Shown piece after piece: positions 1 to 64,000 of a stretch of 64,000 bases of DNA. Every line of letters begins with the position of its first letter. Position 1 is the stretch's first letter. Below the pieces are notes generated by a model. The model was given only the letters and a program-made list of their open reading frames with translations. It was not told the origin of the DNA and did not search any database. This DNA comes from Candidatus Parcubacteria bacterium (lineage in GTDB: Bacteria > Patescibacteriota > Minisyncoccia > UBA6257 > 2-01-FULL-56-20). Made by a program: the position numbers and the translations under genes. The stretch is taken from the NCBI GenBank assembly GCA_027450205.1, contig DAIDJL010000005.1, forward strand, positions 251 through 64,250, read 5' to 3'.

Positions 1-2990
1 AAGGAGTATCCGGTATTCCCCCATTCATAGATAGGGTCGAGCATCTGCGTCGAAGCGATCTCCGACGGAAAAGGGATAAGGCTGCTCACAAGCACGCCGC
101 CCGTTCGCCCAGGCTGATCAAGCGCCTGCGCTGAGCGAATGATCACATAAGCATCGCCATTGGACCACGTCCAAGAAGGATACTGGCTGAAGCAGGTAAG
201 CGTATCCGACGCGTTTGCTCCGATTTCACAGCTGGTATCCTGCGTAATATCGATCACCGAATAGCCTGCGCCCGGCGGAGTCCACTGATTCGTCGCCCAA
301 GATTTCGTAGCGTCAATAAGCGTGCTCGTACCCGAAGATCCCGTCATAGTGCCGCTTGCATAAAGCGTGGTTCCATAGACCCGGTAGCTATCTCCTGCAT
401 TGAACGCGGTCGATGTGGTGTTTCCGCCGAGCGTTCCCGTCGATCCCGCCTGATTGCAATATGCAGAAACACACGGAGGCTCCATCCATGAAAGCGTGAG
501 CGTGGAGGTGGTATTTCCCGCTATCCCGGCAATGGCACCGGTCGATGCATCAAAAACCGAATAATAAATTGCTCCTGGGGCAAATTGGTTTGCAGCCCAT
601 GATTGACCGCTATCAGTCACCGTTCCCGTCCCCATATCGGCACTCGTGATCGTTGACGAAACGGGATTCGTCTGTCCATCGTTCATATCCCATGGAGCAG
701 TGCCATTAGCGATGCCCCACCCTGTCGGCCGATATGCTCGCCAATCGCCAATGCCAATAGCTGCGTCCCACCAAGACCCCGACGCAACGCTGAACGTATT
801 GTCAAAAATGATTCCCACGCCGCCATTCACACTTTGGAACGAAGCGCATCCGTTAGAATTGCCGCACAAAACGGTATTGCCATAACTCTCGATCTGCCGG
901 ATGTCCCTCGGCCTCCCTCCGGTCGATGTGCCGTGCGTTCCGCACATGCCCGGTGACGTCATTCCATTTATCGTATTGAAGCGGCACGTATATCGCGCGC
1001 CGCCCAACCCTCCCCCATTGGCAGGTCCCGCTTCGGTATCGACCAATTCTGCGCTATTCGAAACAACATTACTTTCAATATACAGCTGTTCTGCGGTGCC
1101 AAGCGTATCCGAAGCATTCCATGAACTATCGCCGTATGAACCAATTCCGTTCCACGCGGAATAATTGACGTCCACCAATTCAATGACGCTCGAGCTCGTA
1201 TCGTTGACGGTGTTATGGTCAATCACCCCCCATACGTTATCAGTCACGATCATTGCGCTCGAATGAGCGACAAGCCCCCCAAAACTTTTGTCAAAATTTA
1301 TATCATCGACCCTCGCACTGGGACAGCCGTTCACTATACAACTTCCATCTATGCTGATAGGCGGCGCAAGCGATCCCGTGCCGAGGCCGGTCGCCGCTTC
1401 CATGACCATGGAAGAAATCCTCGTTCCCGCACTGCCATAACTCGGCGCAAAAATGAACATATCGCCGGTATTGGTATTGCCGGTAATGTCGTCTACTAGA
1501 ATAGTTGAGCTTTCTCCCGCGCCAATCACCTGAATACCGATGCCGCTGGGTATCGTAATACCGCTCGTCCACGTACAAGTACCTGCGGGGATATTGATAA
1601 CATCGCCATTTGCCGCCGTATGAAGAGGACCATTAATGACCGCATTCACATCACTTTCATTGCATGAGGCCGCATTGAAGGTATTGAGGTTTGCGAGCGT
1701 TGCAACGCTCGCCGCGGTAGAAGTCGCAGAGACAGTGCCTACCCCGTTATAAGCCTGGACGGAATACGTGTAAGTAGTGGAAGCCGCCAAGCCGGTATCA
1801 ATATAAGAAGCTCCCGATGAGGTGGCAACTTCAGTAACAGGAGTGCATACCCCCGCACATCGAAAAATGTTATACCCCGCTATACCCGACCCTCCGCTAT
1901 CGGTACTTGAGGTCCATGCGAGGGATATTTGCGATCCGGAAATGGCGATGGCCGTGAGGCCGGCGGGGGTGGTTGGCGTCGAGGTATCAACGATGATGGA
2001 CGCTGTTGCGGTCGAGGTACCGTTTATGTTCGCAGCGGTCAGCGTATATACGGTGGTGGAGGTGGGATTCACCGTGGTCGATCCGGTAAGGGTTGACGTT
2101 GAGAGGCTAAATCCGGTAGCGGTGATCGCAACGGAAGAAGCGTTGGAGACACTCCAAGAAAGCGTTGACGTTGCACCGGGAAAAGTGGATGAAACTGGAG
2201 CAGTAAAAGAAACAATATTCGGAGGAGATGTCGCTGACTCAAAGGCGACGATATGAGCGATAGCAGTATAATCGCCCGGCAGGTTAGAAAATATGTTGGA
2301 ATACGTCCCCTTGGTGCTCACAATATCATCGGCGGTTTCCAAATAAATATTGCCATTCGATTGCTGGGCAACGCGCAGGGTCCACCCGGCCGATACCGTA
2401 GGCAGCGTTGTGGTAGCAGTGGACGGTGCATGTGCGATGAACGAATAGAGGAGATCGTTCGCATTTGTAGTTGTTACATTATTAGTGGAAAACGAGACTA
2501 TCGGATAATTCTCCGAACTGTTTTGATTTAATTTGTCGATGGGATTCCCCGCTAAAATACCAGAGTATTCACTGACCGCCATATTCACAATGTTCGGCGC
2601 GCTTGTCCAGTAAAAATTGACCGTATCGGGACCTCCTTTGATGTTCGTTGCATAATAGGTGAACGCGTCAGTGTATTGCGATCCGCTGAGAATAGTAGAA
2701 GTTGTTAGCGTAAAAATATCGCCTTGCGTATCAGAAATCGTGCCCGTTGCAATAGTGCTGGAAAGAATATTTGCCACCGAAACGACGATCAAATCCCCTG
2801 CGGTAGTGCTGGAACCAAAAGTTACCGTCGACGTACCTGTTGAGCAACAAAAACCGGAAACCGTACTCGTTCCTTGAACAAATGAAATCGCCGCGTTGGC
2901 TTTGGCTGCTCCTAATATGCTAAAAAAGAAAAAGAAACCGACGATGGCGGCCAAGGATATGGATCGATTTCTGTGAAGGTGGTAATGCAT
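1..2990 (-). CDS. giant secreted cell-surface protein, 3' end truncated by window start. It has an N-terminal signal/TM, an Ig-like repeat, an FN3 domain and a right-handed beta-helix (pectate-lyase-like) region.
   Basis: Not in the ORF track, hand-translated on the minus strand. ATG is complement(2988..2990), within the palindrome ATGCAT. The N-terminus reads MHYHLHRNRSISLAAIVGFFFFFSILGAAKANA. The frame is open through position 1. An FN3-like block reads TPTTPAGLTAIAISGSQISLAWTSSTDSGGSGIAGYNIFRCAG...TTYTYSVQAYN. The repeat ...STLSWSVSNASSVAITATGFSLSTSTLTGSTTVNPTSTTVYTLTA is near-identical in architecture to the protein at 47589..51395. Confidence 0.6.
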   Translation of the reverse strand, partial: MHYHLHRNRSISLAAIVGFFFFFSILGAAKANAAISFVQGTSTVSGFCCSTGTSTVTFGSSTTAGDLIVVSVANILSSTIATGTISDTQGDIFTLTTSTILSGSQYTDAFTYYATNIKGGPDTVNFYWTSAPNIVNMAVSEYSGILAGNPIDKLNQNSSENYPIVSFSTNNVTTTNANDLLYSFIAHAPSTATTTLPTVSAGWTLRVAQQSNGNIYLETADDIVSTKGTYSNIFSNLPGDYTAIAHIVAFESATSPPNIVSFTAPVSSTFPGATSTLSWSVSNASSVAITATGFSLSTSTLTGSTTVNPTSTTVYTLTAANINGTSTATASIIVDTSTPTTPAGLTAIAISGSQISLAWTSSTDSGGSGIAGYNIFRCAGVCTPVTEVATSSGASYIDTGLAASTTYTYSVQAYNGVGTVSATSTAASVATLANLNTFNAASCNESDVNAVINGPLHTAANGDVINIPAGTCTWTSGITIPSGIGIQVIGAGESSTILVDDITGNTNTGDMFIFAPSYGSAGTRISSMVMEAATGLGTGSLAPPISIDGSCIVNGCPSARVDDINFDKSFGGLVAHSSAMIVTDNVWGVIDHNTVNDTSSSVIELVDVNYSAWNGIGSYGDSSWNASDTLGTAEQLYIESNVVSNSAELVDTEAGPANGGGLGGARYTCRFNTINGMTSPGMCGTHGTSTGGRPRDIRQIESYGNTVLCGNSNGCASFQSVNGGVGIIFDNTFSVASGSWWDAAIGIGDWRAYRPTGWGIANGTAPWDMNDGQTNPVSSTITSADMGTGTVTDSGQSWAANQFAPGAIYYSVFDASTGAIAGIAGNTTSTLTLSWMEPPCVSAYCNQAGSTGTLGGNTTSTAFNAGDSYRVYGTTLYASGTMTGSSGTSTLIDATKSWATNQWTPPGAGYSVIDITQDTSCEIGANASDTLTCFSQYPSWTWSNGDAYVIIRSAQALDQPGRTGGVLVSSLIPFPSEIASTQMLDPIYEWGNTGYS

Positions 2991-3078
2991 ATATTCACTC
3001 AGCCAACACATGGCTGGAAAATGGGTTTTATATCCACTATATGTTTATATATTATAGTATAACTTATCCGTATAAAAA

Positions 3079-4359
3079 CTATCGCTCCGCATTATAGAGT
3101 GCCAGCACCTCTGCAGGAGAGAGCACGCGGCCGTAAACGCGGACGTCGTCAAGTGCACCACCAAACAATGTACCGGTGGTTAAATCACGTCCAATCGTCA
3201 TATCGCTGCTGTTAAGGATGGATCCCTGAAGGTTGTTACTCCAGATAGTGATTGGCAACTGATTAATGCCGTCAATATATATCGAAATTCCAGCAGCGGA
3301 AGAAGAACCATCATAGGTTACAACCACTTCGTGCCATCCCCCAGGTATGAGGGAATTATATGGACTTTCTACCTGAATGCCTTGTGTGTAACCACCTATC
3401 GGATCGGTCAAGATAACTATGACACGGTTTTGGCCGGTATTGGCGAATAATGCAAATCCCTGCATCGAACCCGTTGTAGATCTCTTTGAAAAAAACGGCA
3501 GATAGTTAATGTCACCCGGCAAAACATCTATCCACGCCACGATCGAGAACGACTGATTGCTGTCGAAATTGAGATCCGGGGCATTGCCGACGTCGACATA
3601 TTGTGAGGTCGTCCCATCAAAGGAAAGCCCGTCCTTGATCTTGCCCGAGGCCCACGTTGGATAGGGGGCGATGAGCGTTCCGGTATTCCCGTTGCCGGTC
3701 GTATCCATGGCGGTCGTGCCGGTCCCCTCGTTGAGATTCCAGTAACCGTTCAGGCCGGCGGGGTTATAGAGGGGCGACAGAGACAAGCTCGTTCCCATGG
3801 CGACGACGCCCGGGTAGTCGTTGACCATAGGGCTGTCTTGAATGGCAGTGCGCTGCTTTGTTGATTCAGGGAGGGTAGTTAATTCATACTGCGTACCGTT
3901 CGTCGTATAGGTATAGTAATAGCCGGTGGAGGTCTGATTCGCCGGGTCCACGGGGAGAGTGTTGAACGGCGATCCCAGGGATAGATTATTGAAATCGACG
4001 GGGATCCATCCGGTGCCGTCGGTCTTTAAATAAGTGGAGGACGCCGCGCAGTGGTAGGTCCATCCCGCGGGCAGAGAGAAAAGTCCCAGCCCCTGGCATT
4101 GGTCCCCCGCCGTGGAGGTCGCCTCCGGATCGGGGATGGAAACATACACCGTGCTTGTAGCCCCCATCGACCCGCCCACCGTCGACTGATATCGCTCAAC
4201 CGCGATGTTCAATGCGGTCATGTCGGACAGGCGGTTGGAATCCCGTGCCTGTGCAAATAATTGAAACGGGTTGATCACGAGGAAGACCACCAGCGCAAGT
4301 ATCGCAAGTATCGCGATGACGATCAGCAATTCAATAAGGGTGAAAGCCCGTTTGGCCAT
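3079..4359 (-). CDS. type IV pilin-like protein with a large C-terminal LamG/concanavalin-A-like lectin domain
   Basis: The prepilin N-terminus is MAKRAFTLIELLIVIAILAILALVVFLV. The C-terminal ~200 aa match the LamG_3 pattern (GYWNLNEGTGTTAMDTTGNGNTGTL...FSIVAWIDV...WHEVVVTYDGSS...ISIYIDG...IGRD...FGGALDDVRVYGRVLSPAEVLALY). The first ~150 aa are paralogous to 51475..52980. Confidence 0.75.
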   Translation of the reverse strand: MAKRAFTLIELLIVIAILAILALVVFLVINPFQLFAQARDSNRLSDMTALNIAVERYQSTVGGSMGATSTVYVSIPDPEATSTAGDQCQGLGLFSLPAGWTYHCAASSTYLKTDGTGWIPVDFNNLSLGSPFNTLPVDPANQTSTGYYYTYTTNGTQYELTTLPESTKQRTAIQDSPMVNDYPGVVAMGTSLSLSPLYNPAGLNGYWNLNEGTGTTAMDTTGNGNTGTLIAPYPTWASGKIKDGLSFDGTTSQYVDVGNAPDLNFDSNQSFSIVAWIDVLPGDINYLPFFSKRSTTGSMQGFALFANTGQNRVIVILTDPIGGYTQGIQVESPYNSLIPGGWHEVVVTYDGSSSAAGISIYIDGINQLPITIWSNNLQGSILNSSDMTIGRDLTTGTLFGGALDDVRVYGRVLSPAEVLALYNAER

Positions 4360-4404
4360 GAGCGGATTATGGATTAAGTATACTATAGCGTCAGGGGATG
4401 GAAA

Positions 4405-4812
4405 CTAACGCTCGTCCCTCTCTCTCAGTTCGGAAAGCGTGAATGGCCGGGCCCGGGGAACAACATAGTTATGGCGCGTTGTTTTATAGGGATATACGTT
4501 TCCCTCAAGCGCCCGCTTGATTATTTCCTCCTTGCCGACGGATATCCGCGCCCGGCGGGGTGAAACCAAAACCGACCCGTCCCGGAGGTAATCGACCGGC
4601 CAGCACGGGATCCTTTTTAACCCAAGCACCTTTGCCGCCCAATGCCGGTGATGCCCGTCAAGAATGGTATTCGACCGAACGTCGATCAAAATAGGGACGA
4701 TGAACTTCCCGTCCATAGCTATCTTTGCCAGAAGCAGGAACGCCCGGAACGGGTCTATCTTTTCGTGGGGATTGAGGAGGTGAGGATCGATCAATAGTGG
4801 CCCTTCATCCAT
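4405..4812 (-). CDS. ParB-like nuclease / sulfiredoxin-fold domain protein
   Basis: Contains the DGHHR motif (ILDGHHRHWAAKVLGL) typical of the ParB N-terminal/ParB-like nuclease domain. It is stand-alone at 135 aa. Confidence 0.5.
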   Translation of the reverse strand: MDEGPLLIDPHLLNPHEKIDPFRAFLLLAKIAMDGKFIVPILIDVRSNTILDGHHRHWAAKVLGLKRIPCWPVDYLRDGSVLVSPRRARISVGKEEIIKRALEGNVYPYKTTRHNYVVPRARPFTLSELRERDER

Positions 4813-5015
4813 AAAATATATTTTAACGCATTTTTTGCTTTATGCACGAATCAAAAATCCTTCGCAAAAACAGAAAAAAAATAGTGCGCGGCCTGGTGGA
4901 TGCTGCTGGAACGGCGATACGGGCGAATGATGGCCAGATCTTTATAGCTTCGATAAGGGATGTCGAATACCCCCCACATACAACCATCCCTGGCGCGGTG
5001 ATAAAAATAAACGCG

Positions 5016-5312
5016 TTACTCTGTTATTAAATCGTATATTTCTTTTAAATCAAGAGGGCGATCTATACAATCACGCAGTATCTCCTTATGTTTTTTATTC
5101 AAATCACTTTCGCTTGGTGGCAAGATGTTAGTTCCTTCCATGTGTAGCGCGGCGTAATCAGCATCTCCAACGGAAAAAACGTACCCAAATTCATGCGTGC
5201 ACTTTTCCTCGGCAAGCGTCGTCAAAGCCTCCGCCCGATGGGTAGTCATGAGCTCATGTCCCCACGCAAGTAGCACTTCCTTCTTATTCGGTTTTAATTG
5301 ATAGATCTTCAT
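5016..5312 (-). CDS. hypothetical protein
   Basis: A 98-aa ORF with an ATG start and no recognisable motif. His/Glu-rich segments (WGHELMTTHRAE, CTHEF) are not a canonical HExxH. Confidence 0.3.
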   Translation of the reverse strand: MKIYQLKPNKKEVLLAWGHELMTTHRAEALTTLAEEKCTHEFGYVFSVGDADYAALHMEGTNILPPSESDLNKKHKEILRDCIDRPLDLKEIYDLITE

Positions 5313-5323
5313 GATAGATAATC

Positions 5324-5902
5324 CTAAAATGTCTCCCCACCCTTCATCCTTATCACCATTTCCATCTCGGGTATCATTGCCCCACTTTTCATTTTAAACT
5401 TCTCGTTCTTCCACCGCTTTCCCGTATCTTCAAAACCGAGCTTCTCGTAAAAACCGATTGCTTTGGTATTATAGGTGGCCACTTGAACAATAGTGTCCTT
5501 GTCAGGGTCAAATGATTTTTGCGCCTCCTCCCATAGCATATGGCCAACGCCTCGCCCCTGATATTCTGGTAATATATAAATCGCTTGGATTTGATTATAG
5601 TCGGAATGCCTTATGGCGCGACACACGCCGATTACTTTCACGTCCTCCTTTGCAAGAATAAGATTTTCTCCTTCGGGGAGGTTAGTAGTTCGCTCTCTAC
5701 CTTTTCTTAGTGATTCTTCAGTAAAGGCATCTTTATACCTGTCCTCGATGTCATCAACGGTAATGCCAGCTTCCTCGTTCGGATAGGTATCAAGCCATGT
5801 TTTATAGAAAACCTCCGCCATGCCCCTCTCATCCTCCGGCGTTGCTGTTGCGATTTCGATTTTCTTCTCAAGATTTTCCTTGCCGGGCTCCATTTGGTTC
5901 AT
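5324..5902 (-). CDS. GNAT family N-acetyltransferase
   Basis: Acetyl-CoA binding motif QGRGVGHMLWEEAQ and the C-terminal IGFYEKLGF. The track start is a TTG, so the start was moved to the internal ATG (MNQMEPG), which is approximate. Confidence 0.6.
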   Translation of the reverse strand: MNQMEPGKENLEKKIEIATATPEDERGMAEVFYKTWLDTYPNEEAGITVDDIEDRYKDAFTEESLRKGRERTTNLPEGENLILAKEDVKVIGVCRAIRHSDYNQIQAIYILPEYQGRGVGHMLWEEAQKSFDPDKDTIVQVATYNTKAIGFYEKLGFEDTGKRWKNEKFKMKSGAMIPEMEMVIRMKGGETF

Positions 5903-6067
5903 TGAATTAAGTTTAACAGATTGGTTCAAGCATCATCCACGTTACCGTTTTTTTAACCTCATATTTGAACCAAAAAAATCCTTTTGGCATAAGGAGAAAT
6001 CGCTGAAAAAATAGTTTGCGCGGGCTGGTGGATGATGTTGGAACCGTTTTTAAGACAGATACTGCAA

Positions 6068-7027
6068 TTATTTCCTCTTTAAACCCGCCTCAATGATCAA
6101 ATCGAGCATTGCTGGGAAACTAAATCCTTTCGCTCGTGCCGCCTGGGGAAGCAGACTTGTTTCCGTCATGCCAGGAATGGTATTGGTTTCCAAAATAGAA
6201 AAGGTTGAGCCATTAAGAATGAAGTCGGAACGGGACATTCCACGACATCCAAGCGCGCGATGAGCTTCGAGCGCCATCGCCTGAATCTTTTTCGTCATCG
6301 AAGGGGACAACTTTGCCGGCGTGATTTCCAAACTGCCGCCCACTCTATATTTGGCTTTATAGTCAAAGAATTTTGATGAGCGCGGGATGATCTCTGTAGG
6401 CGGCAACGCGAACGCCATCCCTTTTTTCTCAAGTACGCCGCACGTGAATTCCCGTCCTTGCATGAATTGCTGGACCATAACGCGATCATTTTTTCGCAAT
6501 GCGTCTTTGACTACCTTTTGGAGCTCTTTTGTGGATTTCACGATAGAAACCCCGACGCTTGATCCCCCATCAACGGGTTTCACGACCGCCGGAACTTTAA
6601 AACGATGATCTGAGCTTCGCGGATATTTGCTGATTATTTTATAAGCCGGCACGTTCATGCCAAGCTCTTGATAGATTTTGTTCGAAATCCCTTTATCCAT
6701 CGCCATCGCGGAACTCAATACCCCCGATCCTGAATACGGGATGCCGATCCATTCCAAGAGCGCCTGCATCCTGCCGTCTTCACCAAAGACACCGTGCATT
6801 GCGATGAACGCGAAATCGAACAATTGAAGTTTTGCGAGCGCGGCGCCGATATCTATTGACTTCGAAGGTCCGAGCTTCCACTTTTTATCTTTTTGGATAA
6901 CCACAAGCGTCGGGGCGTAGCGCTTTCGGTCAAGTTTCTTTAACACCATCTTTGCGCTATTCAAGGAAACCTCGTGCTCGGAAGATGGGCCACCGCAGAT
7001 CACTGCAATTTTAAGAAGCTTCTTCAT
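6068..7027 (-). CDS. ddl: D-alanine--D-alanine ligase
   Basis: N-terminus KIAVICGGPSSEHEVSLNSA and the C-terminal ATP-grasp region (SDFILNGSTFSILETNTIPGMTETSLLPQAA) are typical of Ddl. Confidence 0.85.
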   Translation of the reverse strand: MKKLLKIAVICGGPSSEHEVSLNSAKMVLKKLDRKRYAPTLVVIQKDKKWKLGPSKSIDIGAALAKLQLFDFAFIAMHGVFGEDGRMQALLEWIGIPYSGSGVLSSAMAMDKGISNKIYQELGMNVPAYKIISKYPRSSDHRFKVPAVVKPVDGGSSVGVSIVKSTKELQKVVKDALRKNDRVMVQQFMQGREFTCGVLEKKGMAFALPPTEIIPRSSKFFDYKAKYRVGGSLEITPAKLSPSMTKKIQAMALEAHRALGCRGMSRSDFILNGSTFSILETNTIPGMTETSLLPQAARAKGFSFPAMLDLIIEAGLKRK

Positions 7028-7125
7028 GTTAGCCTAATATTTCCGCTTCACCGCGCTCTTTGAGTCGACGATTGATACTCTCCATGTAGAGCCATATAAG
7101 AAATGTGTGCATAAATTCAATACAA

Positions 7126-7992
7126 TTAATTCCAAGCTTCTTTAAGGTATTGAAGCAATAATTGCCTCAATCGATCTCCTCCGATCAAATCCACCCGGTT
7201 CGCCTTCGCGAGATCCCATGCTTCCTTTGTGAATCCGGAAGTCGTGATGACCATGGCTCGCGTGCAACCATAGAACTTCTGCGCGGCGGTTGCTTCCTGC
7301 ACGGCTGCATTGCCGACGTTGTTCGTATAACACTTCGCCTGGACGACGGTGCGTTGGTTGTTCATGTTTACGACGAGATCCGCACCCTGGTCACCCACCT
7401 TGCCGGTCTTCTGGACAGAATAACCCATCGCGGCGAATAAGCGATAAAGGAGTTTCTCAAAGTCGGAGCCGGAGAGGTTGGCGAAGGCACCGCCCTGTCC
7501 CATGCTAATGCTCTCGCGGGTGTAGCGCTCCTCGCGCTCTTGGATGTAGTGGTGAAGCAGTAGCGAAAGATCGCTCCAATCGTCATTACGGAGCGGCAAT
7601 CCTTTTTCGATCAGAAACTTCCGCAAATCTCTCATGCGATCCCAATCGAAGGCATAGCTACGGTACGACCATACTTTCCCCTTCTTGGGATTCATACCGA
7701 ACTGATTGATAAAATTATTGAGGTAATCTTCGAGGCCAGCGCTCCGTACTGCCGCAAGGAGTTTTTCCATTTTTTCCCGCCTCCATTTTGCACGAAGATT
7801 TACCCATGCGACCTCTCCGATGAGGATCAGGACAAGGAGGACGGTAAGGTAGCCCAACTGTTCCCAATACGCGATCCGATTGGTGTACCACAAGCCCACC
7901 ATATAAAGACCGTAGAGTGCCAAAAGACCAGCGCCCAGTTTCCATAGCAGAAAATCGTCGCTGTCCCGCCGTTGACGGCGTGTATAGCTCAT
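7126..7992 (-). CDS. membrane-anchored Mrr-like (PD-(D/E)xK) restriction endonuclease domain protein
   Basis: Two predicted N-terminal TM helices. The C-terminal Mrr_cat-like core reads GDQGADLVVNMNNQRTVVQAKCYTNNVGNAAVQEATAAQ, matching the D...QxK pattern. Confidence 0.5.
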   Translation of the reverse strand: MSYTRRQRRDSDDFLLWKLGAGLLALYGLYMVGLWYTNRIAYWEQLGYLTVLLVLILIGEVAWVNLRAKWRREKMEKLLAAVRSAGLEDYLNNFINQFGMNPKKGKVWSYRSYAFDWDRMRDLRKFLIEKGLPLRNDDWSDLSLLLHHYIQEREERYTRESISMGQGGAFANLSGSDFEKLLYRLFAAMGYSVQKTGKVGDQGADLVVNMNNQRTVVQAKCYTNNVGNAAVQEATAAQKFYGCTRAMVITTSGFTKEAWDLAKANRVDLIGGDRLRQLLLQYLKEAWN

Positions 7993-8053
7993 AGCATTAT
8001 GTTAAACCAACTCGCTTAATGATTCCACACATCCCATTCTCAATGCTTACTCA

Positions 8054-8830
8054 TTAACTCACCTCTGCAAGAATCTTCAGGGCGGCAATATAATTCTCCT
8101 TTCTGATAGTCCGTCTCTGTTCACGCAGCAACGCAAATCCGGCATCGGTTACCAATTCGTTCTTTGCCAGATTATCAGCAACATAAAGCAATGCAGCAGC
8201 CGGAACACTGAAGTGCGCCGAAACTGCAAAAAGCGTCGCCGATTCCATATCAATCCCAATATACCCCTGCCGGCTCCACTCCTTTACATCCCCCTCAGTT
8301 TCTCCCAGCATCGCCTGCACGGTCATCAACGTACCGTCATGCATAGCACTTCGATCAAGGAAATTTTCCCTGATCTTCCGTGAAAGAATGTCGTCCGCCC
8401 TATAAATAAAATCTTTATTGTCCCGCTGGTACATCCTCGTTACACTCTCGTCTCCAAAACTTGCCGATGGGATGACCGTGTCTCCGTGCATCAAATTCTC
8501 CTGCAATGCCCCGCACGAGCCAAGTAAAATATTCGCCTTGGATCCCAGTATACTGGCAACATGCGTCAGTTCGCTCAGATATGCCGCGCCATATACCACG
8601 TCAAACCAGATGCGCTTCTGGCCGATGACAACGCTCTTCACCTCCTGGAAAAATCTGTCTTCAATGGTTTCCTCCGTGTACGGCACGCCGAGCAATCGCA
8701 ACGCCTCCTCGAAGTGGGGGTATTCTTTCCGAGGTGGATGCGTACCTGATACAAGCAGTCCATCCACGCGATAATCGTCCGAAACATTGAGGACGCGACG
8801 GATATCAGAAGGGGTTAGTTGTTTGTACAT
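8054..8830 (-). CDS. nucleoside phosphorylase (PNP/UDP phosphorylase family)
   Basis: Contains the family motifs LLGSCGAL and GIDMESATLFAVSAHF. Confidence 0.6.
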   Translation of the reverse strand: MYKQLTPSDIRRVLNVSDDYRVDGLLVSGTHPPRKEYPHFEEALRLLGVPYTEETIEDRFFQEVKSVVIGQKRIWFDVVYGAAYLSELTHVASILGSKANILLGSCGALQENLMHGDTVIPSASFGDESVTRMYQRDNKDFIYRADDILSRKIRENFLDRSAMHDGTLMTVQAMLGETEGDVKEWSRQGYIGIDMESATLFAVSAHFSVPAAALLYVADNLAKNELVTDAGFALLREQRRTIRKENYIAALKILAEVS

Positions 8831-8881
8831 GGGATTAAATCCATTCTACTTAATTTAGTTTGAACTTGCTACAATAAACGC

Positions 8882-9334
8882 ATGGAATGCATCTTTTGCA
8901 AAATCGTCGCCGGAGAAGCGCCGTCGTATAAGATATGGGAAGATGCCAACTACTTGGCGTTCCTCTCTATCTTTCCCAACACCGAAGGGACGACGGTGAT
9001 CATCCCGGAGAAGCATTATTCGAGCTATCCGTTCGATCTCCCCGATGAGGTGCTGACCGGGCTCATGCTCGCCACGAAGAAGGTGGCAAAACTCCTTGAC
9101 GCAAAACTCGATGATGTCGGCCGCACCGCCATGGTGTTCGAAGGATTCGGTGTGGATCACGTGCACGCAAAACTTTTTCCGATGCACGGCACGAAAGATA
9201 TGAAAGAGTGGCGACCCATCGAGTCAAAAGTGGATAAATATTTCGAGAAATACGAAGGATATATTTCGTCGCACGATTATAAACGGGCGGATGATGGTGA
9301 ACTCGAAGAATTGGCGAAGAAAATAAAAAAATAA
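8882..9334 (+). CDS. HIT (histidine triad) family hydrolase
   Basis: The N-terminus is CIFCKIVAGE. A histidine-triad-like motif is VDHVHAKLFP. Confidence 0.7.
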   Translation: MECIFCKIVAGEAPSYKIWEDANYLAFLSIFPNTEGTTVIIPEKHYSSYPFDLPDEVLTGLMLATKKVAKLLDAKLDDVGRTAMVFEGFGVDHVHAKLFPMHGTKDMKEWRPIESKVDKYFEKYEGYISSHDYKRADDGELEELAKKIKK

Positions 9335-9348
9335 CCCGAACCGCTCAG

Positions 9349-9765
9349 ATGTCTTCTACCGATATATTCACGCGCGTCAAAACCCTCAATCTGCCGTTTG
9401 GACAATACGTTGTCGTGGGAAGTGGCACGCTGGAAGCGTTAGGAATTCGCCCGGCCCACGATCTCGATATCGCCGTAACGCGAGAGCTGTTCGGCAACCT
9501 TCGCGAAGATGGAAGTTGGATGGAAGAAAAGCGATACGAGAAAACGTTTCTCGTGAAACCAGGCATCGATATCATCCCCCAGCTTTCATGGGATGCCTAT
9601 CCTACCACGACCGCAGAGGCAATCGCCTCGGCGCTTGTGATTGCCGGAATACCTTTTATGAACCTCGAAGAACTCAAACGTTTCAAAAAAGCACTCGGAC
9701 GAGAGAAGGACATGGCCGACATAATTCTCATCGAGGAGTATGAAAAGCACCATCCAATAGAATGA
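9349..9765 (+). CDS. nucleotidyltransferase-fold (Pol-beta-like) protein
   Basis: GSGTLEALGIRPAHDLDIAV fits the GS-x(n)-DhD minimal NTase motif. A 4-bp overlap with the next gene suggests operon coupling. Confidence 0.4.
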   Translation: MSSTDIFTRVKTLNLPFGQYVVVGSGTLEALGIRPAHDLDIAVTRELFGNLREDGSWMEEKRYEKTFLVKPGIDIIPQLSWDAYPTTTAEAIASALVIAGIPFMNLEELKRFKKALGREKDMADIILIEEYEKHHPIE

Positions 9766-10484
9766 GGCACCGCGCCGCTGTATTTGTTTTGGACGATAAA
9801 AATAACGTGCTGCTTTTCCATCGCTTCAAGAACGGCGAGGAGTATTATGCTGTTCCAGGTGGAGGTGTTGAATCGAACGAAACACCCGAACGAGCCGCAG
9901 TGCGAGAGCTAAAAGAAGAGACCAATTTAGATATTACGCTTGGCGAAAAAATCGGCGAGTTTGAAGCCGACGGCAATCATCAATATTTCTATGTTGCAAA
10001 GTCGTGGAGTGGAACGCCGACCTTCGGCGGCGAGGAGATGAAACGGCAATCCCCCACTAACGTCTACCAGCTAGAATGGGTGCCAATCGGAAAATTGGGT
10101 AAAATTGATCGGCGCTATGGGAATAAAAATCTGCTCCTACGATGGCTCAGTCCCGTGTCGAGATTTCTCGGCACGAACATCACAATTACCGTCGACCGCC
10201 CGCTCGGCAGCAAACATCCGAAATGGGGCTTCGAATATCCCGTCAATTACGGCTACGTCCCCAACACCAAAAGCGGCGACGGCGAAGAAATTGATGCATA
10301 TATACTCGGCACGAATGAGCCGCTTAAAGAATTTACAGGAAAATGTATTGCGATCATCCATCGTCTGGACGACGATGATGACAAGTTGATTGTTGTCCCA
10401 GTTGGCGTGGATTTTACCGACGCAGAGATCCGCACAGCGACGGAATTTCAAGAGCGATTTTTTAAGTCGGTGATTGTGCGATAA
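9762..10484 (+). CDS. NUDIX hydrolase fused to an inorganic pyrophosphatase-like domain
   Basis: The Nudix box is GGGVESNETPERAAVRELKEETNL. The C-terminal half reads ITVDRPLGSKHPKWGFEYPVNYGYVPNTKSGDGEEIDAYIL, resembling the family I PPase core (DR...YPxNYGxxPxT...DGDPxD), with a D-G-E variant of the DxD signature. Confidence 0.6.
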   Translation: MRHRAAVFVLDDKNNVLLFHRFKNGEEYYAVPGGGVESNETPERAAVRELKEETNLDITLGEKIGEFEADGNHQYFYVAKSWSGTPTFGGEEMKRQSPTNVYQLEWVPIGKLGKIDRRYGNKNLLLRWLSPVSRFLGTNITITVDRPLGSKHPKWGFEYPVNYGYVPNTKSGDGEEIDAYILGTNEPLKEFTGKCIAIIHRLDDDDDKLIVVPVGVDFTDAEIRTATEFQERFFKSVIVR

Positions 10485-10496
10485 TTATAAGAACCA

Positions 10497-10973
10497 ATGA
10501 TTATCTTCCTCAACGGCTCCATCAATTCCGGCAAGAGCACGGTCGCAAAACTGCTGGCCAAGAAGATTCCGAATGCGGCAACCGTCGAAATCGATGCATT
10601 CCGAGAAATGATTGACTGGATGCCGATTGATACGGCTGTCCCCATCAATCTCGAGAATGCTATTGCGGTCATTCGCAATTTTACGAAGCATGGCATTTCC
10701 TGCATCGTCCCCTATCCTCTTTCCGAAAAGAACCATGCCTACATAGCAGATGCGCTTTCGGATCTTGGAACAGCGATCCACTACTTCACCCTTGCCCCGT
10801 CAATCGAAACTGCGCTTTCCGACCGAGGCGCGCGGAAACTGGACGATCCGGAGCGAGAGCGAATCAAGCACCATTATACTATTGGCATCCATACGCCATC
10901 CTTTGGAATGATTATTGATAACACCGAACAGACGCCGGAGGAAACAACGAAAGAGATCCTCAATAATATTTAA
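10497..10973 (+). CDS. P-loop kinase (CPT/zeta-toxin-like small kinase)
   Basis: Walker A is FLNGSINSGKSTVAKLL. Its size of 158 aa fits small antibiotic/nucleotide phosphotransferases. Confidence 0.5.
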   Translation: MIIFLNGSINSGKSTVAKLLAKKIPNAATVEIDAFREMIDWMPIDTAVPINLENAIAVIRNFTKHGISCIVPYPLSEKNHAYIADALSDLGTAIHYFTLAPSIETALSDRGARKLDDPERERIKHHYTIGIHTPSFGMIIDNTEQTPEETTKEILNNI

Positions 10974-11461
10974 GGACGCTTTCCAACGGCTTGAGAAATC
11001 TCCAGCCCCAATCGAAACAGCTCCTTCATATGAGGAGCTTTGAGCATCTGGAGCGCATCGTCCGCAGTAACCCAAATAATATCTTTTATCTCGGCACTCG
11101 CACGCGGTTCTTTGGTAAGATTCGATACAAGAAATAATGAGATGATGGTATTCTTCCCGGCTCGATCGGGAGGGGTGTTGTAGAGATGTTCGTATTCCTT
11201 TCTTATGTCTGTCGGCCGCACCGAATAATCAGCGGGGTCTAAATGGAGTTCCTCTTGAAGCTCGCGGTGCAAGGCAGCAAGCAGATCGGCATCTTCCGCA
11301 TCCTTACATCCGCCGGGAATGGTGAACGCGCCGGAAGGCTCTTGGGTTAAGAGGAAAAGAGGCCCGGTGGCATCTTCTTTTCGGATTATCGCACGGACGT
11401 TTTTAATGATGTCGTCAGCAAGATCGAGTGACATAGCCTCAGGATAACATAAGTTTTTCAT
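10970..11461 (-). CDS. NUDIX hydrolase
   Basis: The Nudix box is GGCKDAEDADLLAALHRELQEELHL. The track start is a TTG and was moved to the ATG (MKNLCYP). Confidence 0.6.
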   Translation of the reverse strand: MKNLCYPEAMSLDLADDIIKNVRAIIRKEDATGPLFLLTQEPSGAFTIPGGCKDAEDADLLAALHRELQEELHLDPADYSVRPTDIRKEYEHLYNTPPDRAGKNTIISLFLVSNLTKEPRASAEIKDIIWVTADDALQMLKAPHMKELFRLGLEISQAVGKRP

Positions 11462-12378
11462 CCCCAACTATAGTTTCTCAAATATTCCTGATGCAGCTTT
11501 ATTCGGGCAACGTTGAACTCCGTTAGCTCCTCAGAGTACCACGCAAGATACTGAATGACCCGGGAAAGCCAATATAGGTCCTCCAGCTTTTTCTGATCTG
11601 CGGAGAAGTTCATTAGATCGTAATAATCATGTATCGCCGCTTCGCTGAAGTTGAAATGCCACAGATACATGCGGACTCTCGCAAAGTCATAAATCGGGTC
11701 GCCAAACATCGCGTCTTCCCAATCGACGATACCGGAAATCTCGTGACTTTCCGGGTTCACAAATAAATTCCTCTGATTGAAATCGGTATGAAGCAATGAA
11801 TATTCTTTCAAGTCGAACACCGTATCTCCGATCTTCTTTTTGATCTTGGTAACCGATGCCAAAACAAGTCCTCCGTCCAACGATTTCCTGGCGGCAACTT
11901 CATTCCAGTCCATATCGCCGCCATCGAAGATTGAAAGCATTATACCCTTCCATGTCTCTCCGTCTTTTTTGTGAGCAAGTAATCCTGGGATTTCTGATTG
12001 TATTTTATGCAACTCTTTTAGATTTTTCACCATAGAAGGTACATATAGCGGCATTTCTCCCACTGGAACGGACTCGAGCAATGGGAAATTAATTCTTTTA
12101 AGAATAATTACCGGCACATCCTCAAAAATGAAAGAGGCAATGAGCGCCGGGACAGGAATATCGATCTGTTTCTTTGTGATCAATTCCAATGCAGGCACAT
12201 CTTTCATCGCGTTCGTTCCGTACTTTACGGCGCAATCTATGCCATTCGAAAGCGTTATAAAAAAGACGGAACTACTCATCCCCTGAGGAGGCAACTCAAG
12301 ACTCTTCAGTGGAAACCCTGAGTTGTACTCGCTTTCGATATATGCAACCACTCTTTTTTGAAAATCTTGGGGAGGCAT
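11458..12378 (-). CDS. aminoglycoside/choline-kinase family phosphotransferase (APH-like)
   Basis: The catalytic loop is LLHTDFNQRNLFVN and the Mg-binding region is IVDWEDAMFGDPIYDFA, i.e. Brenner motif HxDxxxxN and a DxxxxD-like region. Confidence 0.6.
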   Translation of the reverse strand: MPPQDFQKRVVAYIESEYNSGFPLKSLELPPQGMSSSVFFITLSNGIDCAVKYGTNAMKDVPALELITKKQIDIPVPALIASFIFEDVPVIILKRINFPLLESVPVGEMPLYVPSMVKNLKELHKIQSEIPGLLAHKKDGETWKGIMLSIFDGGDMDWNEVAARKSLDGGLVLASVTKIKKKIGDTVFDLKEYSLLHTDFNQRNLFVNPESHEISGIVDWEDAMFGDPIYDFARVRMYLWHFNFSEAAIHDYYDLMNFSADQKKLEDLYWLSRVIQYLAWYSEELTEFNVARIKLHQEYLRNYSWG

Positions 12379-12439
12379 ACGTCTATTCTATATCCTAATA
12401 GAATTAAAAGGCAGTCACTAAAAATTCGGCACTGAATTT

Positions 12440-12480
12440 GACAAAATACTTTTTTTTATATTATATATATACAGAAACAT
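12440..12480 (+). promoter_or_regulatory. sigma70-like promoter upstream of ndk
   Basis: TTGACA at ~12446 is followed by an AT-rich TATATTATATATA block. A perfect SD AAAGGAGGGG lies 5 nt before the ATG at 12503. Confidence 0.3.
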
Positions 12481-12502
12481 TTTTTCTTTGAAAGGAGGGG
12501 TG

Positions 12503-12925
12503 ATGAGCGAGAGCTCGTATATTATTAAGCCGCATGCGTTAGCTTTTCGAGCAGAGATCAGGACGATGATTGAATCGACCGGACTCATAATCACACAAAG
12601 CAAGCGGGTCGTGCTCCCTACGTGGGCGCTTAAAAGAATCTACTACGATCTTGCCGAAAGATACCGCAATGCAGTTTTTCGGCAATACGAGAATGCTTAT
12701 ATCGAAGCAGGACTTGTGATCGGCAAAGATGCCGTCGAGAAACTCTTGTGCATCGCGGGCAGGGAGCTTGATCCTGTCGATTGCGCTCCAGAAAGCATCC
12801 GCTTTAAATTTGGGAGTAGAGAACCTTCTATGGTCGATGGCGTCAGATGCTACGCGAACATCATCCATCGGCCGAGAAATGAATCGGAAGCCGCCGAAAG
12901 TGTGAGAATATTCCATATTCTTTAG
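12503..12925 (+). CDS. ndk: nucleoside diphosphate kinase (divergent)
   Basis: SSYIIKPHA matches the NDK N-terminal IKPD motif. NIIHRPRNESEAAESVRIFH matches the NIIHGSDS active-site His region. The track start (12488, TTG) was replaced by the ATG with a strong SD. Confidence 0.55.
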   Translation: MSESSYIIKPHALAFRAEIRTMIESTGLIITQSKRVVLPTWALKRIYYDLAERYRNAVFRQYENAYIEAGLVIGKDAVEKLLCIAGRELDPVDCAPESIRFKFGSREPSMVDGVRCYANIIHRPRNESEAAESVRIFHIL

Positions 12926-12927
12926 CC

Positions 12928-12962
12928 AGCCCGGACAGAAATACCGTCCGGGCTTTTTATTA
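12928..12962 (+). terminator. rho-independent terminator after ndk
   Basis: GCCCGGAC-agaaatacc-GTCCGGGC is followed by TTTTTATT. Confidence 0.55.
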
Positions 12963-12963
12963 A

Positions 12964-12996
12964 AAAAATGGGGGCGTCCTATTGGACGTCCCCGAG
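12964..12996 (-). terminator. rho-independent terminator after the minus-strand ATP-grasp gene
   Basis: On the minus strand, GGGGACGTCC-aata-GGACGCCCC is followed by CATTTTTTT. Confidence 0.5.
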
Positions 12997-12999
12997 AGA

Positions 13000-14244
13000 T
13001 TATTTTGTCATAATCTCGAATCGTTCATATACCTTCAACATCCTCGCCAGCACCTCTCCCGCAGTATTCCCCTTCACCTGGACCCATCCGGAACAACTCG
13101 TGTACTGCCGTTGAGATTGGATGATATCCCCCATGTTATAGTTGACGCCACCGTCAATGACTCCTTCAAGATTGCTTAGTTCATTGTAAGAAGAGATCTT
13201 GGTGATGACGCCATCGGCTAAAGGAAGGAACATATCCCCGACGCACTGCACCCCATTTGATGGCAATTCCGGAACAGTTCTTCCGACTATGACATCAATC
13301 AGTAAAGAGCAAACATCCACCCCGAAAGCGATACTGTGGTTCGAAAGCATATGCTCTCCGGGCGTACGCCATGCGAACTCACAAATAACGGGCTGCCCAT
13401 GGAAGTCGATGAATATCTCGGTGTGCATGTAGCCGTTCTTCAGACCCAGTTGATCGATTACCCCCTGGGCGACCTCCTTCCCATCAAATTTGGCAACCCT
13501 AGGAGATTCTTTGACAGTGATTTGGGCGAACTTCTCTTTTTTTTCCGCGAAGCTCAGGTTTGTATAGGGAAGCCACGCCGGAAACATCCCGATAACCTTC
13601 CCTTCCTGCACCAGCGCATCGAAACACCAAATCAGGTGTGGACAGTACGTTTCCACTATGAATCGCCCAGTAGAGTAATCGAGCTGAAGCGTTTCCAGTT
13701 GTTCCTTGTTTTCAATTTTATATACCTCCCTGGATGAAAATCCCCTGCGCCACTTCACAATGATGGGGAATCCATCATGTACATCGGCGAAGCCGACTAC
13801 TTCCTTCAATGACCCCGCTTCCTGATAGGATACGGTCGGAAGTCCGAGCTTCCGTAGCATATTCTTCATCGCAAACTTATCCCTCACGCAGAGAGCCTGA
13901 TACTCGCTCAATGCGCCGGGGAGCCCCAACAAAGAAGCAAACCGCTGGATCCGCTCCTGATGGAATTCGGAGTCGTTATAAAAGAAGTCAATTGTGATCC
14001 CATGAGCGTCACAGAAATGGACGAATCTGCGGGCTTCGTTCTCGACGTCCTCCGTTTTATCAAAAACAAAACAATGAATGTCGGCAGTGGCTGTGAGATG
14101 CGCCTTACTGAAAAGCGTGGCGCCTTTAAATCTCAGCAATACCGGGTTGATGGTCTCGTTCGATACCACCTTCCTTGAGAGAGTATTTTCATACTCTTCC
14201 ACGAAAAGCAGGGTGGGTTTTGCGACATCAAGCGCTCGCTTCAC
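13000..14244 (-). CDS. ATP-grasp domain protein
   Basis: Central ATP-grasp features are CVRDKFAMKNMLRKLGLPTVS, IIVKWRRGFSSREVYKIEN and ICEFAWRTPGEHM. The track start is a GTG immediately after the SD, so the start was moved to the second in-frame GTG 10 nt after AGGAGG. Confidence 0.55.
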   Translation of the reverse strand: MKRALDVAKPTLLFVEEYENTLSRKVVSNETINPVLLRFKGATLFSKAHLTATADIHCFVFDKTEDVENEARRFVHFCDAHGITIDFFYNDSEFHQERIQRFASLLGLPGALSEYQALCVRDKFAMKNMLRKLGLPTVSYQEAGSLKEVVGFADVHDGFPIIVKWRRGFSSREVYKIENKEQLETLQLDYSTGRFIVETYCPHLIWCFDALVQEGKVIGMFPAWLPYTNLSFAEKKEKFAQITVKESPRVAKFDGKEVAQGVIDQLGLKNGYMHTEIFIDFHGQPVICEFAWRTPGEHMLSNHSIAFGVDVCSLLIDVIVGRTVPELPSNGVQCVGDMFLPLADGVITKISSYNELSNLEGVIDGGVNYNMGDIIQSQRQYTSCSGWVQVKGNTAGEVLARMLKVYERFEIMTK

Positions 14245-14336
14245 GGAACGCACCTCCTCCTTTTGAAATGTGCATGATCCGGGAGATATCCGAATCTGTC
14301 AAGATTAAAGCACGTGATTAGCAGCTCTGTCAAATA

Positions 14337-14789
14337 TCACCGCGCTTCGGGAAATATCTCCTTTATTTTTTCTTCGGTCTCTTGGAGTTGGTTATCGAAA
14401 AGGAGGTAATTTTTAAGTGAACTCCTGGACGCCCATACATAACTTCTTACCTCATTTTTCTGAAGCAATACTTCATCATCCTCTCCTATGAAACGGAAGC
14501 CGAAGAAATACCGTTCCGAACCTTCATACTCCTGTCTGTTGCGAAGCAGCTTAATCTCTTTGAACTTGAATCGCAAGGGAAGGTCGCTCTTGCCGATCAT
14601 TTGGAGAGACGCTTTCTCGATGCCCAATTCTTCATGCACTTCGCGGTATACCGCATCCTCTAACGCTTCTCCGGGCTCAACGCCGCCTCCCGGAATCGCA
14701 AAGTATCGTTCTTTGAACGATTTTAAATTCACTAAAAGAAACTCCCCCTCTCCGTTACTTATGAGCGCCGCAACTCCTTTTCTATACAT
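14337..14789 (-). CDS. NUDIX hydrolase
   Basis: The Nudix box is GGGVEPGEALEDAVYREVHEELGI. Confidence 0.65.
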   Translation of the reverse strand: MYRKGVAALISNGEGEFLLVNLKSFKERYFAIPGGGVEPGEALEDAVYREVHEELGIEKASLQMIGKSDLPLRFKFKEIKLLRNRQEYEGSERYFFGFRFIGEDDEVLLQKNEVRSYVWASRSSLKNYLLFDNQLQETEEKIKEIFPEAR

Positions 14790-14799
14790 ATGGAATTCT

Positions 14800-15681
14800 T
14801 TATTTTAAAAATCGCCGACAAAGCACCTCTACCGCGCGCTCTTTCATTTTCTCTGGTATCCGCCTAAAATACAAATCTGGGTCGATGAGCTCCACCTCTA
14901 GAATCTCATACCGTGATCCGTTCTTTAAGAAATCAATTCTGCAAATATCGGGAGTGGCTTCGAATCTCTTCATAAAGTATTTTTTAAGCTCTACTGCTTT
15001 CTTTTGAAGCGCAGGAGAAATGGCTCCTGGACGCACATATATCGCATCTTTTTTCCCGCTCAAAATCCCGGGGAATCTCCTTATCCCATAAAGGATCTCT
15101 CCCCCGATCATAACGACCGATAATTCTCCCGCTATAATGGCCGATCGATATGGTTGAGCAATAAACCCTCCCTGCTTGTTATCCTCAATCGTGGATAGTC
15201 CTCGTGTGTTCGTCCCCGTTTTATATACAAATGTAAGATATCCGCTTTCAGATATGCGAGGTTTGACGACGATGATCCTTGCTCCCAATGTATCGCATGC
15301 CCGGGAAAGGATCCCTCGAAGTTCCGGCGGCCGTTTCACACCTTTCAATTGCAAAAGAATAGTCGGAATAGTTCCTAGTCGTGCTATTTCCCGTAAATAT
15401 TCGTACTTATCGATATTCCAGAAAACAAACGGGTAGTCATTCATCAGTTTAATCTTCTTTTTTTTAAGATCCTTTATTCGCTCAAGGAATCGCCGATAAC
15501 TTTTATGGTATCCCCAGATACTTTTCAGCATCACAAAATCGAACGACCTCGGCGCGGTCGCGATTTTCTCCAGGGGAATTATTTCCGAATGCATACCCCT
15601 AGCGATCAACGCGTCACGCACGAGGATATCCTCCGATATTTTCCCCGCATGTTTTTTTGAAGAGGCGATGTAGACGTTCAT
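14800..15681 (-). CDS. hypothetical protein, possibly ATP-grasp/RimK-like
   Basis: A 293-aa ORF with an ATG start. It has a weak resemblance to ATP-grasp ligases (GARIIVVKPRISESGYLTFVYKT, IGGEILYGIRRFPG). The call is not secure. Confidence 0.3.
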   Translation of the reverse strand: MNVYIASSKKHAGKISEDILVRDALIARGMHSEIIPLEKIATAPRSFDFVMLKSIWGYHKSYRRFLERIKDLKKKKIKLMNDYPFVFWNIDKYEYLREIARLGTIPTILLQLKGVKRPPELRGILSRACDTLGARIIVVKPRISESGYLTFVYKTGTNTRGLSTIEDNKQGGFIAQPYRSAIIAGELSVVMIGGEILYGIRRFPGILSGKKDAIYVRPGAISPALQKKAVELKKYFMKRFEATPDICRIDFLKNGSRYEILEVELIDPDLYFRRIPEKMKERAVEVLCRRFLK

Positions 15682-17246
15682 GAGAGTAATTCGATCGATC
15701 GCTTGAGTCGCAAAAATCCCGCCAATAAATCCTTGTAATCCAACGCCACAGTCGCTCTTGCGATGAGCTGATTACGGTCGGCCCAGAAAAAAGCTTTCCC
15801 AGTCAAGACCTTGATATTCCCGGATGTGTAAAGGAATTGTAGTAATGTTCTGTCGTCGACGATCTTGAATCCTTTATAAGTCTTTCCAAGCACCCTTGAT
15901 AAATCGAGGAGGGCAAAAAATCCGGACTCGGGATCAAGGACAATATCAACATCTTTGATGCCGGTCATTGCTTTGGCCGTATCAATAGCAAAACTATTAT
16001 CTCTTATGATGCTATTTAAGAGCGCCAGTTCTTCGCGTTTAAGTCGGTGCATGCCAAGCACGATAGCCTTCACAAAAATATAACGCTCGCGATATTTTTT
16101 TGTGACGGAGGCGAAATACTTCTCCCGTTTTTTTTCCTGCTTTTTCCCCGAAGGAAATGCTGCGCTCATAGCCGAGGATTGCAAGAGCGATAGCGAGTCG
16201 GATGCCTGAAAGATATTATCCCTCACCAAAGAACTAATTACTTCATCCGCGATGACGAGGCCAGACCTGATTCCCGCCAACCCATAGGATTTGGAAAGCG
16301 AATAAAGAGTGATGGTATTTTTAAACTGACCTGTCAGACTACAAATCGGTAGCGCAGGATTGCTCCTATCGTACTCCAGGCCAGCGTACGCAAGATCGTC
16401 GATCACGAACACTCCCGCCTTCCTACAAATATTTGCTATCGTCAACAAAAGAGACTTATCTTTCTCGCCATAAACTATCCCTGTAGGATTATGGGGATTC
16501 AGATTGACGAACGCTGCTACTCTTGGAGGGATATCAGAACGCCGAAACACGTATTTTCCGCGGTTCACATCGTAATCTCTTTGGAGCTCAGTGTTTATTT
16601 TTGCGATAAGTGATTCAAGTTTGTGGGAGTTTACCTTCCATCCATCAGTAGGAGACAACGGTAAAAGCCTCACCCTTCCTCCGACCCTTTCCGGGATGAA
16701 AGAAAAGAGTCCGTAATTGGGCGCGGTCATTAGCACGACATCCCCATAGTCCAATATAGCTTCCATTACAAGGGTGAATGCTTGCGTACTCGAGTGGGTA
16801 AAAATAATATTGTCCGACTTAACTTTCAAAGAATGGATGTTATTGAAGTATTTAATGATGGGCTCTTTATCGACGCCGTCCCCTGCCGCAAGTGGATAAT
16901 CGGAAAGTATCCTTCTTTCCATGGCGCTCTTCATATTAGAGATTGATAATTCGAACGGCTTGAATCGGGCGGGACTTCCGCCACCAAGCCTCACTTTCCC
17001 TACGGTCGGCCGTTTAAATCCTTTGATAAGAAGATTCAGGGAGAGGCTGTAATATTCGTATGCTTCGGCAGCCTCCTGCGTTTCGCGCGAGCTCCACGCG
17101 CCCCAAAGAGCATTGCCGATATGCGGAAGTCCCCCATAAGATAATCTGTTGACCTGGTTAGATGGATACATCCGCACCACTGATTTTATGGATCTAGGGA
17201 GGGTCTTGTCCTTGATGACTTTCTGCTTATCATTTTGCATAGCCAT
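15678..17246 (-). CDS. PLP-dependent aminotransferase, class I/II
   Basis: NLNPHNPTGIVYGEKD matches the NPxNPTG motif. YSLSKSYGLAGIRSGLVIAD matches SxSKxxGxxGxR with the PLP lysine. The track start is a TTG and was moved to ATG (MAMQNDKQ). Confidence 0.7.
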   Translation of the reverse strand: MAMQNDKQKVIKDKTLPRSIKSVVRMYPSNQVNRLSYGGLPHIGNALWGAWSSRETQEAAEAYEYYSLSLNLLIKGFKRPTVGKVRLGGGSPARFKPFELSISNMKSAMERRILSDYPLAAGDGVDKEPIIKYFNNIHSLKVKSDNIIFTHSSTQAFTLVMEAILDYGDVVLMTAPNYGLFSFIPERVGGRVRLLPLSPTDGWKVNSHKLESLIAKINTELQRDYDVNRGKYVFRRSDIPPRVAAFVNLNPHNPTGIVYGEKDKSLLLTIANICRKAGVFVIDDLAYAGLEYDRSNPALPICSLTGQFKNTITLYSLSKSYGLAGIRSGLVIADEVISSLVRDNIFQASDSLSLLQSSAMSAAFPSGKKQEKKREKYFASVTKKYRERYIFVKAIVLGMHRLKREELALLNSIIRDNSFAIDTAKAMTGIKDVDIVLDPESGFFALLDLSRVLGKTYKGFKIVDDRTLLQFLYTSGNIKVLTGKAFFWADRNQLIARATVALDYKDLLAGFLRLKRSIELLS

Positions 17247-17364
17247 ACGAAGTGTATAACTGCAGTTTACCTCATAGAGACAGCAAATCAACTTGTCGCT
17301 CGTTCAAACCCGACTGTTATGACTGAATAAAAAGAGCCCCCGAAGAAACGTTCTTTTTATACTG

Positions 17365-17439
17365 CGCGGCCGACCGGACTTGAACCGGCAACCCCCGCCG
17401 TGACAGGGCGGTGCTCTAACCAAATTGAGCTACGACCGC
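17365..17439 (-). tRNA. tRNA-Asp (anticodon GTC)
   Basis: The minus-strand sequence is GCGGTCGTAGCTCAATTTGGTTAGAGCACCGCCCTGTCACGGCGGGGGTTGCCGGTTCAAGTCCGGTCGGCCGCG. It has a 7-bp acceptor stem, a D-arm, the anticodon loop CTGTCAC (GTC), a T-arm GTTCAAG and discriminator G. No CCA is encoded. Confidence 0.85.
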
Positions 17440-17492
17440 AAATCTACCTTGAAGATTCTATAGTTTTTGTGGCGATAAATCAACCTTCTTTT

Positions 17493-19625
<2,133 letters not shown>

Positions 19626-19635
19626 TCAATGAGGG

Positions 19636-20103
19636 TTATGGATAGCTCGGAGGGCCGTTAAGGCCAAGGAAGAACGCACGCTCGGAACTGTTCGCGATGC
19701 CGCTCGATATCGCGGTGGTCGTGCTTGCGTTGCTGCAGGTCGTTGTTGCGCCGGATGCGTCGGGGGCGACGTAGCAATCAACCGTGAGCGATGGGGTTGC
19801 TCCATTCGCGGTGATAAACGAAGGCATAGGATAATCCGTACCGTTCCCATATCCGGGGCACCGGCCCGCGGCGACACAATAATGGTTAAAGAGCGTCCAT
19901 TCCACCCCCGCATCGGCGGCAAAGATCGCCTTTGCGGAATTGGCCGTGTTGGTGGTTGCGCGGATCTGGTAGAGCGTCAAAAGCCCGGCGACCGTCGTCG
20001 CGCCGAGGATGGCGCCGCCAAGCGAAAGCACCGCAATGAGCATCGCCTGCCCGGAACGGCTATCCTGCTGCCTGTTTTTTTGGACGCACGGTGTTTGCTT
20101 CAT
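19636..20103 (-). CDS. PilX-like minor pilin / pilus assembly protein (N-terminal PilX_N-like domain)
   Basis: The track ORF (253 aa) has an implausible Arg/Pro-rich N-extension. The start was moved to ATG at complement(20101..20103), giving MKQTPCVQKNRQQDSRSGQAMLIAVLSLGGAILGATTVAGLLTLYQIRATTNTANSAKAIFAADAGVEW. This resembles the PilX N-terminal pattern (hydrophobic helix ...NxxxSxxAFxAAEAGxE). Confidence 0.45.
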   Translation of the reverse strand: MKQTPCVQKNRQQDSRSGQAMLIAVLSLGGAILGATTVAGLLTLYQIRATTNTANSAKAIFAADAGVEWTLFNHYCVAAGRCPGYGNGTDYPMPSFITANGATPSLTVDCYVAPDASGATTTCSNASTTTAISSGIANSSERAFFLGLNGPPSYP

Positions 20104-20254
20104 CCCTCTATTATACCCCGCCGCAGGACGAAGTATAATAAGAAACATAAAACTATCGGGAAAACCTTCCGCGCACCTTCTCCTCCCGTGCGGCGGACAT
20201 CTCTCCATCTCGGACATGATGCGATCCAAGTTTTGGAAAACAGCGAGGAATTTT

Positions 20255-20292
20255 TTCAAATAAAAAAGCCTTGCTCGTAGTTGAGCAGGCCT
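20255..20292 (-). terminator. rho-independent terminator (minus strand)
   Basis: On the minus strand, GCCTGCTC-aactac-GAGCAAGGC is followed by TTTTTTATTTG. Confidence 0.45.
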
Positions 20293-20592
20293 CGCCAAAA
20301 AAAGTCGTTGCAAGGGCCGTTCTCGTGTGGGTAATGAATCCACTCGAAATTGGCCCTTGCGGGAGGAAATCGCTGTGCGCGGACGGTGTGTACACACCGG
20401 AAGGATCGTAGCAACCCCTTGCTACCCGGCACGCAGATCCCCGAATTCCCATATCTTGTCTCTGTCAATTCAAATCTAACCTTAGCGTAGGCGCATTGGC
20501 AAAAAATGTCAACCCCCTCAAATACCCCGTAAAACAAGGTGCCGGCAGGCACCGGACGTTTATCCGCCGCCTGCCAGCCAAGCCAAACGGGA

Positions 20593-21150
20593 CTATCGGG
20601 ACCAGATGATCCGGCCCTTATAGCCCGTTGCAAGCCTTACCTGTTGGTCTATCCGTGCGTCATTTCGTATGTTGCTGCCCGCGGCAATCGAGTTCAACGT
20701 TCCCTTTAAGAGGAGCGTTCCGATCCCGAGAGCCCGCCATCGTCCCCCACGTGCATAGAGTCTGCGGCTATAGCGGTCGATTCCGGCATTCAGGATTACA
20801 TTCGCGGCCACCGCAGTAACCGCATCCCGATTGCCGAAAACGCCTGCCCAGCCCGTCTCTTTGACGTAATAGTGAGTGAGAAAACTGCCATCACTCCTAT
20901 TCGCTGTCGTAGGGTGACTCAACCCCTGAACGGTGGTTGTCATGTCAAACGCCGTGCCTCCGGCGAGAAAAGCCTCGGAAGCCCTGAAGCCGAAACTGGT
21001 TTTTTGGACCTGCTTCGCCTCGGGTGCTTTCGGGACCTCGTCTCCTTCCGGGGAAAAGGACGTTTGAGCATATGCGGACGACGATGAGTTCATTACGCTC
21101 ATCGCCAACAACATGCCGATGAATCCGACACGGATTAGGTTAAGGTACAT
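20593..21150 (-). CDS. secreted hypothetical protein
   Basis: The N-terminal signal peptide is MYLNLIRVGFIGMLLAMSVMNSSSSAYAQT. There are no recognised domains. Confidence 0.45.
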   Translation of the reverse strand: MYLNLIRVGFIGMLLAMSVMNSSSSAYAQTSFSPEGDEVPKAPEAKQVQKTSFGFRASEAFLAGGTAFDMTTTVQGLSHPTTANRSDGSFLTHYYVKETGWAGVFGNRDAVTAVAANVILNAGIDRYSRRLYARGGRWRALGIGTLLLKGTLNSIAAGSNIRNDARIDQQVRLATGYKGRIIWSR

Positions 21151-21268
21151 TGGGGTTTTTCTCCTTCTGCACGGTCTTTTGTGCTGGAGGGAATTTTAAC
21201 ACATATCGCCAGATTTGACAAGTATCTGGCGATGTGGTTATTTCTTATTTCTAAAAATGATACCTCCT

Positions 21269-24200
21269 TTACTGCGCCCCCGGGCAGCCCGCGCCGTTCG
21301 GATTCTGTTCGCACAGGCCGGATCCGCCCACGGTCACCTGAACGGTGGAATTCACCGAATCGCTGCTGTAATTGCTGTTCACGCAGGTCAATGTGTATGT
21401 GGTGGTGACGGACGGCGTGGTGGTGGCGGTTCCGCTGATGTTCCCCGGACTCGGCGAGGCGTAAATGGGGGCAGATCCGGTAAGGTCGCCTCCCGTCAAT
21501 TGGCACTCGGTAACGTGGGAACAGCTGTACGACAAACTTGACGATTCGGGGACGACGATGGAGGACGGGCTTGCGGTGAGCACCGGATTGCAGGTGGCTT
21601 GGCAGCTGGCAGAGGTGCACGCCGGAGGAGGCGGGGTGCTTACGGTTACCAGCGTGGATCCCGATTTTGTCGGATCCTGTTTTGATGTTGCCATGATCGT
21701 CGTCATGCCGGCGGATCCCGGAGCGGTATACCCGCCCGCGGCGGTGATGGTACCCGCGCTCGCGGACCATGTCACTGCGGAGCTATATCCTCCGGCGCCG
21801 CCGACGATTGCACTGCACGTGGAAGTTCCGTTCGTATAGATAGAAGAAGGATTGCAGGTCACGGTTACCCCCGAAACGCTGCCGCTGAATCCGCATGCGG
21901 TATCGCATTGCCCCACCGTGGCGTATTGCGCGCCGGATCCCACCGAAACGCACGCGTTGCTGGAGCAGCTATATCCGGCACCGCCCGAACCGGTGACGGT
22001 AAAGGTGACGGTGAGTGTTTGGGTGGGCGAACCTGCGCCTGGATGCGAAGTGCCGAAGAAACTTATCGTCCCCGTATGCTGCCCCAAACTCAACCCCGCG
22101 GGATTCGCAGTGATAGTGACATTTTCCGATGCCTTGCCGGAAGCGCCATTCGTAAGGCCGGTATTGTCTGAAGCTGGAGAAACGGAAAGCCAGCTGGCAT
22201 TTGAACTTGCAGTCCACGTAAGCGTCGATCCCGGCGCGCCGGTGTTAGTGATGGTCACCGGCTGCGTGACTGCGACCCCGTTTGATGCCGCCGTAGGCGA
22301 CCACGTATTCTGGCTTATGCCCATGGTCGCGATCGGATCCCAGAGAATGACGTAATTTATCGATCCTCCGCCATTCGGCATGGTCAGACTCCCGACATTA
22401 TTAGGACAGCTTGTCGGAGTCGCATTGATCATGCCGCAATAGGTATATGCAAGCGCATCAGGGGAAACGATCCCCTTGCCGAACGAGAGGACAGTATCAA
22501 GCCAATTCGGCAATCGGCTGGCAATAGGAACCTGCCGCACTGAACGCAACACATATCCGCTCGGAGTCGCGGCGTTATTGATTTGAAGCGTATATGTATC
22601 TATTGCGACATTTTGATAAGTTGCATTAGTGGCGGGTGCACACCACGATGCTCCGCAGGGATTATCTTGCGCCGTATTGGCTTCCAAAAGCCACTGCGCC
22701 GTAAGCGGACCATGGGTTTGTGAATTTTCCGATGCGACCGCGATGGTGCCGTTGGCAGGAGCTCCAACCTGTATCGTCTTCGATATCGGTGATCCGAAAT
22801 TGCCGGAGCCTTTGCTGAGCATCTGCCATGTCTCGGTATAAAGTCCTGCGGTTGAAGGCGCGGTGAGTGAATTAAGCTTGAACACGGCCGTCGCACCCGG
22901 CGCGATGTTCGGATTACCCGACACCGTGCATTGGATCTGGGAGCTCCATGTGGCATTGCATCCGTTGATCCAATTTCCTCCGCATCCAGGCGAAGAACAT
23001 GACGTTGGGCTTTGGCACGTTTGACCAAAACTGCCAGTATTCGGACCGGGGCACGACCCCAGGCTGGTGCACGAACTTTGCGTGGTGCACGCGCTATTGC
23101 TGCATGCCGCCGGGCCTACCGTGCAGGTACGCTGGGTCACCTGGCTGTACTGCGCCGGATTGCTGCCGACCGTGAATGAACCGGAAATATGTTGAAGTTC
23201 AAAAACATCCGAATAATTGTTCATTGACACCGTGCACGACGTTCCCTGCGGATCGCTCGCGGAAGGCTGGGTTCCGCCGGTGCCGTTGCACGTTCCGGAT
23301 TGTGTTCCGGCGATCGGAGTCGATTGATCCGACACCCAGGCAGATCCGCCTGTGTTTGTGACGGTTATTTCCACCGGACTGCCGTTCGTACCCGTCGTGA
23401 CGTTCTGCGATACGTTCGTTGAAGCGGGAATATTATTGGATGCGCCGCTGGCGTTATACGATCCCCCGCTCATATAAATACGGAAATAGTTCGGCGTGTC
23501 GCTGAGAGCCGCCGGGTCTCCGCAATTTCCATTCGTCCATCCATATGCAAAACCGGGAGGGTAAGAGGCGTAGCCAAATGCGCCCGGATTGGTGACGGCA
23601 CTAACCCCGCCTCCGATCGGAGTGAACTCGGCGCCGTCCGGATGGGCAATGACATTCGGCGGCAATCCGGAATCGCCGGGATATTGGGGAAGAGACCCGT
23701 TTCCGCCGATCTGGTGCAAACATTGCGCACCGATGCCCGGATTGCTTGAATTATATTCAATGAACTGGATGCCGAGCTGGACATTGTTGACCACCTCCCC
23801 CGCCGGCAACGAACGGGTCTGGACGGTGATAGCCGGTATGCCGCTTGGAATGAGCCACGGCCCCGATCCGCCGCTTCCTCCCCACGGACTCCACCAGGTG
23901 GCGGCGTTCGAACTATTATATTCTGGCACATTATGCGAATCCGATATCTGGCTTGTTCCCGCAGGCGCGGCAGCACTCGCCCATGGGGTCCACAAGCATT
24001 GCGTTCCCACGGCTCCCCGCGCATCCTGCAGACATAATTCAACCCTGAAATCCTGGTTGAACGGGCCGGATCCCGATATTTTCAGCTGTCCGCCGTTGAT
24101 ATTTTGTGTTCCCGCCCCCCAATTGGAGGTGTCATATGATGGAATGAACGTGACCGTAGGAGCGCCGCTGGCAGCGGAAGCCGTCTTTGGAAGAGAATAG

Positions 24201-24283
24201 ACCACGAACGCGAAATATGCGGCGGCAAACAGCGCGACGGAGGTTCCGATGATCTTAATGATTTTTTTTGTATTCATGGTCAT
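21269..24283 (-). CDS. giant Ser/Thr/Gly/Cys-rich cell-surface protein
   Basis: The N-terminal TM/signal is MTMNTKKIIKIIGTSVALFAAAYFAFVVYSL. The 1004-aa sequence is low-complexity with many Cys pairs. The frame is open over 3 kb in 60% GC DNA. Confidence 0.6.
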   Translation of the reverse strand: MTMNTKKIIKIIGTSVALFAAAYFAFVVYSLPKTASAASGAPTVTFIPSYDTSNWGAGTQNINGGQLKISGSGPFNQDFRVELCLQDARGAVGTQCLWTPWASAAAPAGTSQISDSHNVPEYNSSNAATWWSPWGGSGGSGPWLIPSGIPAITVQTRSLPAGEVVNNVQLGIQFIEYNSSNPGIGAQCLHQIGGNGSLPQYPGDSGLPPNVIAHPDGAEFTPIGGGVSAVTNPGAFGYASYPPGFAYGWTNGNCGDPAALSDTPNYFRIYMSGGSYNASGASNNIPASTNVSQNVTTGTNGSPVEITVTNTGGSAWVSDQSTPIAGTQSGTCNGTGGTQPSASDPQGTSCTVSMNNYSDVFELQHISGSFTVGSNPAQYSQVTQRTCTVGPAACSNSACTTQSSCTSLGSCPGPNTGSFGQTCQSPTSCSSPGCGGNWINGCNATWSSQIQCTVSGNPNIAPGATAVFKLNSLTAPSTAGLYTETWQMLSKGSGNFGSPISKTIQVGAPANGTIAVASENSQTHGPLTAQWLLEANTAQDNPCGASWCAPATNATYQNVAIDTYTLQINNAATPSGYVLRSVRQVPIASRLPNWLDTVLSFGKGIVSPDALAYTYCGMINATPTSCPNNVGSLTMPNGGGSINYVILWDPIATMGISQNTWSPTAASNGVAVTQPVTITNTGAPGSTLTWTASSNASWLSVSPASDNTGLTNGASGKASENVTITANPAGLSLGQHTGTISFFGTSHPGAGSPTQTLTVTFTVTGSGGAGYSCSSNACVSVGSGAQYATVGQCDTACGFSGSVSGVTVTCNPSSIYTNGTSTCSAIVGGAGGYSSAVTWSASAGTITAAGGYTAPGSAGMTTIMATSKQDPTKSGSTLVTVSTPPPPACTSASCQATCNPVLTASPSSIVVPESSSLSYSCSHVTECQLTGGDLTGSAPIYASPSPGNISGTATTTPSVTTTYTLTCVNSNYSSDSVNSTVQVTVGGSGLCEQNPNGAGCPGAQ

Positions 24284-24284
24284 A

Positions 24285-24734
24285 TTATTTCACAAGATAT
24301 GTGATCGTCACCTGAGAACCTCCCCCGTGTGCGTTGATGGCAACCTGAACACTCGAAGAGGCATTTCCCCCGGCGATGCCCCGAAAACCGGACAAGCTAT
24401 TCATGTCGTTCGTGATCGTCCACCCGTTCGCCGGAAGATATTGTTTGTATTGCGTGTAGAGCGACACCACCGTACTCGACGAATCGTATTCTGCCGTGTA
24501 TTGGTTGGTGCTTGAGGAATAATTTATGGAGTAGCTCCCGCTGATCGCCGCATTGCTGTCAAGAATGAGCGACTTGGGGAATTGCGGCACAAGCTGACCC
24601 TGCGGCGCAAAGACCGGTGCCGGACCGGAACTCGCCGGCTGTTTTGACGACGGCCTCCAGGCAAATGCGAACACGACGGCAAGAACAACCACCACGACGC
24701 CGACCCACACCCAGATGCGCTTTGAATCTTTCAT
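24285..24734 (-). CDS. small membrane-anchored secreted protein
   Basis: The start was moved to MKDSKRIWVWVGVVVVVLAVVFAFAW, a signal/anchor. The upstream part of the track ORF is an Arg-rich artefact. Confidence 0.4.
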   Translation of the reverse strand: MKDSKRIWVWVGVVVVVLAVVFAFAWRPSSKQPASSGPAPVFAPQGQLVPQFPKSLILDSNAAISGSYSINYSSSTNQYTAEYDSSSTVVSLYTQYKQYLPANGWTITNDMNSLSGFRGIAGGNASSSVQVAINAHGGGSQVTITYLVK

Positions 24735-24825
24735 CTCTTTATAGTAACAGATGCGCGGAAAACGGGGGCTGTGGATAATCGGAGATAGAAAACGCCCCTC
24801 TCGTTGTTCTGAGAGGGGCGAAGGA

Positions 24826-26730
24826 TCACTGGTTCGGCACAAGCCCGATCTGGCTCCGCTGGGACGAAACAATGTTCGTCCCGTCAAAGCCGAGACCGAC
24901 GGAAAGGAGGGGCGACGTGCTCGTAAGCGGGGTGACCGCTCCCGATGCCGCATCCACCCAAGCGTACGCCGTCGTTGCATTCACAGGGTTTGCGTATGCA
25001 ACGAGGACGCGGCCGTTGACGTCGTCCGCAACGATGCGGAACGGAATGCCGGAGAGCTTTACGCTCTGCGTGACCGTCCACGTGCTCTCGTTCACGAGCA
25101 CAAGAAGCTGGTCATAGGTGGAAAGCACGGCAATGGTCCCGGAAGCGGGGCCGCTGTCGAACACTATCACCTGCCATCCGCCCGCGGTAACATTCGCCGC
25201 CTGCACCGCGCTTGCCGGCGTGATGCCCGGAAGCGGGAGCGCAGGCTCCTCTCCGGTATACGCATCCGACGCGCGCACCTTATGAAGCAGGGGCGACGGC
25301 GTATCGTTTACGGAGAGAACGAATGCATCGGTTTCGGTGCCGAACGTCCCCATCGCGATCGGTTCCGGATCGTTACCAAGGTTGGAAGCGGTGACAAATG
25401 GTGTTGCTCCTTGCCCCCCAGTAAGATCAAAACAATACGCTGCATTATTGGATGGTTGCGTAAAGCAGGTAAATCCATTTTTTGCAGCGGTTGCCATGAT
25501 GGTACCCGAAGGAAGGTTCTGGGCATAGGGGGTGTAAGACCTATCGCAAGATCCAGCACCACCATTTTGGGCACTTGCATCGTATGCAACTCCGTCGACG
25601 ATAAAAAACCCTGTTACATCATCTACGGCGATGCTATGCAACAACGCCCCAATATAACAATTGCTTTCCGCGGTTCCGTCGGCTTTGTATTTCCGAACGT
25701 AACCGTTTTGCCCCGACGGAGCACCCTGCGCCTGATCGAGAAAAAACCATTCCCCGGTCGAAGAAGACGCAAGATAGTTCCGCGCGCCGAGGAACGCAAG
25801 CGTTCCCGGAGTGCCGCAATTGGTGCCGTTGGAATTTTCGCAAAGATTCATGGTAATGAATCCCGGCGAATAGTGCGGGGTGTCAAAGGAAAGACTGAGA
25901 GCGATCTGGGTCGGGCTCACCACTTGAGCAATGGCTCCGCTTCCAAATACGATCCCGCTCGTGATAAACGTTTGTCCTACCGCAAAACCAGATCCGTTGA
26001 CCTGGATATTCCCCACTATGATCTCTGCGTCCGCATAGATCGTTGCAGGCACCACCGAGGTGATGTCGGGCAGAGGCGCCGCGTTCACGGTGACCGTTGC
26101 GGAAGCATTTGCGCTTCCTCCCGCTCCCGTGCATACGAGCGTGTACGTTGCCGTACCGGTGGCCGTCGGCGTCTCCGTTACGGAGCCGCTTGTGGCCTGG
26201 GTTCCGGACCACGCACCCGATGCCGTGCAGGACGTTGCGTTCGTTGAACTCCAGGTGAGCGCCGTCGTGCTTCCGAGCGTAATGACGGAAGGCGACGCCG
26301 TGATCGAGGCGGTGGGATTTTGTGCCACCGGCAGGTCTATCGTGACCGTCGCGGATCCCGTGATGTTTGTATATCCAGGAACCGTTGAGGCCGCCGTGAT
26401 GGTGGCCGTCGTGGTCGCGGTAATCGTTGAAGAAGAGGTGAATACTCCTCCCGAGGTGATCGTTCCGGCAGTTGCCGGACTGACCGACCAGGTGACCGCT
26501 TGGCTCGGGTTATCCTGCCCTGCGACCGTCGCGGTGAAGGAGATGCTATCTCCCGCCATAATGGTTTTGGTTGCCGGGCTGACCGTCACCGAAGTGACCG
26601 TGGTGGTCGTTCCGCCGCTGGAGGTATTCCCTCCGCAACCGGTGGATGTGATGGTAAAGGCGACGCCCAGGCAGAAAAACAGCCCGAGCGCAAAAGACGA
26701 TACACTGTTCGCAAAGGCAGCTCTGCGCAT
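24826..26730 (-). CDS. surface lipoprotein with bacterial Ig-like (Big_2) domains
   Basis: The signal plus a lipobox-like ITSTGC reads MRRAAFANSVSSFALGLFFCLGVAFTITSTGCGG. Big_2-like repeats read VTSVTVSPATKTIMAGDSISFTATVAG...VTWSVS. The remainder is Thr/Ser-rich and likely beta-rich. Confidence 0.6.
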   Translation of the reverse strand: MRRAAFANSVSSFALGLFFCLGVAFTITSTGCGGNTSSGGTTTTVTSVTVSPATKTIMAGDSISFTATVAGQDNPSQAVTWSVSPATAGTITSGGVFTSSSTITATTTATITAASTVPGYTNITGSATVTIDLPVAQNPTASITASPSVITLGSTTALTWSSTNATSCTASGAWSGTQATSGSVTETPTATGTATYTLVCTGAGGSANASATVTVNAAPLPDITSVVPATIYADAEIIVGNIQVNGSGFAVGQTFITSGIVFGSGAIAQVVSPTQIALSLSFDTPHYSPGFITMNLCENSNGTNCGTPGTLAFLGARNYLASSSTGEWFFLDQAQGAPSGQNGYVRKYKADGTAESNCYIGALLHSIAVDDVTGFFIVDGVAYDASAQNGGAGSCDRSYTPYAQNLPSGTIMATAAKNGFTCFTQPSNNAAYCFDLTGGQGATPFVTASNLGNDPEPIAMGTFGTETDAFVLSVNDTPSPLLHKVRASDAYTGEEPALPLPGITPASAVQAANVTAGGWQVIVFDSGPASGTIAVLSTYDQLLVLVNESTWTVTQSVKLSGIPFRIVADDVNGRVLVAYANPVNATTAYAWVDAASGAVTPLTSTSPLLSVGLGFDGTNIVSSQRSQIGLVPNQ

Positions 26731-26868
26731 GGTCGTTCCTCCTTGTTCCGTAATTCCGTGATATTCCGTTGTGATAGGCTTGCAAGAGCCTCCGCAGACT
26801 AAAACAGCCCGCAGTCGTACTGGTTACAGTTATAGCAGATAAATGGAGGAATGTAAAGGGGGGGTGGA

Positions 26869-27510
26869 TCAGCACTGCGCCGGGCTTGCTCCCGGCACGC
26901 AATCTATCGTGCGCGCGCTCACGGTGGTCTGGAGATTGATGACATCGCTTGCGACCGCCGGATCGGTGGAGCTGGGCGCTATACCGATGGAGATGGTGAC
27001 GCGCGGCGTCCAATGATCGCCTTCCACCTGTCCATAGAGCTGGAATTGCAGGTACCTCACCGATACTTCGTTGCCGGTGACGGCCTGGGCCGGGTTTGCG
27101 TTGACGGATTCCATAAGCGCGCCGGTGGTGGAAGTGGAATACAAAATATGGTTGCTTTCGGCGTCATAGAAATCAAGCGCATTGCAGGTCCATGAGCCCG
27201 ACGGGGCGGGAGGGTACGAAAGCGTACAGCCGCAATCCGGAACGGATCCCGCGGGCGTGGTGCCGAGCGCGCCGCTGCCGGTCTGCGTGTTCCCTATCGT
27301 ATTGCAGAAAAGATATCCCGTGCGGATCTGGCGCGCCATCTGCTCGAGCACGAGGCTTACGTTGCTCTGCGCCGAGATAAGCGATGAAACCTGCCGCTGG
27401 GTGCGGACCGCGTTCGTGAATCCGCCCACCGCGATCGTGATGATGATGATGAAAAGCCCCACGGTCACCATCAGCTCGACAAGCGTGAATCCTTTTTTCA
27501 TGTTATTCAT
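26869..27510 (-). CDS. type IV pseudopilin / minor pilin
   Basis: The prepilin N-terminus is MNNMKKGFTLVELMVTVGLFIIIITIAVGGF. Confidence 0.65.
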   Translation of the reverse strand: MNNMKKGFTLVELMVTVGLFIIIITIAVGGFTNAVRTQRQVSSLISAQSNVSLVLEQMARQIRTGYLFCNTIGNTQTGSGALGTTPAGSVPDCGCTLSYPPAPSGSWTCNALDFYDAESNHILYSTSTTGALMESVNANPAQAVTGNEVSVRYLQFQLYGQVEGDHWTPRVTISIGIAPSSTDPAVASDVINLQTTVSARTIDCVPGASPAQC

Positions 27511-28061
27511 GGCTGCCAGTTATAGAAATGGTCTTCAAGAGTGATGCTGTTGGAGATCCCGCCGTCGGTCCATGCGACGGTCGATTGCACGTCAAGTTCG
27601 TTGCCGTTGTTCGCGACGTAGATCGTGCGGGTAAAATTCGTTGCCACGGCCCCGGAGGGGTCAAAGCTGAAGAGGTGCGTGGTCGGATTGAAATACAGCG
27701 TGCTGCGGGCGGCGCTCGGCGGAGAAGACTGGTACTTCAGGCTTGAAGGGCTGCACGTGACCGTCTGGTAATCTATCGGATAATAATATCCCTGCCCGTG
27801 CGGAAAACAGCTCCCCCAGCTGTAGCGCGGATTTCCGGACAGGTATTCGTACACGTCGTGATCGATCAAATTTTTCGCAAGCTCGATCCCTTCCGCGGCA
27901 AGGTACGTGCCCTGCGTGTCGTACATGGTCGTACGGTTCAACTGGAACGATTTCGTAAGGAGCGTGGCGATACCGATGAATCCCGTCGTAAGAATGCTGA
28001 GTGCGACGAGCGCTTCAACGAGCGTCTGGCCGCGGCGGGAGGAATGGGCGAAAGGGCTCAT
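27507..28061 (-). CDS. PilV-like minor pilin
   Basis: RGQTLVEALVALSILTTGFIGIATL matches the PilV-type N-terminus. There is a 4-bp overlap with the downstream gene. Confidence 0.6.
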   Translation of the reverse strand: MSPFAHSSRRGQTLVEALVALSILTTGFIGIATLLTKSFQLNRTTMYDTQGTYLAAEGIELAKNLIDHDVYEYLSGNPRYSWGSCFPHGQGYYYPIDYQTVTCSPSSLKYQSSPPSAARSTLYFNPTTHLFSFDPSGAVATNFTRTIYVANNGNELDVQSTVAWTDGGISNSITLEDHFYNWQP

Positions 28062-28089
28062 GGTTACATTCTATCGCATATGGGGCATT

Positions 28090-28710
28090 CTATAAACTGA
28101 CCTGCCCCGCGGAATTGACGCCGATCGTGCGCACGGCGCTCCCGTCGGCAGTGCTCAGATAGATATATGCGGTCGGCGCGGCGGGAGTGGTGAACGACCC
28201 GAGAAAAGTGTTGTTGCTGATGTTTACGAGAGTATACGGGTCGGGAGGATAGAACAGTATGTCCTGGATGGTATCACTCGCAGCGCCGCCGTCGTGCAAT
28301 ACGACGCCCTGCGCGACGTGGACATTCCAGCTTCCATTGGCGTAAATTTTCATAGAACCCGCGCTGACCGCGCCGGCGGCGGTCGTGCTTGCAAGCGACG
28401 GGCAAATCTCCCTGCCGCCGCCGGATACCGGCTGCGCGGTATTATATTCAAAGAGCGAATAGGTGGAACTTGCATAATTAAAATGCACGCCGTATGCGCA
28501 CGTCTTGACGTTCGCGGCATAGGTCGCGACGGAAAGATCTTTCGCCTCAAGGATAAGCTCCGCGATCTTTGATTCCTCTATGGAGAGCGATATCTGGTCC
28601 TGCCCCGCGTGGGTATACACGATCGCAAGGCCCGAAAGCAGCGCCGTGATCGCGAGAACCACGAGTATCTCTATCATGGTAAAACCGTTCTTGTTCATCC
28701 GTATATCCAT
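28090..28710 (-). CDS. type IV pseudopilin (GspH/FimT-like)
   Basis: The prepilin N-terminus is MNKNGFTMIEILVVLAITALLSGLAI. Confidence 0.65.
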   Translation of the reverse strand: MDIRMNKNGFTMIEILVVLAITALLSGLAIVYTHAGQDQISLSIEESKIAELILEAKDLSVATYAANVKTCAYGVHFNYASSTYSLFEYNTAQPVSGGGREICPSLASTTAAGAVSAGSMKIYANGSWNVHVAQGVVLHDGGAASDTIQDILFYPPDPYTLVNISNNTFLGSFTTPAAPTAYIYLSTADGSAVRTIGVNSAGQVSL

Positions 28711-28731
28711 TCTATCACTTTGGCGGCATCT

Positions 28732-29589
28732 TCACCGGATCCCGAGCAGCGAGAAGTACCAGCTGAAGATCGGCGCTCCCCAGAAAAACAACGTCGCCGC
28801 ACCAAGCGCGAGGAACGGCCCGAATGGCAGCGTGCCCTTCATGCTGTTCTTCCCACGCACGATGGCGAGCACGCCGACCGCGGCGCCGGCGACGAACGCG
28901 AACACCAGCACGAAAACAATGTCCGGCCAGCCGAAGACGAGCCCGAGCGGGATGGCAAGCTTGAGGTCTCCCATACCCATCCCCCTGCCGCGCGTGGCGG
29001 CAATGAGCAGGGCGAAGAACGCGCCGGCGCCGACCGCGCCGACGGCCCTCGCGAGGATCGCGCTCCCCTGCGCGCCGAAGATCGCGGCATACGGGCCGAG
29101 GAACGACTGGTTCGCCGGGCCGAAATATCCGACAGAAACGATCGCAAGAAAAACGCCGATCACGCCGAGAAAGATGTTGATCTCGTCCGGGATGATGCCA
29201 AGCCGGATATCTATCGCCGCCATGACGAGCAGCGCCTCGAACACGGCGACCCACAACGCGGCGATAGCGATGAGCGGCGCGGCACCGGTTCCCAGCACAA
29301 GCGGCACGAACGCGAAGACCGACCCCGAGAGCAATTCAACGATGGGATACTGGATGTTCAGCCGCGCTTTGCAGCGCCGGCAGCGGCCGCCCTGCAATAA
29401 AAAGCTGAAAAGCGGCACCAATTCGAACCATCGCAGCGTTTGCCTGCAATGCATGCAATGCGACCGGCCGCCGATCATCTTCGCATCCAATAAAAAATGC
29501 TCACCGTCATAGCGCAGTATGACGACGTTCAAAAAACTTCCGATCGCGATGCCGAAAATGAAAAGTGTGACCAATGTCAGCGGATCCAT
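28732..29589 (-). CDS. pilD: prepilin peptidase (A24 family)
   Basis: It has N-terminal Cys pairs (HCMHCRQ...CRRCK) and is polytopic. The catalytic Asp region is GMGMGDLKLAIPLG. Confidence 0.85.
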   Translation of the reverse strand: MDPLTLVTLFIFGIAIGSFLNVVILRYDGEHFLLDAKMIGGRSHCMHCRQTLRWFELVPLFSFLLQGGRCRRCKARLNIQYPIVELLSGSVFAFVPLVLGTGAAPLIAIAALWVAVFEALLVMAAIDIRLGIIPDEINIFLGVIGVFLAIVSVGYFGPANQSFLGPYAAIFGAQGSAILARAVGAVGAGAFFALLIAATRGRGMGMGDLKLAIPLGLVFGWPDIVFVLVFAFVAGAAVGVLAIVRGKNSMKGTLPFGPFLALGAATLFFWGAPIFSWYFSLLGIR

Positions 29590-29710
29590 CCATAGTATGA
29601 TAGCAGAAAACGCCGGCCGTTACTTTAAAAATATATTGATCGTCCCGCCGGGCGCATCAAAAAACCCGCCGAAGCGGGATTTTGAGGAATGTTCCAAAAA
29701 CAGGGAATGC

Positions 29711-30187
29711 CTACAGCGAAACGCAGAACTGCTGTGCGGTCTGGGTGCAGGTAAGCGTCGCGCCATCCGTTATGCCCGCTGCCGTAAAGTTCGTCGGAGG
29801 GGCATAATTGGTCCATTCTGAACCGTTCGCGCTTTCCATGTTTGCTCCAAGCTCATAGGTGGTAGCCCCCGTATTCCAGGCATAAATATAGTTCTTTCCG
29901 CTGCTCGGATCGTTCGGAACGGAATTCACCCCGATACCCGCGCCGGTAAGCGTCGTCTGGAACGTGGCCCACGTGGCAGGATTTGGAATTGGATATGCTC
30001 CATTTTTGTTATAGTAGAGCTCCAAGCCGTTCTGCACCTCGTGCAAGTCGGAAAGCCGCCGCGCGTCCCTGCCTGCCTGCTGGGTCGGGCCGAGACCAAC
30101 CAATACGACCGACGCCAAAATGGCGATGATCGCAACGACGATCAAGATTTCAATCAGGGTAAAGCCCTTTCTTTCGTTTTTAATCAT
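29711..30187 (-). CDS. pilA: type IV pilin (major pilin candidate)
   Basis: MIKNERKGFTLIEILIVVAIIAILASVVLV. The size is 158 aa and it has a C-terminal Cys pair (CTQTAQQFC). Confidence 0.7.
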   Translation of the reverse strand: MIKNERKGFTLIEILIVVAIIAILASVVLVGLGPTQQAGRDARRLSDLHEVQNGLELYYNKNGAYPIPNPATWATFQTTLTGAGIGVNSVPNDPSSGKNYIYAWNTGATTYELGANMESANGSEWTNYAPPTNFTAAGITDGATLTCTQTAQQFCVSL

Positions 30188-30247
30188 GTTCTTTTAGAGG
30201 GAAATCTTCTCGACCTTTTGATAATATCAACTTAATCATTATAGCAT

Positions 30248-31459
30248 TTAGTGGATGCTGTCCGTGAGGTTGTATATGGGGATAAGAATTGAGGCGAAAA
30301 GAAGGCCCACCATAAGGCCGATGCCGATCATAAGCACCGGCTGGATGAGATCCACCAGATTATTGGTGATCTCGTTCGCTTCGCGGGTATAAATGCCGGA
30401 AAGGCGCATGAACATCTCCTCTATTTTTCCCGTCGTCTCCCCCACCGCCACCATCTGGGAAACAAGGGGCGGGAAGAACTGCGGATATTTTGCGATGCTC
30501 TGGGAAAGGAGCGATCCCTGGCGCACGTCTTCCGCAATATCGTGCACGACGTCACGGTACAGCGAATTCCCCACCATGTGCCCGATGATCTCCAGCGCCT
30601 GCGCGATGGGAATGCCGCCGTGCACCAGGAGCGCCGCCGAGTTGCCGAACCGCGCCATGATCACCGGCGAATATACTTTCTTTACGATCGGCAAGCGGAT
30701 CTTCGCCTCGTCCAGCAATGCCTGGCCTTCGTCCGTCTGGGAATAATTGATGCCCAACACGCCGAGTATGATGACGGCGACGATGACGGCGATCCACCAC
30801 GCATGCAGGAAATTCCCGGTATTCAGGAGCACCTGCGTGTACCACGGAAGCGCGACACCGTTTTGCGCAAACACGCTGCCGAGCGACGGATACACGAATG
30901 TGACAAGGATGAACGCGACGATGATGAACAGCCCGATGACGATGCCCGGATAGACGAGCGCGGATGCCGCCTTGCTTGCAAGATCGCCTTCCTTTTCCGT
31001 GTAGTCGGCAAGGAACGCCGCGACCTCGTTCAGGTTGCCGGTGACCTCCGCCGCGCGGATCATTTCAATATAGTAATCGGGGAACACCTTGCCCTGCCGT
31101 GCCATCGCCTGCGAGAAAGAAATGCCCGCGTCGATGTCTTCCGTCACCTGCGAGACGGCGCCTTTAAGGGTCTGGCTTGCGGTCTGTTCAAAAAGGATCT
31201 TGAGCGCGTTATTGAGCGGCAGCCGCGCCTCAAGCAACGTCGCCAGCTGGCGCGTGAAGACGATGAGGTCCTTGCGGCTTACGCGGTTGAAAAATCCCGC
31301 GATATTATCGAATGCGGTCGGCGGACGTACGGCGACGACGCTCAGCACGAAAAGGTCATGGCTCGAGAGGATCGCGCTCGCCGCATCGCGGTCCGATGCC
31401 TCCACAAATCCGACCTGCGCCGCCCCTTCTTTTGTTTTGGCCTGATACTTGAACTTCAT
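30248..31459 (-). CDS. pilC: type IV pilus inner-membrane platform protein (GspF/PilC family)
   Basis: There are two T2SSF repeats and three TM segments, with a typical LLxxGxPLxxAL motif (403 aa). Confidence 0.85.
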   Translation of the reverse strand: MKFKYQAKTKEGAAQVGFVEASDRDAASAILSSHDLFVLSVVAVRPPTAFDNIAGFFNRVSRKDLIVFTRQLATLLEARLPLNNALKILFEQTASQTLKGAVSQVTEDIDAGISFSQAMARQGKVFPDYYIEMIRAAEVTGNLNEVAAFLADYTEKEGDLASKAASALVYPGIVIGLFIIVAFILVTFVYPSLGSVFAQNGVALPWYTQVLLNTGNFLHAWWIAVIVAVIILGVLGINYSQTDEGQALLDEAKIRLPIVKKVYSPVIMARFGNSAALLVHGGIPIAQALEIIGHMVGNSLYRDVVHDIAEDVRQGSLLSQSIAKYPQFFPPLVSQMVAVGETTGKIEEMFMRLSGIYTREANEITNNLVDLIQPVLMIGIGLMVGLLFASILIPIYNLTDSIH

Positions 31460-31472
31460 AGGAATTTCACCT

Positions 31473-32546
31473 TTAGGTTCTTTCCAGCAAGATCCTCAGC
31501 TCGGCCGGGTTCAGCGAATACAGCTCCGCATTGTCCAACGTCACCTCTTTGTTCTTTATAAGATTCACCAGCGAGCGGTTGAGCGTGACCATTCCCTCCT
31601 GCAGGCTCGTTTCAATGACGAGATCGATCTGGTAGGTCTTCCGTTCGCGGATAAGGTTGCGGATGGCGGGATTGACGATCATGATCTCCATCGCCGGAAT
31701 GCGGCCGCCGGAGATGCGCGGGAGCAACCGGATGGAAACGATCGCCACGAGCGTGGCGGCGAGCTGGGACGTCACCTGCCCCTGCTGCTCGGCCGGGAAC
31801 GAATCGATGATGCGGTCGATCGTCTGCGCCGCGGAGTTGGTGTGCAGCGTGGATACCACGAGGTGGCCCGTCTCGGACGCGGTCATGGCCGTGCCGATGG
31901 ATACCGCGTCGCGCATCTCGCCGATCATCACGACGTCGGGGTCCTGGCGCAGCACCGTGCGGAGCGCGGCATGGAAGCTCGTCGTGTCGCTCCCCACCTC
32001 CCTTTGCGAGACGATGCATTTGTCCTGCGTGAAAAGATATTCCACCGGATCCTCGATGGTAATGATATGATCGGTGCGCGTGTGGTTGATCTCGTCTACG
32101 ATAGCCGCAAGCGTAGATGACTTGCCGTGCCCGGCGGGGCCCACCACAAGGACGAATCCCTGCGAGAGCTGGGCGAAATCATGGAGCAACGGCGGAAGAT
32201 TCAGCTCCTCTATGGTTTTGATGCGCGTGGGGATAAGGCGCAACGCCGCGGCGAGGTATCCGCGCTGGAAATATACGTTCACGCGGAAGCGCGCTTTTTC
32301 CTCGAAACTGTATGCAAAGTCGATCTGCCGCTGGGTGAGCAATTTTGCCTTCTGCTCCGGCGTGAGCATCTGCGATATGATCCCTTCCGCGGAATCCGGC
32401 GTCATAACCGGTTCTTTTTGGAGCGGCACAAGCACTCCGTCAATGCGCAACGTCGGGCGGCGCCCCACCGAAAGATGGAGGTCCGACGCATTTTGTTTCG
32501 CGGTCGTCGTCAGGAGATCATCCAACTGCTGTTTATATTCGTTCAT
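31473..32546 (-). CDS. pilT: twitching-motility retraction ATPase
   Basis: Walker A is VVGPAGHGKSSTLAA. It also has the Asp box, a Walker B (TIEDPVEY) and a His box, in a 357-aa PilT-size protein. Confidence 0.8.
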   Translation of the reverse strand: MNEYKQQLDDLLTTTAKQNASDLHLSVGRRPTLRIDGVLVPLQKEPVMTPDSAEGIISQMLTPEQKAKLLTQRQIDFAYSFEEKARFRVNVYFQRGYLAAALRLIPTRIKTIEELNLPPLLHDFAQLSQGFVLVVGPAGHGKSSTLAAIVDEINHTRTDHIITIEDPVEYLFTQDKCIVSQREVGSDTTSFHAALRTVLRQDPDVVMIGEMRDAVSIGTAMTASETGHLVVSTLHTNSAAQTIDRIIDSFPAEQQGQVTSQLAATLVAIVSIRLLPRISGGRIPAMEIMIVNPAIRNLIRERKTYQIDLVIETSLQEGMVTLNRSLVNLIKNKEVTLDNAELYSLNPAELRILLERT

Positions 32547-32653
32547 ATGTTCATATTACCACAACGAGGCAGCCAGGGAGAAGTATGGTACTGGAAAGGC
32601 ACGCCGTTCTTGGCGACATTTGCGTTTCCGGCATCGTGCTTCCCTCTCTTCGC

Positions 32654-34372
32654 CTACGAGTCGTCCGTCTCTCTGATGATCTCCTCCATGGAAACCCTTC
32701 CGCGGAGCGCTTTCACGGTGCCGTCCTGGCGGAGCGTGATCATCCCCTGCTTCCGCGCCTGCGCCGTGATCTTTTGCGTCGTGGCGCCTTCGTTGATGAT
32801 CGTCTCTATCTGCGGCGTCACGAGTAAAGCCTCGTAGATCCCCGTCCGGTCAACGATGCCGCGCCCCTTGCAGGTGGCACATCCTTTGGCATGGTAGATC
32901 TTATATGGCGCGGTGTATTGCGAAACGACCTCCGCGGGAAGTCCTTCGAGCGCCGCCTTGATGACCGCCTGCATTTCCGCCGGAGCTTCTTCCGGTTTCT
33001 TGCAGTCCGGGCACAGGACGCCCACGAGGCGCTGGGCGATGATCAGGTTGAGGGACACGGGCAGAAGGAACGGTTCCACCTTAAGGTCGATGAGGCGCGG
33101 GATGACGCCCGCCGCGTTGTTCGTGTGGAGCGTGGAAAGCACGACGTGTCCGGTAAGCGCGGCCTGTACCGCAAGTCCGGCGGTCTCGCCGTCGCGGATC
33201 TCGCCAACCATGATGATATCCGGGTCCTGGCGCAGGATCTGGCGGAGTCCCGATGCAAAGTCGTATCCGATCTCCGGCCGCACCTGCGACTGATTAATGC
33301 CGGCCACAAAATACTCCACCGGATCCTCGAGCGAGACGATGTTCACGTCCTCGGTGTTCAGCGATTGCAGGAATGCATAGAGCGTCGTGGTCTTACCGGA
33401 GCCGGTAGGGCCGGTGATGAGCACCATGCCGTACGGCTTTGCGAGACCCTTCTTGATCGTCGCGCGCGTGGGGTCAAGCAAGTCGAGGTTCTCGAAGCTC
33501 TTGAGGCCGGACGTGGGATCGAGCACGCGGATCACGATCTTTTCGCCGAGCGGCGTCGGGAACGTGGCGACGCGGAAATCGATATCGCGGTCGAAAAGCT
33601 TTGCGCGGAAGCGGCCGTCCTGCGGAATACGCGTCTCGTCGATCTTAAGATTGGATATCACTTTGACGCGCGAGGTGATCGGCTGGGCAAGTTCCTGCGG
33701 CAACGACGCCACTTCCTGCAGATCGCCCTGGATGCGGAAGCGGATACGCAGCGTCTTCTGCTGCGGTTCGATATGCACATCCGACGCTTTGTTCATCACC
33801 GCTTCTTTGAATGTGTCCGCGACGATCTTGATGATCGGCGCATCCGCGCTGTCTCCGCCTTCAAGCTCGATCACCTGCTGGCCGCCCGAACCCTCCTTGA
33901 CGTTCAACGACCGCACCGCCGCCGCGACCTCCGCGCGATACGGGGAATATTTTCGCAATGCCGCCTGAAGATCTTCGTATGAAATGAGATAGACGCCGAG
34001 ATTGAAATGGTTCTGCCGCGCGATGAACTTCAGCGCATCCTGCGCTTTCGTATCGTCGGGATGCAGCATGCCGACGATAAGCAGCCCATCCTGCATGCTG
34101 ATAGGAACAGCATGATACGTCCGCGCGGTCTCCTCGGGAACGATTCCCATAAGCTGTTCGGTGAGCGCCTCCGGATCTATTTTTTTATACGGCACCTTGA
34201 GCAGCTCGCTCTTCAGCGCCGCCACCTGCTCGTCGGGAACGATCCGCTCCCTCCCGATAATGTCTTCGGGCGACTCGCCGCTTACGATCGCGTCGCGCTT
34301 AAGACGCGTCGCGATCGCGTCGGTGATCATCCCGCGCGCCTGAAGTTGCTGCAGTAGTTCGTCGCTGGTCAT
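32654..34372 (-). CDS. pilB: type IV pilus assembly ATPase (GspE/PilB family)
   Basis: Walker A is GPTGSGKTTTLYAFL. The C-terminal tetracysteine is CPDCK...CATCKG. It has an N1 domain. Confidence 0.85.
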   Translation of the reverse strand: MTSDELLQQLQARGMITDAIATRLKRDAIVSGESPEDIIGRERIVPDEQVAALKSELLKVPYKKIDPEALTEQLMGIVPEETARTYHAVPISMQDGLLIVGMLHPDDTKAQDALKFIARQNHFNLGVYLISYEDLQAALRKYSPYRAEVAAAVRSLNVKEGSGGQQVIELEGGDSADAPIIKIVADTFKEAVMNKASDVHIEPQQKTLRIRFRIQGDLQEVASLPQELAQPITSRVKVISNLKIDETRIPQDGRFRAKLFDRDIDFRVATFPTPLGEKIVIRVLDPTSGLKSFENLDLLDPTRATIKKGLAKPYGMVLITGPTGSGKTTTLYAFLQSLNTEDVNIVSLEDPVEYFVAGINQSQVRPEIGYDFASGLRQILRQDPDIIMVGEIRDGETAGLAVQAALTGHVVLSTLHTNNAAGVIPRLIDLKVEPFLLPVSLNLIIAQRLVGVLCPDCKKPEEAPAEMQAVIKAALEGLPAEVVSQYTAPYKIYHAKGCATCKGRGIVDRTGIYEALLVTPQIETIINEGATTQKITAQARKQGMITLRQDGTVKALRGRVSMEEIIRETDDS

Positions 34373-34390
34373 ACTGTATTCTATATACTA

Positions 34391-34690
34391 TTACGGTGCG
34401 ATGAACGGGTTCGGCCGCCCCACTGCCGCAGGGCCCTGCGGCGTCGGCAGCGTGACTGTGGATTTCAGCACCGCGAATGCCGGACTTTGTATCACCGTCT
34501 CCGGATGCAATGACAGCTGCGTGATGGGAGCGATGGTGCTCAGGCTGCCGGTTGAAGGGATGGCCACCAGCTCCGGCTGGGCAAAAAATACATAGTAGAT
34601 GGCGGCGCCGGCGATGCCCAAAAACACCAGCCATCCGATGACGCCCAGGAGATTCGTCTTTTTTTCCCCTTCTTCAACGATGATTGCCAT
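34391..34690 (-). CDS. small single-pass membrane protein (pilus-operon associated)
   Basis: A 99-aa protein with a TM helix (LLGVIGWLVFLGIAGAAIYYVFF), located between pilB and pilO-like genes. Confidence 0.35.
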   Translation of the reverse strand: MAIIVEEGEKKTNLLGVIGWLVFLGIAGAAIYYVFFAQPELVAIPSTGSLSTIAPITQLSLHPETVIQSPAFAVLKSTVTLPTPQGPAAVGRPNPFIAP

Positions 34691-34701
34691 AGTATTTTTT
34701 A

Positions 34702-35334
34702 TTACGGTGCCTGATAGTACGTTACGACCGTTACGGTAAAGGTGAACATGTCCTGGTTTGCCGCCTGCCCTTTCACGGTAACGGTCGCGGCGGGCTGGAG
34801 CGATGCAGCGGTGACATCCAGAATCCTGATGTTCGTCTCAAGCCCCTGGAGGAAAAGCTTGAACGCCTCGTAGCTTCCCGATCCGGTGACTTGGAATGAG
34901 ACCGTGCCGGTGGGCTTGATGACCGACCCCGCCGCCGCCGCACTCCCTATCTGGCTGCCGCTGGCAGGCGCCGGCGGCATGGCCGTCTGCAGCGCCTGGA
35001 TCGCGATCGACGTTCCCTGTATCGCAACGCCCGCATTCGCCGCAATGCCGTATATCTGCGCCAATGCCCCCGATACGTCCGGACCCACCGGCAAAGCCAA
35101 TGTCACCGCCTGGCTTGACGATGCATCGCTTTGGTACGCGGCAAGCAAGCTCTTCCCCTTACTCACGATCTGATTCTCGTTATTGTAGAGCGTCGCTTCG
35201 CTTTCTTGCTGCCCCTTGATGGTCTCAAGGTTCGCGTAGGCCGGCACGATAAATTCAAAGTAGACCACCAACGCCGCGGCAATGATAAGTGCCGCGATGA
35301 TAAGACTGGATAAGCGTTTGGTTTCTTGTTTCAT
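34702..35334 (-). CDS. PilO-like pilus assembly protein
   Basis: An N-terminal TM is followed by a coiled region and an Ala/Gly-rich periplasmic domain. Its position after the pilN-like gene supports the call. Confidence 0.4.
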   Translation of the reverse strand: MKQETKRLSSLIIAALIIAAALVVYFEFIVPAYANLETIKGQQESEATLYNNENQIVSKGKSLLAAYQSDASSSQAVTLALPVGPDVSGALAQIYGIAANAGVAIQGTSIAIQALQTAMPPAPASGSQIGSAAAAGSVIKPTGTVSFQVTGSGSYEAFKLFLQGLETNIRILDVTAASLQPAATVTVKGQAANQDMFTFTVTVVTYYQAP

Positions 35335-35338
35335 AGTA

Positions 35339-35902
35339 TTATTTGCCGGACACCCCGAATACCGAGGGGTTCATGATCAGCGTCGCGCTGAAATCCCATC
35401 CGCTGCCGGAAAGCTGCGGAGCCGTCACGTTGGATACCGTCACCGCTGAGACCTGGGGGGAATTTTCAAATATGGCAACCTGCTGGTTCACATCAGCTTC
35501 GGACTTTGCCACGCCGGAAAGCGTGATGCGGCCACCGGCCGCAAGCGTGAATGATTGATAATAGACGTTCGCCTCGGTGTTCTGTTCAAGCCATGAGAAA
35601 AACTGGGAAGTGAGCACATGGTTCTTCAACAGTGCCTGAAGGTTCGATATCTGCGAATAAAAATCTATCAGCTGGGATTGTTCGCCCGTGGAAATGGAAT
35701 TGTCCAGCGCACTCACCTTGTTTTGCGCATCGGTAAGCTGCGATTGCAGATATGGCGCATAGCCGAACGAGAGCCCGGCATAGATCACGATGGAAAGAAA
35801 AAGGATGCCGCCGGAAAAAAGCAGGGCGCCGACGGCCCACCCTTCCGTCCCGGACGACGGATCCCTGCCCAATTGTTCTATTACTTTTTCTGGAAGTGGC
35901 AT
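35339..35902 (-). CDS. PilN-like pilus assembly protein
   Basis: Single TM (GALLFSGGILFLSIVIYAGL) followed by a periplasmic domain, immediately downstream of pilM. Confidence 0.45.
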   Translation of the reverse strand: MPLPEKVIEQLGRDPSSGTEGWAVGALLFSGGILFLSIVIYAGLSFGYAPYLQSQLTDAQNKVSALDNSISTGEQSQLIDFYSQISNLQALLKNHVLTSQFFSWLEQNTEANVYYQSFTLAAGGRITLSGVAKSEADVNQQVAIFENSPQVSAVTVSNVTAPQLSGSGWDFSATLIMNPSVFGVSGK

Positions 35903-35931
35903 TGGCTGGTTGCTGATTATTGGAAACCTGG

Positions 35932-37014
35932 CTACCTGGCGAATTGCTTCATGCCGAGACCGAGCGCCACCGTCATCGGAGCTCCAAGTTCCGGAATGAA
36001 CGGACCGATCTCGTCGGGAACCTCGAACCGTGAAAAGGGCGTCGCCTTTACCACCGGAATGCCGAAATCCCTCTCAAAATATTTTTCGATACCGGACAAG
36101 TTGGCGCCGCCGCCGGCGAGGACGACGCGTTCCGTCTTTGCCGCCGTAGGAAATTGCTGGCGATAAGTATACTCCGCCTTCTTTACCTCATTAACTATAG
36201 CATCCAAAAACGGCATCATTATTGTGGATAACTCGTAGTTTGGCCCGGTGCCCAGGATCCCCCGCTGCTTCTTGAGCTCTTCGGCGCGCATGGGATTGAT
36301 CCCAAGACTCGTCGCGAGCGCCTGAGTGAGCGATGCCGCGGCAATATCGCTCTGCGCACTCCACACGAGCACGCCTTTTTCCATGAAAATGATGTTCGTG
36401 GACCTGGAGCCGATATCCACGATGGTCGTCGCGGTCGGATCGCCGGCGAAAATGCGCGCAATGGAGAGCGATTCTATCTCGAGCGCGCGCAGGCGCAATC
36501 CCGCTGCCTGGAACATATGCTGATATTTCTTTATCTGCTCCTGCGGAACGGAGATCAGCAAGATCTTCTGGTGTGCGAATCCTTTGTCATCCACGTAATC
36601 CGCGACCCTCATCCAATCGAGCGCAACCTCGCTGAGCGGCATGGGAACATATTGCTTGGCCTGGTACACGAGCGCCTTGGCAATCTCCTTTTCCTCCATG
36701 GCGGGAAAATCCACAAGCGTCATGAACACGTCGAATGGAGGCAGTGACGCGATGGCGTCCTTCGTCGTCGTGCCAAGTTCACGGATGAGCGCCTTCAACA
36801 GCGCCACCGCATCCTTTTCAAATATTTTAAGGCCGCTCGTTTGCAGCGCCTGATTGGCCCGCGTAAGATACCCGCTCGATTCAAGGAAGCCGTAATTGGT
36901 GACGCGCGGCGCCTTTTTGCCGGCTTTCACCTCCACCATCTTGATGGAGGTCGTACCGATATCAACGCCGAGATACGCATCGGTCGGGAAAAATGAAGAA
37001 AATGGGTTGTTCAT
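35932..37014 (-). CDS. pilM: type IV pilus assembly ATPase-fold protein
   Basis: The actin-like fold N-terminus is YLGVDIGTTSIKMVEVK. The size of 360 aa fits PilM. Confidence 0.75.
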   Translation of the reverse strand: MNNPFSSFFPTDAYLGVDIGTTSIKMVEVKAGKKAPRVTNYGFLESSGYLTRANQALQTSGLKIFEKDAVALLKALIRELGTTTKDAIASLPPFDVFMTLVDFPAMEEKEIAKALVYQAKQYVPMPLSEVALDWMRVADYVDDKGFAHQKILLISVPQEQIKKYQHMFQAAGLRLRALEIESLSIARIFAGDPTATTIVDIGSRSTNIIFMEKGVLVWSAQSDIAAASLTQALATSLGINPMRAEELKKQRGILGTGPNYELSTIMMPFLDAIVNEVKKAEYTYRQQFPTAAKTERVVLAGGGANLSGIEKYFERDFGIPVVKATPFSRFEVPDEIGPFIPELGAPMTVALGLGMKQFAR

Positions 37015-37075
37015 GAAAAAGCTGATGACCTTCCGCTTAAGATCTTTTTAATGCACGTTATTCTACTATAATAGC

Positions 37076-37762
37076 ATGAATTTCAACTTCTTCGGAGACG
37101 TTTTTTTCCCGCCGGCGTGCGTCGCCTGCGGCGATTCCATCCCCGGCGGCATCATTTGCGATGCATGCAAAAACAGCATCGATGGATTTGACACCCTTTT
37201 CTGCGGCATCTGCGCGGCGCGGCTTCCCGACCAAAAGAAGATCTGCCATACGGACGCGCCGTTCCTGTTGGGCGCCGCCGCGGCATACGACGGCAACGCG
37301 CTTCGCGCGCTCATTCACGCGCTCAAGTTCCAGGGGATCGCCGCGGCGGCGGAACCGCTCGCCGCACTCCTCGTCCGCTACGTTGCGCGCATCCATCTCT
37401 CCCTCGACGGATTCACCGTGACGCCGCTGCCGCTCTCGCCGCAACGGGCGCGGGCACGCGGATTCAATCAGTCCGCGCTCATCGCGCGCCCCTTCGCGGC
37501 GGCAGCCGGGCTCCCGTTCGAAGAACGCCTGCTTGCGCGCGTCCAGCATCGCAAACCCCAAAGCGACACCGAAGATATCTTCGAGCGCCGTGAAAATATC
37601 AAAGGGTGCTTTGCCCCCGCGCCCGGCGCCGCGATCGCCGGCAAAAAAATCGTCCTCATGGACGACGTTACCACTTCCGGCACCACCTTTACCGAGGCCG
37701 CGCGCGTCCTCAGGCGCGCGGGCGCCAAAAAAATAATCGCCCTCGCGGCGGCGAAGGCGTAA
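37076..37762 (+). CDS. comFC: ComF family protein (Zn-finger + phosphoribosyltransferase)
   Basis: The N-terminal Cys pairs are CVACGD...CDAC...CGIC. The PRTase motif is KKIVLMDDVTTSGTTF. Confidence 0.75.
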   Translation: MNFNFFGDVFFPPACVACGDSIPGGIICDACKNSIDGFDTLFCGICAARLPDQKKICHTDAPFLLGAAAAYDGNALRALIHALKFQGIAAAAEPLAALLVRYVARIHLSLDGFTVTPLPLSPQRARARGFNQSALIARPFAAAAGLPFEERLLARVQHRKPQSDTEDIFERRENIKGCFAPAPGAAIAGKKIVLMDDVTTSGTTFTEAARVLRRAGAKKIIALAAAKA

Positions 37763-37780
37763 GCAGGATGATATGCCGCG

Positions 37781-38581
37781 CTACTGCGGGAGGATCTTGC
37801 TGATCAACGTGCTCACAGTGAAGAACCCCTGATAGGCATCCGACAGCGAACCAAGCGATTGCTTGATAAGCGCGAGCGACTGGTCCGGCGAAAGATTCTG
37901 CATGAGCGCCGCCTTCGCCGCAGCATTTTCATTTTCCGCATCGTTGAATGACGCCTGCGCACCGTCGAACGCGGCCTGGAGATCGGCATTCGGCGAAGCG
38001 CTTTCAAGGAACGACACCGCGCGCTCCGTCTGCGTCATCCGCGCCTGCGCCGTATCAAAAAGATCCTGGTTCTGCGCCCACAGGATAAAATTGTTCACGT
38101 TCTCGCTGAGCGGGAGAAATGTTCCCTGCCGCCACGCAAGCATTTCCCGCGCGATGGCCTCGCTGCCGGCGATGCCGACGACATTCAGCTTTGCCGATTC
38201 CGAATCATAAAATCCCGCCGCTTCTCCGAGTCTTCCCAGTAGCTGCGACTGCAGCGGTTGGGCATCGCCCGGAACGGTGGTGCTCGCCAGGTTCGCCCGG
38301 AACGTCTGTACTTCCTGCTGGGCGCAGGAGATCGTCTTGCCAACCAGCTGCTTGCGCAATGCAAGTTCCTGTTTTATTTCGTCGGCATAGCTCAGCGTCG
38401 GATCGTTCTGGATCGCCGATATTTTTGCGATGTCCGTGGTGGTGATGCCGCACTCGGCCGCATGCGCGACCGGGGCGCGAAAGAATCCGGAAACAAAAAC
38501 CACGCCTGCGACGGCAAGCAGGATGCTTGAGGGCAACAGGATGGAAGATGCGCCCGTGGCGAATGCCTTTAGATGTTTCAT
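37781..38581 (-). CDS. secreted hypothetical protein
   Basis: The start was moved to MKHLKAFATGASSILLPSSILLAVAGVVFVSG (signal). The 80-aa Arg/Pro-rich N-extension in the track is rejected. Confidence 0.4.
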   Translation of the reverse strand: MKHLKAFATGASSILLPSSILLAVAGVVFVSGFFRAPVAHAAECGITTTDIAKISAIQNDPTLSYADEIKQELALRKQLVGKTISCAQQEVQTFRANLASTTVPGDAQPLQSQLLGRLGEAAGFYDSESAKLNVVGIAGSEAIAREMLAWRQGTFLPLSENVNNFILWAQNQDLFDTAQARMTQTERAVSFLESASPNADLQAAFDGAQASFNDAENENAAAKAALMQNLSPDQSLALIKQSLGSLSDAYQGFFTVSTLISKILPQ

Positions 38582-38603
38582 CTTATAGGCGGTCAATGAA
38601 AAT

Positions 38604-39140
38604 TTAATGTGAAAGCTGCTGGAGCGCCTGGTCGACGGAGAGCGTGGTGGAGGCGGTGGTCGACGCGGTCGATGTCGATCCATCGGTGCCTGCGGCCGTC
38701 GTGGAAGCGGATGAGGTTGCCTGCACGCCGAGCGCGGCGGCGAAAACTTTGGTGAGCGCCGCAGGCGATGCGGCGACCGATCCCATCGCGGCAGTGGATG
38801 CCACCTGCGGATATTCAATATCCGCAAGCTGGATCTGCATATCGATCGCCTGCGCCTCCGCGTGCAATCCCTGCGGATCGATCACCGAATATTGGATGGG
38901 CGCAATGGAACTTGCCGGAGCAAAACCGTTCGTCAAAATAAGTATGAAAAATCCGGCGAGGGCGACGGCGGCCCCCGTTTCAAGCAGATGCAAAAAGGCG
39001 AACACCCCGCGCATCGTCATCCGCTCGCTTCGCGGAGAGAGCAAAATCTCCCGCTTGGAGCGCTGCGAAAATTGAGCGTCGGGCTCGATATTCCTGAATT
39101 GTTTAAGAATGTCAGATAATTTCATCGTCGTTGCTTTCAT
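38604..39140 (-). CDS. putative anti-sigma factor (membrane protein)
   Basis: Immediately downstream of, and overlapping, the ECF sigma gene. It has a single TM (VFAFLHLLETGAAVALAGFFILIL). Confidence 0.4.
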   Translation of the reverse strand: MKATTMKLSDILKQFRNIEPDAQFSQRSKREILLSPRSERMTMRGVFAFLHLLETGAAVALAGFFILILTNGFAPASSIAPIQYSVIDPQGLHAEAQAIDMQIQLADIEYPQVASTAAMGSVAASPAALTKVFAAALGVQATSSASTTAAGTDGSTSTASTTASTTLSVDQALQQLSH

Positions 39141-39675
39141 CACCCAGTTTCTTTTTTAACTCCCTGACGGCGCGATGCTGGGCAAGCTTCACTGCGCCTT
39201 CGGATTTTTTGAGGATCGCCGCGGCTTCCTTGAGCGGCAGATCTTCGATGAACCGCAGGATGATCACATCCTGATAGTCCGGCTTGAGCTCGGCGATCGC
39301 ACGATGCACATTCTCAAGCTGCATTTTTGTTGCGAGGTCGAACTGCGCGGCGGCGGGAATAATGGATGACTCCGGGTCAAGCTTGTCGAGACTCACATCG
39401 TCCTTCTTTGAACGATAGTGGTCGATCACCATGTTCCGCGCGATCTGGTAGAGCCAGCTCGAGAACGGATGCCCGCGGTGCCGGTAAGTGCGCACCTTCT
39501 GCCAGGCGGACAAAAACACGTGATGGGTGATATCCTCGGCTTCCTCACGGCTGCCGACCTTGACCACGATAAAACGGTAAATTGCCGGTTGATAGCGGTC
39601 ATAGAGAGAGCCAAAAGCCGAGGAATCGCCCCCGACGGCTGACCGAATGAGTTTTTCTTCCTCACCGTCTATCAT
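39112..39675 (-). CDS. ECF-type RNA polymerase sigma-70 factor
   Basis: Sigma region 2 (YQPAIYRFIVVKV...ITHHVFLSAWQKVRTY...FSSWLYQIARNMVIDHYR) and region 4 (IILRFIEDLPLKEAAAIL) are present. The track TTG start was moved to ATG. Confidence 0.75.
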   Translation of the reverse strand: MIDGEEEKLIRSAVGGDSSAFGSLYDRYQPAIYRFIVVKVGSREEAEDITHHVFLSAWQKVRTYRHRGHPFSSWLYQIARNMVIDHYRSKKDDVSLDKLDPESSIIPAAAQFDLATKMQLENVHRAIAELKPDYQDVIILRFIEDLPLKEAAAILKKSEGAVKLAQHRAVRELKKKLGDESNDDEII

Positions 39676-39840
39676 GTACAACGTGAATTATGTGGATAAG
39701 TTACTCGTCTCTAGCAAAAATGCCCCACACAACATAGGGCACTCTTTATACGTTCAGTATAGCTCTTTGGGGTCGGGCAGGCAAAGCAGGGAGACCTTTT
39801 CTTTGCCTGCCCGCCGCCGCTCCCCTATACTATAGAAACT

Positions 39841-40521
39841 ATGCCTGGAAAATTCATTGTTATAGAGGGGCCGGACGGGTCGGGAAAAAGCGAGCAATTA
39901 AAAAGACTTATCGCAAGGATTCCTTCGGGAACCATGGCGCATGCTATCCACTTTCCGCAATACGAAGAGCCCTCTTCCTATTTTGTACGGGAGTATCTTG
40001 CGGGAAATTACGGAACGCTCGATGTCATGGGCCCTTATGAAACGTCTCTTTTTTATGCGATGGACCGCTATGACGCAAGCGTAAAGCGCCTGATCCCGTG
40101 GCTTCTCGCAAATGAAACGATCATCCTTGACCGCTTCGTCGGTTCGAACATGGGCCATCAGGGATCGAAATTAGAAGATAAAAACGAACGGATACGATTT
40201 TTTAAATGGCTTTATGACCTTGAATACGGGATATTGAAGATCCCCAAGCCGGATCTGAACATCATCCTGCACATGCCGGCGGAACTGTCGCTTGAGCTCA
40301 GGAAAAAAAGGGCGGCCCGGGAAACAGCGCCGCTAAAAAAAGATATTCACGAAGCGGATCTGCCCCATCTTCAAAGAACGGAAAAGATATACCTTGAGAT
40401 CGCGGAGTTGTTCCCCGACGATTTTACCGTCGTGGAATGCGTGGAGAACGGCCAGCTGCTTTCCATCGACGCGGTGCACGAAAAAGTGTGGGCGATCGCA
40501 TCTAAAACGCTCGGGCTGTAA
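39841..40521 (+). CDS. tmk: thymidylate kinase
   Basis: The P-loop is FIVIEGPDGSGKSEQ and the DRF-like motif is ILDRF. Confidence 0.85.
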   Translation: MPGKFIVIEGPDGSGKSEQLKRLIARIPSGTMAHAIHFPQYEEPSSYFVREYLAGNYGTLDVMGPYETSLFYAMDRYDASVKRLIPWLLANETIILDRFVGSNMGHQGSKLEDKNERIRFFKWLYDLEYGILKIPKPDLNIILHMPAELSLELRKKRAARETAPLKKDIHEADLPHLQRTEKIYLEIAELFPDDFTVVECVENGQLLSIDAVHEKVWAIASKTLGL

Positions 40522-40542
40522 CGCGGCGCTTCGGCCTATCTC

Positions 40543-42225
40543 TTACTCGCCCTTCCCCCGCAATCGATTCCTCAATTTCTCTTCTTTTGCGAGAATGGCC
40601 TCTTCCGTGCCGCGGCGGGCAAAGCTGTAATCGTTCATATCCACGATCATCGCTTTGCTGATGAGCGGAAGTTTTTCCTTCAGTAACCGAAATTTTTCCT
40701 GCTCAATAAAGCGGTAGTTCGGATGGCCCTGCGGTCCGGTGCGAAGCTCCGCCTCCCAGAAGAACTGGCGCAGGTTCTGGTATTGCTGGAACCGCACGCG
40801 GTACGCAAGCGGGACGACGTATTGCGCGAGTTCCGGAGAAGATGCTTCTAATTTCTTGAATAACGGCACGATCGATTCCAGTGCCGCACGATACCGCTCT
40901 TCAAGTCCGGCCCATGCGATCTCCTGCGGCATATCGTATCCATGGCGCACGCTGAAGAGTTGGCGCTCCTGCGTCATCATGCGATGGCGGTGCAGGTCGC
41001 GATACGCACCGATGTCCATTAAAATATCAAAACGCACATAGCTGTTCTCAAATGCGCGACCCACCTTGTGCCAGCGCGCAGTGCGGCCGTGCATATACGC
41101 ACCAAGCAATTTCTCTTTTTCTTCCGGCAAAAGTTTTTTCGCTTTCATCAGGGACGTTTCCCAGCCTGCATGGCTTGCCGCATAAAGGATCCCCGCAATC
41201 ACTTTTTCTTCCGCATCGGCGTCATATTCCACAAGCTTCACCACCGGCCCCGTCGCGGGTGTCGCCTCATCGGCGGGCACAAGATCTGCGTACGTCGCCT
41301 TTACGAAATCACGCGTGATCTGCATGCGATGCCCCAGATATTCCTGATACTGCTTTGACTTCTCATCCTGCAAACGAAGCAGCAATGACGGGATCTCCTT
41401 ATCCAGTTCCCCTTTCAAGGTATCCGCGATCCACCGGAATTCGCCCAGTTCGTGCGCGGCCATCCGGTTCACCGCATATTCCAGCGCCTGGGCGTTGCCG
41501 CGGAATCCGACCTGGCCAAGCGTTGCCATCGGCAACATGCCGCGCAACGTATCAAACGCCTTCTTCTCGAGCACGCCCTCCTTTTCTTCATAGTTCGCCT
41601 TCAGCCACACCTTTAGCTCCTCAATGAGCGCGGCGTATTCTTCAAAAAGATTATCAAGTGCAGTCTTATATTCCGCGAGTAAGCCCAGCTTCTCAAGATC
41701 CGGCTTTGGCGTGTAATACAGATAATTTCCGCCGATCTTTTTTGCAAAGCTCACATAGCGGGTGGATTTCTCGATCGGTTCCAAGCCGATACGCTGGTCC
41801 TCCAGATACTTCATCGCCACCTGCGAGATGCCCCAGAACGCCACGTGCGTTCCCGTCATCTGCGCGATGGAATCATCGCCGTACTGCGAGAGCCACTTCA
41901 CGTAGAACGACTGCGCGCGCTGATTGTTCAAAATATTCTTGAACCCGTGCGTGTTCAGCGATTCGATCGTCGCCTTCAGCTCCTCGCCAAGCTTCGGATC
42001 GCTGTCAATGATCGGCTTCAGATATTCGTCATGGAGGATGCGCACGAGCGACCCGCTTGCGCGGCTCGCGCGGGAACAGAGCGCGCCCACGATCTCCGGC
42101 GGCAGATTGCGCAGGACGGAAATGAATCCGTCGAGGTCGCTTACGAACGGACCAAGAAGGAATCGCTCCTGGTCGGTCCACTGCTCTGCGGGAAAATCAG
42201 GACGGTATGCTTCGTTCTCTTTCAT
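40543..42225 (-). CDS. thyX: FAD-dependent thymidylate synthase, long (tandem-duplicated) form
   Basis: The ThyX signature RHRMMTQERQ is present. At ~560 aa it is about twice canonical ThyX. It sits in a tmk-thyX-dcd context. The track TTG start was moved to ATG (MKENEAY). Confidence 0.65.
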   Translation of the reverse strand: MKENEAYRPDFPAEQWTDQERFLLGPFVSDLDGFISVLRNLPPEIVGALCSRASRASGSLVRILHDEYLKPIIDSDPKLGEELKATIESLNTHGFKNILNNQRAQSFYVKWLSQYGDDSIAQMTGTHVAFWGISQVAMKYLEDQRIGLEPIEKSTRYVSFAKKIGGNYLYYTPKPDLEKLGLLAEYKTALDNLFEEYAALIEELKVWLKANYEEKEGVLEKKAFDTLRGMLPMATLGQVGFRGNAQALEYAVNRMAAHELGEFRWIADTLKGELDKEIPSLLLRLQDEKSKQYQEYLGHRMQITRDFVKATYADLVPADEATPATGPVVKLVEYDADAEEKVIAGILYAASHAGWETSLMKAKKLLPEEKEKLLGAYMHGRTARWHKVGRAFENSYVRFDILMDIGAYRDLHRHRMMTQERQLFSVRHGYDMPQEIAWAGLEERYRAALESIVPLFKKLEASSPELAQYVVPLAYRVRFQQYQNLRQFFWEAELRTGPQGHPNYRFIEQEKFRLLKEKLPLISKAMIVDMNDYSFARRGTEEAILAKEEKLRNRLRGKGE

Positions 42226-42235
42226 GGGCGCATTT

Positions 42236-42829
42236 TTATTTCCCAAACCTCATCCACTGGTTGTTCTTCTTGAAGTTCTTCCAATACTGCGACGCCTGCG
42301 GTTTCATCGCGCCATAATATTTGCTGCCGAGCGCTTTCTTGCCGTACGGATGATCAGCGGGCGAGGAAAGCGGCGTGAACGACATCTGGGCGATCGGCAT
42401 TTTATAGTAAAGTTTGATCGGCAGCGGTGAAACGTTATGGAGCTCCAGCGTCATCTTAAGCTTGTTGCCCGGATCGAGATAGCCGGCGGTCGCGTGGATG
42501 ATGAGACCGATGCGCCCGAGCGACGACTTGCCTTCCAGGCGTCCCACCATATCATCGCCGACGCCCACCACTTCGTAGATCATGCCGAGCGCGAACTCGC
42601 CGGGATGGATGACGAACTGCTTCTTCTCGTTGATCTCCGCTTTCTCCATGATGTGGTCGATCGGCTCTTTCGGATCGATGCACACCTGGTCGTTCGTGCG
42701 GAACACCAAAAAATCTTTGCCAAGGTGGAGGTCGATGGACGCCGGCTGGATCGCATGCGGGAACAGTGGTTCGACCGAAATCCTTCCGCTTTTGAGTGAT
42801 TTTTTTATGTCGCGGTCGGAGAGGATCAT
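42236..42829 (-). CDS. dcd: dCTP deaminase
   Basis: ILSDRDIKK...GRLEGKSSLGRIGLIIHATAGYLDPG is typical of Dcd/dUTPase-fold proteins. Confidence 0.85.
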   Translation of the reverse strand: MILSDRDIKKSLKSGRISVEPLFPHAIQPASIDLHLGKDFLVFRTNDQVCIDPKEPIDHIMEKAEINEKKQFVIHPGEFALGMIYEVVGVGDDMVGRLEGKSSLGRIGLIIHATAGYLDPGNKLKMTLELHNVSPLPIKLYYKMPIAQMSFTPLSSPADHPYGKKALGSKYYGAMKPQASQYWKNFKKNNQWMRFGK

Positions 42830-42930
42830 TGCTATAGATTGTACTCTATAGAAAAATATCCTGCAAAAACCCCGCCCCCCTGGCCTAACCGGCCACCACT
42901 GGATTTATAACAATATTTCTGCTAGATTCT

Positions 42931-43278
42931 TTGAAGCATTTCCCGGAAAGGATCCCTGAGATCAGTATGCAAATACCATTGAACTATCTCTGCAGCCAGT
43001 GCAAGGCCATATGGTGCCGGCTTTGGTTCATAAATGCACCGATCCACTCCATCAACACCGCACTTTTCTGCGTAAACTGCGCCGAAAAGAATGAAAAAAG
43101 AAACCACGGCTTTTTTTGGAAAAGCGACCGCAGGAAAGGGAAAGGCGACACCATCGGGCAATACGTTCCCGCCCTTCCCACGGGAGACAGGTCCGGATAT
43201 TGGGATTTCCACAATGCCCCGCCCGAAGCGCACGCATGGTGGAAAAGCCTCCGGGAGAATCCCCGAAGTTCAAACTAA
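42931..43278 (+). CDS. small Cys-rich hypothetical protein (possible zinc ribbon)
   Basis: It has CSQCK...CVNCAEK Cys pairs and is followed by a strong intrinsic terminator. Confidence 0.3.
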   Translation: MKHFPERIPEISMQIPLNYLCSQCKAIWCRLWFINAPIHSINTALFCVNCAEKNEKRNHGFFWKSDRRKGKGDTIGQYVPALPTGDRSGYWDFHNAPPEAHAWWKSLRENPRSSN

Positions 43279-43294
43279 GCCGTTTCGCGCCATC

Positions 43295-43345
43295 CCCCGG
43301 ACGACAAAACCATTTCGTCCGGGGGATTTTTACTATAAATTTTTT
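43295..43345 (+). terminator. rho-independent terminator
   Basis: CCCCCGGACG-acaaaaccatttc-GTCCGGGGG is followed by ATTTTTACT. Confidence 0.55.
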
Positions 43346-43852
43346 CTGTCGATGAGCGGGTAAGGGGAGTCGGACCCCTGTCGTCTGATTGGCAACCAGA
43401 TGTAATACCGTTATACGATACCCGCTTTACGGATTCATTATATAGAGCTCCGCAAAAAAATCAATCTCACCGCGGCCTCTTTTGCTGCTGTTGTGCCCCT
43501 GAACGAAAGATACATCGAACTTCAGACGCACCCGTCGCGCAACTCATCTCGCGGCTCTGTGAGTACTTTACGCAGAACCCCGGCACACTCGACTTCTCGA
43601 TTATGGACTTGTGATCCGTAGTTTTGAAGACGCGTTTTCCCCTCGTGAGGGAGGGGCCCACGCCCGCAGCAATGCGAGCGTGGATCGGTGTGCATAAGTA
43701 GACCACCATGTCTTCCCCACGTGATTCAAGGTGCATGGCTGGGCAGCTGCTGACTCGTTCCTCGCTACAATAAACTGCTCAAAGTAACTCGCAATTCGAC
43801 AAACTCACACTACGTTAGTGACTTAGTCGCTTGTTTGTGGTACTGTGCGCGC

Positions 43853-44275
43853 ATGGGGAAGGTCGAATCAGGAGAGAACAAGCGGAAGCACCTTGAGTTT
43901 ATCCAAGGCGTGATCAACCGCATGGCGGGCAATTTGTTCTTTTTGAAGGGATGGGCGATCACTTTGATCGCGGGTCTTTTTGCCTTGGCCGCCAAGGACG
44001 CCAATACCAAATTCTTTGCCCTCGCCTTCGGGGTGGCGGTCGTGCTTTGGGCGCTCGATGGGTATTTCCTGAGGCAGGAGCGCCTGTTCAGGAGCCTCTA
44101 TGACCACGTGAGAAATCTTGACGAAATGGAGATCGATTTTTCGCAGGATACCCGTCCATTCAAGAGAGAACCAAAGAACAAATGGTATCGATGCGTCATC
44201 TCCGCATCACTACTTTTGTTTTACGTACCACTCCTTAGTCTCATGATCTTCGTGATGAGGTTCTTGAGCAGTTAA
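43853..44275 (+). CDS. small multi-pass membrane protein (candidate pore/effector of the adjacent TIR module)
   Basis: Has 2-3 predicted TM helices (AITLIAGLFALAA; FALAFGVAVVLWALDGYFL; VISASLLLFYVPLLSLMIFV). The start was moved from the TTG to ATG (MGKVESG). It lies 2 nt upstream of the first TIR-like gene. Confidence 0.45.
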   Translation: MGKVESGENKRKHLEFIQGVINRMAGNLFFLKGWAITLIAGLFALAAKDANTKFFALAFGVAVVLWALDGYFLRQERLFRSLYDHVRNLDEMEIDFSQDTRPFKREPKNKWYRCVISASLLLFYVPLLSLMIFVMRFLSS

Positions 44276-44277
44276 CG

Positions 44278-44970
44278 ATGCCCAGGTCAATCTTTGTCAG
44301 CTACAAATACGGTGATGCGGATGTGCAGGCTCTGAGGCCGTCGGGAGGCGGGCTCGTTTCCTTGGTCCCCACTACGGCACGCCATTACGTTGACGAACTC
44401 ACGCGATGGCTGGACGCGAATGACCATATCTATAAAGGCGAGAACGACGGAGAAAGCCTCGCTGGATTCAAAAACGAGACCATCGAGTCGAAGCTGCGGG
44501 ACAAGATTTTCGGTACGAGCATCACCATTGTCCTCATTTCGAAAAACATGAAAGACCCGTCGATGCTCGAAGAGGATCAATGGATTCCGTGGGAGATTTC
44601 GTACTCGCTGAAGGAAATGACAAAGAATAACAGGACGAGCAGGACGAACGGCATGCTGGCCGTCGTACTGCCAGATCGCAACGGGAGCTACGACTACTTC
44701 GTGAAAACGATTTGCCAAAATGGCTGCATGACCTGGTACACAAGTTCAACCTTTGGCATCATTTCGAAAAATATGTTCAACCGCAAAAGCCCTGATACGT
44801 TTTTCTGCACGAACCATCCCAACTCAGGCCGCGTCCACAGGGGCACCAATCATTCATACATCTATCCGGTGAAATGGGACGATTTCATCACAAATATGAA
44901 TTGGTACATCAATATCGCGGCCCAGATGAGCCAGAAAGTGAACGACTTCGAAATCACGAAGACGAATTGA
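44278..44970 (+). CDS. TIR-like domain protein (DUF1863-like)
   Basis: The N-terminal beta-strand SIFVSYKYGD is like TIR (hFhSYxxxD). The second strand is TIVLISKN. Confidence 0.45.
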   Translation: MPRSIFVSYKYGDADVQALRPSGGGLVSLVPTTARHYVDELTRWLDANDHIYKGENDGESLAGFKNETIESKLRDKIFGTSITIVLISKNMKDPSMLEEDQWIPWEISYSLKEMTKNNRTSRTNGMLAVVLPDRNGSYDYFVKTICQNGCMTWYTSSTFGIISKNMFNRKSPDTFFCTNHPNSGRVHRGTNHSYIYPVKWDDFITNMNWYINIAAQMSQKVNDFEITKTN

Positions 44971-44975
44971 TTGCC

Positions 44976-45467
44976 ATGGCGCGCAGAGTTTTCTTCAGTT
45001 TCCATTTCGAGAGGGACATCTGGCGGGCCAGCCAGGTGCGTAATAGTTGGGTTACCAAGCCAGACCGCGAGGAGGCAGGCTTTTGGGATGCCGCGGAATG
45101 GGAGAAGGTCAAGAAGGAAGGTGATGAGGCCATCAAGCGCTGGATCAATAAACAGCTCGATGGAACCTCGGTCACTGTCGTCCTTATTGGCGCGGAGGCC
45201 TCAAATCGCGAGTGGGTCAAATACGAGGTCAAGAGGAGTTATGAACGCGGCAATGGCATGCTTGGAATTTACATCCACAACATGAAGGACCAGAGCGGGA
45301 ATAAGGATAAGGCTGGTGACAGCCTTTTCGGCGAACTTGGCAAAGATAGGTCCGGCGATCCCGTCTATTTCTTCCAGCACTACCCGACTTACGACTGGAT
45401 CAACGATGACGGCTACAACAAGTTGGGAGAGTGGGTGGAAAAGGCTGCTAAGAAAGCCGGGAAATAG
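44976..45467 (+). CDS. ThsB-like TIR domain protein
   Basis: The start was moved to MARRVFFSFHFERDIWRASQVRNSWVTK. Downstream motifs are TSVTVVLIGAEASNREWVKYEV, GMLGIYIH and YDWINDDGYNKLGEWV. It resembles Thoeris ThsB from memory only, not verified. Confidence 0.55.
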   Translation: MARRVFFSFHFERDIWRASQVRNSWVTKPDREEAGFWDAAEWEKVKKEGDEAIKRWINKQLDGTSVTVVLIGAEASNREWVKYEVKRSYERGNGMLGIYIHNMKDQSGNKDKAGDSLFGELGKDRSGDPVYFFQHYPTYDWINDDGYNKLGEWVEKAAKKAGK

Positions 45468-45747
45468 TACACAGGGTGGTCTGAGTCGGATTCGGTCACG
45501 AAAACTCAGCGCAGCAGTTTTCATCTTTCGCGACCGCCCTCAACACCTCATCCAGAGCATACCCACAGAAGAAGCCTCAGATTAGCAGGAGTTCCCGAGG
45601 CCGCACTGATCCCCGCTGGGGAATACCGCACAGAATGCCTGGAAAACTTGCTGTTTAGCGCAGGTTCTCGCGTCTTGAGTGCATCCGTGTTCACGCTACC
45701 CTTAAAGCAAAGGTCGCAAAAGCAGAGGTCTTTGACAGCTCGCACAT

Positions 45748-46113
45748 ATGGAGTCCCAACCTGCGGCAAGCTACCTCCGGATGTACCGCAAAAAGTCCGG
45801 GCTCAGCCAGCGTGAATTGGCAGAGGTGCTCGGACTGATCACGGAATGGCGCATATCTGAGCATGAACGGTCGATCACGGTCCCGCGCCTCCTTACCGCG
45901 ATCAGTTACGAGGTCGTCTTCAATGCTCCGCTTGCTAAGTTGTTCCCCGGAATCTATGAGACCGTCCGAGGAAACATCGAGTCCCGATTGGCAGAACTTG
46001 AGTCCCGGCTGCAGGAGAGCGATGCCAAAGGGCGCGCCGCAATACCGATCGCTCGGAAGCTGGAATGGATTTGCGAACGAAAGAATCTTGCAGCCGACGA
46101 AGTCCCCGCGTAA
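45748..46113 (+). CDS. XRE-family helix-turn-helix transcriptional regulator
   Basis: The HTH is LRMYRKKSGLSQRELAEVLGLITEWRISEHER. Confidence 0.6.
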   Translation: MESQPAASYLRMYRKKSGLSQRELAEVLGLITEWRISEHERSITVPRLLTAISYEVVFNAPLAKLFPGIYETVRGNIESRLAELESRLQESDAKGRAAIPIARKLEWICERKNLAADEVPA

Positions 46114-46142
46114 CGCTCGGGATCAATAGCCGCATTTTGGCG

Positions 46143-46622
46143 ATGGAACTTCGCTTTCGCCGGTGTGGCTTCGCCGCGATGGAGGTACCGAGAGAGCTGC
46201 TCGATACCGGGGTGAGAACGTTTCGTTCTGCGGCCGAGATCGCCGGAGTGCTCGGGCCCCTCGTCAAGCTCTTCGCCCCTTCGGTGATCGTTATCAAGGT
46301 CGCCGCTCACCATGACAAGCGCTATCGCGATGGCATGGTTGCCAACGTCAGGCGTCTCCGTCAAGAGGCGTCCGCGCATTCCATTCCGGTTGATCGCATA
46401 TCTGCGGATTGGGTACGCAGCGCGCTTGGCGGGAGTGCGATGAACAAAGAACAGATCGCCCGAATGTTGATCCGGACCTTCCCCGCGCTTGGTTGGAAAT
46501 TGCCGCCCACGCGTGAGCGCAAGCCGTGGGTCAGCGAAGGATGGAATATGGCGATCTTCGACGCCGTCGCCATCGGGCTCGCATATCTTGAAAATGCACC
46601 GGTGGACGTGCCGGGATGTTGA
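46143..46622 (+). CDS. hypothetical protein
   Basis: A 160-aa ORF after the HTH gene with no recognisable motif. The start was chosen at the ATG after the HTH stop. Confidence 0.3.
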   Translation: MELRFRRCGFAAMEVPRELLDTGVRTFRSAAEIAGVLGPLVKLFAPSVIVIKVAAHHDKRYRDGMVANVRRLRQEASAHSIPVDRISADWVRSALGGSAMNKEQIARMLIRTFPALGWKLPPTRERKPWVSEGWNMAIFDAVAIGLAYLENAPVDVPGC

Positions 46623-46748
46623 ACCACGCCGGTAGATGGAACCCTTTCGCCGGTCCCTCCTCAGTTGGCCTAGGAAATTGCGATTCCGCCAAATGAAATA
46701 ACAATGAGGGACCGACGAAAGGGCTTGGACTGCGTTCTTAGCCGATGG

Positions 46749-47516
46749 CTACGGCATCGGCTCATCGTCCGACAAGCGAATGGCATCCAAGTTTTCGATC
46801 AGTATTTCGAACGCGAATTTGCCGAGGTACCATGCGCCTTGATTGAACTTGAATGCCGAGACTCCATACTCCTCGCATGCCCTTAAGATGTTCTCCCGGA
46901 CCATCTCTTCCGACAATTTCTCGTCGCCGATGATGCCGATCGAGAAGGCGACTCGACGGACCCAAACGTCGATTGGCTGGAGGAACCCGAGGTCGTCCTG
47001 TCGCAGCGCATCTTCGAGGTCGTAGAGGTCAACCAGGTCTCGCAAGTAGAACGAGGCAATCTTCGGGCCGATCTGCGTGATACCCATCAGGGCGTCATAG
47101 AGGTTTCGGACGTTGCCGCGCCTGATCTCTGCAATGCTGTACCGCGTCAGATTTTCGTCAGGTAGTCCTTTGACGAACTGCAGGATTCCGACGATCATCT
47201 GTACATCTCTCGCCTTCCCAATCTTGCCCTTGCCGATGACCGTGGAAAGGTCGGAAGAAACGGCATTGAGATCACACCTCGCGAGCGTTGCGAAATCGGT
47301 GTTTTTGAAATGCGCATCAAGCACCGGCATTGCCGCCTTTTCCACTTCCTCAGACACTTCATCCCGTCTTCCCTGGTAAAAGGAGTGCGAGAGAAGGAGC
47401 GAAAGGCCGCCGTACCAATTGGCCTCGAGGCTGGCAGTGGGAAAGTCGCGCGCAAGGATTACCGTCTTGTAACGGTCCCCGAAGCGCACTATCTGATTCA
47501 TCAATCGCCCATTCAT
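46749..47516 (-). CDS. HhH-GPD superfamily DNA glycosylase-like protein
   Basis: The HhH is LMGITQIGPKIASFYLRDL. It is followed by LQPIDVWVRRVAFSIGI, matching the FPVDTHVxRVxxRLG catalytic-Asp region of Nth/AlkA-type glycosylases. There is no C-terminal Fe-S Cys cluster. The track TTG start was moved to ATG. Confidence 0.5.
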   Translation of the reverse strand: MNGRLMNQIVRFGDRYKTVILARDFPTASLEANWYGGLSLLLSHSFYQGRRDEVSEEVEKAAMPVLDAHFKNTDFATLARCDLNAVSSDLSTVIGKGKIGKARDVQMIVGILQFVKGLPDENLTRYSIAEIRRGNVRNLYDALMGITQIGPKIASFYLRDLVDLYDLEDALRQDDLGFLQPIDVWVRRVAFSIGIIGDEKLSEEMVRENILRACEEYGVSAFKFNQGAWYLGKFAFEILIENLDAIRLSDDEPMP

Positions 47517-47588
47517 AACCGATTGCGCCCGTCCTCCAACTTCTCCGTTGACCTCCAATTCTATGCGGACCGATCTGGTGGTCGAGGT

Positions 47589-50500
47589 TCAGTGCTCCGC
47601 AATCCACGCCCGTGTGAGGGGGCCGAAGTAGCCGGTGGCAGGGATGCCATGGGAGGCCTGAAACTTCTCCAAGGCGAGCTTCGTGTCCATGCCGAAGTAT
47701 TCCGTCTCGTAGCCTAGGGAACCGGCATATGTGGGGACGGAGACTACTGGGAAGCCGTTGGTGTTGAGGTAGTGCTGGAGGCTACGCACCTCAGGGTCCC
47801 GCATGCCGAGGAAGAGGTTTTTCGTGAAGCTCGGGGTCCCTCCACAGAGGGAGGATGCTGATGCGGAGATCGCGATTCCTTTGGTCTCCGCCTCCGTTAC
47901 AAGGGAACAGAGGGCATTGACCAGCATGGTGAGGGTGAGGAGCGGAGAGGAGGAGGACGAGACGATCGTGGAGGAGCTCACGATAAGAAGGGCGCCGTTT
48001 CCTGAAGAGGAAGAGGATGCCGTGGAGGAGGAGGGCGCGGGGGCGAAGTAGGAGCCACCACCACCCGATGAATAGACGATGCCTCCTCCAGTTCCTCCAC
48101 CACTAGTCGCTTTGGAGCTCTTCGAAATCACATAAATATGGACCGCCGAGTCGCTAAAGGTGTCCGTGAAGACGCCGTTCGTCACAGGCACCGAGCGGCT
48201 TTCGTTGTATACTACGGCGTCGCCGGTCGGATTGGCACCGTTGATCGTAATCGTCGTCGAGAGCGGCGTACTGCTCTCGTTAACGTCGGTGAGGCGCGCA
48301 GCGAACACATAGATGTTGTTCGCATCCTCACGCACCATGACATCCACACGGTTGTCAGCGCTATCTCCGGTGCGATTCGTTGACACCGAAAGGGTCGTGC
48401 TGCTCAGGATGACGCTCGAGAAATGCTCCGTGTCCGTCACGAACTGAGAGAGGACGCTATAATCCTGCGGAGTCTCATCGGTCCATCCTGCAGGGCCCCA
48501 CCAAGAGACGCCCTTCATACCGTGGATGACCGCAAGCCATGCCTCCATGTTTACCTGCGCCGCGGTTGGACCATATCCGGAGCACGGTTGCGAACTATCG
48601 CAAAGACCAGCTTCGATGAATGCAATCCGCGGTACCAGATTGTAGGTGTAAGCCGCGATCGCGTCCCAATTGGTCACTTCGTCAGCGACCGTCCATCCGC
48701 TCGTTTGGTAAATAAATGGATAAATATCCGAGGCATACACATCAGTGAACATCGGGGTGCTGTTTGGAACGATTGAAAAATACCAACCGTTCTGGCGATC
48801 GGCTATGGGATAATAGCCCGCCAAGTTTGTGACAACTGGATGGTTGGGGTCATTCTCGTTCGTTGCCTGCGTAAGGGCAAGCATCCTACTTGGCAACACA
48901 TGCCCTGGCGTGGGACCAATATCTGGTTCATCCATCCATGTCCACATGAACAAATTCGGATTGCTGCGATCATTATTCACATAGCTGATGGTGGTAGTTA
49001 CGGCATTTGGATCGTTCGCGGCATATGTTGAGGAGGTTTGTCCGGTCCAATTCCCATCTGGACCGATAAATGGCGCTCCTACTGTGTCCATGCAGGTATT
49101 GAATTCGGTGTAGTTATACGCATAATTATTCTCCCAACAATCGCTCCATCCATAAGCGTTCACCGATGAGCTCGCAAGCCATTGATTAACCCATGCAGCG
49201 CTCCCATCGATAAAAGGAGTGACGGGGAAATAAGGCTGTCCGTTGAGGTAGATGTCATTGTTAGCGTCAATGTAGACGCCACTCGGCAGACCGTTTGTGT
49301 ACTTTGTGATTGTCCCATTGTAGACGGCTTTCTGCGTGCCGTTCGCGTTCTCCAGTTGGACCTCGAAGGAATGATTGCCCGCGGCAAGCGAACTTACGTC
49401 GACCGAGAGCCGCTCATGGTTCGTCATCGAACCGTTTTGCGTATAGACCCTGGTGCCGTCAATGCTTGCAGTGAGAATATCGGTGGGCGACTCCCCCCAC
49501 ATCGTCACGTCAATGGGGATGGCGCTTCGGTCTGCTGCATCGGGATAGCGGACGGTGATATTGGCGGTGGGTGTAGCAATCGGCGCATTTGAAAGGTCGA
49601 AGTCGTCGAAATATGCCGATCCGGTTTGCGTCCCGTCAGCATCATCGAATCCAAGGTAGACCCGCGTAAAGGGGCCAGCGATAGTTTGACCCGCTAGATA
49701 GATATCCTGCGCTCCATCGAGGATCACCGATTCGATCCCATCCCCACTCCCCGCAACCGTATGCACCTCAACAGAATGCCACGCCCCTTTCGAGACGGCA
49801 ATCGCCCCCCTATTGCCATTGCTGTCCTGAAGATAAAACGAGCCTCCACTGCAGGCCAACCATAATTGCGTGGTTCCCTCATAGATCACGACCGGATTCG
49901 TTTCGGTGTATGCAGGATCAATATAGAAGTAGAAGCGGGCATAAAGGGCCGTGGAGGTGGGTATGTTTTCGAGAAGTTTTACAGAGCCGCCACTGACAGG
50001 CAGGGTTGCTCTGAATGAATACTGGCCCGAATGGACAGTCGAAGTGGATATCGCATACTCGCCATTCAAATAGACGGCATCCGAAGTAGTGGCCGATCCC
50101 GTGCCTGACCAAGCACTGAAGTCGCCCGTTTCAAAATCATCAAAGAAAAGAATGCTGGAACTCGGCGTGGTTACCTGGATACTAGTGGAAGTGACCGATG
50201 CCAGTCCCGAGGTATCGAATGCCTGGACAGAATATGTATAGGTCGTACTTGCGGTGACGCTCGTGTCGATAAAAGTTGGAATCGACGAAGAGGCAATGCT
50301 CGAGGTAGGCGTACAGGAACCTATACATCGAAAGATAGTGTATCCCCCGAGGCCGGGACCCGAAGGATCGGTAGAGGTCGCCCATGAAAGATTGACGGTG
50401 CCCGCGTCCATTGCTGCGCCCACAACGCTCGTGGGGGTGGTAGGCGGTATGCTGTCGATCGTAACCGTCTGGGTCGAGGTTGCGCTACCACCGGGGTTTG

Positions 50501-51395
50501 TGGCGGTGAGAGTGTAGATGGTGGTACTTGTGGGGTTTACCGTGATGGAACCGGAAAGGGTGGTCGTAGATAGCGCGAATCCACCAACGTTCGCGGCGAT
50601 CCCCACGGAGGATGCGTTATTGACAGACCAGGAAAGTGTCGATGAGCCACCCGAGAGGATGAATGCTGACGAAACCGAGAAGGAAGCGATAGAGGGGACC
50701 GCGACGCTATCCGTCGCTTCAAAGGTAGCGATGCCATTGTACGCGACAGACGGCGATGACGTTGCATAAGCGGTGGCACTATAACCTCCGGCGAGACTTG
50801 CTACCTTGTATTCGAGAAGACCTGCGTTTGTAGCCGGGCCTGGCATGGCAACGAGGGTAGACCAGGTGCCAGTCGGCGCGAAGACATCATATCCATCATT
50901 AAAATGTCCGATCAGTAGCTCATCGGTGGCGGAAGTGAATACTGTCGGCGTGGAGGTTGGCGATGTTGAGGTCGCCACTTTGTCGAGTGGAATACTTGAT
51001 ATCCCAGAAAATGATGCAAAGAGACAACCTCCGGACCCGTTCGAGTTCGCTCTCGTGCATGTTATTGAATCCGGTCCAGTAGACGTAGCGATTGCATAAA
51101 ATACTTCCTGTTGCCCTCCTGAGGTTGTCGAAGAATACGGCTCCGCGACCTGGAATACACTCCCTAGACTGCTTGACGCGCCGTAAAAGGTCTGTCCCGC
51201 GCCACTTTCTATCCACACGTACATGAGATTGCCGGCGGTAGAAGTCACGTTCATCGTGCAGCTTGTGCTTCCAATGCTGCATGTTGAAGTTGCGACGAGC
51301 GAAATCGTTGCTTTCACTTGCCCGGCCATCCCGAAAAACACGTACAATAAACAACCTGTTACGAGCGCATTTATTAGGAGTCGCCGCAATGTCAT
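47589..51395 (-). CDS. giant secreted cell-surface protein with an Ig-like repeat, an FN3 domain, a putative glycoside-hydrolase-like central region and a C-terminal peptidoglycan-binding domain
   Basis: The signal is MTLRRLLINALVTGCLLYVFFGMAG. The Ig-like repeat is STLSWSVNNASSVGIAANVGGFALSTTTLSGSITVNPTSTTIYTLTATN. The FN3 is PPTTPTSVVGAAMDAGTVNLSWATSTDPSGPGLGGYTIFRCIG...TTYTYSVQAFD. The C-terminus (RSLQHYLNTNGFPVV...LALEKFQASHGIPATGYFGPLT) is PG_binding_1-like. It is paralogous to 1..2990. Confidence 0.7.
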   Translation of the reverse strand: MTLRRLLINALVTGCLLYVFFGMAGQVKATISLVATSTCSIGSTSCTMNVTSTAGNLMYVWIESGAGQTFYGASSSLGSVFQVAEPYSSTTSGGQQEVFYAIATSTGPDSITCTRANSNGSGGCLFASFSGISSIPLDKVATSTSPTSTPTVFTSATDELLIGHFNDGYDVFAPTGTWSTLVAMPGPATNAGLLEYKVASLAGGYSATAYATSSPSVAYNGIATFEATDSVAVPSIASFSVSSAFILSGGSSTLSWSVNNASSVGIAANVGGFALSTTTLSGSITVNPTSTTIYTLTATNPGGSATSTQTVTIDSIPPTTPTSVVGAAMDAGTVNLSWATSTDPSGPGLGGYTIFRCIGSCTPTSSIASSSIPTFIDTSVTASTTYTYSVQAFDTSGLASVTSTSIQVTTPSSSILFFDDFETGDFSAWSGTGSATTSDAVYLNGEYAISTSTVHSGQYSFRATLPVSGGSVKLLENIPTSTALYARFYFYIDPAYTETNPVVIYEGTTQLWLACSGGSFYLQDSNGNRGAIAVSKGAWHSVEVHTVAGSGDGIESVILDGAQDIYLAGQTIAGPFTRVYLGFDDADGTQTGSAYFDDFDLSNAPIATPTANITVRYPDAADRSAIPIDVTMWGESPTDILTASIDGTRVYTQNGSMTNHERLSVDVSSLAAGNHSFEVQLENANGTQKAVYNGTITKYTNGLPSGVYIDANNDIYLNGQPYFPVTPFIDGSAAWVNQWLASSSVNAYGWSDCWENNYAYNYTEFNTCMDTVGAPFIGPDGNWTGQTSSTYAANDPNAVTTTISYVNNDRSNPNLFMWTWMDEPDIGPTPGHVLPSRMLALTQATNENDPNHPVVTNLAGYYPIADRQNGWYFSIVPNSTPMFTDVYASDIYPFIYQTSGWTVADEVTNWDAIAAYTYNLVPRIAFIEAGLCDSSQPCSGYGPTAAQVNMEAWLAVIHGMKGVSWWGPAGWTDETPQDYSVLSQFVTDTEHFSSVILSSTTLSVSTNRTGDSADNRVDVMVREDANNIYVFAARLTDVNESSTPLSTTITINGANPTGDAVVYNESRSVPVTNGVFTDTFSDSAVHIYVISKSSKATSGGGTGGGIVYSSGGGGSYFAPAPSSSTASSSSSGNGALLIVSSSTIVSSSSSPLLTLTMLVNALCSLVTEAETKGIAISASASSLCGGTPSFTKNLFLGMRDPEVRSLQHYLNTNGFPVVSVPTYAGSLGYETEYFGMDTKLALEKFQASHGIPATGYFGPLTRAWIAEH

Positions 51396-51474
51396 TGAGG
51401 TGTGGAATAAATAATAGATATAATGGCGGAGGGTTCGAGTTACTCTGTTTTAATTATACTAAATAATATGAAAC

Positions 51475-52980
51475 CTAACGAGCACAGCGAAAGCCAATAT
51501 AATAATCAGGGCCGGAAGCTCCCCAGTTGACACTCAGCATAAAGAGTCCGCTCGTCCACCCACTGTTATAGTCGTTGCCGCGATCAAAATCCCATGTGCC
51601 CTGATTGCCACCGTTGAGATACGTCAGAAGCGCTCCCATTCCTTGTCCAGAATTCCAGCTATTCGGAGGCGCTACTTCGTTTTGGGGGACATCCGATGTC
51701 CAGTTCGATACATTGGTGAATTCGCACCAGCTCCAGGTCGCACCTCCCCCTGAACAGGAAGGCACGTTCATGGTATTCGTGGCGTCACCTTGATCCATCG
51801 TGCTTCGTTGTACGTGCTCATCCACATTTCCCGCCAAATCCCAAATGACCGAGCCATCGGAAAGTACGAGTGTGCGGCGCTGATTTTGAGCAGCAGAACC
51901 GCCGGTTCCTGTACCACCGCCTGAAGTCGGACCGTCGGTGCCTGTATATCCATCAGCATCATTCGGGCCCGCCGGAGAAACTGCATTGGGGATACCGTCG
52001 TTATGGCCGGAATACACATACCCGGAGCCGACCGATCCGCCCGACCAGTTCGCCGCCTGCCCAACTGCATTCATGGCGATCGTCATATACTCATCGTTCG
52101 TGAGAAGATGCGCACCGATGGAATCGCAGTATTGCTTTGCGGTAGGTTCGCTCACAAATCCAATGGGCCATCCACCGGGCAGTGATGAAATTTGACGACC
52201 GTTGGCAGTGCTGCATGCATAAGATGCATCGTCATACGTGTCATATCCGGAATTGTAGTCATTCAAATAATTCCCTTTACCGTCAGAACACACTGCGTCG
52301 TATTTCATCACCCAGAATGCGGGCGTCCCATACGTCGGGTTGCCGGGAACCAAGACCCAGTTCCGCCCACCCGCAATAGTCTGGCTGCTCCCGCTCCGGA
52401 ACAGATTGGGATTTGCCCCGGTGGCTGCGATCTGTTTCTGTGATTCAGGCACCGCGATCAGTTTAAAGTTCGTTCCGTCGGTCAGATACTCGTAATACAG
52501 ATTGGTCGAGGTCTGATTTGAGGGATCGACGGGCAGCGATCCCAGCGGAGACCCGCTTGATATGTTTTTGAAATCCACCGGGATCCATCCCGTGCCGTCT
52601 ACGTTCCGATACGTTGAGCTCGCCGCGCAATGGAAATATCCTCCCGAAGGGAAGCCCAGCCCCGAACAATCCGTGCCAGCGGAGCTGGTAGCGGTGGGAT
52701 CGGGGATGGAGATATATGCAACATTAGGGGTACCCAGAGAGTAAGAACTATTTCCGCTCTGGTCAGCCATATATGTCTGAATTGCATTGGTCAGAGTATT
52801 AAGGTCAGATAAGCGATTGACATCCCGTGATTGCTTCAGAAGCTCGGCGGGATTGAGGACGAGAACGACGACCACGGCAAGGATGGCGAGGATGGCGATG
52901 ACGACGAGAAGCTCGATGAGGGTGAAGGCCCTCTCGCTATTCCTCCGCTCCGCATGGTATGAAGAGGATGGTGCGGCCAT
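51475..52980 (-). CDS. type IV pilin-like protein with a C-terminal FGE-sulfatase (C-type lectin fold) domain
   Basis: The prepilin N-terminus is ERAFTLIELLVVIAILAILAVVVVLV. The first ~150 aa are paralogous to 3079..4359. The C-terminus GNDYNSGWTSGLFMLSVNWGASGPDYYIGFRCAR carries the FGE-sulfatase signature (GGSW...YIGFRCA). Confidence 0.7.
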   Translation of the reverse strand: MAAPSSSYHAERRNSERAFTLIELLVVIAILAILAVVVVLVLNPAELLKQSRDVNRLSDLNTLTNAIQTYMADQSGNSSYSLGTPNVAYISIPDPTATSSAGTDCSGLGFPSGGYFHCAASSTYRNVDGTGWIPVDFKNISSGSPLGSLPVDPSNQTSTNLYYEYLTDGTNFKLIAVPESQKQIAATGANPNLFRSGSSQTIAGGRNWVLVPGNPTYGTPAFWVMKYDAVCSDGKGNYLNDYNSGYDTYDDASYACSTANGRQISSLPGGWPIGFVSEPTAKQYCDSIGAHLLTNDEYMTIAMNAVGQAANWSGGSVGSGYVYSGHNDGIPNAVSPAGPNDADGYTGTDGPTSGGGTGTGGSAAQNQRRTLVLSDGSVIWDLAGNVDEHVQRSTMDQGDATNTMNVPSCSGGGATWSWCEFTNVSNWTSDVPQNEVAPPNSWNSGQGMGALLTYLNGGNQGTWDFDRGNDYNSGWTSGLFMLSVNWGASGPDYYIGFRCAR

Positions 52981-53063
52981 CAGTGAGATAGCTTAATCTT
53001 AGCATTTTGACTGTACGATGAGTTATCCATGCATAAGTGAGCCAAGTATCCTACGATAGGCCC

Positions 53064-54359
53064 TCAGTTTCTAGGTAAGCCCATGCGAGCAACCACCTGA
53101 CGAAATCGCGGCTCTTCGCGAACCAAATCCCAGCGTATATCGACGTTGAGATGGATCAGCCAATCGCATCTCTGATCGAATGCTCGTTCGAGACACTGAA
53201 GCGCCTCTTCCTTCTTTCCAAGCCCAAGAAATACTAACGCCTCATTCCAAGCAGACACGTAAACGGCAGATTTGAGGTTGCGCAACTTGTTAAGGCAAGC
53301 CAACGCAGACTTTGTATCACCTTGTTTCCCGTATGCGTAGCCGAGGCTTCCGTAGGCGCCCGGTGACTCTGCGATTTCGAGCGAGCGCTTGAATTCCTTG
53401 ATCGCGGTGGATTCGTCGCCCGCCACTTCCCAAACGTAGCCGGACATCATATGGCCCACCGCAAATGGTCCAAAATCGATGAGTGCCCGTTCGGATTCGG
53501 CAAGGGCCTCTTCCGTGCGCTTGGCGAATCCAAGCATCCACGGCAGGGTGAAGACAGTCATAGGGGAACGCCAGTCCAAGTCGGCGGCCCGCCGTGCATG
53601 AGCGATCCCATCGTCGAATCGACCGCGCGCGATGTCAAAATGCGCTTGGATGAGATGCGCATATTCGTCATCTGCATTCAGTTCGAAGGCTCTTGCGAGG
53701 TCCTTCTCCGCTCCTGTCCAGTCGCGGTCGTAGGTCGCACGGGTGAGGCCGTAGATCGCGTACGCGGAGGAGAATTTCGGATAATGAACCAAGGCTTCCT
53801 GCAAGACGGCTCTTGCCCGTTGAACGCTTCGCTGAGGAAAATCGAGGCAGAATCCTGAATGTCCTTGATTGATGTAATTGATGGCGAGACACGCATAGGC
53901 GTCAGCATCAGGCCCATGCCGCAAAACCTCCTCATAGCGCTGTACGGCTGTTCGAAGTGCGGGGAGGGTAAAAACGTTCATGCGATCGAGGGCGATCGCC
54001 TTCAATCGTTCCGCTTGGCTTACCGAAGGACCGTCAACCTCGGTAACGGGAACCCCCGAAGCAAGGTGATAGCCTCGCCCGCGAGCAGTGGCTATAAATT
54101 TTCGGGGAAGCTTGCGACGAAGCTCCTTGATGACATCATCGACGGGATGGCGATTCCATTTCGCCGGAGCACGATTCCAGGGAGTGAACTCTTCCCGAAG
54201 GATCACTCCGCCTTTTCGCGCCGCGAGTTGGAGCAATACCTCGAATTCAACCCCGGTCAGCTCAACGATCACTCCGCCCATCCGTGCCTCACGCAGATGG
54301 GCGTCGAGGAATAACGGGCCGACTCTGAAAGACGGTTGCGGGTCATTCGAGAGCGTCAT
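53064..54359 (-). CDS. winged-helix (OmpR/CadC-type trans_reg_C) + TPR-repeat transcriptional regulator
   Basis: The N-terminal trans_reg_C pattern is FRVGPLFLDAHLREARMGGVIVELTGVEFEVLLQLAARKGGVILREEF...VIKELRRKL...IATARGRGYHL. The C-terminal ~280 aa have TPR-like Ala/Tyr/Gly periodicity. Confidence 0.55.
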   Translation of the reverse strand: MTLSNDPQPSFRVGPLFLDAHLREARMGGVIVELTGVEFEVLLQLAARKGGVILREEFTPWNRAPAKWNRHPVDDVIKELRRKLPRKFIATARGRGYHLASGVPVTEVDGPSVSQAERLKAIALDRMNVFTLPALRTAVQRYEEVLRHGPDADAYACLAINYINQGHSGFCLDFPQRSVQRARAVLQEALVHYPKFSSAYAIYGLTRATYDRDWTGAEKDLARAFELNADDEYAHLIQAHFDIARGRFDDGIAHARRAADLDWRSPMTVFTLPWMLGFAKRTEEALAESERALIDFGPFAVGHMMSGYVWEVAGDESTAIKEFKRSLEIAESPGAYGSLGYAYGKQGDTKSALACLNKLRNLKSAVYVSAWNEALVFLGLGKKEEALQCLERAFDQRCDWLIHLNVDIRWDLVREEPRFRQVVARMGLPRN

Positions 54360-54520
54360 AGCAGGTGAGCGGCTCCCCTACAAAACTCCTACAAATCCTA
54401 CAGTTTTCGGGACCATCAACTCTTCCATGTTCGCCGTAAAGTAAGCCAGATGCAACCGGATTCCACATCGAGGCCCCGCAAAGGACCTCGGCGGACGGGA
54501 AGCCGGGGAAGGAGGTGGAT

Positions 54521-54847
54521 ATGGAGCGGGAGGCCATCATCATCGATTCGGACATGAGTCACGCCACTGAACTGCAGCATGCGCTGAAGTCTATCGGCTG
54601 CAAGGCAATGGTATACAGCGACAACAAGATTGCCTTGGAAATGATCGAGCGGCATCGTCCCGATCTGGTGATCGTGGTCCCTCGCTCCCCGATGACGCTG
54701 GCTGACGCGCTTCTGTCTGTACGGACAGCCGTGAAGCATCTGGAAATCCAACCGGAACTCCTTTTTGTGCTCAGGTGGACGCCTCGGGGACCGGCAGAGC
54801 GTCTCTTGGGTGATCGATGGAAGGTGCAGGTGGTCTATGAACGATAG
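54521..54847 (+). CDS. receiver (REC)-like domain protein
   Basis: AIIIDSD...PDLVIVV resembles the CheY-like acidic pocket. The SD GGAAGGAGG lies 5 nt before the ATG. The call is weak. Confidence 0.3.
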   Translation: MEREAIIIDSDMSHATELQHALKSIGCKAMVYSDNKIALEMIERHRPDLVIVVPRSPMTLADALLSVRTAVKHLEIQPELLFVLRWTPRGPAERLLGDRWKVQVVYER

Positions 54848-55373
54848 GGAACCGATCGTTCGGGTTGTCGAGGAAGTCGAGTACCTGCTTGCACGACGGA
54901 AGCGCATGGCGCAAGAACGCCCGCGCCTGGAGGTCGTGCACGGCTATCACCAATTGGGAACGATTTGCGTTCCCGGGGAAACAATCGACGGATGTTTTCT
55001 CCGGTTTTCCGAGCGGGAGATCCCGATTCCCCTCTCCCTGCCGGGTCTCATGCTCTGTGACTGCCTGGTGCGGCATCGTCACACGCCGCTCAGCATCGCG
55101 CGTCTTGAGCGCATTCTGACCAATGACCCCTTCTACCGGCGTCTCGGTGCAAATTCATTCGAGCATATCGTGGAGACGCCCATGTTCACGCGCGTTTCGC
55201 TCAGAGTCTACATCGCACGGCTGCGCGAGCAAATTGCGAAGGCAATGAGAAAGGGCGGATCGACGCTTTCGCCGGACGACGCGCTGGTAGCGGATACGAC
55301 GGACTCGAACGTGGTGGTGCATCGCATCACTCTGCCGGTTGCAACAGTCCACCGAACGGCGAAGCTCAAGTAA
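54840..55373 (+). CDS. hypothetical protein with a possible winged-helix DNA-binding C-terminus
   Basis: There is a 4-bp overlap with the upstream REC-like gene. VYIARLREQIAKAM resembles the OmpR-type wing helix. Confidence 0.3.
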   Translation, partial: NDREPIVRVVEEVEYLLARRKRMAQERPRLEVVHGYHQLGTICVPGETIDGCFLRFSEREIPIPLSLPGLMLCDCLVRHRHTPLSIARLERILTNDPFYRRLGANSFEHIVETPMFTRVSLRVYIARLREQIAKAMRKGGSTLSPDDALVADTTDSNVVVHRITLPVATVHRTAKLK

Positions 55374-55405
55374 TCCCGCGAAACTCGACGCGGAGAGGGA
55401 TCGAC

Positions 55406-55654
55406 ATGTACCGGATCGTCACGGAAGACAAGAACGTGGAAGGGATCAAGGCGGCGCTCATCGCCTTTGATCTCGACTTCACGCTCTTCCGTGGCATCGG
55501 ATCGTGGCGGGGTAGAGAGGAGCCAAGCCTCGCGGTCGAGCTCGACCGCATTTCCCGGGAAACTGCGGAAAGCGTCGCCCTCAGCATCAAGGCGATGAAC
55601 GATCAGGAGGCGGTCCTCCTGCAAGAGTTTCCTATCAAGACGGACCTCCTCTAG
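55406..55654 (+). CDS. small hypothetical protein
   Basis: An 82-aa ORF with an ATG start and no motif. A competing minus-strand ORF exists. Confidence 0.2.
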   Translation: MYRIVTEDKNVEGIKAALIAFDLDFTLFRGIGSWRGREEPSLAVELDRISRETAESVALSIKAMNDQEAVLLQEFPIKTDLL

Positions 55655-55878
55655 GAAGTCACTCTTCGAAGACCCCTCTGTTGGGTCTGTTGCAGTGTAA
55701 TTTTTTCTGTATGTAATCAGCTTCTTTGCAGGGAGTATCGGCATGATGCCGTCTAGAAATCCTGTCAGATTTGCGTGAGGGCATCGACCGCTACAAAATC
55801 GACTACATCGATGTAGCGGGAAAAAGCAGATGCGTGGCCGGAATCGGTCATATCAGATGAAATATCTAAGGTTTACGA

Positions 55879-55930
55879 TGGTCGGGGCGGAGGGATTCGA
55901 ACCCCCGACCCTCTGCTCCCAAAGCAGAAT
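55879..55930 (-). other. 3' fragment of a tRNA-Pro(TGG) gene (anticodon arm through CCA), a likely att-site remnant of an integrative element
   Basis: The minus strand reads TCTGC-TTTGGGA-GCAGA-GGGTC-GGGGG-TTCGAAT-CCCTC-CGCCCCG-A-CCA. It has a perfect anticodon arm (loop UUUGGGA, as in E. coli proM), a T-arm and an acceptor 3' strand with encoded CCA. The upstream 5' half (needs CGGGGCG + D-arm) is absent. Confidence 0.55.
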
Positions 55931-56004
55931 AAGGCGGCTATGGTTCCTTGTGGAAATCTGCTGCGTGGTTGTGCTTTGGATTGAATGGGTTAGAGTATCG
56001 CTAC

Positions 56005-57285
56005 TTACCCTTGTTGATCGTTGTGGCTCTCGGAGGCTTTGACCGCTACAAAATCATCTACATTCAGGATTTCTCGTTGTATCGGCAAAAGGGGCGACCA
56101 GAGGAAAGCTCCGCCGGAAACCGGAGACGAATCACAAAGGTTTATCGCCTCAACCCACGTCATCGCGACGGCAAGTAGCCCAAGCGACGGTGCAGTCGCT
56201 TGGATATTCTCGAACATGACCCGACCACAATCCCCGGGCCCATCGCCGAGTGTTTCGGCAAACTGCGGTGCGGTGTTCGTGTTCATTGGCTCGGTAAAGA
56301 TGACCTTCGCGATCTCACGACTTGGCGGAAGCGAATGCCAGCTTATGCGGGGCCGACAGAAATTCGTACCAACACCGCACTCGACGAGCCAAGGGAAGCC
56401 CGCCTCCACTGCAATTCGCCTAGCATCCATATTGTCGAAGCCGAGAAAGGCAAACGCAGACTGCAATTTACCGCACTTCCAACCCCATTTGATTTCACGT
56501 TGTTCTTCGGTGACGACCCATCCCCAGCCTCGGCAGAGCGCGGCAAGATATTCGACCTTAGGTTTATTGCGCCAAAGTTCTAATGCTTGCTCTTCTAGGA
56601 GTATCTGAGTCCGCTGGTTACAATCCTCAAACGGATCCTTATCGAGGAGATGAACCCGAAGTCTCTGCCCATTCGCCAAAAAGAATGCCAAGGCCAGAAA
56701 CGCTTGCCCGACCTGCCCGGCGCCTAAGACTGAAAATGGGGGTAAAACGATCTCTGAGGGCACGATTGGGAGACTGACCGAGTTTTGGACCCACGCCTCG
56801 CGGAAGGGAGGGATACCAACGGCTTGTGCAAGCGCAGAAAATGCCAAGTAACCGGATATTGCGCACGCGCAGATCGGATGAGCCGGATTATGTCCCGGCA
56901 GTGTCGTTCCGTAAGCAATCTCATTACCACGCGCATCTCCCCTGATTTCGATTCCGTGCCCTTGCTCGCCTGGTATGTCGCCGAGGAGGATGCGAATGCC
57001 ACCTTCCGGTTCACCGCTTCGAAGCTCGCACCGAGGTCCTAGCGCGACCGGTGCCGATGGCATCTGGTCTAATCCCGCATGGATGAGAATCCGTCCGGTG
57101 AACTGACGCTCGAGGGCCGAAGCCAGAAACCAAACACACGGCCAAAGGTCATTCGCAGTCGCTCTCGTCGGTTCGACGATGATTGAGACATCTTTAGCGA
57201 GACGACGATCAAGCTCTTCAGACGTCAATGCATCGATATCGGCCTTCAGAAGCCCGTTGATAATCCGATCATTATGGCGTTCCAT
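56005..57285 (-). CDS. E1-like (ThiF/MoeB/UBA superfamily) ubiquitin-activating-like enzyme
   Basis: The Rossmann motif is FSVLGAGQVGQAFLALAFFLA, in a 426-aa protein. It is last in a 4-gene minus-strand operon with JAB, E2-like and Ubl-like genes. Confidence 0.65.
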   Translation of the reverse strand: MERHNDRIINGLLKADIDALTSEELDRRLAKDVSIIVEPTRATANDLWPCVWFLASALERQFTGRILIHAGLDQMPSAPVALGPRCELRSGEPEGGIRILLGDIPGEQGHGIEIRGDARGNEIAYGTTLPGHNPAHPICACAISGYLAFSALAQAVGIPPFREAWVQNSVSLPIVPSEIVLPPFSVLGAGQVGQAFLALAFFLANGQRLRVHLLDKDPFEDCNQRTQILLEEQALELWRNKPKVEYLAALCRGWGWVVTEEQREIKWGWKCGKLQSAFAFLGFDNMDARRIAVEAGFPWLVECGVGTNFCRPRISWHSLPPSREIAKVIFTEPMNTNTAPQFAETLGDGPGDCGRVMFENIQATAPSLGLLAVAMTWVEAINLCDSSPVSGGAFLWSPLLPIQREILNVDDFVAVKASESHNDQQG

Positions 57286-57293
57286 GCTGAGCC

Positions 57294-57875
57294 TTATACA
57301 AGTACGACGCGTCGGCCAATTTCTGATCCACGAAATTCATGCCAGCCGTCGTTAGTTCGCGCATGAATCCCAATTCGCGCTAAATCCCACGGCTCTCGAC
57401 CGTACCAAGGCACCACAAGCGACCAGAACCCGATCCGTGAGCATATCTGGTTGTCTTCATCGACCGCACTTAGTCCGACCCAGTCTCGCGGATGCGTATG
57501 AATGAGCGAAACGATCTTTTGGCCTTTTGTCGCAAGCGTACGATACAGTTCGAATTTCGCTCGCTCCGAGAGCTCAAGCGAGAGCGGTCCAGCATTGTCT
57601 TCGCAAAGTTCGTGGTGATAAAGCACGTCGGAGGCGATCGCGTCGTCGCCATCCAATGACCCGATCCAGATTGCCGCGCTTTCCCGCCATCCGGCGCTCC
57701 GGTCAGCCAATTGCCGGAGCGTTCTCTCGAATAACGACTGTGGAACCAGCAGTCGAGTATGCTTTAGCTCTTCCGGTTGTACCCGCGCCCGGGAACGTGA
57801 AGCATCGTCCTCAGAAAATCGAGGTATCCCACGATTTGGTTTTCCTTTTTTTGCCATGCTCGGCTTTGTCTCCAT
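57294..57875 (-). CDS. JAB/MPN (JAMM) metallopeptidase, deubiquitinase-like
   Basis: The JAMM motif is HTHPRDWVGLSAVDEDN (HxHx7Sx2D), with an upstream Glu. The track TTG start was moved to ATG (METKPSMAKK). Confidence 0.65.
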   Translation of the reverse strand: METKPSMAKKGKPNRGIPRFSEDDASRSRARVQPEELKHTRLLVPQSLFERTLRQLADRSAGWRESAAIWIGSLDGDDAIASDVLYHHELCEDNAGPLSLELSERAKFELYRTLATKGQKIVSLIHTHPRDWVGLSAVDEDNQICSRIGFWSLVVPWYGREPWDLARIGIHARTNDGWHEFRGSEIGRRVVLV

Positions 57876-58198
57876 TCTGGGTGGTGGTGAATCCCTTGGC
57901 GATCTTGATCCCAACAGATAAACCCAGGTGACGACCTAAATTTGATTGTGCCTTCAAAAGTCACATCGCCATCGGGCCATACTTGCGGACTACCGCACGG
58001 GATGAACGAGCAGCTGATCGGCTCATTCCAATATCCAGTACAATCGAACCGCGCCAAGAACCCTCGACCATCGGGGGCGTTCAGACGTACTTGCACTACG
58101 TCGCCATCTCGCCCCGCGAGTTCCCAGAAACCCTGATCTACACCGGCCCGAAATTCCGGGGATGCAACGTCGCGCGTGAGCCGTTCGCCGCTATCCAT
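57764..58198 (-). CDS. candidate E2-like (UBC-fold?) conjugating enzyme
   Basis: A 144-aa Cys-containing protein (FICWDQDRQGIHHHPEW) sits between the Ubl-like and JAB genes. The assignment rests mainly on operon position. It overlaps the upstream gene by 8 bp. The 57764 end overlaps the JAB coding region, so the true stop may differ. Confidence 0.3.
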   Translation of the reverse strand: MDSGERLTRDVASPEFRAGVDQGFWELAGRDGDVVQVRLNAPDGRGFLARFDCTGYWNEPISCSFIPCGSPQVWPDGDVTFEGTIKFRSSPGFICWDQDRQGIHHHPEWRQSRAWQKKENQIVGYLDFLRTMLHVPGRGYNRKS

Positions 58199-58682
58199 TT
58201 CTTTCCGGTCCCGGCTTCACGAGCCACACCGTCTTGCAGCCCTCAAAGCTTCCGATGTGTTTGTTCTCGTTGATCGCGGGGCCTTCCGGACTGCCCTCTC
58301 GCATCTCAAGATTGGCGCTCGCGGTGTGCGCGATCTTGAAGTGCTTGCACGCCCACTGAAATACGTGCTTCCACTTGGCACGGGCGGGAAAGTGGTGGGT
58401 CGCAGACTCACTTTCAAAGTGGATATCAACGCACTCCAGCTTGAGTTTGCCGTGGTGCCGACCTGGATGGTAGCACTCGGCTTCGGCGGTGAATTCCTCG
58501 ACGAGTTCTTCTGTTCCGAGGGCGAGCACCGAAGCCAACTTCTCGGCTAGGTGCCTGTGGTTGGGTTCCACATCGCACTCGACCTTTACGCTTTCCACCG
58601 GCCTGCCGTGACGATGGACTTCAATCGTCACGACTACCGCTTCCCCGGCGGAACCTCCTTCGCTAAGCTGCTGGTTTTCCAT
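58191..58682 (-). CDS. candidate ubiquitin-like (tandem beta-grasp?) protein ending in Gly
   Basis: It is the first gene of the operon. The start was moved from the GTG to ATG (MENQQLSEGG) with an SD-like AAAGGAAAA. The C-terminus is ...LVKPGPERNG*. VVVTIEVHRHGRPVESVKVECDV and KLKLECVDIHFESE look like beta-grasp strands. Confidence 0.3.
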   Translation of the reverse strand: MENQQLSEGGSAGEAVVVTIEVHRHGRPVESVKVECDVEPNHRHLAEKLASVLALGTEELVEEFTAEAECYHPGRHHGKLKLECVDIHFESESATHHFPARAKWKHVFQWACKHFKIAHTASANLEMREGSPEGPAINENKHIGSFEGCKTVWLVKPGPERNG

Positions 58683-58818
58683 AGGTTGTAGTTTTCCTTT
58701 CTGTCTCCGCACTTGACGGAGCGACAGGATGACCTTATCCTGTAATAGGAAGTCTAGCGAATCGCCCCGTAGGTGTCAACACCATCAGGATGTGAATATC
58801 CTGTGCAAGGACAAAACC

Positions 58819-59184
58819 ATGAGCATTTACGAACAAATCGGAGCGAAAATAAGAGAACTTCGGGTGCATCACCTCGGAAAGGGAATCAGCCAGGAAACCC
58901 TTGCCGAAGCGATGAACACTACCCCCAACACGATTTCCCGATGGGAAACCGCCACATATAAACCATCCATTGAGGATTTGGAGAAATTGGCACGGTATTT
59001 CGGAACCACCATCGGGGTATTCTTTCCAAACATCGATCCGGGGGCACGCGTTCAGGCACTCCTCAGTGCTACAGGCGACCTCGACGATGATGACCTTGAC
59101 GAGCTTACCCGTTACGCACAGTTTCGTCGGGCCAGGAAGGAGTTGGATCAGGCGAAGAAACGAGGGAAGCGAAAAGCGCTATGA
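58819..59184 (+). CDS. XRE-family HTH regulator (CapH-like)
   Basis: The HTH is LGKGISQETLAEAMNTTPNTISRWET. The start was moved to ATG (MSIYEQIGAK). It is divergent from the Ubl operon and overlaps the downstream peptidase gene by 4 bp. Confidence 0.6.
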   Translation: MSIYEQIGAKIRELRVHHLGKGISQETLAEAMNTTPNTISRWETATYKPSIEDLEKLARYFGTTIGVFFPNIDPGARVQALLSATGDLDDDDLDELTRYAQFRRARKELDQAKKRGKRKAL

Positions 59185-59819
59185 TGGCGAATCCAAACTA
59201 CGCATCACTAAAGGAGCTTGCGCGAGCGAAGAGGGCGCAATACGGTGTGACTACCGAGGCTCTCAACCTGATCGTAGTGAGGAAGATTTACTCAGACGAA
59301 GGGATTCGCATCGACAATTGGGAGTTCCCGCGAACCATCCGCGCTGCCTACATGAGCGATGACGCGGACCCTTCGGTCGCGATCAACAAGACACTGCCGA
59401 GAGAACCGCGTCTCTTCTCACTAGTGCATGAGCTGAAGCACCACTACGTTGACCGGCCGAAGATCGAGCAGGGGCAAATCAAGTGCGGCGACTACAACGA
59501 GAACCAGACAATTGAAATTGGAGCTGAGGTGTTCGCCGCCGAATTTATCTATCCGGAAACCGAGTTTCTGGAACGGCTGCAACTCCTGAATATCGAACCG
59601 GGACAATGCTCGCCCGAGGATGTTGTACGCCTCAAGCGCGAATGCAGGGCCTGCGTCAGCTATCAGTTTCTAAGGAAACGGCTCGTGCGGCTGGGATTCG
59701 CCATGCCTCACGCCTTCGATAAAATCCAGTTTCAAAAACTCGAAGAACAACTGTATGGGCCGCCGATCTACAAGCAGAAATGGTTCCAGCGGCGGCGTGG
59801 TCGTGCCCAGGCAAAATAG
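59181..59819 (+). CDS. ImmA/IrrE-family zinc metallopeptidase (CapP-like, DUF955)
   Basis: The HEXXH motif is VHELKHHYVD, with a downstream Glu/Cys-rich region. Confidence 0.65.
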   Translation: MMANPNYASLKELARAKRAQYGVTTEALNLIVVRKIYSDEGIRIDNWEFPRTIRAAYMSDDADPSVAINKTLPREPRLFSLVHELKHHYVDRPKIEQGQIKCGDYNENQTIEIGAEVFAAEFIYPETEFLERLQLLNIEPGQCSPEDVVRLKRECRACVSYQFLRKRLVRLGFAMPHAFDKIQFQKLEEQLYGPPIYKQKWFQRRRGRAQAK

Positions 59820-59957
59820 CTGGACCAATGTCATTTGCCAAATGCATGTGGATGAGTTTTATTTCACTCGCCGGGGCAGAGGATGTCGTTCCTTCACACT
59901 CAGCAACCTCAACGCTGGCGCTTTGGGCTTGATGCTCTCTGACCCTACAGAGTAGTG

Positions 59958-61334
59958 TTACCTGTCACGTCTTCTTGGCCCTTTTCTACTTGCTCCTTTG
60001 CGCTCTGGTTCATCAAGTTTCAGACTCTGAATGCGCTGGAGTAGCTGCGCGGCGGATTCGTAGGACCGGCCTTCGCGCGCAGCAAGATCGGCTTCGGTGG
60101 GCACCAACTCGCCACGGAAGGCCTTGGCGAGAATAGATTGTGGAAGACGATCTATTTGCTGTTGGGTCGCTTTGTAGTGTGCCTCGATCTTGTCTGCGAG
60201 TGCGAATAATACGTTAACACGCCGCACGATCTCCTCTTGCTCTTCGATCAAGGGAAGATTGGCTTCATACTCTTCAAGAAGATCTTTGCGCACCCCATCC
60301 TGCCCAACGGTTCGCTCAGATGAGCTGATTACATAATTGCGTAGCGGCGGATCTTGCAGCAGAATAAAGAGAAAATCGTTATTCAATTCATTAGATGAGA
60401 TCGGCACCGCTTTCATGAGAGCGACGTTGTATGCACCTTCAATTCCCCGCAGAATCTGAAACAGTGGTGGACCATATCGCCCTATCATCACATCAGTCTT
60501 CCTGCAAAGGCGTCGCGCCATATCTTTTGGTATATAGGTCAGGTTGTTATCCGATTTGTAGTCGCGAATTTGAATGAAACGGATATAACCCTCCTGCGCC
60601 TTATAGGCAAAATGCTTCTTCGGTGGTTGACTGCCGCCGATAATCTCACATATGGAACCTATTGTCTTAGTGCCCCAACTTGCAAAATCGATCTCATGCT
60701 CCTCCCGCCAGTCGGCGGTGAGGCGGCCGGAGCAGGCTGCTGCGAGAACGGATTGACGGAAGCGCTTGAGCAGCACTGGAATCTTCGCCATGCGCTCCTT
60801 GCACTGCTCAACTTCCGCGAGGAGCTTCTCCAGCCTTTCCGCGATTCTCCACTGCTCGGCGGAAGGCGGCACCGGGATACATAGTGTTTTTATAAACTCA
60901 GTCGGAACACGAAGCTGCCCCGCCGTACCTGTGAAATTCTCCTTTGCCTGACGACGAACACTGCTCTGTGACAGATATCGATAAACATAAAGCGGGCTAA
61001 TGCCCGACAATGGCCGGGCAACATGCACTTCAGTCGTGCCGCATCCAAGGCCATTCCGTAGATTTCGTGCAACCGCGCCCTTGCCGTTTTCCATACAGGG
61101 AGTGATCTTTGCGAAGAGGACATCGCCGTCTGCAAAATGGGTAAACCCTTTTCGAACATCACCCAAAGGACGCTCTTCTCGAAAAAGAAAATCGGGGGAA
61201 TCTTCGCTGATTGCGGCCATAGGAGCAAACGTAACCATTGTTTTGTCGTCAATGGTTTTGTCATGACGGGGGTTGATTGCTGAAACATCGACGAGTGCAG
61301 CAATATCCCAGCCCTCGGGAAGTTCGTCTGTCAT
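59958..61334 (-). CDS. hsdS: type I restriction-modification specificity subunit
   Basis: There are two target-recognition domains with conserved central/C-terminal helical repeats (LPLIEEQEEIVRRVNVLFALADKIEA). The size is 458 aa. There is a 4-bp overlap with hsdM. Confidence 0.75.
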   Translation of the reverse strand: MTDELPEGWDIAALVDVSAINPRHDKTIDDKTMVTFAPMAAISEDSPDFLFREERPLGDVRKGFTHFADGDVLFAKITPCMENGKGAVARNLRNGLGCGTTEVHVARPLSGISPLYVYRYLSQSSVRRQAKENFTGTAGQLRVPTEFIKTLCIPVPPSAEQWRIAERLEKLLAEVEQCKERMAKIPVLLKRFRQSVLAAACSGRLTADWREEHEIDFASWGTKTIGSICEIIGGSQPPKKHFAYKAQEGYIRFIQIRDYKSDNNLTYIPKDMARRLCRKTDVMIGRYGPPLFQILRGIEGAYNVALMKAVPISSNELNNDFLFILLQDPPLRNYVISSSERTVGQDGVRKDLLEEYEANLPLIEEQEEIVRRVNVLFALADKIEAHYKATQQQIDRLPQSILAKAFRGELVPTEADLAAREGRSYESAAQLLQRIQSLKLDEPERKGASRKGPRRRDR

Positions 61335-62746
61335 GCTTCCACGCCTTCCTCTTTTTCCACGAGGGCGACAATCTCGCGCAGGCTATCCACAATGGCTTCG
61401 AGTTCCGTGATCGCTTCGGCGGCAAGCTCCTGCGGTTCCGGCAGGTCGTCGGAATCTTCGAGGGATTCATCTTTCAGCCAGGTCACGTCAAGCTTGTAGC
61501 CGCGTTCCTTGATGGCCACGAGCGGGAAACTGCGGAAGCGTCCGGTCTCTCCCCCATCCGTTCGCTTACTCTGCCCGTTCGGGTCCTTGCCGTAGGCCTT
61601 TTCGAACTCGGCGAAGTGCTCGCGGGTGAGCGGGCGGTCTTTCTTGGTGATGCCGGGCACGTTGGAGCGGGCGTCGAAAATCCAGACCCTTTCCGTCGGC
61701 AGGCCTTTCTGGAAGAAGATGACGTTTGCCTTGACGCCCTGGCTATAGGGAGTGAATGTTCCGCGCGGAAGGCGCAGCACGGTATGCAGATTGCAGTCCT
61801 GCATGAGGATTTCAAAGACTTCGCCCGCCTTGTCCTCAAAGAGGCAGTTGTCTGGCAACACAATGGCGGCACGGCCGCCCGGCTTGAGCGTATTTACGAC
61901 GTGCTGCACGAAGTTGAGCTGCTTGTTGCTGGTTTCGATGGTGAAGTCTTCGCGCTCGGGTGCCTGGTTAGCCCCCTTGGTGCCAAACGGCGGATTGGTG
62001 AGTACGACATCGTAGCGCTCGCCACGGTCCGGCTCATAGAGCGTGTCGCCGAGATAAATACGCGGCTGGACGCCATGCAGGTAGAGATTCATGAGCGCAA
62101 GGCGGCGCGGGCGGGCGACGAGGTCCTGTCCGTAATACGTCTGCGTGCGGATGCGCTTTGCGTCGGCGCGGTCAAAGACCCCCTTGCTCTCGGCCACGAG
62201 CCATTCGTAGGCGCTCACGAGGAATCCGCCAGTGCCGCACGCCGGATCGGCGATGGTGAAATCCTTGCGTCCGCGCGGATCGGGCTTCATCACGCGACAG
62301 ATGGTCTGGATGAGCACGCGCGGCGTAAAGTATTGGCCCGCGCCCTTCTTGCCTTCGCTTGCGGCCTTCTCAAGCAGTCCTTCAAAGGCGGCGCCTTTCA
62401 CGTCCACGTCGAGAGAGGACCATTCCTCTTCATCGATCATGTCGATCAGGCGGCGGAGATTGACGGGATTGTTGAAACGCGAGGTGGCCTGGGTAAAGAT
62501 GTCGCCGAGCAGCCCTTCGGCGGAGCGCAGCTTGCGCAGCACGTCGTTGTAATGATCGGTGAGGTCGGTGCCGGAGAGTTTCTTCAGAGTGTCCCAGTCA
62601 CATCCTTTGGGTATCTCCACCCCCTTTTCTTCGGCCATCTTCAAAAAGAGCAAATAGGTAAGCTGCTCGATGTAGTCGCCGTAGTCCACGCCGTCGTGGC
62701 GCAGCGTGTGGCAGAAGCCCCAGAGTTTTTGAACGATATCACTCAT
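61331..62746 (-). CDS. hsdM: type I R-M N6-adenine DNA methyltransferase subunit
   Basis: Motif IV is VLTNPPFGTKG and motif I is DPACGTGGFL. The N-terminal HsdM_N helix bundle is present. Confidence 0.85.
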   Translation of the reverse strand: MSDIVQKLWGFCHTLRHDGVDYGDYIEQLTYLLFLKMAEEKGVEIPKGCDWDTLKKLSGTDLTDHYNDVLRKLRSAEGLLGDIFTQATSRFNNPVNLRRLIDMIDEEEWSSLDVDVKGAAFEGLLEKAASEGKKGAGQYFTPRVLIQTICRVMKPDPRGRKDFTIADPACGTGGFLVSAYEWLVAESKGVFDRADAKRIRTQTYYGQDLVARPRRLALMNLYLHGVQPRIYLGDTLYEPDRGERYDVVLTNPPFGTKGANQAPEREDFTIETSNKQLNFVQHVVNTLKPGGRAAIVLPDNCLFEDKAGEVFEILMQDCNLHTVLRLPRGTFTPYSQGVKANVIFFQKGLPTERVWIFDARSNVPGITKKDRPLTREHFAEFEKAYGKDPNGQSKRTDGGETGRFRSFPLVAIKERGYKLDVTWLKDESLEDSDDLPEPQELAAEAITELEAIVDSLREIVALVEKEEGVEA

Positions 62747-64000
62747 GCAGCGATGGCCTCATTGATTTTTTGTACGAGCGCGGGAAGGCGACCCTCGAAG
62801 ACCTTGGCGGCTTTCCCCCATCCGCCAAAATCGCTCAAAACCGGCTGACTGTCGAAGTCATCCTGATCGATGGAGAGATTCTCCTGCAGGTGCGTCCGGA
62901 TGCGGTCGAGCCAGACGAGTTGATCGGCGGTGAAGGCGTTGCCATTTTGGATGGCGTGCATGGCCCGGTCCGCGCGTTCTGAGGCGTTGAGGAGCGGGTT
63001 TTGGGTATCGGCGGCGTTCTTCACCATGGAGATGATGTCGGCAAGTGCCTTGTGGCGGCGCAGTTCAAAGGCTTTTTGGAGATTGGGCACGGTGAACCGC
63101 TGCGGCGTGGCGGCCAGCGTGTCGCGCAAGGACTTGAGCGCGTCGGGGTTCCAATTCTGCGGATGCTTGAGCAGGATCGCAATGGCGTCGATGTCCGACT
63201 GATGGTCGGCGACGTAGGCGGCAAAGGCGGCGAGATAGTTATCGGGCTTATATTCTTTGCCGTCCAGTCCGCGCACGAGCCATTCGGACGAGACCTCATC
63301 CTGCGCCGTATGGGCGACGAAAAAGACGCGGGGTTTGCGCTTGTAATCCTGGAGCAGGCGCTGGAAGTCAGGATTGCGCAGCAGGCCCATCGTGGGAGTG
63401 AAGTTCTTCTGGAGGGCCGCAGCGAGAGTTTTTGCGAGTGCGGCGAGATCGCCTTCAGGCACGAAGGCGGCAAAATCCGCGCGGGCATCGCCGTGCATTT
63501 CCTTATCAATGCGCTGGAGACGCTTGGTGAGGCAGCGAATGTTGTATTCCCGGTCCCGATTGGCCCAGATGTCCTCGACGATCTCAGGGATAGTGCGCGT
63601 GACTCCGGCGGGCGGATCGGCGGTCATGGCCGTCGATTGGCGGAAGTATTCGAGCAGGGTTCCGTCGAAGCAATCGAAGACGACGAAATGCGATTTGTCG
63701 GGATACTTTTCGCCTTTGCGCGTGCCACGCCCCAACATCTGCTCGAAGAGGATGCGGGACTTTACGGGGCGCAAAAAGACAATGAATTCGAGATCGGGGA
63801 TGTCCACGCCGGTGGTGAGCATATCCACGGAGACCACAATCCCGGGATTGGGGCGGTTGCGGAACTCTCGGATGCGCTGAAGCGGGCGGTCCACGGTTGG
63901 GCTGCCGGTGATCTTCTGGACGAAGGAGTCTCCCCTGCCGAAGACATCCCGCGCCTGGTCCACGAGTTGGTCCGCATGGGAGGTGTGCGGAAGGTCGTTC
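62743..64000 (-). CDS. hsdR: type I restriction enzyme R subunit (C-terminal part; 5' end beyond window)
   Basis: Helicase motif VI is VDMLTTGVDIPDLEFIVFLRPVKSRILFEQMLGRGTR. The frame is open to the window end (the track start GTG is not real). There is a 4-bp overlap with hsdM. Confidence 0.75.
   Translation of the reverse strand, partial: NDLPHTSHADQLVDQARDVFGRGDSFVQKITGSPTVDRPLQRIREFRNRPNPGIVVSVDMLTTGVDIPDLEFIVFLRPVKSRILFEQMLGRGTRKGEKYPDKSHFVVFDCFDGTLLEYFRQSTAMTADPPAGVTRTIPEIVEDIWANRDREYNIRCLTKRLQRIDKEMHGDARADFAAFVPEGDLAALAKTLAAALQKNFTPTMGLLRNPDFQRLLQDYKRKPRVFFVAHTAQDEVSSEWLVRGLDGKEYKPDNYLAAFAAYVADHQSDIDAIAILLKHPQNWNPDALKSLRDTLAATPQRFTVPNLQKAFELRRHKALADIISMVKNAADTQNPLLNASERADRAMHAIQNGNAFTADQLVWLDRIRTHLQENLSIDQDDFDSQPVLSDFGGWGKAAKVFEGRLPALVQKINEAIAA

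Follow-up and report, generated by a model that had tools for sequence, protein, structure and literature searches.

The closest described counterparts of the pilins studied here are modular type IV pilins such as those of Streptococcus sanguinis, PilB (a pilin module with a vWA module) and PilC (a pilin module with Ig-like and ConA-like lectin modules) (PMC8179133, PMC9934059). The commonest additional module of modular pilins is PF13385, including in examples from the CPR (PMC8179133), and the lectin module of S. sanguinis PilC binds glycans and has been placed at the pilus tip by modelling (PMC9934059). In tip adhesins of the PilY1 type, a large non-pilin protein is as a rule encoded right after a pilin gene (PMC8179133). 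Here, we analysed a stretch of 64,000 nucleotides (the window) from a Candidatus Parcubacteria bacterium, a small, probably symbiotic bacterium of the CPR/Patescibacteria type, which encodes two pairs composed of a modular pilin (pil1, pil2) and a giant secreted protein (big1, big2). The components of these pairs are of known kinds, and their pairing is recurrent in some relatives of the locus but is not obligatory.

Two paralogous gene pairs

All four genes are present on the minus strand, in the duplicated two-gene arrangement reported in a preliminary description of this DNA:

3079..4359, minus: pil1, modular type IV pilin, 426 aa (ORF, Pfam, TIGR02532)
about 4270-4359, minus: pil1 alpha1 helix (leader MAKRA/FTLIE)
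about 3850-4269, minus: pil1 globular pilin module, followed by a linker
about 3082-3747, minus: pil1 Laminin_G_3 (ConA-like lectin) module
2991..3078, minus: pil1-big1 spacer, 88 nt, 29% G+C, TATAAT box
1..2990, minus: big1, giant secreted protein, 996 codons visible (stop-free translation; 3' end beyond the window edge)
2892-2990, minus: big1 Sec signal peptide (...AKANA/AISF)
about 2220-2900, minus: big1 N-domain beta-sandwich (model pLDDT 90.9)
1695-2222, minus: big1 Ig-like and FN3 modules (fn3 E 4.9e-9, HMM positions)
1-1694, minus: big1 distal region, roughly 565 aa
51475..52980, minus: pil2, modular type IV pilin, 501 aa
about 52852-52980, minus: pil2 alpha1 helix (leader ...NSERA/FTLIE)
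about 52426-52851, minus: pil2 globular pilin module
about 51478-52368, minus: pil2 FGE-sulfatase/C-type-lectin-fold module, ending in GFRCAR
51396..51474, minus: pil2-big2 spacer, 79 nt, 31% G+C, TATAAT box
47589..51395, minus: big2, giant secreted protein, 1268 aa
51309-51395, minus: big2 signal peptide
50691-51314, minus: big2 N-domain
50166-50696, minus: big2 Ig and FN3 modules
49590-50159, minus: big2 PL20/LamG-like beta-sandwich
49302-49562, minus: big2 Ig-like domain
48375-49277, minus: big2 (beta/alpha)8 barrel (D822/E823 and E928)
48120-48362, minus: big2 beta-sandwich
47802-48113, minus: big2 Ser/Gly-rich linker
47604-47801, minus: big2 PG_binding_1 (Pfam)

The two pairs are paralogous, with 57% identity between the pilins in the N-terminal 180 aa (E 2e-51) and 36% between the giants in the N-terminal 432 aa (E 4e-47). 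These matches do not come down to Ser/Thr low complexity, since they are composition-adjusted and cover structured domains. In both comparisons similarity is confined to the N-terminal parts; the distal parts share none, in line with the divergence of distal domains proposed earlier. Identity between the copies reaches 71% in the pilin helix, 54% in the globular pilin domain, 26% over 108 aa in the N-domain of the giants and 52% in their Ig and FN3 modules, which had been called near-identical, an overstatement. The nucleotide sequences align over only 130 bp, at 71% identity. The duplication of the pair is old: the copies diverged anciently and have separate orthologs elsewhere.

The pilin-giant spacers are AT-rich and close to 80 bp, as had been noticed, and no terminator-like hairpin was found on the coding strand of either. 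The gene big1 is indeed absent from the ORF list, because ORFs running off the window go unlisted; there is nothing specially invisible about it, the frame being merely open to the window edge.

Modular pilins with different predicted binding modules

Both pilins carry a class III signal peptide (N_methyl, Pfam E 5.5e-7 for pil1 and 4e-8 for pil2; TIGR02532), which supports their assignment as type IV pilins. As in S. sanguinis PilB and PilC, this peptide and a small pilin module are followed by a linker and a binding module, the size is similar (about 50 kDa) and the organism is of the monoderm type with PilB/PilC/PilD/PilT machinery. The size of 426-501 aa is large for a pilin, as stressed previously, but ordinary for a modular one. 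In contrast to the S. sanguinis proteins, pil1 and pil2, known here from sequence, have Ala instead of Gly just before the cleavage site (-1), are encoded 25 kb from the pilus cluster and not inside it, and are followed by the gene of a giant secreted protein; pil2 further differs by its FGE-sulfatase/C-type-lectin fold.

The LamG tail attributed to pil1 is recovered by Pfam (Laminin_G_3, E 4.9e-19). The fold proposed for the pil2 tail is corroborated by its family, 47 of 48 members of which match PF03781, although pil2 alone stays under the Pfam threshold; it has 1318 full-length relatives. This fold class is common to the pil2 family and the variable proteins of diversity-generating retroelements (DGRs; Bordetella phage Mtd type and CPR DGR targets), and in the pil2 family the variable segment is the very C-terminal one, with GFRCxR as its end. 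One pil2 relative (P0005 in L004) is a bona fide DGR target whose GFRCAR end holds the variable region; Avd, the template repeat and the reverse transcriptase follow directly downstream of its gene, and every template/variable mismatch falls at a template adenine. In contrast, neither reverse transcriptase, Avd nor template repeat was found beside pil2 or elsewhere within the window, and no retroelement is nearby in four of the five other pil2-family contexts examined. At most, pil2 is a remote or former retroelement target.

Giant proteins, one with a glycosidase-like barrel

In both giants, a Sec signal peptide is followed by a shared set of modules: the N-domain, which is a conserved beta-sandwich without known function, then Ig and FN3. 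The distal region of big1 belongs to a large uncharacterised family (5340 cluster representatives); its earlier assignment as a beta-helix is unproven. In the big2 barrel, D822/E823 and E928 do not vary among 31 homologs; they follow strands three apart, the same strands at which retaining glycoside hydrolases of clan GH-A (GH42, GH164, GH140, GH5, GH35) have their acid/base and nucleophile. However, the barrel has no family match in Pfam or NCBIfam, its sequence identity to clan GH-A enzymes is only 9-13%, its motif is DEP instead of NEP and it is embedded in a 1268-aa protein together with the N-domain, Ig, FN3 and PG_binding_1 modules. A homolog (P0123) sits within a glycosyltransferase-rich exopolysaccharide cluster, a setting comparable to that of the PslG-like enzymes of exopolysaccharide loci.

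Pilus machinery and genomic neighbourhood

A complete type IV pilus cluster, prepilin peptidase included, is located between the two pairs, and other genes lie close to pair 2:

26869..37014, minus: type IV pilus machinery cluster (Pfam)
35932-37014, minus: PilM
35339-35902, minus: PilN
32654-34372, minus: PilB
31473-32546, minus: PilT
30248-31459, minus: PilC
29711-30187, minus: short major-type pilin
28732-29589, minus: prepilin peptidase
26869-28710, minus: three minor pilins
45748..46622, plus: HTH (Xre-type, HTH_3) gene and 185-aa partner gene
53064..54359, minus: winged-helix (Trans_reg_C) and TPR regulator, directly upstream of pil2

PilM/N and PilT belong to this cluster, in which no secretin was seen. 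Its minor pilins precede 634-aa and 1004-aa Ig-domain ORFs, and a repeat family (D1) is common to the three pilin N-termini. Pair 2 is surrounded by defence genes, HTH genes and a tRNA. Homologs of the HTH and 185-aa gene pair flank pilin cassettes within a recombinase/TrwB-bearing element in L087 and L171 (tblastn, 51% identity, E 7e-35, and 36% identity, E 1e-15).

Recurrence of the pairing

The exact pairing was found in two other CPR contigs. In L006, a pilin-LamG gene precedes a big2 ortholog (76% identity), and a response regulator occupies the place of the Trans_reg_C and TPR gene; in L087/L088, a pilin-LamG gene precedes a big1-like gene (P0129). The pilin of the L006 cassette, orthologous to pair 2, thus has a LamG tail where the window has the C-type-lectin fold. 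This swap bears out the modular design suggested in the preliminary description, whose interpretation stands for the modular pilin and lectin parts and fails for the near-identity of modules. Analogous pairs occur at 6-7 of the 26 testable pilin-LamG metagenome loci, with giants of 900-1470 aa containing Beta_helix/Pect-lyase-like, LamG and Big_7/BACON_2 domains, and PG_binding_1 in four loci; the large neighbours upstream of the pilin at these loci are housekeeping genes.

Other contexts lack the association. The giant is missing from five of the six pil2-family (pilin-CLec) contexts examined, the pairing is absent in two of six CPR contexts of N-domain giants, and neither the closest big1 relative (P0124, in L008) nor P0131 has a pilin neighbour. 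Among 79 genome loci with the Ig-FN3 module, the giant is never immediately preceded by a pilin gene. The mobile element of L171 encodes two modular pilins and no giant where L087 has a pilin and a giant. Pilin genes and giant surface proteins are both numerous in CPR genomes, so that some adjacency is expected.

Possible roles of the pairs

The recurrent adjacency suggests that pilin and giant may work as one system. In the most likely reading, whose chances we consider about even, each pair would unite a lectin-type adhesin of the pilus with a glycan-active protein tethered at the cell surface, both carried by variable islands, in a bind-and-process role. A possible but less probable explanation is that the two genes are independent cargo of variable or mobile CPR islands, adjacent without functional coupling and each working alone. 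The unpaired pil2-family contexts, P0124 and P0131, the L171 element, the tail swap, the surroundings of pair 2 and the TATAAT box proper to each spacer would all fit such cargo. However, order and orientation are identical and spacers short in three unrelated contigs, with analogous giants in six more; the large genes that flank the pilin opposite the giant encode housekeeping and not surface proteins, and no terminator-like site separates pilin and giant. Alternatively, the giant could be a pilus-presented, non-pilin adhesin that functions like PilY1/PilC of diderm type IVa pili, with the modular pilin as docking adaptor and the PG-binding domain targeting the peptidoglycan of another cell. 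PilY1/PilC tip adhesins are likewise large surface proteins with a modular variable binding part encoded immediately after a pilin gene, the minor pilins of the core cluster also precede Ig-domain ORFs, and an N-domain of no known function could suit this role. Yet the searches found neither a PilY1 beta-propeller nor PilY1 similarity, the giants begin with ordinary Sec signal peptides and have a PG-binding tail, and a single modular pilin, not obligatorily paired, replaces the four-pilin set of the minor-pilin operon. In addition, many giants without an adjoining pilin (Acidobacteriota, Chloroflexota and others) carry the N-domain at either end, so that it is not a pilin-docking domain as such. 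We regard this explanation as unlikely.

Two further proposals appear highly improbable. If the pilins were pseudopilins of a type II-secretion-like or dedicated export or display route for the giant, and not adhesins, the weak GspG/GspH-type matches of the N-terminal helix and the pilin-to-exoprotein gene order would be accounted for; but these matches span only the generic prepilin helix, far under family cut-offs, the cluster combines PilM/N and PilT with no secretin seen, the giants have Sec signal peptides in a monoderm-type cell requiring no outer-membrane passage, and a piston has no use for a lectin tail. Equally doubtful is a catalytic role of the pil2 C-terminal domain as a formylglycine-generating (SUMF1/EgtB-type) enzyme instead of a binding module, despite the PF03781 matches of its family and the source name of one relative ('SUMF1/EgtB/PvdO family nonheme iron enzyme'). 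Outside the pilin helix, the top-ranking PDB profile hit of pil2 is an uncharacterised protein (5vf4, E 7e-5), with SUMF2 at only E 0.075, the DGR target in L004 uses this fold as a binding scaffold, and no FGE substrate is known at an extracellular, pilus-borne location.

In the bind-and-process scenario, the prepilin peptidase of the window's pilus cluster would cleave pil1 and pil2, and their N-terminal pilin modules would insert into pili built by PilBCMN(T), most likely at or near the tip because the tail is bulky. The C-terminal module, which is a ConA/LamG-type lectin in pil1 and has a C-type-lectin/FGE fold in pil2, would be presented as the ligand-binding head. The giant gene would probably be co-transcribed with the pilin gene or be transcribed from a -10 box of its own within the AT-rich spacer, and its product, predicted to be Sec-exported and to exceed 1000 aa, would combine the beta-sandwich N-domain, Ig/FN3 spacers and a variable working module. 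In big2, this module would comprise the PL20-like beta-sandwich and a clan GH-A-like retaining glycosidase barrel (predicted acid/base E823, predicted nucleophile E928), and the flexible Ser/Gly linker and peptidoglycan-binding domain would tether it to the cell wall; copy 1 is probably alike, by homology. The pilus lectin would thus capture a glycan-bearing surface, possibly of a host or episymbiont partner cell or of a matrix, and the tethered enzyme-like giant would then act on polysaccharide at the contact, with pairs located in variable or mobile regions and their modules probably exchanged by recombination.

Two paralogous pairs of pilin and giant protein genes

The same two-gene layout occurs twice in the window, each time as a type IV pilin gene (pil1, pil2) followed by a gene encoding a giant surface protein (big1, big2), and all four open reading frames are present as the preliminary description had reported:

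3079..4359, minus strand, pil1, ORF of 426 aa
2990 down to base 1, minus strand, big1, 996 codons without a stop, running off the window edge
51475..52980, minus strand, pil2, ORF of 501 aa
47589..51395, minus strand, big2, ORF of 1268 aa

The big1 gene, said to be invisible in the ORF track, is indeed absent from the ORF list, but the sole cause is that it runs off the window. The two pilins share 57% identity over 180 aa (BLASTP, E 2e-51), which agrees with the proposed paralogy of their N-termini, and the two giants 36% identity over 432 aa (BLASTP, E 4e-47), in both cases in the N-terminal portion only. Conservation differs from module to module.

Amino acid identity between copy 1 and copy 2
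Pilin helix: 71%
Pilin globular module: 54%
N-terminal beta-sandwich (N-domain) of the giants: 26% over 108 aa
Ig-like and FN3 modules, big1 versus big2: 52%
Distal parts: no similarity

The Ig-like and FN3 modules are thus not near-identical, as had been stated, and the divergence of the distal domains was borne out. The likeness of the pilins and of the giants is real; an origin in Ser/Thr low complexity was ruled out by composition-adjusted E-values and HMM domain matches. At the DNA level just 130 bp align between the two gene pairs, and a recent tandem-type duplication was ruled out, nucleotide similarity being almost nil. As judged from their sequences, the two pairs are old paralogs. 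The AT-rich spacers of about 80 bp measure 88 nt in the first pair and 79 nt in the second (29-31% G+C); both contain a TATAAT box, and on the coding strand no terminator-like hairpin is present in either of them.

Modular pilins with lectin-type tails

Type IV pilins were recognized by a short charged leader, (G/A)↓F cleavage, Glu at +5 and about 20 hydrophobic residues (N_methyl / TIGR02532). Such a class III signal peptide is present in pil1 (MAKRA↓FTLIELL) and pil2 (…NSERA↓FTLIELL), which match PF07963 (E 5.5e-7 and 4e-8) and TIGR02532 (30.2 and 27.4 bits; cut-off 16.3). The residue at position -1 is Ala in both (codons 4345-4347 and 52927-52929), as in most of their relatives seen (loci L001, L004 and L006), whereas the pilins of the window's pilus cluster and that of locus L087 have the canonical Gly.

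Both proteins conform to the definition of modular pilins (Raynaud et al. 2021) and belong to that published class, with which pil1 shares a LamG/PF13385-type tail; PF13385 is the commonest extra module of modular pilins, CPR (Patescibacteria-type) examples included (PMC8179133). The tail of pil1 is a Laminin_G_3 domain (ConA-like lectin; aa 251-418, E 4.9e-19), as the preliminary description had proposed. For the ConA-like module of Streptococcus sanguinis PilC, lectin activity is proven, and the module has been modelled at the tip of the pilus (PMC9934059).

The FGE-sulfatase/C-type-lectin fold (CLec) suggested for the tail of pil2 is recovered through its relatives. Its full-length relatives number more than 1300, at about 50% identity, and FGE-sulfatase (PF03781) is matched by 47 of 48 aligned family members, to which pil2 is 50-61% identical over its full length, but pil2 itself stays just below the PF03781 threshold and its tail has no Pfam match at E<=10. 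The pil2-family profile matches PDB 5vf4; as to a formylglycine-generating enzyme of the SUMF1 type, SUMF2 in the PDB is matched only at E 0.075. PDB profile matches of the pilin module are confined to the alpha1 region.

A relative of pil2 is a target of a diversity-generating retroelement

The protein P0005, 57% identical to pil2 (GCA_027318325.1, contig DAHVPJ010000005.1, L004:10001-13309), lies directly ahead of a diversity-generating retroelement (DGR), whose parts are Avd, the template repeat and a gene for reverse transcriptase (RT):

L004 11402-11517, variable region of P0005, at the 3′ end of the pilin gene
L004 11573-11932, Avd-like gene
L004 11982-12097, template repeat
L004 12698-13309, RVT_1 gene

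Every mismatch between the 3′ end of the P0005 gene and the template repeat falls at a template adenine. P0005 is accordingly a bona fide DGR target, which indicates that the pil2-family fold is used as a diversifiable binding scaffold. Within the 64-kb window, pil2 lacks the features of a DGR variable protein: its 3′ end (51475-51800) has no template repeat and the RT and Avd of L004 have no homologs there. Among the papers searched, we found none linking DGRs and prepilins.

Modules of the giant proteins

Both giants begin with a Sec-type signal peptide, an N-domain of about 215 aa, an Ig-like domain and FN3. The N-domain, modelled as a confident all-beta sandwich (pLDDT 90.9), turns up again, both N- and C-terminally, in numerous giants of several phyla, and the Ig-FN3 unit is similarly promiscuous. 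Searched as separate segments, both N-domains, the distal region of big1 and the barrel of big2 had no Pfam match at E<=10, and PDB sequence and profile searches with the giants, the N-domain profile and the big1 distal profile returned FN3/Ig matches only, or nothing. For big2, the public gene call P0121 (1221 aa) starts 47 codons after the first ATG and omits the signal peptide (51255-51395); the longer ORF is more plausible, having a hydrophobic N-terminus and a VKA↓T site.

Residues 413-1098 of big2 are the counterpart of a standalone protein family of about 700 aa for which there is no Pfam model. The AF2 model of this region (pLDDT 91.2) comprises a jelly-roll, an Ig-like domain, a (beta/alpha)8 barrel and a beta-sandwich, the predicted barrel being of the fold expected in clan GH-A. 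Two candidate catalytic residues, E823 (WMDEPD) and E928 (FIEAG), do not vary among 31 homologs and follow strands three apart in the DSSP string of the model. In clan GH-A, the catalytic Glu residues follow strand 4 (acid/base) and strand 7 (nucleophile); the big2 motif is DEP, not NEP. The region is glycosidase-like, as had been noted for big2, but big2 could not be placed in a named CAZy or Pfam glycosidase family: aa 600-1100 have no Pfam/NCBIfam match even at E<=10, and the sole match, to Polysacc_lyase (PF14099) at aa ~428-570, is sub-threshold (23.1 bits versus a cut-off of 29.9). The peptidoglycan-binding domain assigned to big2 is present at its C-terminus (PF01471, PG_binding_1; aa 1199-1264, E 1.3e-10). 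The C-terminus of big1 lies beyond the window; since its relatives P0129 and P0124 carry a PF01471 tail as in big2, big1 probably bears one too.

The distal region of big1 belongs to a large family (5340 cluster representatives) and has itself no Pfam match and no PDB sequence or profile match. The signal for the beta-helix proposed for it, of the pectate-lyase-like kind, is faint: only three of the 67 family members overlap PF12708, at E 6.4e-6 at best, and hhalign against a PF12708-bearing protein aligned only an N-terminal cap motif (probability 1%). Both giants differ from the tip adhesin PilY1/PilC in that neither has a Pfam/NCBIfam match to the C-terminal beta-propeller of PilY1.

Pilus machinery within the window

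Cognate machinery for the pilins (prepilin peptidase, assembly ATPase, platform, PilM and PilN) is encoded between the two pairs, in a complete type IV pilus cluster with PilM, PilN, PilB, PilT, PilC, a 158-aa pilin, a prepilin peptidase and three minor pilins:

28732-29589, Peptidase_A24 (prepilin peptidase)
30248-31459, T2SSF protein
31473-32546 and 32654-34372, T2SSE proteins

Directly after the three minor pilins come ORFs of 634, 231 and 1004 aa (21269-26730, minus strand) with Ig-like/BACON-like signals and no PilY1 domain, a third arrangement in the window of pilins followed by giants.

Genomic context and mobility

The second pair lies between a tRNA-Gly gene and a type I restriction-modification system, near a ThsB-like TIR gene, HTH genes and an HTH+M78 pair. 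Genes of defence type cluster around both pairs:

7126-7992, Mrr-family endonuclease
44278-44970, ThsB-like TIR protein
58729-59819, HTH and M78 peptidase pair
59958-63963, type I restriction-modification system (HsdS, HsdM and the C-terminal part of HsdR)

No att-like repeats of tRNA-Gly or tRNA-Asp were found as island borders. The G+C content changes from 45-49% (4000-17300) to 55-60% (18000-40000) exactly at tRNA-Asp (17364-17439); the low-GC block, in which Mrr, GNAT, APH, NUDIX, HIT and ATP-grasp genes lie, may represent either an island or a join in the assembly.

Two loci, L087:1-19951 and L171:1-15506, have in common a conserved element encoding a serine recombinase, a D12 methyltransferase, a DUF87/TrwB ATPase and an SMC-like ATPase, with an additional Replic_Relax gene in the L087 copy. 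At the same position the element carries variable cargo, a LamG-tailed pilin and a giant in L087, and a CLec-tailed pilin and a split LamG-tailed pilin in L171. Homologs of three accessory genes of this element flank the second pair in the window (45766-46086, 46179-46613 and 55406-55651), from which its recombinase and transfer genes are absent. This fits a view of the pairs as island cargo undergoing module exchange. LamG-type and CLec-type modular pilin genes, 48 kb apart in the window, are direct neighbours in other genomes, in tandem at L173:4797-8548 and L171:7001-9806.

Is the pairing of pilin and giant meaningful?

Relatives, whose names (Paceibacterota, Minisyncoccia and Taylorbacteria) place the window in CPR/Patescibacteria, provide evidence on both sides. 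At locus L006, an ortholog of big2 (76% identity) is directly preceded by a gene for a LamG-tailed pilin (7343-8716). This gene is a mosaic, its helix-coding part being 86% identical to pil2 in nucleotide sequence and the remainder 71% identical to pil1, with the break point in the linker after the PES.KQ motif, which is evidence of recombination between the paralogs or their tails. The big1-like P0129 (L087/L088) likewise has a LamG-tailed pilin gene just upstream. Among the 26 metagenome loci of pil1 relatives with sufficient downstream sequence, seven, including L087, are directly followed by an ORF of 900-1470 aa on the same strand; the other six giants have Beta_helix/Pect-lyase-like, LamG, Big_7 or BACON_2 domains, with PG_binding_1 in addition in four. 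Where large genes lie upstream at these loci, they have housekeeping roles (topoisomerase I, LepA, helicase), which also speaks for the pairing.

The main rival explanation is that pilin and giant adjoin through a shared island location, without functional coupling. In line with this, the giant is absent from five of the six pil2-family contexts examined, P0124 and P0131 have no adjoining pilin, and in none of the 79 genome loci with the Ig-FN3 unit is the giant immediately preceded by a pilin gene. The scan of genome contigs for the Ig-FN3 module returned mostly giants of Acidobacteriota, Chloroflexota and Verrucomicrobiota without pilins, so that this module is too promiscuous to define the gene pair. 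Weighing these observations, we give the joint action of pilin and giant roughly even chances, and hold the individual gene annotations with much higher confidence than any pilin-giant coupling.

Separately, in four metagenome loci (L105, L130, L147 and L168) a LamG-tailed pilin gene lies immediately downstream of topoisomerase I, which points to another conserved site, a chromosomal one, for pilins of this type.

Biological implications

The preliminary observation is confirmed and its interpretation partly supported. The best reading is that of a lectin adhesin displayed on pili, together with a glycan-active giant surface protein tethered to the wall, in two paralogous pairs of old origin. 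All components belong to known classes and are ordinary examples of them; modestly new are the pairing, which recurs yet is facultative, an unclassified GH-A-like family and an N-domain that is an orphan.

A more far-reaching idea, which we consider rather improbable, is that the pairs are exchangeable host-range cartridges of a family of integrative, conjugative-type CPR elements. The pilus-tip lectin, hypermutated by DGRs in some lineages, would select a glycan on the surface of the partner cell, and the co-inherited giant, a wall-tethered glycanase or a beta-sandwich protein, would open or remodel that surface. If so, swapping the tail (LamG or CLec) or the core (GH-A barrel or big1-type module) would retarget the episymbiont to new hosts.

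CPR bacteria depend on attachment to other cells and, to our knowledge, no attachment organelle other than the type IV pilus has been shown to matter in their cultivated representatives. The glycosidase-like family of about 700 aa, with its confident model and candidate catalytic residues, and the widespread beta-sandwich module of about 215 aa, which has no close solved relative, are leads in their own right. If lectin-tailed pilins and the neighbouring giants cooperate, they would offer concrete candidates for recognising hosts and breaching surfaces in lineages not yet cultivated.

Follow-up and report, generated by a model that had tools for sequence, protein, structure and literature searches.

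Layout and integrity of the three-gene cassette

In the window (i.e. the whole stretch of 64,000 nucleotides of Candidatus Parcubacteria DNA that was analysed), three open reading frames (ORF1, ORF2 and ORF3) follow each other on the plus strand, with spacers of 2 nt between ORF1 and ORF2 and of 5 nt between ORF2 and ORF3 (Table 1). These coordinates confirm the tight packing described in an earlier sequence-only reading of this DNA, from which all quoted peptides (MARRVFFSFHFERD, VRNSWVTK, TSVTVVLIG, REWVKYEV, YDWINDDGYNK and SIFVSYKYGD) were also found back. An alternative TTG start codon of ORF1 is located at 43835.

Table 1. Features of the cassette and its upstream region (positions refer to the window)
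Feature	Position	Strand	Description
thsF (ORF1)	43853..44275	+	140-aa predicted three-TM type V Thoeris effector; PADLOC PDC-M50A
thsB-1 (ORF2)	44278..44970	+	230-aa TIR protein, 'TIR1' type; putative catalytic Glu E106
thsB-2 (ORF3)	44976..45467	+	163-aa TIR protein, B. cereus MSX-D12 ThsB type; PADLOC PDC-M50B; catalytic Glu E84
Conserved three-gene cassette	43816..45468	+	blastn extent common to unrelated contigs
tRNA-Gly(GCC)	43354..43425	-	Rfam and ARAGORN; host gene, outside the defence system
Unique intergenic sequence	43469..43815		fills the gap between host-syntenic sequence and cassette; no feature detected

Each of the three gene products could be aligned with its family over its full length, and the dN/dS values of the three genes (0.10, 0.095 and 0.073) are indicative of purifying selection. 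With complete genes subject to purifying selection, and with the catalytic Glu retained in both TIR proteins (see below), the three-gene locus is, as far as its sequence tells, intact and not degraded.

The upstream region

The region directly upstream of the cassette (43340..43850) had been regarded as ca. 500 bp of non-coding and compositionally odd DNA, possibly representing a decayed ThsA remnant or a ncRNA region. However, its GC content of 0.52 falls within the range of its flanks (0.48–0.55), and it carries a tRNA-Gly(GCC) gene (Rfam RF00005, 58.1 bits, E=4.5e-11) together with a promoter-like site for this tRNA on the minus strand (43464..43437). The tRNA and its promoter region (up to 43464/43468) are 96–98% conserved in the sister genomes L093–L095. 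Synteny with the sister genomes ends beyond this tRNA promoter, and is followed by ca. 350 bp of unremarkable unique sequence (43469..43815) in which no homology to the sister genomes or to other cassette-bearing contigs was found, and which presumably carries the operon promoter. No meaningful repeats were found in this unique sequence, and a ncRNA or riboswitch between 43469 and 43852 was rejected, since Rfam at E≤1 revealed the tRNA only and the fold z-score was –1.46. Ten small ORFs (42922..43736) were considered as possible remains of ThsA and likewise rejected, as none of them matched PADLOC at E≤1; a Pfam scan of four of these ORFs yielded nothing above the curated cut-off.

A SIR2-SLOG ThsA gene, as in type I Thoeris, was also sought in the surroundings of the cassette. 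No SIR2 or SLOG protein was found among the neighbours with Pfam or PADLOC, and a tblastn search of the whole window with two queries only, being a SIR2 protein of a B. cereus Thoeris locus and a SLOG domain, returned noise (E≥0.7).

ORF1 encodes a small membrane protein of the ThsF family

Type V Thoeris consists of ThsB and ThsF ('DUF2270'), and has been validated from B. thuringiensis DAR 81934 and Bacillus sp. 1NLA3E (Yirmiya et al., bioRxiv Dec 2025, 10.64898/2025.12.03.692087). The validated ThsB listed in Table S1 of that preprint corresponds to P0271 at 100% identity, and the gene that immediately follows this B. thuringiensis ThsB (141 aa; L090:3773–4198; consecutive IMG id) served as the reference ThsF. 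ORF1 proved 51% identical to this reference (E=3e-48, aa 8–135), and both proteins match the PADLOC model PDC-M50A, with E-values of 2.2e-47 for the full-length match of ORF1 (3–130 of 134) and ca. 1e-48 for the B. thuringiensis protein.

Hydropathy analysis of ORF1 revealed three hydrophobic segments (at ca. residues 27–47, 54–73 and 112–138/140), and its AlphaFold2 monomer model (pLDDT 84.8) contains helices at 8–49, 53–88 and 118–139. A soluble domain is absent and no Pfam domain scored above threshold, in agreement with the earlier description of a 140-aa protein with two to three TM helices and no soluble sensor. The second TM segment is followed by a basic stretch (aa 74–111) containing ten K/R residues. 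ThsF of the ORF1 clade shares its basic residues with the Bacillus protein, and the conserved residues K10, R23, R77, R80 and Y83 would reside on the cytoplasmic side, which is compatible with an oligomeric ring. By homology, ORF1 is thus ThsF, an effector that has already been described. The suggestion of a novel minimal TM effector therefore holds with regard to the minimal TM effector, but not with regard to its novelty, given the 51% identity to ThsF.

The 'DUF2270' label itself could not be reproduced with the Pfam copy used, since ORF1 (12.9 bits, E=0.086 in hmmscan) stayed below the PF10028 gathering threshold of 25 bits and the validated B. thuringiensis ThsF yielded no PF10028 match at E≤1. 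The latter protein showed a weak full-length match to 8xMP (E=0.012), on which a literature search retrieved nothing relevant. Among the homologues of ORF1, 13 of 37 matched PF10028 weakly (best E=0.0096). Because of these sub-threshold scores we did not file ORF1 under PF10028; the preprint must have obtained its label with another Pfam version or by a method of higher sensitivity. In the PDB, a Foldseek search with the ORF1 model retrieved nothing at E≤0.001, with generic helical hairpins only, and a sequence profile of ORF1 found no match, while NCBIfam has no model for ORF1 or ORF2. Neither ORF1 nor its 36 homologues matched the Macro or SLATT families in Pfam at E≤1, and in PADLOC (E≤0.1) ORF1 matched the PDC-M50A models only.

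ORF2 and ORF3 encode two different ThsB-type TIR proteins

Both remaining proteins had been read as TIR-like and ThsB-like, and HMM matches support this assignment. Both scored above the curated Pfam threshold of PF08937 (ThsB_TIR), with E-values of 1.1e-6 for ORF2 and 4e-26 for ORF3, and both matched PADLOC ThsB models, i.e. PDLC00428 for ORF2 (full length, 1.1e-79) and PDLC00431 for ORF3 (end to end, 1.9e-70). For ORF3 there is also a full-length match to PDC-M50B (4.4e-63; 1–158 of 162).

Among known structures, ORF2 resembles PDB 9VYL (4.7e-63), named 'putative cyclic ADP-D-ribose synthase TIR1' by its depositors, and ORF3 resembles the ThsB structures 6LHY/9B7D (2.5e-38). In the alignment with 9VYL, E106 of ORF2 lies inside a retained WIPWEISYS motif, while E84 of ORF3 aligns with E85 of BcThsB, of which the E85Q substitution abolished defence (Ofir et al., bioRxiv 10.1101/2021.01.06.425286). 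Judged from these alignments, the catalytic Glu is retained by both TIR proteins.

Both TIR families are also catalogued in Table S1 of the type V preprint, including loci with two TIRs: ORF3 is 49% identical to TIR 2228150917, listed there as type V, and ORF2-like TIRs appear as 'DUF2270 - Type V'. TIRs of the ORF2 and ORF3 types pair with other effectors as well, so that the TIR type alone leaves the identity of the signal unfixed.

Linkage, distribution and mobility

In 77 of 80 genome loci, a ThsF homologue adjoins an ORF2- or ORF3-like TIR gene on the same strand, and this pairing spans many phyla. The option of a sensor encoded elsewhere is not supported, given this adjacency and the lack of a SIR2/SLOG match in the window with the two queries used. 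Versions with two TIRs accounted for eight of the surveyed ThsF loci. The family is large, as a profile search retrieved 5161 cluster representatives (50% identity), with ThsF being present in 242 of ca. 185,600 species genomes and common in Patescibacteria. On plasmids of Terribacillus and Klebsiella, homologues of 136 aa were encountered downstream of type V-like TIRs, and a SLOG-ThsF fusion was found within a TIR operon. In L097, a gene of 152 aa that separates the TIR gene from SLOG-ThsF was examined as a possible ThsF relative and turned out to be unrelated.

Comparison by blastn revealed 92% nucleotide identity with another contig (L092) over 43816..45468 and 73% identity with two further ones (L001/L002) over 43834..45467, with the homology stopping at the ORF3 stop codon. 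The same cassette thus occurs in three unrelated contexts, where it is flanked by different genes typical of mobile elements, and is absent from the corresponding site in the sister genomes. From these sequence comparisons, the cassette is a unit that moves at very small size. Integron, att or terminal-repeat elements were considered as a basis for this mobility and rejected, as only short, chance-level repeats were present. A tRNA-linked island was rejected as well, since the cassette is located at the 5′ side of the tRNA gene, whose 3′ end was not found repeated. A right-hand boundary of the variable region was not found; none of the genes from the sister genomes' side of the tRNA recurs in the window.

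Identity as a type V Thoeris system

With its homology, architecture, intactness, conservation and mobility observed as above, we consider it highly probable (ca. 0.88) that the cassette constitutes a complete and functional type V Thoeris operon against phages, of the order thsF-thsB-thsB, i.e. a compact accessory operon of 1.65 kb. The absence of ThsA is expected for a type V locus with a ThsF effector. The initial designation of a Thoeris-like module with a tiny TM protein replacing ThsA was therefore right in kind, but the system is not new since type V has already been described.

In common with the B. thuringiensis system, the operon has a three-TM effector of nearly the same length (140 aa here vs 141 aa) with shared motifs and 51% identity, and a TIR gene that adjoins the effector in one operon. 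It differs in gene order, as here the effector precedes two TIRs whereas in B. thuringiensis one TIR precedes ThsF, and the B. thuringiensis TIR is of a different ThsB family (PADLOC PDLC00430, 252 aa) from the TIRs described here. Moreover, the present host is Patescibacteria-like, whereas the validated type V systems stem from Bacillus.

Because ORF1 and ORF3 match the PDC-M50A and PDC-M50B models, the locus also corresponds to PDC-M50 of PADLOC-DB v2, apart from the extra ThsB (ORF2, PDLC00428 type) between A and B. PDC-M50 is a bioinformatic candidate only, and its name was not found in a literature search; this unnamed candidate and type V Thoeris prove to be one and the same system.

A further parallel is offered by the type I system of Bacillus dafuensis FJAT-25496, in which two divergent tandem TIR genes likewise accompany one effector; here, the pair consists of ORF2, similar to the 'TIR1' entry 9VYL, and ORF3, similar to B. 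cereus ThsB. The two B. dafuensis TIRs confer additive phage ranges and yield the same ThsA-activating molecule (Ofir et al., bioRxiv 10.1101/2021.01.06.425286). The effector there is a soluble SIR2-SLOG NADase ThsA, in contrast to the 140-aa membrane protein found here. In type II (TM and Macro, ThsC) and type VII (SLATT, ThsH) systems, too, a TIR-made signal activates an effector that spans the membrane and presumably breaches it, but ORF1 has no Macro or SLATT match in Pfam or PADLOC, nor any separate ligand-binding domain.

Proposed mechanism and alternative explanations

[quoted passage not shown] The same study models ThsF as a homo-oligomer, a ring in which positively charged pockets lie between the protomers, and presumes, as part of this model, that it forms a pore or disrupts the membrane.

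With respect to the signal, the oligomeric state of ThsF and the membrane-disruption step, we infer the following course of events for the present operon. The two divergent ThsB TIRs might each sense a different phage cue, by analogy with the two-TIR B. dafuensis system. Once activated, they would convert NAD+ to a cyclic ADP-ribose isomer by means of their conserved catalytic Glu (E106 of ORF2, E84 of ORF3). This product would most likely be 3′cADPR, because 3′cADPR has been shown to be the signal both of the type V system validated from B. thuringiensis and of the B. cereus ThsB that ORF3 resembles. ThsF, which has no separate sensor domain, probably adopts an N-in topology with three TM segments, so that K10, R23, R77, R80 and Y83 would be displayed by a cytoplasmic N-terminal helix and by the basic stretch of aa 74–111. 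Ligand bound in pockets between ThsF protomers might then open or disrupt the membrane, and thereby stop the infected cell (abortive infection).

It is conceivable, though unlikely, that the same architecture operates with another signal, in that this ThsF clade would answer to a TIR product other than 3′cADPR or require a second infection cue, or that the two TIRs would make two molecules. Indeed, 3′cADPR did not render the validated 1NLA3E type V variant toxic, so that clades may differ in their signal, and 2′cADPR or canonical cADPR is made by TIRs belonging to other types (bioRxiv 10.64898/2025.12.03.692087); ORF1 is, moreover, just 51% identical to the characterised ThsF. Nevertheless, ORF3 is close to B. 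cereus MSX-D12 ThsB (2.5e-38), the reference producer of the ThsA-activating isomer, and ORF2 matches a depositor-named cyclic ADP-D-ribose synthase. In addition, the B. dafuensis TIR pair yields one common ThsA-activating molecule, and this clade has kept the basic residues that are present in the Bacillus ThsF.

Considerably less probable is that the TIR proteins are themselves NAD+-depleting effectors that act without a second messenger, with the membrane protein serving as an anchor, sensor or regulator instead of as the killer. Some bacterial TIRs do act as NADase effectors, e.g. in CBASS, Pycsar and SPARTA contexts (bioRxiv 10.64898/2025.12.03.692087), and killing by ThsF is a proposed activity. 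However, both TIRs belong to ThsB/DUF1863 families of which the characterised members are signal synthases, and the ThsF module also occurs in fusion with a SLOG ligand-sensor domain. Furthermore, that 3′cADPR is toxic only with the type V system and that the Tad1 sponge reduces defence place the effector of the validated system downstream of a diffusible signal.

Finally, it is hardly tenable that the cassette is a degraded or orphan type I or II locus, as once considered, in which ThsA was lost, the TM gene is an unrelated passenger and the 500 bp upstream are a ThsA remnant: although SIR2, SLOG and Macro proteins are absent from the surroundings and ca. 430 bp of upstream sequence is apparently empty, each of the three genes matches its family over the entire length, the dN/dS values are 0.07–0.10, the TM-TIR pairing recurs in 77 of 80 loci from many phyla, and the upstream stretch, which holds a conserved host tRNA and gave no PADLOC match at E≤1, does not travel with the cassette, since the cassette boundary in other contexts lies 19–37 bp upstream of ORF1.

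Implications

The main value of assigning this locus to type V Thoeris is one of correction, in that the recently defined effector ThsF accounts for what looked like a Thoeris system lacking ThsA. The survey of ThsF adds modest context to this, by revealing a large, TIR-linked and mobile family that is common in Patescibacteria and sometimes fused to SLOG, and opens no long-standing question. More speculatively, and with a small chance of being correct, the ThsF clade that is dominant in Patescibacteria and other uncultivated lineages, and that is served here by two ThsB families, may answer to a product other than 3′cADPR or integrate two signals. If true, such an alternative signal would extend the chemistry of type V Thoeris, without defining a new kind of system. 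In an episymbiotic and ultra-small cell, an abortive system that breaches the membrane might furthermore affect the interface between host and symbiont.

Homology of ORF1 to the type V Thoeris effector ThsF

The three plus-strand genes of the cassette lie where the sequence-only reading had placed them, with spacers of 2 nt (ORF1-ORF2) and 5 nt (ORF2-ORF3), and all of the peptide strings it quoted were found in the sequence. Hydropathy analysis of ORF1 revealed three hydrophobic helices (residues 27-47, 54-73 and 112-140), and an AlphaFold2 model based on 37 homologues (pLDDT 84.8) contains helices at residues 8-49, 53-88 and 118-139. Over its full length, ORF1 matched PDC-M50A (2.2e-47), part of the PADLOC candidate system PDC-M50.

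Coordinates of the cassette genes and of neighbouring features in the window
Feature	Position	Strand	Product
tRNA-Gly(GCC)	43354..43425	-	
ORF1 (thsF by homology)	43853..44275	+	140 aa
ORF2 (ThsB-type TIR)	44278..44970	+	230 aa
ORF3 (ThsB-type TIR)	44976..45467	+	163 aa
XRE-type HTH gene	45748..46113		
ORF overlapping the HTH gene	46065..46622		185 aa
Next ORF	46749..47558	-	269 aa
IrrE/M78-like peptidase gene	59181..59819		
Type I R-M specificity subunit gene	59958..61334		

A preprint of December 2025 extends Thoeris to types I-XI and to additional candidates; its type V consists of a TIR protein and a three-TM effector annotated as DUF2270 and renamed ThsF (Yirmiya et al., bioRxiv 10.64898/2025.12.03.692087). 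The type V system of B. thuringiensis DAR 81934 protects against phage, its TIR produces 3'cADPR, this molecule is toxic to cells that have the system, and defence is lowered by the Tad1 sponge (bioRxiv 10.64898/2025.12.03.692087). The validated ThsB sequence in Table S1 of the preprint was 100% identical to the B. thuringiensis protein P0271, and the gene directly downstream, whose IMG id is the next one (in line with Table S2), encodes a 141-aa product. This gene (L090:3773-4198) adjoins Gabija-like genes on its contig, and its product matched PDC-M50A (1.8e-48) and ORF1 (51% identity, aa 8-135, E=3e-48). Moreover, in a tblastn search of plasmids, the ORF1 and validated ThsB queries matched side by side within single records: on Terribacillus pT1 and on a conjugative plasmid of Klebsiella, a type V-like TIR precedes an ORF1 homologue of 136 aa (44% and 39% identity, respectively).

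This plasmid pairing, together with the homology to the downstream gene of the validated system, identifies ORF1 as ThsF. PDC-M50 is type V Thoeris under a different name. The idea of a novel minimal TM effector is refuted as to its novelty by the 51% identity to the ThsF of the validated system and by the PDC-M50A match: the locus is a type V Thoeris (PDC-M50) system, with no novel effector class. Against PF10028 (DUF2270), ORF1 reached only 12.9 bits, below the 25-bit cut-off, and a Pfam scan of the validated B. thuringiensis ThsF gave no PF10028 match at E<=1; over its full length, the latter protein matched 8xMP weakly (PF24838, E=0.012). The Pfam copy used here thus does not reproduce the 'DUF2270' label, and the membership of ORF1 therefore rests on ThsF homology, not on PF10028. 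Judging from these profiles, ThsF may be nearer to 8xMP than to DUF2270.

Two TIR proteins and a proposed mechanism

Both downstream proteins scored above the curated Pfam cut-off for ThsB_TIR (PF08937), ORF3 at 4e-26 and ORF2 at 1.1e-6 (29.3 bits; cut-off 21.2), in agreement with their earlier reading as TIR-like. In PADLOC, ORF3 matched a ThsB model (1.9e-70) and PDC-M50B (4.4e-63), and ORF2 another ThsB model (1.1e-79). ORF2 also matched PDB 9VYL (4.7e-63), named 'putative cyclic ADP-D-ribose synthase TIR1' by its depositors, which from the entry name alone we take to be B. dafuensis TIR1. ORF3 is a close relative of B. cereus MSX-D12 ThsB (PDB 6LHY/9B7D; 2.5e-38), with its E84 aligned to the catalytic E85; the corresponding Glu of ORF2 is E106. 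In B. cereus ThsB, E85Q abolishes defence and signal production, and Thoeris loci are known to carry several divergent thsB genes (Ofir et al., bioRxiv 10.1101/2021.01.06.425286). In the two-TIR Thoeris of B. dafuensis, the phage ranges of the two TIRs are additive and both yield one identical effector-activating molecule (bioRxiv 10.1101/2021.01.06.425286).

We propose, following the literature for this step, that the TIRs would sense infection and then synthesise a cyclic ADPR isomer. In the validated type V system, toxicity that depends on ThsF is triggered by the signal 3'cADPR (bioRxiv 10.64898/2025.12.03.692087), and here ORF2 and ORF3 would both supply a single ThsF with this molecule. 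The predicted topology of ThsF is N-in, with both the amphipathic helix at its N terminus and the basic segment following TM2 (aa 73-117 of ORF1, with ten K/R) on the cytoplasmic side. The conserved ThsF residues K10, R23, R77, R80 and Y83 may make up the ligand pockets that the preprint places between the protomers of an AF3 heptamer (bioRxiv 10.64898/2025.12.03.692087), and ligand binding would lead to membrane breach. The sequence-only reading was correct that 140 aa are too small for a SLOG or Macro domain; sensing is proposed at the ThsF oligomer interfaces. The analysis shows the identity, architecture, conservation and selection of the locus. The main uncertainty of the mechanism is the signal; one validated type V variant did not respond to 3'cADPR (bioRxiv 10.64898/2025.12.03.692087).

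Integrity and distribution of the ThsF-TIR pairing

Degradation of the locus is contradicted by the end-to-end alignment of all three proteins with their own families and by dN/dS values of 0.10 (ORF1), 0.095 (ORF2) and 0.073 (ORF3) against the 92%-identical cassette of contig L092; the three genes are thus subject to purifying selection. Genes for SIR2, SLOG or Macro proteins were detected neither near the cassette nor in the 64-kb window (Pfam, PADLOC; whole-window search with two queries).

The ThsF family profile matched 5161 representatives of 50%-identity clusters (E<=1e-3) and 242 loci in ~185,600 species genomes, with members in Patescibacteria, Pseudomonadota, Planctomycetota, Nitrospirota, Actinomycetota, Cyanobacteriota and DPANN archaea. 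Among the best 80 of these 242 loci, 77 have a same-strand adjoining TIR gene, ORF2- or ORF3-like: ThsF precedes one TIR in 62, follows it in 7 and accompanies two TIRs in 8, and no TIR was detected in 3 (one cut by a contig end). The order ThsF-TIR-TIR with both TIR types is found again in the metagenome contigs L001/L002 and L092. In the preprint, Table S1 places both TIR families under 'DUF2270 - Type V', one of its type V TIRs being 49% identical to ORF3, and also has TIR pairs whose gene ids differ by two, implying the order TIR-ThsF-TIR. Patescibacteria lineages (Saccharibacteria, Paceibacterota, Daviesbacteria, Woesebacteria, Absconditabacterales and others) supply ~31 of the best 80 loci and DPANN-type archaea 2, in a list skewed to the query's relatives that gives no prevalence estimate; the preprint, working from cultured-genome data, reports that the system is enriched in Bacteroidota (bioRxiv 10.64898/2025.12.03.692087). 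In PHROGs, ORF1 matched phrog_19896 (4e-36) and ORF2 phrog_13658 (7e-35), two phage protein families without an assigned function; phages or prophages therefore carry type V Thoeris components as well.

The ThsF module also occurs in fusions. In P0140 (L097:4001-5137; 378 aa), aa 10-198 form a SLOG cluster-2 domain (PF18163, 1.7e-15) and aa 244-376 a complete ThsF module (PDC-M50A 1.2e-48). Its operon (L097:2689-5137), to which a TIR_2 gene and a gene for an unrelated 152-aa protein also belong, adjoins patatin and nSTAND genes; the fusion is present on 8 contigs. A dedicated SLOG sensor can therefore also drive the ThsF membrane module, and this fusion may correspond to the 'SLOG and TM' candidates of the preprint. 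In P0191 (351 aa), the 8xMP 'octameric membrane protein' domain (PF24838, 1.6e-27) is joined to the module, and in P0132 (362 aa) a 220-aa N-terminal region precedes it.

Genomic context of the cassette

The upstream stretch 43340..43850 had been described as non-coding and compositionally odd, a view that its content overturns: it holds tRNA-Gly(GCC) with a promoter-like TTGATT-16-TATAAT site directly upstream of that gene, and its GC of 0.52 equals that of its surroundings. Homologues of ThyX assign the host to Patescibacteria/Parcubacteria. The order Tmk-ThyX-Dcd-tRNA-Gly is common to the window and the sister genomes L093-L096 (ThyX 91% identical). Homology stops at 43464/43468, just beyond the tRNA promoter, where the sister genomes have a beta-lactamase-like gene instead, and none of their sequence beyond the break reappears within the 64-kb window; the region to the right is therefore strain-variable over at least 20 kb. 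The cassette itself starts at 43816 or 43834 and ends at 45468, and the unique ~350 bp at 43469..43815 gave no feature by Rfam, small-ORF PADLOC scan, repeat search or fold analysis.

Directly downstream of the cassette lie the XRE-type HTH gene (HTH_3 1.1e-8) and two ORFs of 185 and 269 aa with no match in Pfam, PADLOC, NCBIfam or PHROGs; this stretch (45748..47558, GC up to 0.60) may represent a further module of accessory, toxin-antitoxin or defence type. Region 47589..52980 encodes a 1268-aa Ser/Thr-rich protein, whose sole domain is a C-terminal peptidoglycan-binding PG_binding_1 (1.3e-10); its 501-aa neighbour carries a pilin-type methylation motif at the N terminus. The two proteins are probably located at the surface of the Patescibacteria host or associated with its pili. 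In 59181..63963, the IrrE/M78-like peptidase gene is followed by the specificity subunit gene (Methylase_S, 7e-19; ~15 kb beyond the cassette) and two large minus-strand ORFs after it, and the variable region thus probably includes a type I R-M system.

Elsewhere, the same cassette sits in unrelated contexts, among genes characteristic of conjugative elements (D12 methyltransferase, DUF87/TrwB and relaxase). Taken with the synteny break at the tRNA, these contexts indicate that the type V system is an accessory cassette within a strain-variable region.

What the first reader, a model, noticed from the sequence alone, without database searches (positions are those of the whole stretch)
47589..52980. 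Copy 2 of the cassette: pilin fused to an FGE-sulfatase/C-type-lectin-fold domain + 1268-aa surface protein with PG-binding C-terminus
Seen in sequence:
- The pilin C-terminus ends ...SGWTSGLFMLSVNWGASGPDYYIGFRCAR, the hallmark ending of formylglycine-generating-enzyme/SUMF domains (C-type lectin fold).
- The downstream giant protein ends with a PG_binding_1-like module (LALEKFQASHGIPATGYFGPLT).
- It contains a central region (FIEAGLCDSSQ...MEAWLAVIHGMKGVSWWGPAGW) reminiscent of TIM-barrel glycoside hydrolases.

Inference: an FGE-type domain on a pilin is unusual. It more likely serves as a ligand-binding lectin module than as a sulfatase-maturation catalyst. The paired protein may be a wall-anchored glycanase.
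Basis: partly seen in the sequence, partly recalled or inferred. Interest (0 to 1): 0.6.

Follow-up and report, generated by a model that had tools for sequence, protein, structure and literature searches.

The report
Retroelement-type lectin pilin beside surface glycanase
A type IV pilin whose lectin-like tail belongs to a family that relatives hypermutate with a retroelement sits here without that retroelement, next to a giant wall-anchored protein carrying a glycoside-hydrolase-like barrel; together they look like an attachment-and-digestion kit of an ultrasmall symbiotic bacterium, but the pairing is not conserved elsewhere.

Summary
Both ORFs exist as described. The 501-aa protein is a type IV prepilin: an N_methyl motif and a pilin core, followed by a ~300-aa C-type-lectin/FGE-sulfatase-fold tail (residues ~205-501, not ~330-501). 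It misses the Pfam PF03781 threshold itself, but 35 of 36 relatives hit it, and its confident model matches the DGR variable protein TaqVP best, then the true FGEs.

In most relatives the gene is followed by Avd, a template repeat and a reverse transcriptase. The last ~38 codons differ from the template almost only at adenines.

The window, which covers nearly the whole 64-kb contig, has no RT, Avd or template. Its variable-region equivalent has also diverged at scaffold positions. It is most likely a DGR-orphaned pilus adhesin of fixed specificity, though remote targeting is not excluded.

The 1268-aa neighbour is a signal-anchored modular protein. It carries Ig/FN3 domains, a jelly-roll, a clan-GH-A-like (β/α)8 barrel with an invariant Glu after β4, and a PG_binding_1 end. 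The barrel family is large and has no Pfam model, and its close homologues sit in exopolysaccharide biosynthesis clusters.

"Copy 2 of a cassette" holds only for the N-terminal halves of the two proteins.

The parts
51475..52980 (-). Type IV prepilin fused to a C-type-lectin/FGE-sulfatase-fold domain (501 aa)
   Evidence: ORF. N_methyl E=4e-8. AF2 model pLDDT 91.3. Family of 229 relatives.
52867..52980 (-). Class III signal peptide and N-terminal methylation motif (residues 1-38; RA|FTLIELL with Glu5)
   Evidence: PF07963 residues 13-38. TIGR02532.
52381..52926 (-). Pilin core: long alpha-1 helix (residues 21-74) plus a beta-sheet head (to about residue 200). Shared at 57% identity with the copy-1 pilin.
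   Evidence: Model secondary structure. PDB pilin hits. tblastn to 3829-4356.
51478..52368 (-). C-type-lectin / FGE-sulfatase-fold domain (residues ~205-501), TaqVP-like
   Evidence: Foldseek: 5vf4 TaqVP E=9e-8, FGEs 1.6e-4, Mtd 1e-3. Profile hits to 5vf4 and pFGE. 35 of 36 relatives hit PF03781.
51478..51591 (-). Equivalent of the DGR variable region (last 38 codons: DFDRGNDYNSGWTSGLFMLSVNWGASGPDYYIGFRCAR). No cognate template in the window.
   Evidence: VR/TR pairs in relatives map to exactly these codons. The window region mismatches family templates at 45% of non-A positions. No TR found.
47589..51395 (-). 1268-aa modular surface protein (deposited model starts at Met48)
   Evidence: ORF. 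P0144 is identical from Met48.
51309..51395 (-). Signal peptide / membrane anchor (residues 1-29, ...GMAGQVKA|T)
   Evidence: Read from the sequence. Conserved with the copy-1 giant N-terminus. Cleavage is inferred.
50706..51308 (-). Orphan N-domain (residues ~30-230), shared only with the copy-1 giant
   Evidence: tblastn 36% identity over residues 4-410. No other homologues: the hits cover only the Ig part.
50151..50705 (-). Ig-like domain (residues ~231-312) plus FN3 (residues ~313-415)
   Evidence: PDB phmmer FN3 hits 8pn5 and 1k85. Hits with I-set/PKD domains. fn3 E=4.7e-9 in the copy-1 paralogue.
49581..50150 (-). Jelly-roll domain (residues ~416-605; FFDDFE...SAW...FDDF), Cip1 / polysaccharide-lyase-like
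   Evidence: Profile hit 3zyp Cip1 E=6e-4. PF14099 E=1.6e-4, below its threshold.
48405..49277 (-). (beta/alpha)8 barrel (residues ~707-997), clan GH-A-like. D822-E823 follow beta-4 and E928 ends beta-7.
   Evidence: AF2 pLDDT 86.4, pTM 0.90. Foldseek GH5/GH35/GH30/GH2/GH140. GH158 profile hit. Conservation across 150 representatives.
48123..48389 (-). C-terminal beta-sandwich of the hydrolase-like module (residues ~1003-1091)
   Evidence: Model strands 316-404 of the fragment. Conserved in A2.
47802..48122 (-). Ser/Gly-rich low-complexity linker (residues ~1092-1198)
   Evidence: Read from the sequence.
47604..47801 (-). PG_binding_1 peptidoglycan-binding domain (residues 1199-1264)
   Evidence: PF01471 E=1.3e-10, above its threshold.
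3079..4359 (-). Paralogous pilin (copy 1) with the same core but a Laminin_G_3 tail
1..2966 (-). Paralogous giant (copy 1, cut by the window edge): same anchor, N-domain, Ig and FN3, then a different unidentified module
26869..37014 (-). Type IV pilus machinery able to process and assemble these pilins: PilM, PilN, PilB, PilT, PilC, a 158-aa pilin, the PilD peptidase and three minor-pilin-like genes
   Evidence: Pfam hits.
53064..54359 (-). Upstream Trans_reg_C (winged-helix) + TPR protein, a possible regulator. Association is inferred from adjacency only.

Best explanation
Pilin (51475-52980, minus). It is a type IV pilin. PilD cleaves it and the pilus machinery encoded 15-25 kb away on the same contig presents it. 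Its C-terminal ~300 residues form a C-type-lectin (FGE-sulfatase subtype) ligand-binding domain.

This architecture belongs to a large Patescibacteria family. In that family the last ~38 codons are the variable region of a diversity-generating retroelement, with the gene order target - avd - template repeat - RT.

The window's copy has lost, or never had, the adjacent retroelement. Its variable-region equivalent has also drifted at positions the retroelement never changes. It therefore most likely acts as a pilus-borne adhesin of fixed specificity.

Giant (47589-51395, minus). It is exported through an N-terminal signal/anchor and held on the cell's own wall by PG_binding_1. It projects a jelly-roll plus a clan-GH-A-type (beta/alpha)8 barrel on an Ig/FN3 stalk. 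The barrel probably hydrolyses an extracellular polysaccharide, with E823 as acid/base and E928 as nucleophile.

Working model (inferred). The pilin binds a glycan or other surface ligand on a partner cell, PilT-driven retraction pulls the surfaces together, and the wall-anchored enzyme cuts the partner's surface polymer. A paralogous pair at the window's left edge repeats the same logic with different heads: a LamG tail on the pilin and another module on the giant.

Shown: the domain identities, the family-level DGR linkage, the absence of a DGR on this contig, and the conserved active-site-like residues.

Inferred: filament incorporation, ligand type, catalysis, and any functional coupling between the two genes.
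For: Pilin identity:
- N_methyl/TIGR02532 motifs.
- Model with an alpha-1 helix and pilin head, pLDDT 91.3.
- PilD, PilB, PilC, PilT, PilM and PilN in the window.

Lectin fold:
- Foldseek top hit TaqVP 5vf4 at E=9e-8, then the FGEs, Mtd, EgtB, PvdO and TvpA.
- Profile hits to TaqVP, including its VR, and to pFGE.
- 35 of 36 relatives hit PF03781.

DGR family:
- Avd and RVT_1 lie directly downstream in L001, L003, L004 and L086.
- RT and Avd are present in 45 of the first 84 loci and in all metagenome relatives L086-L092.
- TR/VR pairs of 113-128 nt have mismatches almost only at template adenines, for example 16/16, 15/15, 20/20 and 17/17.

Absence in the window:
- No TR.
- No RT motif in any of the six frames.
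- No RT or Avd by tblastn down to E=10 above noise.
- The window covers 64,000 of the 64,342 bp of the contig.

Divergence:
- The window's VR equivalent mismatches 14 family templates at 45% of non-A positions. DGR-linked non-cognate pairs show 25% and cognate pairs 2%.

Giant:
- PG_binding_1 E=1.3e-10.
- Barrel model pLDDT 86.4, pTM 0.90.
- Foldseek hits are all TIM-barrel glycoside hydrolases.
- GH158 profile hit E=1.2e-6, aligning DE-P with NE.
- E823 is conserved in 150/150, D822 in 143/150 and E928 in 132/152 family representatives.
- Four of four close homologues lie in polysaccharide-biosynthesis clusters, and one relative is fused to GT2.
Against: - The window's own pilin fails the PF03781 model, so the fold assignment is indirect.
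- The pilin-giant adjacency is not conserved in any related locus, so functional coupling is conjecture.
- A 300-residue tail may be hard to fit in a major-subunit lattice. The protein could be a tip or minor pilin, or only a PilD-processed surface protein.
- The acid/base Glu is preceded by Asp, not the clan GH-A Asn. The candidate nucleophile is only 87% conserved. 3D proximity of the two Glu residues was not measured.
- No CAZy family assignment could be run.
- Absence of a DGR on one contig says nothing about the rest of the genome. One relative (L008) matches the template of a DGR on another contig of the same MAG, with 14 A mismatches against 4 non-A. Remote targeting therefore occurs in this family.
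Confidence: 0.62

Rival explanations
1. The pilin is still a live DGR target. A retroelement elsewhere in the genome, on another contig, diversifies its last ~38 codons in trans, so the organism carries a hypervariable pilus adhesin.
For: - The whole family is DGR-linked.
- At the positions that are Asn codons in family templates, the window has D, N, S, T, S, N, G, G, D, Y, Y. All are reachable from AAY by adenine mutagenesis.
- Precedent for remote targeting: L008's VR against L010's TR in the same MAG, 14 A against 4 non-A mismatches. L008 also lacks the post-VR AATCT element.
Against: - No TR, RT or Avd anywhere on the 64-kb contig.
- Scaffold (non-A) divergence from every known family template is at least 41%. 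It is at most 30% for DGR-linked copies, so a cognate TR would have to be unusually divergent.
- No near-identical copies in metagenomes were available to show VR-only variation.
Confidence: 0.25
2. The tail is a catalytic FGE/SUMF1-type enzyme (sulfatase maturation, or EgtB/PvdO-like chemistry) exported on a pilin scaffold.
For: - Relatives are auto-annotated 'SUMF1/EgtB/PvdO family nonheme iron enzyme'.
- Foldseek finds FGEs at E~1e-4.
Against: - The segment between the RG motif and GFRCAR contains no Cys in the window and none conserved in the family. From my own knowledge of human and bacterial FGE sequences, that segment holds the Cu-binding catalytic Cys pair.
- No catalytic FGE reaches significance by sequence. 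The best matches are TaqVP, pFGE and PorK/GldK, all non-catalytic.
- In relatives this very segment is randomised by a DGR, which is incompatible with a fixed active site.
Confidence: 0.03
3. The two genes are unrelated neighbours. The giant is a housekeeping wall or exopolysaccharide-processing enzyme of the cell itself, as PslG-type hydrolases are for their own polymer, and the pilin is an independent adhesin. The 'cassette' is a coincidence of duplication.
For: - The pairing is not conserved in about 90 related pilin loci.
- Close homologues of the hydrolase-like module sit in the producer's own polysaccharide-biosynthesis clusters.
- PG_binding_1 points to the cell's own wall.
Against: - The same two-gene arrangement occurs twice in this window, with paralogous N-terminal halves and swapped heads. 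That suggests the pair was duplicated as a unit.
- Only 79 bp separate the two genes on the same strand, and no terminator-like site was found in that gap.
- No polysaccharide-biosynthesis genes flank the giant here.
Confidence: 0.3
4. The barrel is a non-catalytic carbohydrate-binding or structural module.
For: - Asp replaces the canonical Asn before the acid/base Glu.
- E928 is replaced by Q, A or N in about 10% of relatives.
- Identity to any characterised GH is only 9-14%.
Against: - A constellation of polar residues is 95-100% conserved over 150 distant representatives: E823, D822, D849, D885, D890, Y892, W953, H958 and K961.
- They lie at or just after strand ends in the model, the usual position of TIM-barrel active sites.
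Confidence: 0.15

Closest known systems
DGR variable proteins with the C-type-lectin fold: TaqVP (PDB 5vf4), TvpA (2y3c), Mtd (1yu4)
   Same: Same fold. It is the best structural and best sequence-profile match. The C-terminal RGG-W...GFRC segment is the variable region. Relatives of the window's pilin have the full target-avd-TR-RT cassette with adenine-specific mismatches.
   Different: The window's copy has no TR, RT or Avd on its contig and has a diverged VR scaffold. The N-terminal partner is a type IV pilin. The DGR surveys I could read either do not describe this (PMC5758913, PMC8144416) or list it only as a scarce 'G-type pilin' domain (PMC11661182).
Formylglycine-generating enzyme / SUMF1 (Pfam PF03781) and its non-catalytic paralogue pFGE (1y4j)
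   Same: Same fold subtype and the same conserved motifs: W-V-x-VPG, YC...G-HL-T-x-E, WD-x-GN and GFRCA.
   Different: No catalytic Cys pair. The protein itself is below the Pfam threshold. It is fused to a pilin and is extracellular.
Modular type IV pilins with large C-terminal adhesive domains
   Same: Class III signal peptide, alpha-1 helix and pilin head followed by an extra binding module. The machinery is in cis.
   Different: The module here is a DGR-type C-type lectin, or LamG in the paralogue. Whether the protein is a tip, minor or major subunit is unknown. The comparison with named modular pilins rests on my general knowledge and was not tested.
Clan GH-A glycoside hydrolases with a C-terminal beta-sandwich (GH5 ManDH5 9gpg, GH158 9oro, GH35, GH30, GH2, GH140), and EPS-cluster hydrolases such as PslG
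   Same: A (beta/alpha)8 barrel followed by a beta-sandwich. One Glu follows beta-4 and one Glu ends beta-7. Close homologues are encoded in exopolysaccharide clusters, as PslG is (my own knowledge).
   Different: Only 9-14% identity and TM about 0.6. The motif is DEP instead of NEP. No Pfam family covers the barrel in the window's protein or in 9 of 10 relatives sampled; one gave a faint GH42 match. Here it is embedded in a 1268-aa protein with an orphan N-domain and PG_binding_1, and no independent second example of that full architecture was found.

Membership tests
Type IV pilin (prepilin with class III signal peptide) | N-terminal cleavage/methylation motif (G/A|F-x-x-x-E) with Glu5 | tested here: met
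   PF07963 E=4e-8 above its cut-off. TIGR02532 E=2e-6 above its cut-off. Sequence RA|FTLIELL.
Type IV pilin (prepilin with class III signal peptide) | Long N-terminal alpha-helix packed on a beta-sheet head | tested here: met
   AF2 model: helix 21-74, then strands 88-175; pLDDT >90. PDB pilin hits over residues 12-115.
Type IV pilin (prepilin with class III signal peptide) | Prepilin peptidase and assembly ATPase/platform available | tested here: met
   PilD (A24), PilB, PilT, PilC, PilM and PilN at 28732-37014.
Type IV pilin (prepilin with class III signal peptide) | Incorporation into a filament | not testable with these tools
   Needs pilus purification with MS, or cryo-EM.
FGE-sulfatase domain (Pfam PF03781) / C-type-lectin fold | Match to PF03781 above the gathering score | tested here: not met
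   No hit for the window's protein even at E<=10. 35 of 36 aligned relatives hit at E<=0.01, best 6.9e-14.
FGE-sulfatase domain (Pfam PF03781) / C-type-lectin fold | Fold similarity to solved FGE/CLec structures | tested here: met
   Foldseek probability 0.97-1.0 to 5vf4, 6xtq, 2q17, 1y1h and 1yu4.
Formylglycine-generating enzyme (catalytic) | Conserved Cu-binding Cys pair upstream of GFRCA | tested here: not met
   No Cys in residues 464-498 of the window's protein. None conserved in 105 relatives. The position of the pair in FGE is from my own knowledge; no residue-level alignment to a catalytic FGE could be obtained.
DGR variable protein (active target) | VR with a cognate template repeat differing at adenines | tested here: not met
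   No repeat of the 3' 426 nt anywhere in the window. Family TRs do not match beyond the GFRCAR codons. The feature is met in relatives.
DGR variable protein (active target) | DGR reverse transcriptase and Avd in the same element | tested here: not met
   No tblastn hits above noise and no RT motif in the 64-kb window. The rest of the genome was not available.
DGR variable protein (active target) | C-terminal CLec domain homologous to proven targets | tested here: met
   45-61% identity to proteins followed by avd-TR-RT. TaqVP is the best PDB match.
Clan GH-A glycoside hydrolase | (beta/alpha)8 barrel | tested here: met
   AF2 pTM 0.90 with eight alternating strand/helix units. Foldseek hits to GH5, GH35, GH30, GH2 and GH140.
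Clan GH-A glycoside hydrolase | Acid/base Glu after beta-4 in an N-E-P motif | tested here: inconclusive
   E823 follows strand 128-132 of the fragment, is invariant (150/150) and aligns with the NE of GH158. It is preceded by Asp (D-E-P).
Clan GH-A glycoside hydrolase | Nucleophile Glu at the end of beta-7 | tested here: inconclusive
   E928 is the last residue of strand 236-241 and is 87% conserved.
Clan GH-A glycoside hydrolase | Assignment to a CAZy family / measured activity | not testable with these tools
   No dbCAN available. Pfam finds no GH family. The best PDB sequence match, GH158, covers only 73 residues.
PG_binding_1 (PF01471) | Match above the gathering score | tested here: met
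   41.7 bits against a cut-off of 23; residues 1199-1264.

The most novel reading that the evidence does not exclude
The two cassettes in this window are a modular, pilus-based host-surface attack kit of an episymbiotic Patescibacterium, functionally analogous to a phage receptor-binding protein plus depolymerase. Each has a pilin with an exchangeable lectin head: a C-type lectin inherited from a DGR-hypermutated lineage, or LamG. Each pilin is paired with a wall-anchored stalked enzyme with an exchangeable glycan-cutting head. The DGR-derived head has been 'frozen' after selection of a useful specificity, and the GH-A-like barrel with its D-E pair founds an uncharacterised glycoside-hydrolase family recruited from bacterial exopolysaccharide clusters.
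Probability: 0.2. Interest if true: 0.7.

Novelty: new variant of a known kind. Interest (0 to 1): 0.5.

Why it matters
Patescibacteria live attached to other cells, and their type IV pili are thought to mediate that contact. What the pili recognise is largely unknown.

This work shows that a populous family of their pilins carries the very domain that DGRs hypermutate. That gives a concrete molecular candidate for variable host recognition. Large surveys had described CPR DGR targets as mostly lacking recognisable domains (PMC8144416, PMC5758913).

The window's copy is a natural 'DGR-off' comparison: same scaffold, no retroelement, and a surface glycanase-like protein downstream in place of avd-TR-RT. 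It could show what a selected, fixed specificity looks like.

The barrel belongs to a family of more than 7,000 cluster representatives (E<=1e-3) with no Pfam model in the window's protein or in nearly all relatives sampled. The family has a consistent exopolysaccharide-cluster context, which makes it a reasonable candidate for a new glycoside-hydrolase family.

None of this is demonstrated biochemically.

Tried and rejected
- Pfam and NCBIfam on the pilin itself gave only pilin motifs and no PF03781, even at E<=10.
- I searched the window for a template repeat with blastn-short, relaxed blastn and the repeat finder. I also ran a six-frame RT-motif regex and tblastn with three Avd and two RT queries down to E=10. 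Only chance-level matches turned up.
- I first read the conserved post-VR 'CGTAG..AATCT..AATCT' element, absent in the window, as a targeting signal. I downgraded it because L008, a probable remote target, lacks it too.
- The homologue search with the giant's N-terminal 314 residues found only generic Ig-like matches at about 25% coverage. The N-domain stays an orphan.
- The copy-1 giant's C-terminal module hit only antibody light chains by chance in the PDB and had no Pfam match. My impression that it is a beta-helix is unverified.
- P0144 first looked like an independent orthologue of the giant. It turned out to be the deposited, N-terminally shorter model of the same gene.
- The look-up of encoding contigs found no record for P0001 or P0144, so the source assembly and the rest of the genome could not be reached.
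- The metagenome scan for near-identical pilins, meant to reveal VR-only polymorphism, found nothing above 58% identity.
- The 2026 preprint on a novel CPR pilus describes a donor-strand-exchange system unrelated to this pilin.
- Paul et al. 2017, the primary CPR DGR survey, is not held. I cannot exclude that pilin-type targets are mentioned there.

Full report
**Observation.** The two minus-strand ORFs are present exactly as reported: 51475-52980 (501 aa) and 47589-51395 (1268 aa), 79 bp apart. The 501-aa protein has a prokaryotic N-terminal methylation motif (PF07963 E=4e-8; TIGR02532) with the cleavage context RA|FTLIELL. The 1268-aa protein ends in PG_binding_1 (E=1.3e-10, residues 1199-1264).

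**Pilin tail.** Pfam gives no FGE-sulfatase hit for this protein, even at E<=10. The tail alone (residues 195-501) nevertheless retrieves 229 relatives. Most are 470-530 aa and carry both PF07963 and PF03781, and some are named 'SUMF1/EgtB/PvdO family' in Candidatus Paceibacterota.

In a 36-sequence alignment, 35 members hit PF03781 individually, and the window's protein is the only exception. A 105-sequence alignment gave a confident AlphaFold model (pLDDT 91.3). It shows a long alpha-1 helix (residues 21-74), a pilin head, and a separate domain from about residue 205.

Foldseek against the PDB places TaqVP, a DGR variable protein from Thermus aquaticus (5vf4), first at E=9e-8. Formylglycine-generating enzymes follow at about 1e-4, then Mtd, EgtB, PvdO and TvpA. 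By sequence profile the best PDB matches are again TaqVP, including its variable region, then the non-catalytic pFGE and PorK/GldK. No catalytic FGE reaches significance.

Between the RG motif and the terminal GFRCAR, where FGE carries its catalytic Cys pair (my own knowledge), the window's protein has no Cys and the family conserves none. The domain is about 300 residues long rather than about 170.

**The family is a DGR target family.** In relatives 56-61% identical to the window's pilin, the gene is followed within about 60-120 nt by bAvd, a repeat and an RVT_1 reverse transcriptase (L001, L003, L004, L086).

In L001 the 116-nt repeat pair differs at 16 positions, and all 16 are template adenines. 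The template encodes the Asn-rich ...NWNNGSNDGPFTLNLNWNTGNTNNNVGFRCAR, which corresponds to the pilin's last ~38 codons.

I scanned 80 loci from reference genomes and 8 from metagenomes. RT and Avd are present in 45 of the first 84 loci and in all of L086-L092. Clean TR/VR pairs have 9-20 adenine mismatches and 0-4 others.

In the literature I could search, DGR surveys say that CPR targets mostly lack recognisable domains (PMC8144416, PMC5758913). One survey lists a 'G-type pilin' domain among scarce, peculiar VR-bearing domains (PMC11661182). No held paper links DGRs to type IV pilins of Patescibacteria.

**The window's copy lacks the retroelement.** The window covers 64,000 of the contig's 64,342 bp. 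It contains no repeat of the pilin's 3' end, no RT motif in any frame, and no Avd or RT similarity above noise.

Compared with 14 family templates, the window's VR equivalent (51478-51591) mismatches at 54% of template adenines. It also mismatches at 45% of non-adenine positions, with a minimum of 41%. DGR-linked copies compared with non-cognate templates show 25% at non-adenine positions, and cognate pairs show 2%. This scaffold drift probably explains the missed Pfam hit.

About a dozen other pilin-type loci also lack a local DGR. Some retain a template-like scaffold. Others (L012, L013, L036, L073) are as diverged as the window.

Remote targeting does occur in the family. L008's VR matches the template of L010, on another contig of the same MAG, with 14 adenine mismatches against 4 others. 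I therefore favour a DGR-orphaned, fixed adhesin at about 0.6-0.7, against a live remote target at about 0.25. The rest of the genome could not be reached.

**The giant.** From N to C it comprises:
- a signal peptide or anchor;
- an orphan ~200-aa domain shared only with the copy-1 paralogue;
- an Ig-like domain and an FN3 domain;
- a jelly-roll (Cip1 3zyp E=6e-4; PF14099 below threshold);
- a spacer;
- a (beta/alpha)8 barrel plus a beta-sandwich;
- a Ser/Gly-rich linker;
- PG_binding_1.

The barrel fragment was modelled with pLDDT 86.4 and pTM 0.90. Its Foldseek neighbours are all TIM-barrel glycoside hydrolases, with GH5 ManDH5 best at E=4e-12 and TM 0.61, followed by GH35, GH30, GH29, GH140 and GH2. 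Sequence identity is only 9-14%.

A family profile hits GH158 (9oro) at E=1.2e-6 over the W-x-DEPD...NDPNHPV stretch, aligning D-E with the N-E acid/base motif. GH5 mannanases and GH2 glucuronidases follow.

An exhaustive HMMER search found 7,062 cluster representatives at E<=1e-3 and 317 at E<=1e-30. Of ten sampled relatives, nine had no Pfam family on the barrel and one gave a faint GH42 match.

Over 150 representatives, E823 is invariant. D822, D849, D885, D890, Y892, W953, H958 and K961 are 95-98% conserved, H852 is 88% conserved, and E928 is 87% conserved. E823 follows beta-4 and E928 ends beta-7, the clan GH-A positions.

All four close ~700-aa homologues I examined lie inside polysaccharide-biosynthesis clusters with GT2, GT4, a Wzx flippase, a priming transferase, DegT and exosortase EpsH. 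Another relative is fused to GT2. This supports a glycan-active enzyme, and membership of clan GH-A is plausible. Membership of any CAZy family is untested.

P0144, which looked like an orthologue, is the deposited model of this same gene starting at Met48. No independent protein with the full architecture was found.

**'Cassette'.** The left edge of the window holds a paralogous pair. Its pilin (3079-4359) has the same core (57% identity over residues 15-191) but a Laminin_G_3 tail (E=4.9e-19). Its giant (1-2966) has the same anchor, N-domain, Ig and FN3 (36% identity), followed by a different, unidentified module. So the pair was duplicated as a unit and both heads were exchanged.

The pilin-giant adjacency is not seen in any of about 90 related loci. 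Only PG_binding-type fragments lie near pilins in L012, L014 and L041. A complete type IV pilus machinery lies at 26869-37014.

**Mechanism (inferred).** PilD processes the pilin, and the pilus displays its lectin head. The head's binding surface is the former variable region. PilT-driven retraction would bring a bound partner surface within reach of the wall-anchored, stalked hydrolase.

The main rivals are that the two genes are functionally unrelated (about 0.3), that the pilin is a live remote DGR target (about 0.25), that the barrel is a non-catalytic module (about 0.15), and that the tail is a catalytic FGE (about 0.03).

**Verdict.** The tail is a binding module of the FGE/C-type-lectin fold, and the neighbour is a plausible wall-anchored glycanase. 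The window's copy is the DGR-less variant. I rate it a new variant of a known kind, with interest 0.5.

Noticed in passing
L003:12576-13643 vs L004:6362-7431; also L001, L006, L007, L010, L016, L017, L018, L025, L030, L032, L091: The DGR reverse-transcriptase genes next to pilin-CLec targets contain a long (GA)n tract. L003 (intact RT) and L004 (RT split into two ORFs) differ over 1070 nt by a single GA unit. 13 of 50 RT-bearing loci have (GA)n of 8-27 units. In 11 of those 13 the RT reads in two frames, against 3 of 37 loci without a tract. This is a candidate slipped-strand ON/OFF switch for the hypermutator, or else assembly noise at a repeat.
   Followed up: partly
L008:11363-11479 vs L010 TR (~11889-12005): A pilin copy with no local template matches the template of a DGR on another contig of the same MAG, with 14 mismatches at template adenines and 4 elsewhere. 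This suggests one DGR serves two pilin paralogues remotely.
   Followed up: partly
downstream of the target stop codon in L001, L006, L007, L010, L017, L018, L024-L027, L032, L086, L087: A conserved element, 'CGTAG-nAATCT-nnAATCT', lies between the VR and avd in 13 of 14 DGR-linked loci. It is absent in the window and in L008. Its function is unknown; it could be the avd 5' region or a targeting signal.
   Followed up: partly
window 47589-51395 (-): The deposited protein for this gene (P0144, 1221 aa) starts at Met48 and lacks the signal peptide. The paralogue aligns from residue 4, so the upstream ATG at 51395 is the likelier start.
   Followed up: yes
window 44278-45467 (+): Two tandem ThsB-like TIR-domain genes (Thoeris-type; E=1.1e-6 and 6.4e-26) lie about 2 kb from the cassette. 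No ThsA was looked for.
   Followed up: no
window 59958-63963 (-): A type I restriction-modification system (HsdS, HsdM and the C-terminal part of HsdR) at the right edge, with an adjacent M78 peptidase (IrrE-like) gene at 59181-59819.
   Followed up: no
window 1-18000 vs 18000-64000: GC content steps from 0.45-0.49 to 0.53-0.60 at about 18 kb. The copy-1 cassette lies in the low-GC part. This could reflect horizontal acquisition or a chimeric assembly.
   Followed up: no
window 40543-42246 (-): A ThyX-domain protein of 567 aa whose Thy1 domain occupies only residues 337-527. The N-terminal ~330 residues are unassigned. Tmk and dCTP deaminase genes are adjacent.
   Followed up: no
window 21269-26730 (-): Two large ORFs (1004 aa and 634 aa) lie directly downstream of the minor-pilin genes of the pilus cluster, with only weak Ig-like/BACON hits. 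One shares an Ig-like segment with the giant (39% identity over 103 aa). They may be pilus-associated tip or adhesin proteins.
   Followed up: no
L016 and L026 template repeats: Two family templates carry an in-frame stop codon (LN*NT) at the position where other templates have Trp. This fits a TR that is never translated.
   Followed up: no
L095, L096, L097: In three of four polysaccharide clusters, the ~700-aa barrel protein is followed by a conserved 432-480-aa gene without any Pfam domain. It may be a polymerase or ligase partner.
   Followed up: no
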